Notes under the pieces: model-generated | The model's input: the letters and a program-made list of their open reading frames with translations, nothing else | The model's database searches: none | What the model was told of the DNA's origin: nothing | Source: Promethearchaeota archaeon | GTDB lineage: Archaea; Asgardarchaeota; Lokiarchaeia; Sigyniarchaeales; SOKP01 | Assembly: GCA_019058295.1 (NCBI GenBank) | Contig: JAHPZI010000018.1 | Coordinates: 73,578 to 95,647, forward strand | Direction of reading: 5' to 3' | Length of the DNA: 22,070 nt | Translations under genes and position numbers: made by a program | Shown: piece by piece, positions 1 through 22,070 of the stretch | Numbering within the stretch: the first letter of the stretch is position 1 | How the letters are laid out: each line of letters begins with the position of its first letter

Positions 1-423
1 TGGTTTAGGAGTAGGTTCTGATGAGATTACTCTAACATCCGCTTCCATCGTAGAAAAACTAATAACGAAATTATCTAATTCCTTCACTTTCTTAGCTAAA
101 ACTGTTTGAAGCTCTCCATTAATCTTGTCAGTATTGGGTTCTCTTCCAATTTTTCGTTGGTCTATTTCTAATATCTCCTTAATATCGCGCCCAATAATGC
201 TTTTTCCAATGGTATATCCATGCCCTTTAAGTGATTCAGCTTGTCTTAAAGCTGTTCTCCGTGCTACTAATCCTTGTTTACTCCCATGCCATAACCAAAT
301 TCTCTGATTAGATTCATCAAGGACTATAATTGATCTATCATCTGTAAGGTTCTCTGGTTTCCATGGAATAGGATCAGACACACCTCCTTCTTTTACATGA
401 AACATTAGGCCAAATCCAGCCAT
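1..423 (-). CDS. Gelsolin-like domain protein (Asgard single-domain gelsolin type), 3' end runs off the window
   Basis: Not in the ORF track. Manual translation from ATG at 423 is open to base 1: MAGFGLMFHVKEGGVSDPIPWKPENLTDDRSIIVLDESNQRIWLWHGSKQGLVARRTALRQAESLKGHG... It shows the gelsolin pattern L-x-x-D-x-x-hhhhD-x4-IWLWxG-x6-R-x2-A-x3-A. A GAGGAG SD-like motif lies upstream. Confidence 0.72.
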   Translation of the reverse strand, partial: MAGFGLMFHVKEGGVSDPIPWKPENLTDDRSIIVLDESNQRIWLWHGSKQGLVARRTALRQAESLKGHGYTIGKSIIGRDIKEILEIDQRKIGREPNTDKINGELQTVLAKKVKELDNFVISFSTMEADVRVISSEPTPKP

Positions 424-678
424 TTTGTGCTTCTCCTCTTTTTGCTCAAATTCTTTTAGTTTTTAGATATATCTTATATTGTAAAATATTTTTGATCAAT
501 TTAAAAATTAAGTTTTTACCAAATTTTAACAAAAATATTAAAATATTATTATGAAACTTAAATATTACAATAATCCTAATTATATTATTACTGTAAATCA
601 AAAATTTCATAATCTTTGCATAATTAAATTATTTAGTTATAACGTTAAATGCGATTGATTGATAAGATGTGATATTAA

Positions 679-1662
679 ATGAATGATAATATTTTGAAGC
701 TCACAATTCCTAAAGGTAGTTTACAGGAAGTAGTCACTTCTTTCTTTGAGAGAGCTGGACTTAAATTAAACTTTGCCTCAAGTCGAGATTATCGTCCTTC
801 TATCGGTGATCCAGAGGTTTATATAAAATTATTGAGACCACAAGAAATTCCTAATTATTTAATAGGGGAAGATGAGTTTGATTTAGGGATTTCAGGTATA
901 GATTGGGTAAAAGAGACAAATGCGGATGTTGAGGTTATTTTAAATCTTGAAATTGGTATGGTAAGAATTGTTTTTTGCGTTCCTACTATCTGGGATAATA
1001 TTAATTCACTTGACGATGTTCTTAAAAAATTTAATGACGATAATAAGGTTTTAAGAATTTCAACTGAGTATTTGACATTATCATTGGATTATATAAAAAA
1101 AAATAAAACGTATATCAAATTATACGGTAATAAAGCTCCATTAGTCATTACACCATGGAAAACCTGGGGCGAAAATGAGAAAGTTAAAATATTCTTATCG
1201 TTTGGAGCAACTGAAGCAAAGCCCCCTGAGGAGGTAGACGCTATAATAGATAATACCGAAACGGGATCAACGTTGAGGGCAAATAATTTAAAAATTGTTG
1301 AAGTTTTAGACACTTCCACAGCAGTTTTAATCGCTAATAAATATGCCTTAAAGGATGAATGGAAGAAAGAAAAGATAAAGGATTTAAAGGTTTTGCTAAT
1401 GGGTGTAATGGAAGCTTCTAAGAAACTTCATATTTTCGTAAATGTTCATGAAAAGAATCTTAATCAATTATTGGCAAGTTTGCCGGCTTTAAAACGCCCT
1501 ACAATCTCAAAATTAGCTGGAGAGAATTCTGAAGGTTGGTATGCTATAAATACAATCATTAAAAAAGAGGAATTTTTAAGTTTGGTTCCAATATTAAGGA
1601 AACTAACGCAAGGTCTCGTAGTACACGAACCTCGGCAAATACTTCCATTTGAGAAAATTTAA
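679..1662 (+). CDS. hisG: ATP phosphoribosyltransferase, long form with C-terminal regulatory domain
   Basis: IPKGSL, LRPQEIP, DLGISGIDW, GATE, DAIIDNTETGSTLRANNL motifs; C-terminal LPALKRPTIS domain; adjacent to hisD and hisC. Confidence 0.96.
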   Translation: MNDNILKLTIPKGSLQEVVTSFFERAGLKLNFASSRDYRPSIGDPEVYIKLLRPQEIPNYLIGEDEFDLGISGIDWVKETNADVEVILNLEIGMVRIVFCVPTIWDNINSLDDVLKKFNDDNKVLRISTEYLTLSLDYIKKNKTYIKLYGNKAPLVITPWKTWGENEKVKIFLSFGATEAKPPEEVDAIIDNTETGSTLRANNLKIVEVLDTSTAVLIANKYALKDEWKKEKIKDLKVLLMGVMEASKKLHIFVNVHEKNLNQLLASLPALKRPTISKLAGENSEGWYAINTIIKKEEFLSLVPILRKLTQGLVVHEPRQILPFEKI

Positions 1663-1671
1663 GAAATTTGG

Positions 1672-2979
1672 ATGGTTTATATGGTTTCTTTAAAAGTTAT
1701 TAACTCAGATCAAATAACTGAGGATAATATCTCCTCTTATATTCCAAGAGCGGACATTCTATTAGATGAGATAAAAGATGAAGTTCTAAAGATTATTGAC
1801 GATTTAGTTAAAGGCGGAGACGATGATGTGGTTAAAAAAAATCAGCCTTGGGTAGATGGTGTTTTCAAAAAACAAGATATTGAAGCTTCTAAAGATGAAA
1901 TCAATAAAGCCTATAAAAAAGTCGATAAAGAATTATTAAATGCAATTAAATATGCAAAGAAAAATCTAATTAAATTCCATAAAGCTCAATTAAGAAAGGA
2001 ATGGTCAAAAGAGATTGAAAAGGGTGTTAAAGCAGGTCAAATTTTTCGACCAATTGAGTCAGTAGGAATATATATTCCTGGTGGACAGGCAATATATGTG
2101 AGTACGGTATTAATGGCTGCAACTCCTGCTCATATAGCAGGCGTAAAAGAGATTATTATATGCACACCACCACAAGTAGGTAGAAGATTCGCACCTGAGA
2201 TTCTTGTAGCAGCGAATGAATTTGGAATTGAAAAAATATATAATGTTGGCGGTGCAACGGCCATTGCAGCTATGGCATTTGGAACAGAAACAATACCTAA
2301 GGTTCAAAAAATCGTGGGACCTGGTAATAGATATGTAAATGCAGCAAAACAGTTATTATCTAATGTTGTGGCGATCGATAATCCAGCAGGTCCCTCAGAA
2401 GTTTTAATAATTGCTGACAAAGCTGCTAATTTCAGATACGTTATATTGGATCTTATTTCTCAAGTTGAACACGCACCTGATAATGTAGGAATATTGATTT
2501 CAGATTCACAAGAATTAATTGAAAAAGTGAATAATAATATAGATTCGGTTGTAAAAAATTCTAAAAGAGAGAAAATTATTGAATATGCTTTAAAAAAGCA
2601 TTCAATAATTATTAAAGCTGAGGATATTGAAGATTGTATAAGGATCTCGAATTTAATAGCTCCAGAACATTTAGAAATATTAATTGAAAATCCTCAAGGT
2701 GTATTAGAAAAAATAAATAATGCAGGAGCAATATTTTTGGGACCATACTCTCCTGTTCCGTTAGGAGATTATAATGCTGGGACAAATCACATTTTACCTA
2801 CTGGAGGGAACGCCAAAACATATTCTGGATTAAATATATATGACTTTTTAAAGATTATGGACGTTTTAGAATGTGATAAAGAGGGATTAAGATTATTAAG
2901 TAGCTCTGCCTCAACTATAGCTGAATTTGAAGGCTTATTTGCCCATAAAAAATCTATTGAAGAAAGATTAAAAGAATAA
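1672..2979 (+). CDS. hisD: Histidinol dehydrogenase
   Basis: GIYIPGG, GPGNRYVNAAK, PAGPSE, SQVEH, APEHLE, GDYNAGTNHILPT, EGLFAH motifs. The start could instead be the ATG at 1681. Confidence 0.96.
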   Translation: MVYMVSLKVINSDQITEDNISSYIPRADILLDEIKDEVLKIIDDLVKGGDDDVVKKNQPWVDGVFKKQDIEASKDEINKAYKKVDKELLNAIKYAKKNLIKFHKAQLRKEWSKEIEKGVKAGQIFRPIESVGIYIPGGQAIYVSTVLMAATPAHIAGVKEIIICTPPQVGRRFAPEILVAANEFGIEKIYNVGGATAIAAMAFGTETIPKVQKIVGPGNRYVNAAKQLLSNVVAIDNPAGPSEVLIIADKAANFRYVILDLISQVEHAPDNVGILISDSQELIEKVNNNIDSVVKNSKREKIIEYALKKHSIIIKAEDIEDCIRISNLIAPEHLEILIENPQGVLEKINNAGAIFLGPYSPVPLGDYNAGTNHILPTGGNAKTYSGLNIYDFLKIMDVLECDKEGLRLLSSSASTIAEFEGLFAHKKSIEERLKE

Positions 2980-3065
2980 AATTAATTTATATTAAGTATA
3001 TAATTAATAATAACTTTATATAGAAATTTAGTTATTTTAATCCATTTTAAAATTAGGTAATATGT

Positions 3066-4154
3066 ATGGATCTTAGTGACGTTTTAAGAGAGGTACTTAA
3101 GAAATTCTCTCCTTATGAACCTGGAGAGCAACCAATTGGAGATGGCTGGATCAAGTTAAATACTAATGAGAATGCCTACCCTCCAATTCCAGAAGTAATA
3201 GAAGAAATAAAAAATGCTATTAATGATAAACTTAGATTATATCCTGATCCTTTGGCGCTCGAAGTCCGTAAAGCAGTGCTGAATCAACTATTAAGAGATG
3301 AAGACACTCTAACCAATAGAAATAATGTTTTTATTGGAAATGGTGCGGACGAAATTTTAGACGTAATTTTTAAAGTTTTTGTTGATCCTGGTGATGAGGT
3401 TGTATTTTTTTACCCCTCTTACGGAATGTATAAGGTGCTTGCGACTCTTTATAATGCAAAGATCAATGAAATTAACTTAAATGATGATTTTTCTATACCT
3501 GATACTGCTTTTTCAGCAAAGGGTAAATTAATGTTTATTAACTCCCCTAATAATCCAAATGGAAAATCAGTTGGGAATGCAACAATTTTAAAAATATGCA
3601 GTAGTTTTCCTGGAATTGTCGTTGTTGATGAAGCATATGCTGATTTCTCAGAACAAACTAGTTTATCTCTACTAAAAAAAGTAAAAAATTTAATCGTGGT
3701 ACGAACCTTGTCTAAAGGTTTCTCTTTAGCCTCATTACGGGCTGGATTTGCTTTAGCAGACGCCAGTATAATTAAAGAAATGAACAATGTGAAATTACCG
3801 TTCAATACAACTTATATAACTCAAATTGCCGCTTTGGCTTGTATAAAAAATAGAGTAAAAATTTTCGAACAAAACAAAAAAATTATCGAAGAGAGAAACA
3901 GATTAACGCAAGAATTAAATTCTTTTGAGGGAGTTTCCGTGTTACCCTCAGATGCTAATTTTATTCTTGTCAAATTTAATGACAAGTCCCAAGCATTGAA
4001 GTTTTTATGGGATTTTAAAGATAAGCATAAAATTTTAATAAGACACTTCAGTAAACCAAGACTTTATCCATATATAAGAATCACTATAGGAACAGAAGAA
4101 CAGAACAATAAACTATTAGAAGTTTTTAAATTACTTGCTGTCAAATATCTCTAA
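3066..4154 (+). CDS. hisC: Histidinol-phosphate aminotransferase
   Basis: KLNTNEN, YPDP, GNGADE, SPNNPNG, DEAY, RTLSK (PLP lysine) motifs; follows hisGD. Confidence 0.94.
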   Translation: MDLSDVLREVLKKFSPYEPGEQPIGDGWIKLNTNENAYPPIPEVIEEIKNAINDKLRLYPDPLALEVRKAVLNQLLRDEDTLTNRNNVFIGNGADEILDVIFKVFVDPGDEVVFFYPSYGMYKVLATLYNAKINEINLNDDFSIPDTAFSAKGKLMFINSPNNPNGKSVGNATILKICSSFPGIVVVDEAYADFSEQTSLSLLKKVKNLIVVRTLSKGFSLASLRAGFALADASIIKEMNNVKLPFNTTYITQIAALACIKNRVKIFEQNKKIIEERNRLTQELNSFEGVSVLPSDANFILVKFNDKSQALKFLWDFKDKHKILIRHFSKPRLYPYIRITIGTEEQNNKLLEVFKLLAVKYL

Positions 4155-4379
4155 AAATTATATCGATAAAATATAGAGATAAAACTTTCCTATATAATTA
4201 AATAAAAGAAATAATTAAAAAAAAAAGTGTTTTAAAGTATAATTTCGTCAATATTTTTTTTTATTATTATTTTTCCCCGTCGATCCTGAAAATTTATTTT
4301 TATAATTTTTTTTCATTTAGATATTCATATATTTGTTCTAAAATATAAGATAGAAATAAATAATAGAAATTTTATATGT

Positions 4380-6872
4380 TCAATTTATTTTGCTGCATTT
4401 TTTGATTAGAATTACGGATACAATGGCAAAAATGCTGACTAAAATTAGTATATCATAACTTAAAATTATAGGCTCTCCATCGCCATCATCATCGTCATCA
4501 TCATCATCATCATCATCACCAATATTTCCTGAATCGATTTGGACTAATACATCTAGGCAATTTGAGGTTTTATTACCACATTTATTAAATGCTACTACTA
4601 TATAATAATATCTACCATTTGTTAATCCAATGATATTATAGGTTCGATTTGTATTGCCTTCCACAATTAGATTTGCTATAGTTGGATCATTGATAAATGA
4701 AGTATCCCAATATAGAGAATAATTATTCGTATATTTCGAAACGTCCCAATTTAAATTAAAATTGCCATCATTGTCAGGACTCCCTGCAGTAGAATACAGC
4801 ATAAAAAATCCAGGGGGATATAATGTAACATTTATTTCTAAACAATTTGAGCTCATATTTCCGTATTCATTGAATGCGACTACGATATAATAATAAGTAC
4901 CATTTGTTAGACTAGTGATATTATAGGTTCGATTTGTGTTTCCTGCCACAATAAGAATTGCTGTAGTTGGATCATTGATAAATGAAGTATCCCTATATAG
5001 AGAATAATTATCCGCGTATTTCGAAATATTCCAATTTAATTGAAATGAACCATCTAAATCTTCTGGTACGTTAGCAGTTGAAGTTAAATTAATATCACCA
5101 GGGGGAAGAATAGCTTGAACACTTTTACAGTTAGAAATCGCACTTTCCCCTAAAGCACCTTTCGCAACAACAACATAGTAAAAAGTTCCTGCGCTTGTAA
5201 GAGTGTCAGTATATTCATTTTGAGTGATTGTAGCAACTGGAGTTAAACCTCCCAACGTAGATATAAAAGATGTATTCCTATATACATAATATTCAATAGC
5301 ACAATCTTCTTTAGACCAATTCAAGTTTATATCACCATCATAATCAATAGAGGGTGAAATAGCATTTAACACAGGAGCTTTGGGGATTTTTGCATACTGA
5401 GCACGAATGTTAGTATTTGTAAGCCCATCTCTTTCATCATGCCAAACAACGAAAGCAGTACCAGGTATACTCGGATTTCCTTCACACATTTCAAAAGAAA
5501 AGATTCCATTTAAAATATTTCTTGTTATTAAAGATACTCCATTTACTTTAAGTTGAGCATCTCCAGTAGAATTAATAATTTGTACACGTGGAAGGTTAAA
5601 ATCATTATCAATCCAGCCGATAATTCCTCCCCCGTTTCCATCACTAACAATACGAACTTTATCAACATCTTCAAATTTTGTGCTTATTGCTATTCCATTA
5701 GCATCCCATTGTCCATCTCCCGAAGAATTAATACGTTGAATATACAAATCTATATTCGAGCTTGCCTCATCTCTACTATCCTCCCATGCTAGGATTGCGC
5801 CGTTTGCCCCATCGGTAATAATATCAATATATTCCTGTTTATCAGGGGCATTACAAATCACAGTACCATTTTTATCCCAATAAATATCACCTGTTTTATT
5901 AATCCTTTGAGCATAAATATCCCTATTAAGGAATATTCTCGTATCTTCCCATGCTATTATTGCTCCGCCTATAGCATCTGAAATTATTTTAGGATTATAT
6001 TGTCCATAATCAGTATTACATATTGCCGTTCCATTATCATCCCATATACAATCACCTGTTTTATTAATCCTTTGAGCATATATATCCTCATATGATCCTC
6101 TCTCATCTTCCCATGCTATAATAGCCCCTCCATCTCCATCGCTACATAAATCAAAATAATCTTGGTCCTCCACGTATGTGCAAATTTTTGTACCATTATT
6201 ATCCCAATAAAGATCTCCTGACGCATTAATTCTTTGAGCATATATATCCCTATCGGATCCTCTCAGATCATTCCATGCTATTATAGCCCCTCCATAACCA
6301 TCCGGGCAAATTTGAGGATAGAATTGATCTCCAGTAGCAGAAGAAATCAAAACACCATCAGCAGTCCATTGTAAATCTCCTGATGCATTAATTCTTTGAG
6401 CATATATATCCCAATCCGATCCTCCCCAACCCCACCAAGTAATAATTGCTCCTCCCACTCCATCAGATATCAATTTTGGATCATATTGACCAATCAAAAA
6501 ATCACTTTTAATTGGAATTCCATCATTAATCCAATATCTTTCACCAGATGAATTAATACGCTGCGCGTAAATATCACCATCCGGCCCTAATCTATAATCT
6601 TCCCAAACAATTATAGCTCCACCGATTCCATCGCTAATGATTTCTGGATATTCATTATCATAACTTGTAGTACAAATATCCAATCCATCAGCCAGCCAAT
6701 TACTTGATGTTGGAGGAGTTTTAATAATATTATCATATTTATTTTCATTATCAATAGATTTTTCTTCTACAATAGAATCTGATTCTTGATTCATATTGAT
6801 TAATGAATTGAAAAGAACTATCTGAAAGAAAATGATAACAATAAGAATTTTTAGTTTTAATTTTTTTGTCAT
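4380..6872 (-). CDS. Secreted, C-terminally anchored surface glycoprotein: about 8 propeller-like repeats, 3 FN3-like domains, poly-Asp linker, Loki-CTERM-like tail
   Basis: N-terminal basic + hydrophobic signal segment; repeats of DGxGGAIIAWxDxR...DIYAQRINxxG; FN3-like LNW...Y.LYR...GxYYYIVVAFN units; D11 tract, then ILSYD + hydrophobic helix + KK; many NxS/T sequons. Confidence 0.85.
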   Translation of the reverse strand: MTKKLKLKILIVIIFFQIVLFNSLINMNQESDSIVEEKSIDNENKYDNIIKTPPTSSNWLADGLDICTTSYDNEYPEIISDGIGGAIIVWEDYRLGPDGDIYAQRINSSGERYWINDGIPIKSDFLIGQYDPKLISDGVGGAIITWWGWGGSDWDIYAQRINASGDLQWTADGVLISSATGDQFYPQICPDGYGGAIIAWNDLRGSDRDIYAQRINASGDLYWDNNGTKICTYVEDQDYFDLCSDGDGGAIIAWEDERGSYEDIYAQRINKTGDCIWDDNGTAICNTDYGQYNPKIISDAIGGAIIAWEDTRIFLNRDIYAQRINKTGDIYWDKNGTVICNAPDKQEYIDIITDGANGAILAWEDSRDEASSNIDLYIQRINSSGDGQWDANGIAISTKFEDVDKVRIVSDGNGGGIIGWIDNDFNLPRVQIINSTGDAQLKVNGVSLITRNILNGIFSFEMCEGNPSIPGTAFVVWHDERDGLTNTNIRAQYAKIPKAPVLNAISPSIDYDGDINLNWSKEDCAIEYYVYRNTSFISTLGGLTPVATITQNEYTDTLTSAGTFYYVVVAKGALGESAISNCKSVQAILPPGDINLTSTANVPEDLDGSFQLNWNISKYADNYSLYRDTSFINDPTTAILIVAGNTNRTYNITSLTNGTYYYIVVAFNEYGNMSSNCLEINVTLYPPGFFMLYSTAGSPDNDGNFNLNWDVSKYTNNYSLYWDTSFINDPTIANLIVEGNTNRTYNIIGLTNGRYYYIVVAFNKCGNKTSNCLDVLVQIDSGNIGDDDDDDDDDDDGDGEPIILSYDILILVSIFAIVSVILIKKCSKIN
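4485..4517 (-). repeat. GAY trinucleotide tract encoding 11 consecutive Asp
   Basis: (ATC/GTC)x11 on the + strand, in frame just before the C-terminal anchor. Confidence 0.95.
4545..5105 (-). repeat. Intragenic 285-bp duplication (two FN3-like domains)
   Basis: GTTGGATCATTGATAAATGAAGTATCCC occurs at 4681 and 4966 (offset 285 bp = 95 aa) with similar flanks. Outer boundaries are approximate. Confidence 0.85.
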
Positions 6873-6958
6873 GATCGAAATAAAAAACTATCTGATATAA
6901 AAAACCATCTGGATAAAAATTTAAGTACCTGATGTAAAATATTAATACTTATCTATTT

Positions 6959-6978
6959 AAATCATACGGGTATGATTT
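6959..6978. promoter_or_regulatory. Perfect inverted repeat in a divergent intergenic region, candidate operator
   Basis: AAATCATAC-GG-GTATGATTT: 9-bp arms with a 2-nt spacer. Confidence 0.45.
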
Positions 6979-7140
6979 TTTATTTAGATCATGCAATTAA
7001 GTTCAATTTACTTCTAGAACGGCAATATATTGAATATTTTAAGTTATATAGGGAAGAGGTTATATATGGAAAAAATATTTTATCTATGGAACATATAGAA
7101 ATTTAAAATTAAAATAAAGAAAATAAAAAAAAGTTGGTAA

Positions 7141-8337
7141 ATTATATCTTTTCTCCAAAAGGATGATTTATCTCCTATAAATTGTATAAATTGTGGATAT
7201 AAAATAGTCAAACCTTATCCAAAAGATAAAATATGCCCTAATTGTAGTAAGAATTTTCTTATTGAGGAAAAAAAAAAGAAGAAAAAAAAGAAAAAAGGAA
7301 AAGTAGGAGAAAAAATACAAGAGCAACCTCAAGCAAAACAATTTGAAACAATAGAGAAAACAGCATCATCAAAATTTCAGGGCAAAGTAAAAGTAAAGAA
7401 AAAAGAACAAGATTTGTCTTTAGAAAGCGATAAAATCGAATTGCTAAAAGGAGAGTATATTAAATTACTCGGTATTGTATCAATCGAAAGAACCCCTCTG
7501 TTTTGTAGTAATGAAAAATATAAATTCTTACTCGAGCTTACGAACAACTTAGATTTTATTGCTACGAGTATTTTAGGGGGAGTTCTAGATAAAATGCTCC
7601 TTATCACTGAGAATAATGAAGAAGAAAAGTGCCAGTTTTTTGTAAAAAAAGATATAATTTATATAGTATATGGTTCCTTTCCAGAAAAGAAAGGTGGATG
7701 GATTCTCGAACAGATGGCAAAACATTATAATGAATTAGTAATGGGCAAAAACGTAAATGAATTAGAAAAATTAGAAAAATATCAAATTGAAACAAAATTT
7801 AAAGGAATTACGAAGTTTATTTTAAATGAATATCGAGAAATGCAAGAAGTTTTTTCTGATCAAGAAATTCCGTATGTAGAAGATAAAATTAGAATCGATT
7901 ATCTTGGCTTATCCTCTAAATCGATTGGAGTTATATCACTTTTATTAGGGGAAGAAGACTTAAATGTCGAAACTCCAGGCGCTGGCGCATTCGAAGATCC
8001 AGCCGAAGAGATAGAGATGAAAGAATCTGTATTAACCGCCAAAATAGAAGCAATTGCAGCAAACACCATTGGAAATACAAATGCGATGCCTAAGTGGATT
8101 GCTGTTAAATTAGGATTTCAAAATTATAGATTCTTAACCTTTAAAAAATTCGAAAACGATTACTTCTTGTATTTCCTTAGCGAAGGAAATTTAGGAAAAG
8201 TTGAAAAAGTTGAAGATCAATTAACACCTTCTTTAAGTCAGGTAACGGATAAATCCTTTTCTGGAAATTTAAGACCGTTTAATACATTAAAATTAGAATT
8301 GAAAGATTTTTTTGATAAAACTAGAGAATTTAATTAA
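7141..8337 (+). CDS. Zinc-ribbon + Lys-rich linker + tandem longin/roadblock-like domain protein (start uncertain; track calls 7414)
   Basis: The frame is open from 7141 (after TAA 7138-7140) into the 7414 ORF and encodes CINC-x12-CPNC and K9. Downstream are two beta-beta-alpha-beta-beta-beta-alpha-like patterns resembling longin domains; the fold is inferred. Confidence 0.6.
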   Translation: MISFLQKDDLSPINCINCGYKIVKPYPKDKICPNCSKNFLIEEKKKKKKKKKGKVGEKIQEQPQAKQFETIEKTASSKFQGKVKVKKKEQDLSLESDKIELLKGEYIKLLGIVSIERTPLFCSNEKYKFLLELTNNLDFIATSILGGVLDKMLLITENNEEEKCQFFVKKDIIYIVYGSFPEKKGGWILEQMAKHYNELVMGKNVNELEKLEKYQIETKFKGITKFILNEYREMQEVFSDQEIPYVEDKIRIDYLGLSSKSIGVISLLLGEEDLNVETPGAGAFEDPAEEIEMKESVLTAKIEAIAANTIGNTNAMPKWIAVKLGFQNYRFLTFKKFENDYFLYFLSEGNLGKVEKVEDQLTPSLSQVTDKSFSGNLRPFNTLKLELKDFFDKTREFN

Positions 8338-8367
8338 CCTAATTTTTAATAAATTTTAAAGTAATCA

Positions 8368-8649
8368 TTATTTTTTCTTAAATTGTGATTTTATCTTGTC
8401 TTTATACTCTTTGCCCTTCTTTTTAGCAGTTGAAAATAAGGAATGAAGTTTTTTTGTTTTTTCTTGCTGTATTTTTTGAGATATTTGCTGCTCACCAAAA
8501 TCCTTCTTATGATTCTCAGTCCCACATTGTTCGCAAAATATCGATTCTTCTTCTTCTTTTATTAAATTATCAATTAGGTCTTTTGGAAATTGCCAACCAC
8601 ATTCCTTGCAAAGAAATTGAATATCATCATTAACATGCATTGTTTTCAA
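8368..8649 (-). CDS. Small zinc-ribbon protein with basic C-terminal helix
   Basis: CKEC...CEQC pair and Lys-rich tail. The start may be the ATG at 8640. Confidence 0.75.
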   Translation of the reverse strand: MKTMHVNDDIQFLCKECGWQFPKDLIDNLIKEEEESIFCEQCGTENHKKDFGEQQISQKIQQEKTKKLHSLFSTAKKKGKEYKDKIKSQFKKK

Positions 8650-8809
8650 TACTTGCCTGAGATTAATATAATTAATTAATAACCTAACTAGCGATATTTA
8701 CTAATTATAATAATATTTTCTTAATTTAAACATAATTATTATTTTTTAGAAATAAAAATAAAGAAATAATAAATAATATCGAGAAATAAAATATTTTGAA
8801 AGATTTAAA

Positions 8810-9760
8810 ATGGAAATAACTCCTCAAAAGATTTGTGAAGATTTTCGAAGTAATAGATTAGATAAACATTCTGCAATTAAACAATTAATCTCTTTAATTG
8901 AAAATAGTGATGATGAAGAGATTCGAGAAGAGACTGTTTATTGTTTTCAGAACATTGGTGCAATAAACGAGGATCTCTTTTTATTTGAAATTCTAGAAAA
9001 CTTGCTTATTTCTGATTTAAATGAAAAAGTTAGAATTGCAGCTGCTAAATTAATTAAGGATAACTTTCTTCATAAAGCTATAAAACCTATGAAATGGGCG
9101 ATACAATACGAATCTGATTGCGAATGCTTTATAAGTATTATTGAAACTTTAGTTAAAATAAATAATGTGGAATCCAAATCAATTTTAAATGATGAGATCA
9201 AAAAAATCAAGAAAGAAAAATATCTTGATAAGAGTAAAAGAATTGATAATAAAAAGTTTAAAAGATCTATTAAAAAATTACTCAAAGAGAGAAAGTCTGA
9301 AAGTTTTTTGCATGATGAGTTAGCTCAAATAATAATCAATTATAAAATTATGTCTGCTTTAACAAAAAAATTTTATTCCGTTTACTTTGAATTAGAAAGC
9401 GCGTTAGTAGTTAAATTAGACTTAGCTGATGTTGAATACGAAGTAAGAGGGTGGAAAGCAGACTTTAAAAATAATATAAGAGATCTTTCTGAAATTACTG
9501 GCTTAAAAAATTTAAAACATCTATCTTATATCGATATTTCAAATAATTTAATTAGAAATATTAAAGAATTATCAGATTTGGAAAATTTAACACATTTATT
9601 AATATCTAATAATAAAATTACTGATATAAAGAATATCGATTATATAAAACAAATGCCAAATCTTATTTACTTAGATATAAGAGGTAATGAATTTGCTGCT
9701 AAAGTTAACAAACACGATTTTGAAAATTTAAAAGATAAAATAAGAACTTTTTATTATTAA
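8810..9760 (+). CDS. HEAT-repeat + leucine-rich-repeat protein
   Basis: N-terminal LIENSDDEEIREET and LLISDLNEKVRIAAAK HEAT-like units; C-terminal LRRs (LSYIDISNNLI, LTHLLISNNKI, LIYLDIRGNEF). Confidence 0.85.
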   Translation: MEITPQKICEDFRSNRLDKHSAIKQLISLIENSDDEEIREETVYCFQNIGAINEDLFLFEILENLLISDLNEKVRIAAAKLIKDNFLHKAIKPMKWAIQYESDCECFISIIETLVKINNVESKSILNDEIKKIKKEKYLDKSKRIDNKKFKRSIKKLLKERKSESFLHDELAQIIINYKIMSALTKKFYSVYFELESALVVKLDLADVEYEVRGWKADFKNNIRDLSEITGLKNLKHLSYIDISNNLIRNIKELSDLENLTHLLISNNKITDIKNIDYIKQMPNLIYLDIRGNEFAAKVNKHDFENLKDKIRTFYY

Positions 9761-9797
9761 AAAAGAAAGAAAAAAGAAATTTTATTTTAAATTTATA

Positions 9798-11171
9798 TTA
9801 AACGGATGTAAATTCCGTCTTTTTCACGCCAAATAATCCTAAGGATACACCAAGTTCATGATGGTCTTTGGCATAGGTCTTTACTGGAATTCCCTTTAAA
9901 GCTGCGTTTATAGCTTGCCGGAATGCCTTAGCTCCAGCAATGGGCCCTTCTGGATGGGCATGAATACCTCCCCCACTACCAATCATAATATTTGGTCCTA
10001 AATCTTTAATACACTTTTCCACAATTCCTGGAGTAATACCTCCAGAAGGCATCGGCAAAGTTCTTTTAATGTGTGGAGCATTTCCCCATGGTAATACCAT
10101 CTGTCGTGCCACTTCCATAAATTTTTCCCCTAATGTTGGAGCCTTACCATATGGCGCCGGAAATACTATCGTATCACATCCAGACAATCTTCCAAACTTT
10201 CCAAGAATTAAAGGACTGGAGACCCCACTAAATGGATCTTGAAAAAGTGCTCCAGCAAAATCCATATGTCCTAATAATGGCACCTTAACAGATGGATCTT
10301 CTGCCAATTTTCGCATTGCAGAATATCCAACTGATATATGGTTTACCATAAAAGCATTCGCTCCATGCTCCTGAAGAATATCTGCCCATTCAAACATCTT
10401 ATCTACTCTATCTGTGATATTTATGGTATATAAAGTCTTTTCTCCTTTTTCTGAGTCCGCTTTATCTAAAGCCTCCATAAATGCTACGCATCGATCGACA
10501 ATCGGATTGAAATCGACATCGGCAATTAATTCATCATCTTTAATTATATCGCATCCTCCAACAGCTGCTTCATAGGCTAATTTTGCTCCAATTTTAGGAT
10601 CTGTATATACGCAGGGTTTGATCATATTATTCAGCAAGGGTCTTTCTGGAACTCCTAAGAGCTTCCTTATTCCTATATCACCAAATTTAGGACCTTTAAA
10701 TTCAGCAAGGAAGCTTTTTGGAAATCGTACATCTACCATTTTTAATGGTCCCGCCATGCTAATGTTCCCAAATATTGTTGTAAACAGCATAGGGAACTGA
10801 GGTCTAAAATTAAGCGGATACGCAATTTGGACAAAATATTTTCGAAACTTCTTTTCAAGCGTGCTAACATTCAATACTTGATCTATCTGTTCATATTCAA
10901 AATCCGGAAATGGATAAACACCTATAACTTTAGCCACATGCTTTCTTCTTTGCTCAGGTGTTTCTTCTGGTACTGGCACGAAAGTACCAGTAGATTGTTC
11001 AATACATACTACTTGAGCCATATAAAAAGCATCTAAACTCTTAGGAAGTACCATATTATAACTTGCAACGATATGAGTTTCATAATCAATATCCTCGGCA
11101 ATAGCATTCGGTCTTGATCGAAAATCTTGGTCAAACTCGTCAGACATTTTTTCCCAATTATGTTCAGACAT
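9798..11171 (-). CDS. RuBisCO-like protein (form IV, RLP)
   Basis: IEQSTGT, FGNIS, GPKFG, GGCDIIKDDE, MPSGG, GGGIHAHPEG. IKPC, GHMDFAG and FPAPYGK replace the carboxylase KPK, HRAxH and H..GK residues. Confidence 0.9.
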   Translation of the reverse strand: MSEHNWEKMSDEFDQDFRSRPNAIAEDIDYETHIVASYNMVLPKSLDAFYMAQVVCIEQSTGTFVPVPEETPEQRRKHVAKVIGVYPFPDFEYEQIDQVLNVSTLEKKFRKYFVQIAYPLNFRPQFPMLFTTIFGNISMAGPLKMVDVRFPKSFLAEFKGPKFGDIGIRKLLGVPERPLLNNMIKPCVYTDPKIGAKLAYEAAVGGCDIIKDDELIADVDFNPIVDRCVAFMEALDKADSEKGEKTLYTINITDRVDKMFEWADILQEHGANAFMVNHISVGYSAMRKLAEDPSVKVPLLGHMDFAGALFQDPFSGVSSPLILGKFGRLSGCDTIVFPAPYGKAPTLGEKFMEVARQMVLPWGNAPHIKRTLPMPSGGITPGIVEKCIKDLGPNIMIGSGGGIHAHPEGPIAGAKAFRQAINAALKGIPVKTYAKDHHELGVSLGLFGVKKTEFTSV

Positions 11172-11331
11172 GATTTTTCACTTTTACTTATTATTTTTAT
11201 TAATAGATTTTTTTTTAAAAATATTAATGATAATGAATTCAAAAGCTTTTCGTTGAAAAATTAAAAGAAAAATAAAGAGTTATTATAAGATAAAAAAGAA
11301 GAAATTTTAAGTAGTATATTTTTCACTCTCT

Positions 11332-11976
11332 TCAATTTCCCTTTCTTAGGAATAGAAAGATTTTTCTTTTTTTTGGATTATTTGGATTATCTATTACAAA
11401 ATTTCCATTTAACTCGGTGTTATCAGTAAAGAACTTTCCAATTTCTTCCATAATTTCATTATTTTTAGGATAAAATTGAAAAATTATTTTTGATTCTGGT
11501 TTTAGAATCCTTTCAAAAGATTTGGTTAAATTAAGAAGTCTTAATCGCATTTTTCTGTGATTTATATCTCTATATATCCACTGTAGCGTAGAAATAGAAA
11601 TAATAGCATCAAAGCTATTAGATTGAAACGGTAATAAGCACATATCGGCAGCAATAGGATTCAATTCCCTTAAATCGTAAAAATACAGGAATTCTGAAAT
11701 TATATCTAAAGCAACTACATTATATCCCATTTCTTTTAGATAAATAGACGTAAATCCAGGTCCACAACCAGCATCTAAAATTAAACCGTTCGTTTTTTTA
11801 AAATCCAATAATTCAAGAGCTCTGATAGTAATTTTTTCTTGTATTTTCATCATACTTTTTGAGGTAGCGTATTTAGAAAGAATTTTTCCCGAAAAATAAT
11901 CCATAACATTTTTATAACGTTCTTCTGGTCTTTCTTTTTTTACATCAAAATCGTAATCGTCTTTCAATCTTAACAA
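11332..11976 (-). CDS. Bud23/WBSCR22-like class I SAM-dependent (SSU rRNA guanine-N7) methyltransferase
   Basis: RPEE, KY...IQEKITIRALELL, ILDAGCGPG, PFQSNSFDAIISISTLQW, QFYPKN, VIDNPNNPKKRKIFLFL are collinear with the yeast Bud23 motifs as I recall them (RPEE, IQAKMTLRALELL, FDAAISISAIQW, QFYPKN). Confidence 0.85.
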   Translation of the reverse strand: MLRLKDDYDFDVKKERPEERYKNVMDYFSGKILSKYATSKSMMKIQEKITIRALELLDFKKTNGLILDAGCGPGFTSIYLKEMGYNVVALDIISEFLYFYDLRELNPIAADMCLLPFQSNSFDAIISISTLQWIYRDINHRKMRLRLLNLTKSFERILKPESKIIFQFYPKNNEIMEEIGKFFTDNTELNGNFVIDNPNNPKKRKIFLFLRKGN

Positions 11977-12092
11977 TCCTATTTCATTAAGTCTAAAATG
12001 GAGTAAAACATAAATTTTATTAAATTTTGTTAATTTAACTAGTCTAATCTGATTTAGATTATTAATTTATTAGAAATTTTTTGTGATTTTCA

Positions 12093-12395
12093 TTGTCAGA
12101 GAAAGAGGATAAGTTACTAGTAAGAAAAGCAACAATAAATTTAAGGAGAAAATACGGAAGAACAAAGCAAATTAATATTTTAGAGAGAGATGCCTTCATT
12201 CCAAACAAAATCGAAAAAGAAATAAGAGAAACTTTCCTAAAAAAGAAAACAATCACAGCCACAGAAATCGCTTTAAGATACGATATTAGGGTGTCTACAG
12301 CAAAATTATTATTAAACCAATATGAAGAAGAAGGATTAATAAAACTTTTAGATCCTTCTTTAACATTGAAAATTTATGTCCCTATTTCTAAGTAA
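12093..12395 (+). CDS. rps25e: Small subunit ribosomal protein eS25
   Basis: 100-aa basic protein; KTITATEIALRYDIRVSTAKLLLNQYEEEGLIKLL...LKIY fits the S25e winged-helix pattern. Confidence 0.85.
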   Translation: MSEKEDKLLVRKATINLRRKYGRTKQINILERDAFIPNKIEKEIRETFLKKKTITATEIALRYDIRVSTAKLLLNQYEEEGLIKLLDPSLTLKIYVPISK

Positions 12396-12432
12396 AAGAG
12401 TTTTTATAAGTTTAAACGCCTTTTTTTAAATT

Positions 12433-12449
12433 GAAAAGAAATTTATATC
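12433..12449 (+). promoter_or_regulatory. BRE + TATA box of the tRNA gene
   Basis: Purine-rich GAAAAGAAA followed by TTTATAT (12442-12448), about 20-26 nt upstream of the tRNA 5' end. Confidence 0.6.
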
Positions 12450-12467
12450 TTTTTAAAATTAAATATT

Positions 12468-12570
12468 GCAGATGTAGCCTAGCTGGTAAGACGCCGGCTT
12501 CGAGTTATTATTAAGATATGAAAAAGCCGGTGCGCGTAAGCGCTCGGGGGTTCGAGTCCCTCCATCTGCG
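12468..12570 (+). tRNA. tRNA-Ser(CGA) with a 20-nt intron at 37/38 (12505-12524)
   Basis: Acceptor GCAGATG/CATCTGC with G discriminator; anticodon stem CCGGC/GCCGG; CGA at 12501-12503; long variable arm GCGC-GTAA-GCGC; T arm GGGGG-TTCGAGT-CCCTC. BHB motif: TTCG pairs with TGAA, with 3-nt bulges AGT and AAA. No encoded CCA. Confidence 0.95.
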
Positions 12571-12636
12571 TCTATTATATATAGATTGTAGGGTTAAATT
12601 TTATTAAAATGTTTAAAATAAATTAAGGGATCTGAT

Positions 12637-13572
12637 TTATTGGATAAGTTGAAGAATTAAATTTTCCATTTGAGGCTTAGCGGCTTCTATTTTATCTAAA
12701 ATATTGATTGTTTTTTCTAAATTATCTTCTTCCTCCTCTATAATAAATAACAAATAAAACTCTAATCCTCCAAAATTCATTACTTCAACTACACCACTAA
12801 ACCGTTGACCGCTTTCAAACTTTTCTGAAAATTCGAATAAATCACGATTTTCAGCTATAATTCTTTTTTGAACCGTAATGTACATATCATAAATTTTCAA
12901 TTTCTCTTGTAGATGGAGATGAGGTCTATAATATTCACCAATAGTAATTCCCCTGGAATCAAATAAAGCTATTAATATGGAATTATAATTTTTACTTATT
13001 TCAGCAAATAAATGAGAAATCATCTCTATTTTATCAAATAATAATGATAACCCGCTCGAAAATGCGTCCATTACCGATTTAATGTCGTATATACTCGTTT
13101 CGAAAAAAAACATGTCAAACGCTTGGGAATACTTGGCTAAATTTTGTTTTAAAGTCAAGATCTTTTTATTAATCTCTTTTTCTTTTAGAATCTGTGGATC
13201 AAATTTATGAAAAAGGACAGCAATACGTGGATACATCTGCTCTTCTTTAAAAAATATTAATATTTGATCTAAATAATCTAATGATTCAATATAGCGCTTA
13301 TAATCCTGTGCATCAATTACATAATAAATTAAATCCATGCCACCTAAAAATTTTCCTGGTTTTTTTAAATAATCCTCTCTATAGAATTCTTGCCCTCCAA
13401 AATCCATTCTAATAAATTCGATACCTAGAAATTTGAAAGTATCTCTATCTACTCTTCGGGTTGGTATTAATTTAGCAATTTCATCTTCGAACCCAAATCG
13501 CTCTGTAATTGCTGTAATGATGCTTGTTTTTCCTGCGTTGTCTAATCCGAGAAATCCAATTTTTTGAACCAT
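12637..13572 (-). CDS. Arf/Rag-like small GTPase with C-terminal roadblock/longin-like domain
   Basis: G1 GLDNAGKTS, G2 PT, G3 DFGGQ, G4 HKFD, G5 TSI; C-terminal about 130 aa with LIALFDSRGITIGEYY...FYLLFII. Confidence 0.9.
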   Translation of the reverse strand: MVQKIGFLGLDNAGKTSIITAITERFGFEDEIAKLIPTRRVDRDTFKFLGIEFIRMDFGGQEFYREDYLKKPGKFLGGMDLIYYVIDAQDYKRYIESLDYLDQILIFFKEEQMYPRIAVLFHKFDPQILKEKEINKKILTLKQNLAKYSQAFDMFFFETSIYDIKSVMDAFSSGLSLLFDKIEMISHLFAEISKNYNSILIALFDSRGITIGEYYRPHLHLQEKLKIYDMYITVQKRIIAENRDLFEFSEKFESGQRFSGVVEVMNFGGLEFYLLFIIEEEEDNLEKTINILDKIEAAKPQMENLILQLIQ

Positions 13573-13582
13573 TTTTTTAACT

Positions 13583-13589
13583 TCACCTC
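13583..13589 (-). promoter_or_regulatory. Shine-Dalgarno site of the GTPase gene
   Basis: GAGGTGA on the minus strand, 10 nt before the ATG at 13572. Confidence 0.6.
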
Positions 13590-13739
13590 GTAAAAATAAG
13601 ATGAAAAAAAATTCTCTAATTATTTTGAATTAGAACTTAATTAAAAAGTAAGGTATTATAGTATTTATATTATTAAAAAATGAGATAAGATCTAAAAATT
13701 AATAATATTTGTTCTAACTAATTTAAATATTTCTTAGAA

Positions 13740-14021
13740 TTATCCACCCGCTAATGGAACGCTCAAATGAATGTTGTCTCCATCCTTTAGGGCAGTTTTA
13801 TAATTATTCAAATATTTAATATTCCTCCCGTTTACTAAGATAAGAATCTGTTTGTCTAATTTTTTTTTACTTTTGTTTAGCAATTGAACATCTAATTTAT
13901 GGCTGTGATCTTTTATAAATTTAGAAATTACTTCTTCAATAGTACTTCCATTATATTCTATAGATTTCTCTTTAATCTGTAAGTAAAATATGTTTAATAA
14001 ATTTAAATTTACTTTTGCCAT
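13740..14021 (-). CDS. MoaD/ThiS/SAMP/Urm1-family ubiquitin-like sulfur carrier
   Basis: 93 aa; ILILVNGRNI, LKDGDNIHLSVPLAGG with C-terminal di-glycine. Confidence 0.92.
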   Translation of the reverse strand: MAKVNLNLLNIFYLQIKEKSIEYNGSTIEEVISKFIKDHSHKLDVQLLNKSKKKLDKQILILVNGRNIKYLNNYKTALKDGDNIHLSVPLAGG

Positions 14022-14144
14022 ATTTTTTCAATAATAATAAAAATTATTTCCATTTTAAGGTTAATTCTAATAAAAAAAAAAGAAATTCATTTTGATTAAA
14101 AAAATATTTATTTTATTTTGTCTAATCACAATATTGAATTATAT

Positions 14145-15368
14145 TCAAAAAATTTTAAATTCTTCAATATTATTTAAGCTTTCCAGGATTAAATCCTTTA
14201 AATTTAACGATTTATATAAAGTTTTTAGCTCTTCGATGGTTATTTCTTGATTTTTAGGTTTAAATTGACAATAATCTATATTGACTAGATCTCTTGATAT
14301 TTTGTTTATCATTTCTTCAACATTATTTGACTCTAAACCTATAGTTGGTGTGAAAACAGGATATTTAGAAAATAAATAATTGAGGGCAATTGATTCTAAA
14401 TCCACTTCATCTGGACATAAAAAAGTATTATTCAAACTAACGCCGTCAGATATCGCCCTTATTCTATCAAAACCTTCGATATCAAATTCTTTTAGCATTA
14501 TAGATTGAGATTCAAATCTGATAAGTCTGCAGATTGCGCATATATATTTCTTCTCTTTTAAAATATTTTCTATATTTTCTATTATTTTTATTAGATTAAC
14601 CTTTCTGATTATAAAATTACGTTTTGGAGAATAATTTGCCAATTCATTCCAATTAGATAATTGTGATTCTAAAAAATACTCGTCATTTGTCAATTGAAAT
14701 AAGATTGGATAAATTTCGCATCCCCTTCTCATCAATAAGAATCCAGCTAATAAATCGCTTAATCTTCCAATGTCAGGAACCAAAATCTTTTTATTTTTCT
14801 CAATCGGTAACCCGCCCCATTCAGTCTTTATTATCTCAGTATATATATAAGAGAATTCACCTCGAACTTCAATATATATCTTTTTCATTGGATTTGACAA
14901 ATTTACTTTTAAATTAAGGTTTTTAAAATTATCCATAATTGCCTGTCCTCCTTTTACAGCAATATCATGTGAAGTATATTCATGTTTTCCAGATCTTTTA
15001 ACTCTAAGAGCAAAAGTATCTCCTTTATGTAGAATCTTTTCTCCTACTAAAATTAATTTTTCGACAATATTTTTAATTCTATTTGAAGTTCTTAACGCAG
15101 GGTTAAATGAGTAAATCCCAAAAACTTTTTTTAACACTTTTATTGCGTTTGAAATCTCCTTATTATTGAAAAAGAAAAGAATTCTTGCCGAATCTTTAGT
15201 TAATTGAAATTTATAAAATGGAATTCCAGATCGAGCTAAACTGATTTTGATATTTGAAATCAGAATTTTTAGCATCCTAATTTTTACTTTCCTTGATTTA
15301 AGCCAAATCTCTGGAGATGGATTTATCTTGATTAAATTATACAATTCTAAAGGAGGTTGATTTTTCAC
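14145..15368 (-). CDS. ThiI-like THUMP-domain protein with degenerate PP-loop
   Basis: EIWLKS N-terminus; THUMP (TFALRVKRSGKH...VNLSNP...IEVR); GGLP; LLMRRGCEI; CAIC and late DYC. The SGGxDS PP-loop is replaced by DIGRLSD. Confidence 0.85.
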   Translation of the reverse strand: MKNQPPLELYNLIKINPSPEIWLKSRKVKIRMLKILISNIKISLARSGIPFYKFQLTKDSARILFFFNNKEISNAIKVLKKVFGIYSFNPALRTSNRIKNIVEKLILVGEKILHKGDTFALRVKRSGKHEYTSHDIAVKGGQAIMDNFKNLNLKVNLSNPMKKIYIEVRGEFSYIYTEIIKTEWGGLPIEKNKKILVPDIGRLSDLLAGFLLMRRGCEIYPILFQLTNDEYFLESQLSNWNELANYSPKRNFIIRKVNLIKIIENIENILKEKKYICAICRLIRFESQSIMLKEFDIEGFDRIRAISDGVSLNNTFLCPDEVDLESIALNYLFSKYPVFTPTIGLESNNVEEMINKISRDLVNIDYCQFKPKNQEITIEELKTLYKSLNLKDLILESLNNIEEFKIF

Positions 15369-15411
15369 TTTTACATCAAATTCAAATAAATTTTAGTTAA
15401 GAAATTTAAAA

Positions 15412-16992
15412 TCAAGTTAATATAGTAGTTTGATATCTGCCAATTACTTTTTTTTTACCCGTTCTTAAGTTATGCTCTGTTAAAATTATTAGACCATCTT
15501 TATATATATCAATTTCAATAAAATTTTCATCAAAATGAATACCTTGAAGATTTCCTCCGTTTGAAAATATTGAATTATCTATTTTTACGTTAAACGATAC
15601 GCTTGGTGAGCTATTTAGAACAAGATCTATCTGAGAGCGAGCAAATTGAGATAGAGCATCTCCTGAATCAATTAACTCTGTCTTCCAAACACTTAATGGT
15701 GTCGGTATTAAATTATGATAGCTGCATACTCCAAATATTTTTTGATGACTAAGATTTAACACTTTTTCCATGAATTTATGTAATTTTTTACGACCAATAT
15801 AACCTTCTTTTGAGTCTGGTCGTGTTGAATTAATTCCTTGAAAATATATTTTTTCCTTTTCGTATAATGGATCTAAGGAACCAATATAATGTTCCCAATA
15901 TTCCCAAGCTGGAGGTTTTGAATCTGAATAACCGGGAACAGCTATATAGGGGTGTTGAATTTCTGCTAATTTTTCTTCAGCTAGTTTAAATTCTTCTTTA
16001 TAGCTATGTTTTGTTAGGTTTCCAGTATGAACAACTAAATCTATGTCTCTAATTTTGTTAATCTCATCAATTGTATCATTAAAATTTGAATTTGGTTGTT
16101 CCGAAATCTCAGTATTACATATTTGAATAAATTTGCAAAATGGTTTTTCGTTTATTTTAATTTCCCGCGGAACATAATACTTAATATTACGATGAATCTC
16201 TTTTTTAGGAATTTCTTCTAGAATTGGTAATAGTTTAAAATTAAGTGTATTTCCACTAATGTCAATAACGCTATATGTAAAAAGTTCTCTGTATCTTGTT
16301 TTATTACAACAAAATGTACCTGCGTTATAAATATATAAATCTTTATTAGTGCTATTCAAAGTATATATATTTGAAATATGTCTATGACCATTTAAAACTA
16401 AATCAGTATTTGTATCAATTAACATTTGAAGCATATTTCCCGAATCATCTATGGCAGATCTCTCTTTTCCCGTATTTGGAATCGGAATAAGTTGATGATG
16501 GAAACAGACGATTTTTAACTTCTTTTCTCTTTCAGGCTGCAATAGTCGTTTTTTTACCGCATTAATCGGACCATGGTGAATAACGCCTCCAGGTAAATCT
16601 GGTTTAGTGCTATCTATTCCTATTATATAATCATTCGAGTCTTCGAACTCAAAATGCCTCTCTCCAATGAGTTCTTCAAATAATAAATATCCTACATTTT
16701 TAGCATCATGATTTCCAATTAAGTAATATATTGGAGCCTTTGATATAGGATTAAATTTCTTCATTTGTTCTATCGCATATTCATAATCCAACAAAGTTCC
16801 AGATTGAGTGATATCTCCTAAATGAAGAAAGAGAGTGACATTTTTAATTTTATTAATTTTTTTAATTCCCTTGTCGAATGCTTTTATATTAAATTCAGTA
16901 CCCGACGGAGTCATATGTGTATCTGAAATAATTACAATTCTTTTCTTGGTATTATGATTATTTTTCATTTTAACTGTCTGATCTAATGCCAT
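15412..16992 (-). CDS. Tandem calcineurin-like metallophosphoesterase (Icc/CpdA-like); second domain degenerate
   Basis: Domain 1: SDTH, GDIT, GNHD, FHH, GHRH. Domain 2 equivalents: CNTE, GNLT, GYSD, YHN, NSSP. Confidence 0.88.
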   Translation of the reverse strand: MALDQTVKMKNNHNTKKRIVIISDTHMTPSGTEFNIKAFDKGIKKINKIKNVTLFLHLGDITQSGTLLDYEYAIEQMKKFNPISKAPIYYLIGNHDAKNVGYLLFEELIGERHFEFEDSNDYIIGIDSTKPDLPGGVIHHGPINAVKKRLLQPEREKKLKIVCFHHQLIPIPNTGKERSAIDDSGNMLQMLIDTNTDLVLNGHRHISNIYTLNSTNKDLYIYNAGTFCCNKTRYRELFTYSVIDISGNTLNFKLLPILEEIPKKEIHRNIKYYVPREIKINEKPFCKFIQICNTEISEQPNSNFNDTIDEINKIRDIDLVVHTGNLTKHSYKEEFKLAEEKLAEIQHPYIAVPGYSDSKPPAWEYWEHYIGSLDPLYEKEKIYFQGINSTRPDSKEGYIGRKKLHKFMEKVLNLSHQKIFGVCSYHNLIPTPLSVWKTELIDSGDALSQFARSQIDLVLNSSPSVSFNVKIDNSIFSNGGNLQGIHFDENFIEIDIYKDGLIILTEHNLRTGKKKVIGRYQTTILT

Positions 16993-17154
16993 AATATCTC
17001 TCTTCGATCTTTCTTTTATTTAATTGGATGCCCTAAATAAATTGTATTTTCTTCTAATACATCATCAAAGTTTGTATATGAATGAGTTAAAAATTGTATA
17101 TTTCTTTTTAATTAACATTAAAGAAAATATGATAAAAAAAATAAAATATTATAC

Positions 17155-18285
17155 TTATTCTTCAGCAAGCGCTTTTTTTTCCTTCTTTTGTTGCTTCTTC
17201 ATCTCTTTATAAGAATAATAAGCCTCTTCTAGGACATTTAAGAATTCAATTAAAACTCTGTCTGCTTTTGACTTAACATCATATTCTTTAATAATTGTAT
17301 TTAAGATATATTTTGGAAAGAACGTGGAAATTTCAAAATCAGAGACCAAAGCATAATATTCAATACCTTTAGATTTTTGAAAAACTACAATCATTTGATT
17401 CTCCCATAGTGCTTTTAAAGCTTCATCTAAGTCATAGACACCTTTCTTTTTTAATTTTTCAAGTTCATTTTTAGTAGGGAACATGGTTCTTAATAATTTT
17501 AAGCATTCATAAACCTGAGGATCCATCACTAACTTAATTAGTTCCAAATTGTCTTCTTTTGATGGCTTATAATCTTGAAAAAAATTTTTAATTGAAATTT
17601 CATATTCATTTACAAATTTCTCTGGCAAGCCTTTCTCTACAGGATTTTTCAACAAATTAATAGGGGGTCTTCTAGTCATTAATATATCATTTAAGAAGAA
17701 AAGTAATTCCGATGGCATACCTTTAACCGATGCTTCTTTAATAATATCTTTCCTAATTAAATCAACCATAAGAGCATCTAAGTCTACGAAACCGTGTTTA
17801 TATTGATCTCTTAACCAAATCATAAGTTCTGATTTTGAAACAACTCCTTCTTCTCTAAGTCTTTCTATAATCATCCTTTTGATTTCATCTTGATAAGTAA
17901 CAGCAAGCTGCTGCTCTCGATTCAAGCTTGGAAAGATTGAAATACGTTGAAAGAGAGAAGGAATCATAGGCACAAATTCTTTATTCTCAGTGTTTTGTAA
18001 TATAACTCTCGAAATATCAGATAATCCTGCTTCATATGCATCTGGATCGTCGTCTAAGCTTAAGAGTAAGACAACATAATAACGTTTGTCAGGTCCTGAA
18101 TAATAAGACATGATATTCAAAGACCCTACCATTATACTGATAATTCCCGCTTCACTGCTATACTCATGCGTACTGTAGATCTGCATCAAAGTACTGTCCA
18201 TAACATTAATTTCTTCTGGATATTTTGCCTCAATCTTAGTTCCAACACGATCGTCCCATTTCATAACTAATAATCCTACAGGCAT
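17155..18285 (-). CDS. Longin (uDENN/NPR2-like) domain protein with two winged-helix-like modules
   Basis: Starts GLLVMKWDDRVGTKIEAKYPEE (hhhhF/W-D-x-x-x-G-x-x-h-x-x-x-YP longin start). Two later helix-helix-helix-wing segments (IIERLREEGVVSKSEL...LIRKDII; CLKLLR...KNEL...LWENQMI). AAGGAG lies upstream. Confidence 0.7.
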   Translation of the reverse strand: MPVGLLVMKWDDRVGTKIEAKYPEEINVMDSTLMQIYSTHEYSSEAGIISIMVGSLNIMSYYSGPDKRYYVVLLLSLDDDPDAYEAGLSDISRVILQNTENKEFVPMIPSLFQRISIFPSLNREQQLAVTYQDEIKRMIIERLREEGVVSKSELMIWLRDQYKHGFVDLDALMVDLIRKDIIKEASVKGMPSELLFFLNDILMTRRPPINLLKNPVEKGLPEKFVNEYEISIKNFFQDYKPSKEDNLELIKLVMDPQVYECLKLLRTMFPTKNELEKLKKKGVYDLDEALKALWENQMIVVFQKSKGIEYYALVSDFEISTFFPKYILNTIIKEYDVKSKADRVLIEFLNVLEEAYYSYKEMKKQQKKEKKALAEE

Positions 18286-18314
18286 TTTTTATTGAGCTAC
18301 TCCTTTTTGTGTCC

Positions 18315-21300
18315 TTATTCCTTAGGACGTTTCTGTTTTTTAAATTTATAAGAATTTATTTTGGCCTTCTTAGCTTTGACTTTTGCAAGATTTTTCTCAC
18401 TAAATTTTACTCCTAAGACTTTATTTAGCGGAATTCCGATTTTATCCCATTGTTTCCTATACTTTTTGAAGAATGCTTCATCTCTGTGAGGATATACATA
18501 ATGTACTGGCATCGTATGGCCTTTCTTAATGACGCTTTTTAAAGCTTTCATTTTTTTCACGAATTTGGGCGTTTTTATAATTCTTAGCTGTCGATAGCCT
18601 AATATGCTACCAACGGCAGTAGCGATTGGAATTACTGTCGCGAGAATTATTAGCAATCTGATATCTTCTATTGGTCTAACCGAGTTTATATTAATTTCCT
18701 TGCGTTTGAATTCAAATTCATCATCGGCATAAACTGTAATAACAAATTTAAAAGAACCCTCAGGCACCTCTTCCAATTTAACTTCATATATTCCATCTCC
18801 TTTATCGTCCATCTCTCCGTCACCATGCTCCCAAGTATATTCTACCCTCGCACCTTCTATAACTTCGCCGAAATCTAAATCATTTAATTGAACTCTAATT
18901 GTAACATCTTCTCCGGGTTTTATGTTTATCTCGTCATTCTTGTACTTCAAAAGTTCGACTTCACATTGAATTCTTGCAACATTTATTCTAATAGTAACTG
19001 ATTTGGATTGGTAATTTGTCTTGCCAGCAAAAATGATTAAAAATCGGATTCCAATATCTAGATCTACGGTATTTATCACAATCTCATATTGAGAAACTTT
19101 AGTAAAGTTTCTGGGGCTAAAACCCTCTCCCTCAATAGTCACCGTTGATTCATTAATTATTTTTCCTAAATCAATATCAGAATAATTAACTTCAATTAAT
19201 AACCTTTCTCCATAAGGAAGTGTCAGTGATGGATCAAATGTTAGATCCTTTTCTACAGCCCCACCTTTATATTTTGCTGTTATTTTTATCTCTGTTAGTC
19301 TATTAATTATTTCAACTATGATGTCTATATCTTGAGGTTGATAGCCAAATTTTTGTGCTACAACTTTTAAGAAATTAACTCCAGCACCTAGCTTAGGATC
19401 ATCAGAATCTATAGTTATGGAATAATTAACACCATTAAAGTCTAATGTTTCATTAAAGCCTTCCCCTATTAATCTTAAATTTGCATCCAAAAGGGATTTT
19501 TTCGTGTCGTTATCAAAAAAGGTTATATTGATTTGGAAATAATCGTTCACTACAACTTTAATGGATGGTTTGCTAGTTTTATCCTCTAGTGGTGATGAAA
19601 CGGAGTTCGATAAAAATAATTTATAATCTGTTTCTATGTCGATTATTACGATTGAAAAAGATATTGATTGCGAAGTATGATTATCAGCTTGAGCAAAGAC
19701 AGCTAGAAAATTTGTAATTCCGGCTAAATGCGAGGTATTTAACGTGTATTCATAATACACAGGGCCTTCTGTTAAACCTATATTTTCAAGACCTCCTCCA
19801 GTGAGATTTATGGTTGCTCCACTAATTTTAGAATTTAAAGCTGAATCGTTATAAAACATGACTATATTTACAGTCGCGTTTGTATACACATTGATGACTG
19901 CGTTTTCAACCCTTTCCGTTCCCGCTATAAATAATTGAGCATCTGAATCCGCCTTAGTTACATCAACTCTAATTACTACTGATTGAACTTCAAAATTATT
20001 TCTCACAGCTAAGATAGTTAAATAATGAATTCCTATGCCTAAACTTTTTGTATTTATTGTTAAATTGTATTTTTGTCCATTTTCTTCAAGCTCATCTGAA
20101 AAACCCCCTCCTAATATCGTTACCGTAGCTCCTCCAATATGAATCTCGGTTGGGTCTATTCGATACGTAATAGAAACATTCAATATTTCATTCCATTTCA
20201 ATATGATGGATTTATCCACATCTGCAGTTCTATCTACTCCGTTTAAGGAAAGATTTAGAAAACTTTCTTTTGGTGTTATCTCTACTGTTAGAATTAATGA
20301 TTGGGGTTGATAATTAGCTTTCTGGGCTAAAATGTTTATGAAATTTACTCCTGGATTTAAATCATTCGTATTTAAAGTTAAATTGTAGTGTTTAAATGGA
20401 ACATTTTCAAGAATTTCAAAAACTTTACTGGGAATTGTTCCGTTTACCGAAGCCCCAGCAATGTGATAGTAGGGTGGTAATAACTCATTATAAATCACGG
20501 TAATATTTATTGTTTCATTGATGCTTCGTTTAATTGAAGGTGTGGCCGTTAAGTCTACTCCTTCGATAAATAATGTAAAATTAGTCAGAATTTCTTCTAT
20601 AGAAATTATGAGCAATATGGATTGAGGTTCATAATTATCTGCTTGGGCATAAATGGTTAAAAAATTAATTCCTTGATTTAAATCCGTCGTATTAATAAGT
20701 ACTGAGTAATTATTATTGTGAGCATTAAAATCTAAAAGATCAGAAATTCCAGAACCGTTTATAGATACTAAAGCACCCGTAATGGGATCATGAGGAGATA
20801 ATTCTTCCTTATATGCAAGTGAAATATTTAATAATACATTTACAGTAAGCGTAATATCTTCGTTCCCTGTATAATTTACCCCGTTTAAGAATAAATTATA
20901 AAGCGATCCTTTTTCAGCAACATAGACGGTTATGTCCTCAGAACTCAGAGTGTAATTATCTTGTTTAGCATTTATTGTTAAAATTCTAACGCCAAGACTA
21001 AGATTCTCAGCAGGCATTAGAATAGTATATCGCTGACCATACCGAGTTAAAGATTTTGCCTCAGCTAAACCCCTAAGCTCCACTGTTGCGTTATCAAGAG
21101 CGCTATCGGTTTCAAAGTCTCTGTACGAAACTGTTATATTTAAAGTCTCTCCTATTTTAGTTTGATAAATTTCTGGAACATTTGAACCATTAATAGTAGT
21201 TATTAAATAAGTTTCTCTGTTGGTAACAGTTATAATAATAGTTTCTGAAGCGGAACTGTAGTTTATCTTAGTGGCAAGAATCGTTAAATAGTGAACTCCT

Positions 21301-22070
21301 AAGCCTAATTCATCGGAATTAAGGACCGCCGTGTAGTTTTGACCGTCAAAATTTAAAGGCTTTGCCGGTATTCCCGAGCCTGCTATCGATACGGTGGCAC
21401 CCGTTATGAAGGCTCCTGTATTCGTATCGTTATAAGCGATGCTGACGTTAAAAGCTTCGTTCCACGCAATATCGTACGTTTTTTCGGTCGTTCGATCTTC
21501 GAGATTTATGAAAATATCATCAATTAATGTAGATCTATCAGTAACAGTTATAATAATATTCACTGAAGCAGAAGTGTAATTCACCTGATTGGCTAGAATT
21601 GTTAAATAGTGGACTCCCACGCCTAATTCATCGGAATTAAGGACCACCGTGTAATTTTGACCGTCAAAATTTAAAGGCTTTTCCGGCAATCCCGAGCCTG
21701 CTATTGTAACAGTAGCTCCTGTGATGAAGGTTCCTGTATTCGTATCGTTATATGCGACGCTGACGTTAAAAGCTTCTTTCCACGCAATTTCATACGTTTT
21801 TTCGCTCGTTCGGTCTTGGAAATTTATGAAAATATTATCAATTAAAGTAGATCTATCAGTAACAGTTATAATAATATTCACTGAAGCAGAAGTGTAATTC
21901 ACCTGATTGGCTAGAATTGTTAAATAGTGGACTCCCACGCCTAATTCATCGGAATTAAGGACCACCGTGTAATTTTGACCGTCATAATTTAAAGGCTTTG
22001 CCGGTAATCCCGAGCCTGCTATTGTAACAGTGGCTCCTGTGATGAAGGTTCCTGTATTCGTATCGTTATA
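18315..22070 (-). CDS. Giant single-pass surface glycoprotein of tandem ~105-aa Ig-like repeats; 5' end beyond the window
   Basis: The frame stays open to 22070 (YNDTNTGTFITGATVTIAG...), so the 21965 start is internal. About 10-11 repeats with I.GATV.I.G and LG.G..FLTI.A...NY motifs; TM helix 18594-18656; basic cytoplasmic tail of about 92 aa; many NxS/T sequons. Confidence 0.9.
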   Translation of the reverse strand, partial: YNDTNTGTFITGATVTIAGSGLPAKPLNYDGQNYTVVLNSDELGVGVHYLTILANQVNYTSASVNIIITVTDRSTLIDNIFINFQDRTSEKTYEIAWKEAFNVSVAYNDTNTGTFITGATVTIAGSGLPEKPLNFDGQNYTVVLNSDELGVGVHYLTILANQVNYTSASVNIIITVTDRSTLIDDIFINLEDRTTEKTYDIAWNEAFNVSIAYNDTNTGAFITGATVSIAGSGIPAKPLNFDGQNYTAVLNSDELGLGVHYLTILATKINYSSASETIIITVTNRETYLITTINGSNVPEIYQTKIGETLNITVSYRDFETDSALDNATVELRGLAEAKSLTRYGQRYTILMPAENLSLGVRILTINAKQDNYTLSSEDITVYVAEKGSLYNLFLNGVNYTGNEDITLTVNVLLNISLAYKEELSPHDPITGALVSINGSGISDLLDFNAHNNNYSVLINTTDLNQGINFLTIYAQADNYEPQSILLIISIEEILTNFTLFIEGVDLTATPSIKRSINETINITVIYNELLPPYYHIAGASVNGTIPSKVFEILENVPFKHYNLTLNTNDLNPGVNFINILAQKANYQPQSLILTVEITPKESFLNLSLNGVDRTADVDKSIILKWNEILNVSITYRIDPTEIHIGGATVTILGGGFSDELEENGQKYNLTINTKSLGIGIHYLTILAVRNNFEVQSVVIRVDVTKADSDAQLFIAGTERVENAVINVYTNATVNIVMFYNDSALNSKISGATINLTGGGLENIGLTEGPVYYEYTLNTSHLAGITNFLAVFAQADNHTSQSISFSIVIIDIETDYKLFLSNSVSSPLEDKTSKPSIKVVVNDYFQINITFFDNDTKKSLLDANLRLIGEGFNETLDFNGVNYSITIDSDDPKLGAGVNFLKVVAQKFGYQPQDIDIIVEIINRLTEIKITAKYKGGAVEKDLTFDPSLTLPYGERLLIEVNYSDIDLGKIINESTVTIEGEGFSPRNFTKVSQYEIVINTVDLDIGIRFLIIFAGKTNYQSKSVTIRINVARIQCEVELLKYKNDEINIKPGEDVTIRVQLNDLDFGEVIEGARVEYTWEHGDGEMDDKGDGIYEVKLEEVPEGSFKFVITVYADDEFEFKRKEININSVRPIEDIRLLIILATVIPIATAVGSILGYRQLRIIKTPKFVKKMKALKSVIKKGHTMPVHYVYPHRDEAFFKKYRKQWDKIGIPLNKVLGVKFSEKNLAKVKAKKAKINSYKFKKQKRPKE
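21223..22070 (-). repeat. 318-bp near-identical tandem repeats (106 aa), 2 full units + 1 partial
   Basis: GTAACAGTTATAATAATA at 21223, 21541 and 21859 (period 318). Confidence 0.95.

Follow-up and report, generated by a model that had tools for sequence, protein, structure and literature searches.

In yeast, Bud23-Trm112 forms m7G1575 in the head of the 40S subunit near the P site, and the C-terminal domain of Bud23 ties the protein to nuclear import and to the helicase Dhr1. We know of no archaeal counterparts of the proteins that work with this tail (Dhr1, nuclear import). Bud23 of Saccharomyces cerevisiae and BUD23 (WBSCR22) of human, each with its partner Trm112 (TRMT112), are 18S rRNA (guanine1575/1639-N7)-methyltransferases (PDB 4QTT, 4QTU, 6G4W, 7WTN), and so far the pair has counted as a 40S maturation step found in eukaryotes only. 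Papers of the Trm112 field from 2017-18 described archaea as having no Bud23 homolog (PMC5372719, PMC6144793), and our literature search for an archaeal or Asgard Bud23 found no paper reporting one. The Trm112-dependent methyltransferases of Haloferax volcanii (Mtq2, Trm9, Hvo_0019, and others) are also class I SAM enzymes activated through a beta-zipper, but unlike the protein described here none of them is Bud23-like (PMC6144793).

The stretch of DNA analyzed here (the window, 22,070 nucleotides from a Promethearchaeota archaeon) encodes a tail-less SAM methyltransferase of the Bud23 family, which we call MT1 (11332-11976, minus strand). The open reading frame listing gives it 214 aa from a TTG start codon at 11976. 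Translation from another in-frame TTG, at 11967, yields a shorter form of 211 aa, which is the database protein P0001. Four orthologs of one genus have an in-frame TGA, which raised the idea of a selenoprotein; the idea was rejected because the TGA lies just upstream of the true start. Divergent from MT1 is the gene of ribosomal protein eS25 (12093-12395, plus strand, 100 aa, TTG start). It was matched by the Pfam model Ribosomal_S25 (E 1.9e-8, 34.9 bits against a cut-off of 28.8) and by NCBIfam S25e models (2.3e-7, under the equivalog cut-offs). The two genes are separated by an AT-rich intergenic region of 116 bp (11977-12092), or 125 bp when the MT1 start at 11967 is used. The initial annotation had described eS25 as divergent from the methyltransferase at a distance of 116 bp, and both open reading frames are as it described them.

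The same annotation had also seen four Bud23 motifs in MT1 beyond the generic SAM fold. All four are present, and in the alignment with the PDB sequence they are in register with yeast Bud23, residue for residue. RPEE (MT1 residues 16-19) and QFYPKN (residues 167-172) are identical in the yeast protein, the IQ-helix motif (residues 45-57) is IQEKITIRALELL in MT1 and IQAKMTLRALELL in yeast, and ISISTLQW (residues 126-133) corresponds to ISISAIQW. The C-terminal strand of MT1, with the pattern D-x-P-x-x-x-K-x-x-K-x-[FY]-L, aligned with yeast Bud23 as well. Like Bud23, MT1 has the RPEE/IQxKxTxRALELL helices, motif IV (SISxxQW), QFYPKN, and the C-terminal DNPxxxKxxKxYL strand, and its whole catalytic domain is 32-34% identical to those of yeast and human Bud23. 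The AF2 model of MT1 (pLDDT 81.7) has the Rossmann topology of a class I SAM methyltransferase. Motif I (GxGxG) and an acidic motif II are present, and G70, G72, G74, and D91 are kept in all clades of a 118-protein alignment.

When MT1 was searched against all PDB chains with phmmer, the best match was yeast Bud23 (4qtt_B, 4.4e-25, MT1 residues 16-213 against Bud23 residues 3-202). Human BUD23 was found at 2.4e-20, the five best sequence matches were Bud23 proteins or close Bud23 relatives, and the next methyltransferase family followed at 1.3e-8. A Foldseek search with the AF2 model gave Bud23 chains as the top eight matches (5.7e-16 to 3.2e-14, target-normalized TM 0.76-0.81), after which the values fell to 3.2e-8 (Trm11, BioC, and others). 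The likeness to Bud23 greatly exceeds what chance would give. A reciprocal best match with Bud23 had been named as a check, and MT1 passed it: the eukaryotic Bud23 representative P0193, which carries PF12589, had MT1 as its best match in the window's genome (1.1e-23), followed by a paralog, MT2 (1.5e-14), and the next gene (6e-6). A profile built from the short archaeal forms scored PF12589-bearing eukaryotic Bud23 proteins at 140-174 bits and generic BioC/UbiE-type methyltransferases at 83 bits or less. Seven signature residues (Q46, S129, Q132, W133, Q167, Y169, and P170 in MT1 numbering) were 82-100% conserved in the 118-protein alignment, most of them 91-100%. Eukaryotic Bud23 (27 representatives) shares them with the MT1, Odin-type, and DPANN-like clades, whereas five outgroup methyltransferases do not conserve them. 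The PDB, Foldseek, profile, and signature-residue results agree with the earlier assignment of MT1 as Bud23-type and not generic UbiE/BioC, and MT1 is confirmed as a member of the Bud23/WBSCR22 family, of which it is a tail-less archaeal variant.

Unlike Bud23, MT1 has no C-terminal WBS_methylT extension. It ends opposite residue 202 of yeast Bud23 (275 residues), which is the end of the methyltransferase domain. A Pfam search of MT1 gave no match to PF12589 (WBS_methylT), and an HMM of the C-terminal tails of eukaryotes picked up 47 proteins of eukaryotic length but not one short archaeal form. Both searches bear out the lack of the eukaryotic extension that had been noted at first. Because the tail is absent, MT1 is not classed as a full eukaryote-type Bud23 ortholog, and a eukaryote-like role in a biogenesis checkpoint should not be assumed for it.

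The initial annotation had further proposed to look for Trm112 and to co-fold it with MT1. The window's genome has a gene of the Trm112p family (G000:C30:58174-58797), which was matched by the Pfam model Trm112p at 8.9e-9. From its likely start the protein has 207 aa, and an insert of about 130 aa, larger than the helical domain of eukaryotic Trm112, splits its zinc-knuckle. Full-length relatives of this long Trm112 were found in several Asgard families; elsewhere the match was limited to the knuckle. When the complex with MT1 was predicted, the ipSAE was 0.92 in all three runs, compared to 0.00 for the best of three controls. The runs shared at least 98% of their contacts, and the partner had a pLDDT of 92. 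Among 80 solved complexes 58 attained the mark of 0.92, as did 2 among 110 mismatched pairs, although this calibration is only rough because our own alignments were used for the co-fold. Since Bud23-Trm112 complexes have been solved (4QTT, 4QTU), the score reflects likeness and possibly memory. In the predicted interface, MT1 residues 106-123 face Trm112 residues 8-13 and 165-173, which is the known beta-zipper and uses the same edge strand as Bud23. The models thus predict that MT1 binds the Trm112 homolog via its beta-zipper edge. The Trm112 homolog alone gave an AF2 model with a pLDDT of 78.9. Its best Foldseek matches were human and microsporidian Trm112 (E 0.25-0.6). This fold match is not significant, and therefore we do not claim a eukaryote-type Trm112. 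A 2026 preprint described a eukaryote-type Trm112 cluster for three Heimdallarchaeia proteins (PMC13734099).

Synteny with eS25, another of the checks that had been named, is conserved. MT1 and eS25 were found as a divergent pair in all of the 30 loci from relatives, in which the methyltransferases were down to 55% identical and the eS25 orthologs 56-97% identical. The pair was also found in 80 of 80 loci of GTDB species representatives, a set that overlaps in part with the 30 loci. In the sister family, MT1 and then MT2 form a tandem that adjoins uS10 and eS25, and in one of its genomes the order is MT1-MT2-uS10-eS25 on a single strand. In three Odinarchaeia genomes the Bud23-like gene and uS7 are divergent, with 68 bp between them in LCB_4. 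Proteins of the small-subunit head are thus encoded next to the methyltransferase in three lineages (eS25, uS10, and uS7). No ribosomal neighbors were seen for the one Micrarchaeota copy that we examined. MT1-type genes show a conserved linkage to genes of small-subunit head proteins, and this neighborhood is circumstantial evidence. The eS25 protein occupies the top of the head, from where its N-terminal tail extends to the P-site region (PMC11698992).

The intergenic region contains a conserved element, AAATTTTATTAAATTTT (12012-12028, plus strand), which we take as the probable TATA/BRE region of the promoter of eS25. Its core, AAATTTTAT[TA], was present in 30 of the 30 orthologous intergenic regions. 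In 26 of the 30 loci the core sits 63-71 nt upstream of the eS25 start, whereas its distance to the methyltransferase start varied from 35 to 89 nt over the 30 loci. A shared bidirectional promoter was therefore rejected, as the conserved element tracks eS25 only, and judged from these distances the element looks most simply like the promoter of eS25 rather than a shared one. Co-regulation of MT1 with eS25, which had been proposed at first, is not borne out by an element whose distance is fixed to only one of the two genes. The core element was not enriched genome-wide (12 sites versus 8 for the reversed control). Scanning the spacer with a sigma-70 model, which is irrelevant to archaea, gave matches at the level of shuffled sequence.

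The paralog MT2 is encoded elsewhere in the window's genome (G000:C10:33916-34557, the same gene as L042:3914-4558, minus strand), where it adjoins a radical SAM gene and not a ribosomal gene. It belongs to the same family as MT1 and has the same length, and the two genes are in tandem in the sister family and in Candidatus Lokiarchaeum ossiferum. The best PDB match of MT2 was also Bud23 (4.5e-17), over residues 60-210 only. Unlike MT1, MT2 lacks the RPEE N-terminus, has N132, F133, and E167 in the pocket, and falls in a separate clade (support 100/98). From these pocket changes and the missing RPEE, MT1 is the copy that retains the Bud23 pocket. MT2 is an older paralog with a changed pocket, and its target is probably a different one. 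Other short forms, from Micrarchaeota (DPANN) and Odinarchaeum yellowstonii, are tail-less proteins of 190-220 aa with the same signature residues as MT1, but their clades are separate from that of MT1. The Odin copy is linked to uS7, while MT1 is linked to eS25. One member of the unnamed short clades came from the Tara 0.1-0.22 µm size fraction.

We searched an even sample of 201 Asgard genomes and found a match at E <= 1e-10 in 49 of them. All 40 genomes of the window's own family (f1) and all three of the sister family (f2) had a match, as did three of the four Odinarchaeia (f3, which includes Odinarchaeum yellowstonii LCB_4), the single genome of f18, and one of the 21 genomes of f5. The count was 0 for 22 other Asgard families, for example 0/43 in f7, 0/19 in f12, and 0/10 in f22; these family counts are samples, and 0 means not found in the genomes searched. 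Beyond the Asgards, an exhaustive HMMER search gave 244 cluster representatives at E <= 1e-10, and a profile search placed many of the short forms in Candidatus Micrarchaeota, a DPANN lineage. The Bud23-like family is thus archaeal but patchy, and it is not specific to Asgards. A survey that covered 727 archaea and 301 biogenesis factors, BUD23 among them, describes no eukaryotic factor as confined to Asgards (PMC8481954). This fits the DPANN members found here.

A quick tree of 158 rows, rooted on generic methyltransferases, grouped the eukaryotes (SH-aLRT 98) with the MT1 clade and the MT2/Odin clade (SH-aLRT 86), while Micrarchaeota and another unnamed clade were outside this group. The backbone of a quick tree of 118 rows was a polytomy. 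A careful tree of 118 rows again placed the eukaryotes with the Asgard-bearing clades (UFBoot/SH-aLRT 82/86) and left the DPANN-like clades outside. Supports in this tree were 100/100 for eukaryotes, 98/95 for MT1, and 100/98 for MT2; its bootstrap was not fully settled and its outgroup was not monophyletic. In an AU test, an all-archaeal clan with the eukaryotes outside was not rejected (delta lnL 3.6, p 0.453). The trees are compatible with an Asgard origin of eukaryotic Bud23, which they mildly favor.

The initial annotation had proposed an Asgard precursor of a eukaryotic step in 40S-head maturation. This claim is weakened by the DPANN members, the patchy occurrence in Asgards, a support of only 82/86 for joining eukaryotes to the Asgard-bearing clades, and the AU result. 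The archaeal genes might instead not be ancestors of eukaryotic Bud23 at all. They could belong to an old archaeal family in which Asgards are no closer to eukaryotes than DPANN are, or they could have been moved by horizontal transfer, either among archaea or to or from stem eukaryotes. Such a history would suit the patchiness (49 of 201 Asgard genomes, confined to the window's order, Odinarchaeia, f18, and f5), the many members from Micrarchaeota, the polytomous backbone of one quick tree, and the p-value of 0.453. It is less easily squared with two of the trees, the quick one of 158 rows and the careful one of 118, which join eukaryotes to the Asgard-bearing clades and leave the DPANN-like clades outside (86 and 82/86), or with the monophyly of eukaryotes on a long stem (100/100). 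We rate it a serious contender, at somewhat under even odds. A recent transfer from a modern eukaryote is excluded because eukaryotes are monophyletic on this long stem. Since the family is shared with DPANN and the tree does not settle where the eukaryotes attach, the evolutionary claim is kept modest.

For its function, our main reading is that MT1 is a Trm112-dependent 16S rRNA m7G methyltransferase of the 30S head, to which we give a probability of roughly 0.6; the activity, the substrate, the modified position, and a role in maturation are what we infer here. MT1 would pair with the genome's Trm112 homolog by way of a beta-zipper at the edge of the MT1 Rossmann sheet, and it would bind SAM via the usual motifs (LDAGCGPG, D91, and D111). 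The enzyme would methylate N7 of the universally conserved 16S rRNA G that is equivalent to G1575 of yeast 18S rRNA, which is located at the P/E-site ridge of the small-subunit head, and it would act on the late pre-30S or on the mature subunit. We take G1338 of E. coli to be the equivalent of yeast G1575. The region reached by the N-terminal tail of eS25 is presumably where the eukaryotic m7G1575 lies. To our knowledge, none of the archaea whose 16S rRNAs were analyzed carries the Bud23-like family. No modification is known at the G1575-equivalent position in those archaeal 16S rRNAs that have been examined to date (PMC5372719, PMC6144793). The 16S rRNA gene was not found in the window's assembly, which is 79% complete.

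MT1 could also be a genuine Bud23-family, Trm112-dependent enzyme with another substrate, such as another rRNA nucleotide, a tRNA, a translation factor, or a ribosomal protein. Trm112 of Haloferax activates many unrelated methyltransferases with varied substrates (PMC6144793), which would allow for this, and so would the fact that m7G at the G1575-equivalent position has been reported in no archaeal 16S rRNA. The family is already diverse, as the pocket of MT2 differs and the Micrarchaeota copy has no ribosomal context. Against another substrate, MT1 keeps all of the pocket and signature residues common to eukaryotic Bud23, and three independent linkages to head protein genes (eS25, uS10, and uS7) point to the 30S head. 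We consider another substrate unlikely, though it is the main alternative to the rRNA reading.

We also put forward, tentatively and at less than even odds, a wider proposal. The ribosomes of Loki-/Odin-type Asgards and of some DPANN would have m7G at the P-site guanine of their 16S rRNA, made by a Bud23-Trm112 holoenzyme. Eukaryotes would have inherited this holoenzyme and later given it the C-terminal tail, which links it to assembly in the nucleolus, and MT2 would make a second ribosome-linked methylation. If true, this would be the first eukaryote-type factor for small-subunit base modification and biogenesis to be traced to archaea, contrary to the published view. The tail-less MT1 sets the ancient catalytic module apart from the eukaryotic tail and offers a concrete case in which to ask how archaeal parts gave rise to eukaryotic ribosome assembly factors. 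MT1 predicts a specific archaeal rRNA modification that is easily testable. The prediction can be tested in culture because Candidatus Lokiarchaeum ossiferum, which grows in an enrichment culture, has the eS25/MT1/MT2 locus too. Its MT1 is P0412 (NEF87_000158), with eS25 divergent from it and MT2 in tandem.

Pfam matched MT1 with the generic Methyltransf_11 model only (9.1e-14), and the NCBIfam and Pfam matches were all generic (Methyltransf_11, BioC, UbiE, TehB) and far under the equivalog cut-offs, so that databases name MT1 a class I SAM-dependent methyltransferase. These generic models, and the UbiE or CFA-synthase-like labels of homologs in several databases, would suggest that MT1 is a UbiE/BioC/TehB-type enzyme acting on small molecules or lipids whose likeness to Bud23 is superficial. 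This is very improbable, since Bud23 outranks all other solved methyltransferases by about 17 orders of magnitude in the sequence search and about 8 in the fold search, the RPEE/IQ N-terminal helices and the C-terminal DNPxNPKKRK strand align with Bud23 outside the Rossmann core, and the Bud23-like clades are supported in the careful tree, in which the five generic outgroups are paraphyletic. Some homologs have the automatic KEGG label "18S rRNA (guanine1575-N7)-methyltransferase" from JGI.

The window's genome is a MAG of a Loki-type Asgard. The nearest public record to MT1 is from "Promethearchaeota archaeon AMARA_1S" (98% identity). The same family also includes Loki_b31 and several "Promethearchaeia" MAGs, and the sister family includes Candidatus Harpocratesius repetitus. 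Some close homologs are labelled "Hodarchaeota", a name that we did not rely on for taxonomy: in one study, MAGs of a single family go under Hod, Hermod, Thor, and Odin labels, and the better-characterized records (AMARA_1S, Loki_b31, and Harpocratesius) are Loki-type.

In Odinarchaeia, including Odinarchaeum yellowstonii LCB_4, a Bud23-like gene is divergent from the gene for uS7 (L039:3058-3744, minus, and L039:3812-4399, plus; also at loci L038 and L040), with 68 bp between the two genes in LCB_4. This pairing is a second, independent tie of a Bud23-like gene to a small-subunit head protein.

In the window, the genes around the eS25 gene and MT1, the tail-less Bud23-family methyltransferase, were identified by Pfam matches. 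A RuBisCO large-chain-like protein is encoded immediately downstream of MT1 (9798-11171, minus), and a HEAT and LRR repeat protein is encoded at 8810-9760 (plus). The other neighbors, all on the minus strand, are a Gtr1/RagA-type GTPase (12637-13572), a ThiS/Urm1-like small protein (13740-14021), and a THUMP-ThiI-like protein (14145-15368).

The same genome encodes a homolog of the Bud23 partner Trm112 (contig C30, 58174-58797, plus; L001:1069-1692). Its zinc knuckle is interrupted by a mostly helical insert of about 130 aa; the N-terminal half-site (ACPMDK) is down to one Cys, and the C-terminal CxxC is present. About seven Asgard families have full-length relatives. A 2026 preprint (PMC13734099) names a Trm112 of eukaryote-like type from Heimdallarchaeia as a new ESP candidate.

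The genome also encodes a Bud23-family paralog, MT2 (contig C10, 33916-34557, minus; L042:3914-4558), which is found in another genus as well (L043:3417-4052). MT2 is missing the RPEE motif and has an altered pocket (N132, F133, and E167, in MT1 numbering). In both this genome and that other genus, MT2 directly adjoins a radical SAM protein gene (L042:2780-3910), and the N-terminus of the encoded protein, MGTCKFCGK, is kept in L043. Lokiarchaeum ossiferum and the sister family instead have MT2 placed in tandem after MT1. In P0123, a metagenomic protein of 412 aa, two Bud23-like methyltransferase domains are naturally fused; its C-terminal half matches MT1, with 34% identity overall.

Among loci L067-L146, the MAGs of one study (isolates DZ*, H3*, and QM*) are labeled Hodarchaeota, Hermodarchaeota, Thorarchaeota, or Odinarchaeota at NCBI. 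These submitter labels look unreliable, since the MAG proteins are 58-73% identical to MT1 (best segment) and their genes form the same divergent pair with eS25 as in loci of the window's own family.

Follow-up and report, generated by a model that had tools for sequence, protein, structure and literature searches.

ThiI has so far been treated as a homodimeric enzyme encoded by a single gene. In the T. maritima enzyme, the PPase site of each subunit receives U8 from the NFLD and THUMP domains of its partner (PMC4041423). The PP-loop domain of ThiI has been regarded as always fused to THUMP, the exceptions being the ThiI+DUF814 proteins described by Burroughs and Aravind (2014), which have a ThiI-type PP-loop without THUMP and obtain RNA binding from another module (PMC4075521). 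For ThiI-like proteins that lack the PP-loop, such as PH1313, a structure but no assigned function has been available since 2005 (PMC9957541). Fe-S PP-loop enzymes served by Ubl-COSH donors have precedents in TtuA/TtuB and NcsA/SAMP2, and gene links between archaeal E1 and ThiI have been noted earlier (PMC2948915, PMC5372739).

The window analysed here is a 22,070-nucleotide stretch of DNA from a Promethearchaeota archaeon (contig JAHPZI010000018.1), and all features described below lie on its minus strand. Its pseudo-ThiI gene (14145..15368) is an uninterrupted ORF with a GTG start; its product, 407 aa long, has an NFLD-THUMP-PPase-like architecture and no PP-loop. The protein comprises an N-terminal ferredoxin-like domain (ThiI_fer, PF22025, 35.9 bits; residues 20-88, 15105..15311), a THUMP RNA-binding domain (PF02926, 45.9 bits; residues 108-177, 14838..15047) and, by alignment, a PPase-like domain devoid of ATP-site motifs (residues 190-407, 14148..14801). 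The Pfam model of the ThiI PP-loop domain matches it only weakly (30.5 bits, residues 207-372), and its TIGR00342 score of 104 bits is far below the curated NCBIfam equivalog cut-off of 264.5. An AF2 model (pLDDT 93.1, pTM 0.91) retrieves 2C5S (TM 0.87), 4KR7 (0.83) and 1VBK (0.82) in Foldseek, and the predicted fold is that of ThiI.

Motif states were read from an alignment with canonical and stand-alone ThiI domains, and they confirm a preliminary description of this DNA that had reported an unbroken ThiI architecture with every ATP-site motif altered. DIGRLSD (residues 199-205) stands in place of the PP-loop SGGxDS, exactly at 14754..14774. The GE..GQ.ASQT and RPL..DK sites read DGVSLNNTFLCPDE and FTPTIGLE, with neither motif kept; DGVSLNNTFLCP and TPTIGLES are both found in the ORF. 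Across the family, SGGxDS becomes D-[IV]-G-R-x-x-D, GE..GQ.ASQT becomes a degenerate loop with a 4-residue insert holding an extra Cys, and RPLIG..K becomes FTPxIG.

The retention of THUMP and of the Fe-S-type cysteines is upheld as well. CAIC (C277 and C280, 14529..14540) corresponds to the CxxC at the Fe-S site in archaeal ThiI, and C367 in DYC (14268..14270) is the late Cys at the third Fe-S ligand position, so that all three align with the CxxC and C positions of archaeal Fe-S class ThiI. The additional C318 of FLCPDE (14415..14417) sits in the insert that replaces GQ.ASQT. Among 73 aligned orthologues of 42-90% identity, D205 and all four cysteines are invariant and D199, G201 and R202 are near-invariant (at least 90%); PP-loop replacement and Cys retention, which the preliminary description had proposed to check, hold throughout the family. 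The four cysteines are probably the ligands of a fully coordinated Fe-S cluster or of a metal, whose role would be structural or in a relay.

Loss of every ATP-site motif is what a decaying pseudogene, or a purely local loss of motifs, would display. The chance of this is practically nil, and the conservation data refute decay: more than 120 relatives of about 407 aa retain an unbroken frame, the replacement motifs are invariant, and the fold is confidently predicted. The dN/dS check proposed at the outset gave 0.14-0.25 for the whole gene, with 0.09-0.17 for residues 1-189 (the NFLD and THUMP part) and 0.15-0.45 for the dead PPase-like domain, and hence no sign of decay. Pseudo-ThiI is supported as a conserved, selected and apparently non-catalytic paralogue of ThiI in which the RNA-binding domains and the cysteines have been retained. 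As weak evidence, no pseudo-ThiI fused into longer proteins (714-2035 aa) was found at E <= 1e-20.

A candidate for the missing catalytic half is encoded by relatives as a stand-alone protein of 211-219 aa, here called mini-ThiI, which consists of the ThiI PP-loop domain only (PF02568, about 165 bits) and has no THUMP. It conserves SxGxDS, CxxC, GDILGEQASQT, RPLIG..K and the late Cys; the S-G-DS core, both CxxC cysteines and the late Cys are invariant, as is the majority of the remaining motif residues. These motifs suggest a stand-alone, catalytically intact PP-loop protein. NF006222 (PRK08349) was considered as a name for it and rejected, because matches of 160-174 bits fall below the 251-bit cut-off and none of the control genomes passes. 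Current annotations call mini-ThiI a 'hypothetical protein' and pseudo-ThiI a 'THUMP domain-containing protein' or 'ThiI'.

The two genes occur together and disappear together. Among 53 genomes of the window's family (f1), both are present in 40, neither in nine and only one in four; mini-ThiI is found in 40 of the 42 genomes that have pseudo-ThiI, and no full-length ThiI was seen in the family. Eight of the nine genomes with neither gene form one subclade of the genus g11 (92-100% complete). The joint loss is essentially a single phylogenetic event. Both loci were read in one of them, G085, where pseudo-ThiI and mini-ThiI have been cleanly excised and the neighbourhoods, MPE-SAMP-Rag and SWIM-CxxCxxCC-PAC2, are otherwise intact.

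The four discordant genomes are 79-92% complete and include that of the window. A search of this genome for a second intact ThiI had been proposed; none was found in the 79% complete assembly with PF02568, same-genus mini-ThiI, the A2 profile or NF006222, these searches returning pseudo-ThiI and one weak match in a 519-aa frame. The entire mini-ThiI neighbourhood is also absent from the assembly. Contigs of the likely source sample carry a near-identical mini-ThiI locus (92% nucleotide identity to that of the same-genus genome G007), which does not prove that it belongs to the window's organism.

Among Asgard families, each of the seven in which mini-ThiI stands alone also has a dead-PP-loop THUMP protein, and families with a ThiI of roughly 400 aa have THUMP and the PP-loop domain in a single frame. 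An unrelated archaeal contig carries a 208-aa ThiI PP-loop gene two genes upstream of a co-oriented 297-aa dead-THUMP gene; around the genes of four further short dead-THUMP representatives there is no ThiI gene. THUMP proteins with a dead PP-loop abound among archaeal representatives, and their surroundings often lack a ThiI gene. A tree of the NFLD-THUMP region supports only f1 (SH-aLRT 97), f1 with its sister family f2 (92) and a node uniting f7, f24, f29 and one representative (87). A single PH1313 clade is not resolved, and because the deep nodes are unresolved, single and multiple origins are indistinguishable.

Taken together, the motif states, purifying selection, fold, co-presence with co-loss, and complementary domain content lead us to regard it as rather likely that pseudo-ThiI is the non-catalytic tRNA-binding subunit of a split, two-gene ThiI/TtuI-type s4U8 synthetase, paired with mini-ThiI. 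The NFLD and THUMP domains of pseudo-ThiI would hold the tRNA by its acceptor stem and CCA end, while its PPase-like domain, unable to bind ATP, would serve mainly as a dimerisation partner for the ~215-aa mini-ThiI. Mini-ThiI, which has no RNA-binding domains, would contribute an intact PP-loop together with GEQASQT, RPLIG and the CxxC...C Fe-S site. U8 of the tRNA held on the pseudo-subunit would then be adenylated and sulfurated at the mini-ThiI active site, giving the s4U8 product that we infer for the pair. Such action in trans would parallel that of canonical ThiI homodimers.

Complex prediction is consistent with physical heterodimerisation. The pseudo-ThiI:mini-ThiI pair gave ipSAE values of 0.88, 0.88 and 0.89 against 0.00 for the best control, a mark that 58 of 80 solved complexes attain, as do 2 of 110 mismatched pairs; likeness to the solved ThiI homodimers (2C5S, 4KR6) may account for this result. 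Predicted contacts agree in at least 83% of cases, and the partner pLDDT is at least 83. The predicted dimerisation surface on pseudo-ThiI covers residues 211-217 and 324-346, and the interface is built from equivalent elements of both chains, including the invariant and otherwise unexplained FTPxIG.

The invariant DxGRxxD and 4-Cys pocket sits outside this predicted interface, which indicates that pseudo-ThiI does more than scaffold. Its position is also a point for an independent function, in which pseudo-ThiI would be a homodimeric PH1313-like tRNA- or RNA-binding protein (a chaperone, a sensor or an Fe-S redox protein), either working independently of mini-ThiI or sharing a pathway with it but no physical contact. 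PH1313, the closest solved relative, crystallised alone as a homodimer, and the abundance of dead-PP-loop THUMP proteins, often with no neighbouring ThiI gene, fits as well. We nevertheless consider independent action unlikely: pseudo-ThiI is present, and was cleanly lost, jointly with a mini-ThiI that has no RNA-binding domain of its own, and the predicted interface covers the invariant FTPxIG.

The gene downstream of pseudo-ThiI (13740..14021) encodes a SAMP/MoaD-family beta-grasp protein of 93 aa and had correctly been assigned to the GG-terminated sulfur-carrier type. It passes Pfam ThiS (PF02597, 30.1 bits versus a cut-off of 22.5) and scores under the curated cut-offs of NCBIfam MoaD_arch (46.9 versus 49.5), NCBIfam SAMP1 (37.8 versus 60) and Pfam Urm1 (20.6 versus 21.8). 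Its C-terminus is LAGG, and orthologues end in [AS]GG or GGG. A Gtr1/RagA-like small GTPase gene follows (12637..13572; PF04670, 77.8 bits).

This neighbour suggests a SAMP-coupled module, in which the remodelled pocket of pseudo-ThiI would receive or dock a SAMP thiocarboxylate in a Urm1-like sulfur relay. We judge such a module improbable, even with SAMP as the next gene downstream in 20 of 23 f1 loci (orthologues 48-100% identical), four ThiF/E1-family genes in the window's genome, and the TtuA/TtuB and NcsA/SAMP2 precedents and archaeal E1-ThiI gene links behind it, because the genes dissociate both ways. The g11 genomes G085 and G204 have neither ThiI gene and keep the SAMP orthologue (58-59% identical), which in G085 is intact, GG-ended and set between the same flanking genes. 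Conversely, both ThiI genes persist in four genomes of the genus g4 (89-100% complete), which yield nothing homologous to this SAMP at E <= 1e-3. The synteny raised in the preliminary description stands within one family and is absent in f2, and SAMP is not supported as a defining component, since it persists after deletion of both ThiI genes and goes undetected in the g4 genomes. SAMP is a neighbour, not an obligate partner of pseudo-ThiI, and the link is weak. What survives of the original proposal of a non-catalytic subunit is the conserved dead ThiI paralogue with RNA-binding domains, but not the SAMP-defined module.

On the other side, 43 nt upstream of pseudo-ThiI, lies a gene for a calcineurin-like metallophosphoesterase (MPE) of 526 aa (15412..16992; PF00149, 80.9 bits). 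It is directly upstream in 19 of 23 f1 loci, and in all five loci of a distant PH1313-like clade the gene after the dead-THUMP gene is of the Metallophos family, which would suit pseudo-ThiI as a tRNA-targeting adaptor for the adjoining MPE, for example in RNA-end processing or repair. The two MPE sets are barely similar (best BLASTP E 0.006), and orthology between them was rejected on that marginal similarity. The MPE also survives the deletion of pseudo-ThiI in G085, and an adaptor role leaves the co-loss with mini-ThiI without a reason; we rate it very improbable.

The best-supported model is a pairing in the manner of Ncs6/Ncs2, with one subunit active and the other inactive. That part of the preliminary description holds, with the difference that the partner appears to be a THUMP-less PP-loop protein encoded elsewhere and not a second full-length ThiI. 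More tentatively, and at somewhat less than even confidence, we propose a widespread archaeal two-subunit s4U8 synthetase, with the chemistry on mini-ThiI and the tRNA recognised in trans by a dead PH1313-type paralogue, which in this Lokiarchaeal family would carry an Fe-S cluster ligated by Cys alone. If true, a split enzyme would account for both orphan groups, the PP-loop-less ThiI-like proteins and the THUMP-less mini-ThiI, would assign a role to the orphan structure 1VBK as well as to many entries labelled 'THUMP domain-containing protein', and would correct the annotations of mini-ThiI and pseudo-ThiI. It would also be a prokaryotic parallel to Ncs6/Ncs2 and a clean natural case of subfunctionalisation of a homodimer working in trans. 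For Asgard biology, it would be a warning not to take the surroundings with SAMP and the Rag GTPase for a eukaryote-like Urm1/nutrient-sensing module.

Compared with archaeal [4Fe-4S] ThiI/TtuI (M. maripaludis MMP1354, P. furiosus PF1288; 2C5S, 4KR6), pseudo-ThiI shares the three-domain fold (TM 0.80-0.87), the NFLD, THUMP, the CxxC and C positions and a PPase-PPase dimer surface, here a predicted one. It differs in having no PP-loop, GE..GQ.ASQT or RPL..K and in possessing a fourth Cys, and the catalytic domain here belongs to another gene, one without THUMP. The best PDB sequence match of pseudo-ThiI (E 4e-20) is Pyrococcus horikoshii PH1313 (1VBK, 'ThiI-like protein'), which combines NFLD-THUMP with a PPase-like domain in which the PP-loop is likewise absent (LHDELS in the alignment). 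However, PH1313 has 307 aa and a truncated C-terminal domain, whereas pseudo-ThiI has 407 aa, the full domain and four invariant cysteines. The RNA-binding module of ThiI+DUF814 proteins is fused and unrelated, while pseudo-ThiI is a separate polypeptide and itself a dead ThiI. With the Ncs6/Ncs2 (Ctu1/Ctu2) U34 thiolase and ADAT2/ADAT3, the pair would share the logic of an active subunit joined to an inactive paralogue. Ncs6/Ncs2 belongs to another PP-loop subfamily and makes s2 at U34, in contrast to the s4 at U8 proposed here, and Ncs6 depends on Urm1, whereas the Ubl neighbour of pseudo-ThiI is dispensable. Unlike in Ncs6/Ncs2, the RNA-binding domains of the pseudo-ThiI/mini-ThiI pair reside only on the inactive subunit.

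The pseudo-ThiI gene lies at 14145-15368 on the minus strand and encodes 407 aa from a GTG start, with no interruption. Pfam assigns a ferredoxin-like domain (NFLD) to residues 20-88 and a THUMP domain to residues 108-177, and the ThiI PP-loop domain matches weakly (30.5 bits); against the NCBIfam ThiI equivalog the protein scores 104 bits and fails the cut-off of 264.5. Alignment with canonical archaeal ThiI and stand-alone ThiI domains places DIGRLSD (residues 199-205; 14754-14774, minus strand) where SGGxDS should be and FTPTIGLE at the position of RPLIG..K. DGVSLNNTFLCPDE stands where GE..GQ.ASQT is expected, and its four-residue insert carries C318, while both CxxC cysteines (C277, C280) and the late one (C367) persist. 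The adjacent SAMP gene (13740-14021, minus strand) encodes a ubiquitin-like protein of 93 aa that ends in GG, passes the Pfam ThiS cut-off and falls just below those of NCBIfam MoaD_arch, NCBIfam SAMP1 and Pfam Urm1. The preliminary description had reported altered ATP-site motifs, a persisting THUMP, CxxC and late Cys, an extra Cys and a GG-terminated sulfur-carrier-like neighbour; since domain matches, motif alignment and neighbour all agree with it, the observation was right throughout. By its sequence pseudo-ThiI is not ThiI as an enzyme: it lacks three defining motifs and misses the curated cut-off.

Proteins of about 407 aa with 50-100% identity to pseudo-ThiI number more than 120. They come from MAGs labelled Promethearchaeota, Lokiarchaeota, Hod-, Thor-, Hermod- and Odinarchaeota, and are annotated as "THUMP domain-containing protein" or "ThiI". 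The 50%-identity library holds just three full-length representatives, below which scores equal those of other ThiI-like proteins. Across 73 aligned members D205, C277, C280, C318, C367, P337, F339 and T340 are invariant, and D199, G201 and R202 are at least 90% conserved. PP-loop loss and Cys retention are thus consistent within the family, and a different conserved motif has taken the PP-loop's place; the site has not simply eroded. Compared with orthologues from the same genus and family, overall dN/dS is 0.14-0.25 (NFLD-THUMP 0.09-0.17; dead PPase-like domain 0.15-0.45): the gene is not decaying. The AlphaFold2 model (pLDDT 93.1, pTM 0.91) superposes with a TM score of 0.87 on B. anthracis ThiI, 0.83 on the T. 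maritima ThiI-RNA complex and 0.82 on PH1313.

A candidate partner is encoded elsewhere in related genomes. Nearly all of 40 relatives have an open frame of only about 210-235 aa that PF02568 matches strongly (145-173 bits). In the loci read, this mini-ThiI is 211-219 aa long and consists of the ThiI PP-loop domain and nothing else, with stop codons immediately 5' of its frame; NCBI annotates it as "hypothetical protein". It conserves SGGxDS (S-x-G-x-D-S family-wide), CxxC, GDILGEQASQT, RPLIG..K and the late Cys; no variation is seen in the S-G-DS core, the CxxC pair, the late Cys or most other motif residues. By their motifs the two proteins are complementary: pseudo-ThiI has RNA-binding domains without an ATP site, and mini-ThiI has an ATP and Fe-S site without an RNA-binding domain. 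The mini-ThiI neighbourhood is also conserved, in the order PAC2, CxxCxxCC (PF03692), mini-ThiI and a SWIM-like gene. The co-oriented CxxCxxCC gene, encoding 198-205 aa with a putative Zn/Fe-chelating domain, lies immediately upstream of mini-ThiI and adjoins it or overlaps it, often by a few bases (L007:2079-2678, L008:2076-2681). This holds at 13 of 13 loci checked in the window's family (f1) and at one locus of its sister family (f2), and the gene survives deletion of mini-ThiI (L086). In two same-genus genomes, G006 (L058:1990-2140) and G002 (L059:1470-1622), the mini-ThiI frame has an intact PP-loop, ISLLSGGLDSP, with no ATG, GTG or TTG between it and the upstream stop. The first canonical start would remove the PP-loop, so these copies either begin at a non-canonical codon or have a disabled N terminus. 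Genome G020 has a ThiI PP-loop match of only 105 bits in a 358-aa open frame (C252:13006-13497; L037:1495-2550) and a pseudo-ThiI shortened to 351 aa; this pair may be variant or damaged.

In the window's own genome, 3.2 Mb in 30 contigs and 79% complete, no second ThiI was found, nor were the mini-ThiI neighbours CxxCxxCC and SWIM. A mini-ThiI locus is nevertheless covered by Logan contigs from two samples of one study, X1 (the likely source sample) and X3. One contig of 9.3 kb and depth 20 begins within mini-ThiI and continues at 92% identity to the same-genus genome G007, and a 1.7-kb X3 contig covers PAC2, CxxCxxCC and mini-ThiI. Their divergence from G007 is that expected for the window's organism (dS 0.16). 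A gap in assembly or binning is thus the more probable cause of the absence, with the caveat that these contigs may not belong to this genome.

The distribution of the two genes was compared in a 41-genome set of relatives and a 201-genome sample of the phylum, in which f1 comprises 53 genomes. Both genes occur in 40 of these and neither in nine. Pseudo-ThiI stands without mini-ThiI in two, the window's genome (79% complete) and G009 (81%), and the reverse holds in G001 (92%) and G223 (81%); SAMP was also not found in the latter pair, so the whole pseudo-ThiI locus is probably unassembled there. Eight of the nine genomes with neither gene form one subclade of genus g11 and are 92-100% complete; a Pfam re-check of five of them, scoring every candidate, found no mini-ThiI. 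In G085, a g11 genome, one locus retains the metallophosphoesterase (MPE), SAMP and Gtr1/RagA-like GTPase (Rag) genes with pseudo-ThiI cleanly missing, and a second retains SWIM, CxxCxxCC and PAC2 with mini-ThiI cleanly missing. Two unlinked genes were therefore excised in one lineage, all neighbours being kept. This co-loss is specific, yet it is a single phylogenetic event and no statistic.

The T. maritima ThiI-RNA structure shows one subunit gripping the acceptor stem and CCA end with its NFLD and THUMP and offering U8 to the PPase site of its partner; the PPase domains form most of the dimer interface (PMC4041423). If the dead THUMP subunit paired with mini-ThiI, one such functional trans arrangement, and one only, would remain. 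Complex prediction with custom alignments, pairing the window's pseudo-ThiI with the G007 mini-ThiI, gave ipSAE values of 0.88, 0.88 and 0.89 (best control 0.00), passing a mark attained by 58 of 80 solved complexes and 2 of 110 mismatched pairs; contact agreement was at least 83% and partner pLDDT at least 83. The predicted interface joins residues 211-217 and 324-346 of pseudo-ThiI, including the invariant FTPxIG, to residues 28-32 and 122-156 of mini-ThiI, including RPLIG, so that equivalent elements face each other. Because ThiI homodimers have already been solved, this pass may reflect likeness to them rather than true binding; the prediction is compatible with a split enzyme without deciding for it. 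Comparative genomics and this one structure prediction nonetheless incline us, with some reserve, towards pseudo-ThiI and mini-ThiI forming such an enzyme. The earlier reading of an inactive subunit is supported, and the stand-alone mini-ThiI is identified as its candidate partner. The predicted interface leaves out the invariant DxGRxxD and four-Cys pocket, so the f1 pseudo-subunit probably binds something as well. Three of its cysteines coincide with the [4Fe-4S] ligands in archaeal TtuI (PMC9825150); with the fourth, cluster ligation would be complete, so a structural or relay Fe-S cluster is the most economical suggestion.

The proposed module with SAMP is not supported as an obligate one. 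The order MPE, pseudo-ThiI, SAMP, Rag is conserved at 20 of 23 f1 loci with orthologues 48-100% identical, and the window's genome carries four genes of the ThiS family and four of the ThiF/E1 family. The association is broken both ways, however. Two g11 genomes lacking both ThiI genes, G085 and G204, keep a SAMP orthologue (58-59% identical), which in G085 is intact, GG-ended and between the same neighbours. Conversely, no SAMP homologue at E <= 1e-3 was found in any of the four genomes sampled from genus g4 (89-100% complete), all of which have both ThiI genes, and at the two g4 loci read Rag directly follows pseudo-ThiI; in f2 no SAMP adjacency was found. SAMP may serve as a sulfur donor where present, by analogy with TtuB and SAMP2, but it does not define the system; the conserved block has the look of a gene order passed down by descent. 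MPE (15412-16992) lies immediately upstream of pseudo-ThiI, and the MPE-SAMP-Rag block remains together even after pseudo-ThiI deletion. In a distant clade of short PH1313-like dead-THUMP proteins (291-300 aa), a Metallophos gene of 408-432 aa follows the THUMP gene at five of five loci (L101:4346-7387; L102, L108, L110, L112), in some with an HAD hydrolase or 106-aa ORF between them; it is barely similar to the window's MPE (E 0.006). The neighbourhood also encodes ribosomal protein S25e (12093-12395, plus), the Rag-like GTPase (12637-13572, minus) and two proteins without Pfam match, of 376 aa (17155-18285, minus) and 1216 aa (18315-21965, minus), a typical Asgard "eukaryotic signature" setting. 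Elsewhere in the window lie a 457-aa RuBisCO large-subunit homologue (9798-11171, minus), a hisG-hisD-aminotransferase cluster (679-4154, plus) and an 830-aa ORF without Pfam match (4380-6872, minus).

The two-gene arrangement recurs in other families. Where Asgard families have a ThiI of about 400 aa, both profiles match one frame; the families with stand-alone mini-ThiI (f1, f2, f7, f15, f18, f24 and f29) all have a separate THUMP protein of 311-480 aa. The dead PP-loops of these proteins read SCDELD, RPNVNS, RGSVED and EGKKED, among others, and Cys retention varies. The f2 NFLD-THUMP proteins (456-480 aa; L046:1456-2832, L047:1018-2388, L042:1450-2892; two of the genomes are single-contig) have lost the PP-loop and all four cysteines from the C-terminal domain, which shows lineage-specific insertions and extensions. 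The NFLD-THUMP tree supports f1 (SH-aLRT 97) and f1 with f2 (92), and does not tell one origin of the dead forms from several. Beyond Asgard, Thermoplasmatota MAGs encode short dead-THUMP proteins of the PH1313 type, and one metagenomic contig carries a 208-aa ThiI PP-loop gene (SGGIDS intact) two genes upstream of a co-oriented 297-aa dead-THUMP gene. Most 280-420-aa representatives matching pseudo-ThiI (P0135-P0270) lack S-x-G-x-[DN]-S by a simple pattern test, so ThiI-like THUMP proteins without a PP-loop seem very common in archaeal metagenomes.

In the literature searched, ThiI PP-loop domains are described as always THUMP-fused, DUF814 fusions excepted (PMC4075521). No paper combining Asgard, tRNA modification and ThiI was found there, and phrase searches returned none on "split ThiI" or "ThiI paralog". 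The best solved relative by sequence is PH1313 (1VBK, E 4e-20), whose aligned segment likewise lacks a PP-loop and which a 2023 review still calls a "ThiI-like protein" with unconfirmed activity (PMC9957541). Pseudo-ThiI is nearest to the PH1313 group, but its C-terminal domain is complete. In function it is akin to the inactive partner of Ncs6/Ncs2 or ADAT2/ADAT3, though here the RNA-binding domains reside on the inactive subunit alone.

Follow-up and report, generated by a model that had tools for sequence, protein, structure and literature searches.

A conserved Asgard gene pair combines a giant surface protein with an NPRL2-like longin and winged-helix protein

Does a giant membrane protein of an Asgard archaeon work together with the longin gene that begins directly behind its stop codon, and if so, what would the longin protein do there? 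The question arises from a window of 22,070 nucleotides (the whole stretch of DNA analysed here), in which a first-pass annotation had proposed that an adhesin-like ectodomain is wired through its cytoplasmic tail to a longin-type regulator of small GTPases. On the side of the surface protein and the junction, the window contains the following features:

18315-22070, minus strand: giant surface protein ORF P0002, from the translation, cut by the contig end
18669..22070, minus strand: type-I ectodomain of P0002, from the translation, with Ig-like repeats of ~106 aa each
21223..22070, minus strand: near-identical 318-bp tandem repeats within the ectodomain, 2.7 copies, 91% matches
18597..18668, minus strand: single transmembrane helix of P0002, a hydrophobic stretch in the translation
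18408..18596, minus strand: conserved part of the tail, 63 aa, from the tail alignment, with predicted contacts at residues 10-60
18318..18407, minus strand: C-terminal end of the tail, variable and rich in lysine, from the translation and tail alignment
18315-18317, minus strand: P0002 stop codon TAA, from the translation
18286..18314, minus strand: 29-nt spacer between P0002 and P0001, with AAGGAG at 18300-18305, 14 nt ahead of the ATG

The P0002 ectodomain is repeat-rich, with weak matches to the Ig-like TIG/IPT and FixG_C families, and carries 41 N-x-S/T sequons (3.6 per 100 aa) versus 0 in the 376-aa product of the next gene, P0001, a distribution that fits an outside/inside topology. The window ends with contig C18, which truncates the giant gene at its 5' end, so that the N-terminus of P0002 and its upstream neighbour are not visible; the 318-bp repeats offer a likely reason for the break in the assembly. 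Contig C19, whose start lies 510 bp from a second copy of an Arf-like GTPase gene discussed below (P0274-type), was considered as the continuation of the giant gene and rejected, its first 428 bp being an unrelated plus-strand ORF.

Behind the transmembrane helix, whose equivalent precedes the tail at all homologous loci, P0002 continues for 93 aa of basic sequence (pI 10.6). The first-pass annotation had seen about 92 aa there and singled out three motifs, all of which lie in the translated tail and correspond to its conserved blocks in the alignment. The family pattern reads Y-R-x-I-Q-x-A-R-I-P-x-F-V-K-K ... I-K ... Y-P-S-K-E-E ... K-W-x-x-L-G-L-S-L-x-x-I-L-G, of which the window tail is a divergent version; P10, K14 and I23 are invariant, and 13 more columns are conserved at 90% or above. 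The terminal E-G-G of most tails was set aside as a motif, as it probably represents the GGAGG Shine-Dalgarno of the next gene translated in frame. The spacer has the 29 nt originally read, with the ATG at 18285; in relatives it measures -4 to +3 nt. It contains no minus-strand terminator-like site, and a promoter and terminator scan with bacterial-type models was uninformative. Metatranscriptome contigs from three studies cover parts of lwh (the P0001 gene) and of the tail region, a hint of expression that is weak because RNA libraries can contain DNA; none of the contigs covering both genes in part bridges the junction.

The second gene encodes a longin and tandem winged-helix protein (lwh), which can be divided as follows:

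17155..18285, minus strand: P0001 (lwh), cytoplasmic longin and tandem winged-helix protein, 376 aa, from the open ORF and AlphaFold2 model
17926..18285, minus strand: longin domain, aa 1-120, from the AlphaFold2 topology, with a conserved W10-D11-x-R13-x-G15 hairpin, P23 and S60-Y-Y-x-G64
17668..17919, minus strand: winged helix 1 (WH1), aa 123-206, from the model, with wing strands 200-209 in the predicted tail interface
17320..17622, minus strand: linker helix, aa 222-238, which takes part in the predicted interface, with winged helix 2 (WH2), aa 243-322, from the model
17158..17307, minus strand: C-terminal helices, aa 327-375, predicted as the principal site at which the tail's amphipathic juxtamembrane helix docks

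The fold is clear from an alignment-based AlphaFold2 model (pLDDT 95.2, pTM 0.88), which was used exclusively, single-sequence prediction giving a pLDDT of 36. In this model a longin is followed by two winged helices, just as had been read from the letters, and then by C-terminal helices, and the N-terminus M-P-x-G is kept in 59 of 69 homologues. The first domain has the beta-beta-alpha-beta-beta-beta-alpha-alpha topology and five-stranded sheet of the longin superfamily (DSSP: E2-11, E15-22, H30-43, E47-53, E56-62, E69-76, H81-97, H105-120) and matches many solved longins at Z 10-13 over ~110-120 aligned residues. Its best structural matches (Z 13.2-11.8) are chains of NPRL2/NPRL3 size in GATOR1, among them 9o5d_D (Z 13.2, rmsd 2.4, 118 aa) and 7t3b_B (Z 12.3). 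The top Foldseek matches for the entire protein are full-length chains in GATOR1 complexes (9v0j_B, E 3e-4, prob 0.99); alignments to chains of GATOR1 and the SEA complex span 355-470 columns, and these are the sole full-length matches below E 1e-3. NPRL2/NPRL3, the GATOR1 subunits known in yeast as Npr2/Npr3 of SEACIT, start with a longin and continue with tandem winged helices (PMC3747258), and the P0001 model has this same order with two winged helices. A protein of DENN type, also mentioned at first, or of FLCN type would carry central DENN and dDENN domains behind its longin and does not fit: DENN chains align to P0001 over residues 1-120 or 1-129 only, the region after the longin consists of two winged helices and further helices, and there is no DENN-family Pfam match. 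By sequence, a profile search of the PDB with P0001 yielded weak wHTH matches only and no NPRL2 (WH1 weakly matches the winged helix of Mnd1), a language-model atlas search returned unnamed Asgard clusters only, and neither Pfam nor NCBIfam yielded a family for P0001, for the tail or for P0122.

Is the pairing of these two genes meaningful? Asgard gene order is fluid in general, and this, with nothing beyond it, would speak for a chance adjacency of two unrelated genes. Such a coincidence is next to inconceivable given more than 45 adjacent loci in many genera and several classes, natural fusions, and duplication of the cassette as a unit. At 29 of 29 loci (L010-L038), lwh is preceded by a same-strand ORF ending in a transmembrane helix and the conserved tail, with gaps of -4 to +29 nt, and the 20-kb loci of 16 further genomes show the same adjacency, often as two or three tandem cassettes. 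The pair is adjacent at every locus checked in the family and order of the window organism, in both copies of family f3 and, with gene order reversed, in family f7 of the same class; in the distant Asgard classes f9 and f27, a sequon-rich ectodomain, a transmembrane helix and a K/R-I-P-x-[FI]-[VI]-[KR]-K juxtamembrane motif lie directly upstream of lwh. There are two or more lwh paralogues per genome. In the window's own genome the tail is encoded by exactly two genes, each of them followed by an lwh, and the window cassette, in which a single-pass giant protein with an R-I-P-x-F-V-K-K ... W ... G-L-S-L tail is followed at once by lwh, is a genus-level duplicate. Giant protein, transmembrane helix, tail, linker and lwh form one ORF in at least nine clusters (50% identity representatives), and two of the fusions were confirmed on contigs (translation table 11). 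No tail-bearing gene adjoins the lwh-like genes of f21 or several paralogues in f7, f9 and f27, and a related-locus search with a single-protein query found one near-identical MAG only. Conservation of the gene pair and tail motif across Asgard genomes, which the first-pass annotation had named as its own check, was found for both.

The tail and P0001 are predicted to form a complex, with ipSAE values of 0.70/0.72/0.69 compared to 0.02 for the best of 3 controls; the ipSAE mark is reached by 58 of 80 solved complexes versus 2 of 110 mismatched pairs, counts that are only roughly valid here because the analysis's own alignments were used. Contacts agree by at least 88% between runs, with partner pLDDT of 65-66. 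The modelled tail packs against the wing of WH1, the linker helix and the C-terminal helices, with the longin left unoccupied; the lowest-error contacts join lwh 328-356 to tail residues 12-24. The proposed wiring of tail to longin protein is upheld as a predicted interface that passed its controls, but the docking surface is the winged-helix and C-terminal helical part rather than the longin itself. Near-invariant residues of this interface include P207, F236, Y239, P324 and L352 in lwh and P10, F12, V13, I23, K24, P36, K38, W50 and G54 in the tail. Columns in the interface score higher for conservation than the others (0.52 versus 0.42, p 0.016). A point against the model is that, inside the conserved 63-aa stretch of the tail, positions in contact and those out of contact are about equally conserved (0.72 versus 0.68).

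Winged helices could alternatively bind DNA, making lwh a membrane-sequestered transcription factor that the tail holds until a signal frees it. WH2 (aa 248-311) weakly matches the ArsR-type wHTH PH1932 in a profile search (1uly_A, E 1.9e-4), and VIA matches of aa 240-376 to SrnR and Phr reach Z ~8.5. We nevertheless regard this as very improbable: lwh is acidic (pI 5.2, with winged-helix segments at pI 5.3-6.8), its winged-helix surfaces are occupied by the basic tail in the complex model, and in nine clusters it is covalently fused to the transmembrane protein, so that its release would need proteolysis. The winged helices of NPRL2/3, moreover, serve protein interaction.

We instead favour, with a probability of roughly 0.6, the reading that lwh serves its cognate surface protein as a dedicated subunit on the cytoplasmic side, with its free longin acting as a platform that couples the surface to a GTPase. 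We propose that the gene pair in the window is one instance of a two-gene cassette conserved in Asgard archaea. Its first gene would provide a giant, N-glycosylated, single-pass surface protein with an ectodomain free to vary and a constant transmembrane helix and ~63-aa basic juxtamembrane tail; the second, probably translationally coupled to the first, would provide the NPRL2-like lwh. The amphipathic helix of the tail and the next conserved blocks would dock on lwh at the wing of WH1, the linker helix and the C-terminal helices, and the conserved longin would stay free at the membrane, available for dimerisation or for a small GTPase. Gene anatomy, fold, adjacency, fusions and the conservation of the tail are shown by the data, and the tail-lwh interface is predicted. 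We infer the link to a GTPase, as well as the direction in which information flows: the cell surface would be coupled to a GTPase switch that may act in signalling, or in placing or turning over the surface protein.

The recurrent candidate for that GTPase is the Arf-like, N-extended P0274 type, which adjoins cassettes on contig C3 of the window's own genome, in genus g11, in the fusion lineage (38.6% identity, E 8e-66) and in f9. At the window copy no such gene is in view, since the contig stops within the giant gene. An hhalign comparison of the lwh profile with the N-terminal extension of P0274 found no relationship. A role without any GTPase would make lwh a structural or biogenesis subunit that caps or clusters tails (e.g., through longin-longin dimers), tethers them to the cytoskeleton, or aids insertion or turnover. 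Longin domains often dimerise, the structural matches include such a dimer from Lokiarchaea (8yqg), and the genes are 1:1, translationally coupled and at times fused; no GTPase gene adjoins many of the cassettes, including the visible part of the window's and L059. We judge this role rather unlikely, as the longin is conserved like the interface part (mean 0.48) and has a GTPase-platform-like hairpin, and as Arf-like GTPase genes stand beside cassettes in four separate lineages.

A second GTPase lies within the window:

12637..13572, minus strand: RagA/Gtr1-like GTPase, context only, Pfam Gtr1_RagA 1.1e-21, 3.6 kb downstream of the cassette and co-oriented

One could read the locus as a forerunner of GATOR1, with lwh as a longin-type GAP (or GEF) for this enzyme and the surface protein as a sensor of nutrients or ligands. 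The lwh longin is closest to GATOR1 NPRL2/NPRL3 chains, and GAP-type longins carry W33-D34...G38-P39 motifs whose spacing recurs in the P0001 hairpin W10-D11-x-x-x-G15; the glycine after the first strand and the WD hairpin are conserved in both (G15 in 65 of 69 homologues, R or K at the R13 position in 50). P0001 also has K67-R68 in its beta4-beta5 loop, where R68 is a candidate arginine finger that we take to correspond to NPRL2 R78, on topology rather than residue-level superposition. However, Arg occupies this position in 4 of 69 homologues (mostly N, G, Q or P), the own-genome paralogue has V-G there, and Pro follows G15 in 7 of 69. P0001 has no match to Pfam NPR2 (PF06218) or NPR3 at E <= 0.1, the best PF06218 match genome-wide (E 0.11) lying elsewhere in the genome. 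The GTPase-regulator role originally proposed for lwh, whether as a GAP or as a GEF, finds no support. The Rag-like gene is within 10 kb of the cassette at 10 of 16 family-f1 loci, but at none in f3, f9 or f27. It belongs to a family-level synteny block, with phosphoesterase, ThiI-like and SAMP genes between it and the window cassette; elsewhere eS25 and methyltransferase genes intervene, and the side on which the cassette lies differs between genomes. Judged from gene order, the Rag-like GTPase is a family-level synteny neighbour and not a cassette neighbour, and the GATOR1-like reading is improbable.

Comparison with known systems places the subunit reading in context. In GATOR1, NPRL2 and NPRL3 are paralogues that form a heterodimer bound to DEPDC5 and act on Rag GTPases. 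Unlike these subunits, lwh is a predicted binding partner of a surface-glycoprotein tail and in some cases forms one polypeptide with it. The Streptomyces conservon, with its CvnA membrane kinase, roadblock/MglB-like CvnB, CvnC and MglA-like GTPase CvnD (cf. Group 1 Rup GTPase neighbourhoods; PMC4316618), likewise groups the genes for a protein that spans the membrane, a member of the roadblock/longin superfamily and a small GTPase of the Ras superfamily. Its membrane partner, however, is a histidine kinase and its platform a single roadblock domain, whereas the cassette has a giant glycosylated type-I surface protein and a longin with two winged helices, and its GTPase is Arf-like, N-terminally extended and not constantly adjacent. 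Eukaryotic longin-fold adaptors and receptors for cargo tails (AP sigma and mu N-domains, SR-alpha SRX with SR-beta) also combine a longin-bearing cytoplasmic factor, a short membrane-protein tail and an Arf-family GTPase, and AP/SR-type folds occur among the structural matches of the P0001 longin. The modelled tail, by contrast, binds the winged-helix and helical part of lwh rather than the longin, and no coat or translocon genes lie near the cassette; the resemblance would be a functional analogy only. It is possible, though we hold this broader idea only tentatively, that the cassette represents a prokaryotic unit of receptor, adaptor and small GTPase, in which the tail recruits an NPRL2-like longin platform controlling or positioning a dedicated Arf-like (or Rag-like) GTPase, and a forerunner of eukaryotic tail/longin-adaptor/GTPase logic (AP/COPI adaptors, SR, GATOR/Ragulator).

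The first-pass annotation had called the module undescribed, which applies to part of it: "NPRL2-like longin" is an annotated Asgard category (Liu et al., bioRxiv 10.1101/2020.10.19.343400; PMC9834061), whereas the coupling to surface-protein tails, and the cassette as such, found no description in the literature searched, with sparse coverage of subscription papers. Asgard genomes encode dozens of longin/roadblock proteins and small GTPases without assigned partners, and GTPase-regulator pairs are hard to predict because, in MK-D1, GTPase genes generally lie outside operons with longin/roadblock regulators (PMC10933270). With its 63-aa tail, the predicted docking surface of its NPRL2-like partner, its natural fusions and a recurrent Arf-like GTPase neighbour, the cassette offers a wiring open to mutational tests, and since the pair recurs, at times fused, across Asgard archaea, it provides a testable link from the cell surface to eukaryote-like GTPase machinery. 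If the GTPase link is true, surface-to-GTPase coupling through longin platforms would be older than eukaryotes. Cryo-ET of Lokiarchaeal cells has revealed "complex surface proteins" (PMC9834061), for which the cassette genes may be candidates.

The giant surface protein of this window (C18:73578-95647), P0002, runs into the right edge of the window, which is also the end of contig C18; this protein and the gene behind it comprise the following features:

18315-22070 (-), P0002 ORF, 5' end open, 1251 aa visible
18597-18668 (-), its single hydrophobic helix, from the translation
17155-18285 (-), ORF of P0001, a 376-aa longin and tandem winged-helix protein (family lwh)

In translation, the P0002 ectodomain is built of Ig-like repeats of about 106 aa each, the outermost 2.7 copies being 318-bp tandem repeats that are 91% identical; its Pfam matches, to the Ig-like TIG and FixG_C, are all weak. 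Beyond the helix lies a 93-aa tail with a pI of 10.6. The visible ectodomain contains 41 N-x-S/T sequons versus none in P0001, in agreement with an outside location for the ectodomain and an inside one for P0001. The P0002 frame closes with TAA, followed by a 29-nt spacer; the first-pass annotation, which had a giant gene and its downstream neighbor 29 nt apart, was thus correct as to the ORFs, helix, and spacer. The spacer holds an AAGGAG 14 nt ahead of the P0001 ATG, and here the window copy differs from the tail ORFs of loci L013-L076, most of which terminate in E/K-G-G-x-x; that E-G-G is probably the GGAGG Shine-Dalgarno sequence of the overlapping downstream gene translated in frame, rather than a protein motif. 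Metatranscriptome contigs (four runs from three studies) cover 17335-18229 in lwh and 18487-18638 in the tail at 90-99% identity, none bridging the junction between them, and may reflect DNA carry-over.

The pairing proposed for these two genes recurs across Asgard genomes, and the cassette that they form is computationally well supported. In a phylum-wide search, every one of the 29 loci returned showed this arrangement: an ORF whose product closes with a TM helix and this tail lies ahead of the lwh homolog, on its strand and at a gap of -4 to +29 nt. The same pairing appears in 16 20-kb loci of family f1, frequently as two or three tandem cassettes, and both pairs of family f3 are intact; family f7 keeps the adjacency with reversed order and has one orphan tail gene. 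In the distant classes f9 and f27, the gene directly upstream of lwh encodes a sequon-rich single-pass protein with K/R-I-P-x-[FI]-[VI]-[KR]-K right after its TM helix and then a longer acidic tail. No adjacency to a tail gene was seen for f21 and several remote lwh paralogs. Exactly two genes of the window's genome encode such a tail, and an lwh gene follows each of them; the second tail gene, on contig C3, encodes a 1459-aa protein with a signal peptide. Identity between the two lwh proteins is 69%. Most tellingly, nine clusters among 1.84 billion representatives are one-polypeptide fusions of giant protein, TM helix, tail, short linker, and lwh, with no Met at the junctions; two were verified under table 11, on contigs of 80 kb and 21 kb. 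The "lone" lwh genes that lack an upstream tail gene (L067, 6520-7632; L068, 6683-7786) directly precede a giant gene already trailed by an lwh of its own; these loci and the reversed order in genome G128 suggest that the order lwh-giant also occurs.

The three motifs noted earlier in the cytoplasmic tail correspond to the conserved blocks of our tail alignment, in which P10, K14, and I23 are invariant and 13 further columns are at least 90% conserved. One cassette (L074, 7804-8436 (-), genome G147) has a 211-aa tail, in which the conserved 63 aa precede a long acidic Pro/Glu-rich repeat with units resembling E-Y-P-E-V-E-E-E-P-P-E-P-E.

Pfam and NCBIfam yield no significant match for P0001. 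AlphaFold2, supplied with the 69-row lwh alignment, modeled it at a pLDDT of 95.2 and a pTM of 0.88, with these parts:

residues 1-120, longin domain (beta-beta-alpha-beta-beta-beta-alpha-alpha)
residues 123-206, winged helix 1
residues 222-238, linker helix
residues 243-322, winged helix 2
residues 327-375, C-terminal helices

Below an E-value of 1e-3, Foldseek matched this model only to GATOR1 and SEA complex chains, aligned over 355-470 columns (9v0j_B, E 3e-4, probability 0.99; 8adl_S; 9o5d_D; 9v0j_A), with low TM-scores, as expected if domain orientations differ. For the longin alone, VIA-align placed NPRL2/NPRL3-sized GATOR1 chains on top (9o5d_D, Z 13.2, rmsd 2.4, 118 aa; 7t3b_B, Z 12.3), followed by yeast Npr2/3 (11.8) and then by generic longins such as VAMP7 (11.7) and a Lokiarchaeal longin (11.2). 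The lead is small, at 1-1.5 Z units. Among named ESM-Atlas clusters, Npr2 families come closest. As NPRL2 and NPRL3 likewise have an N-terminal longin followed by at least two winged HTH repeats (PMC3747258), the NPRL2-like layout proposed for P0001, with its two modeled winged helices, is confirmed. The fold class is not new, "NPRL2-like longin" proteins being an already annotated Asgard category. The window's genome also encodes a remote full-length relative, 26% identical (C28:171474-172523 (+)), as well as a 138-aa longin-only protein (C25:10765-11133 (+)) and a match to the winged-helix part only (C14:4116-4700 (-)).

A direct contact between tail and lwh protein is likewise computationally well supported. 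Complex prediction from the two alignments, with the tail as partner, gave ipSAE values of 0.70, 0.72, and 0.69, versus 0.02 for the best control; this score is the model's confidence rather than a measurement. Of solved complexes, 58 of 80 attain the mark, as do 2 of 110 mismatched pairs, counts that hold only roughly with self-made alignments. The runs share at least 88% of contacts, with a partner pLDDT of 65-66. Tail residues 10-60 are predicted to meet lwh residues 200-212 (wing of winged helix 1), 229-241 (linker helix), and 322-360 (C-terminal helices), an interface that includes the near-invariant lwh residues P207, F236, Y239, P324, and L352 and, on the tail, P10, F12, V13, I23, K24, P36, K38, W50, and G54. 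Within lwh residues 121-376, the interface columns show somewhat higher conservation than the others (0.52 versus 0.42, p 0.016). The suggestion that the tail is wired to the longin protein holds at the level of predicted contact, but not for the longin domain itself, which lies outside the interface; as this domain matches the interface in conservation (0.48) but makes no contact in the model, a further partner is suggested. We did not find such coupling of a longin protein to a surface-protein tail described in the literature searched. The closest prokaryotic analogs of the cassette are the Streptomyces conservon and Group 1 Rup neighborhoods (PMC4316618).

The first-pass annotation is confirmed as an observation and partly supported as an interpretation: the fold of its proposed GTPase regulator stands, a regulatory role is plausible, and a GATOR1-type GAP activity is not predicted at the family level. 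Pfam NPR2 matches neither P0001 nor anything else in the genome. The NPRL2 arginine finger, placed by topology in the beta4-beta5 loop, would correspond to K67-R68 of P0001; the R68 column is N/G/Q/P in most homologs and Arg in only 4 of 69, and the own-genome paralog has V-G at these positions. Across the 69 homologs, lwh proteins keep W10-D11-x-R13-x-G15, P23, and S60-Y-Y-x-G64, reproducing the W-D...G spacing of the W33-D34/G38-P39 motifs highlighted for GAP-type longins (PMC12290439); unlike in those, Pro follows the Gly in just 7 of 69. A Rag/GATOR1-like function is unlikely.

A Rag-like GTPase does lie near the cassette:

12637-13572 (-), Rag-like GTPase (Pfam)

Family f1 shares a block of phosphoesterase, ThiI-like, SAMP, Rag, small kinase-like gene, eS25, methyltransferase, cassette(s), RuBisCO-like, LRR, LRR, and HisC. 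Its metallophosphoesterase, ThiI-like, SAMP/MoaD-like, and Rag-like run occupies 12637-16992 (-) in the window. This run lies downstream of the cassette here and upstream in other f1 genomes; thus cassette or block has moved. Housekeeping genes separate the Rag-like GTPase from the cassette, and none occurs within 10 kb of cassettes in f3, f9, and f27; we read its proximity as inherited synteny, not as membership of the cassette.

GTPases of a different type, that of the Arf-like P0274 (Pfam Arf, 8.6e-18), whose N-terminus is extended by about 115 aa, adjoin cassettes in four lineages:

own genome, contig C3, beside the cassette
five genomes of genus g11, between cassettes
fusion lineage, beside the cassette (38.6% identity, E 8e-66)
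f9, beside the cassette

Each of the two verified fusion genes has a roadblock-Rab-like GTPase at its side: downstream, in convergent orientation, is a GTPase of about 306 aa (L083, 14349-15272 (-); L084, 11017-11937 (-)) with an N-terminus of roadblock-like appearance and a Rab/Ras-like C-terminal half. Upstream in L083 lies a gene for a protein of 651 aa that carries two Arf-like domains. The C3 cassette (locus L006) lies between two small GTPases, an N-extended Arf-like one of 419 aa upstream (L006, 14512-15771 (-)) and a Rab/Ras-like one of 192 aa downstream on the opposite strand (L006, 8119-8697 (+)), with FtsZ further upstream.

In a maximum-likelihood tree, P0001 is sister to a clade of its C3 paralog and that paralog's ortholog in a same-genus genome (G173), with support of 100/99, which places it as a genus-level duplicate; the tail of the window copy has diverged, and its repeat-built ectodomain is a different one. 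The family also contains older duplications, and the cassette duplicates as a unit. The region upstream of the window cassette is cut off by the contig end. A second P0274-type gene, on contig C19, was considered as its upstream neighbor and set aside, as the contigs cannot be joined. This gene, located 510 bp from a contig end, encodes a 346-aa N-extended Arf-like GTPase, 56% identical to the C3 copy; directly upstream of it, and sharing its strand, is a gene for a Rag-like GTPase of 299 aa, the two together occupying C19:511-2483.
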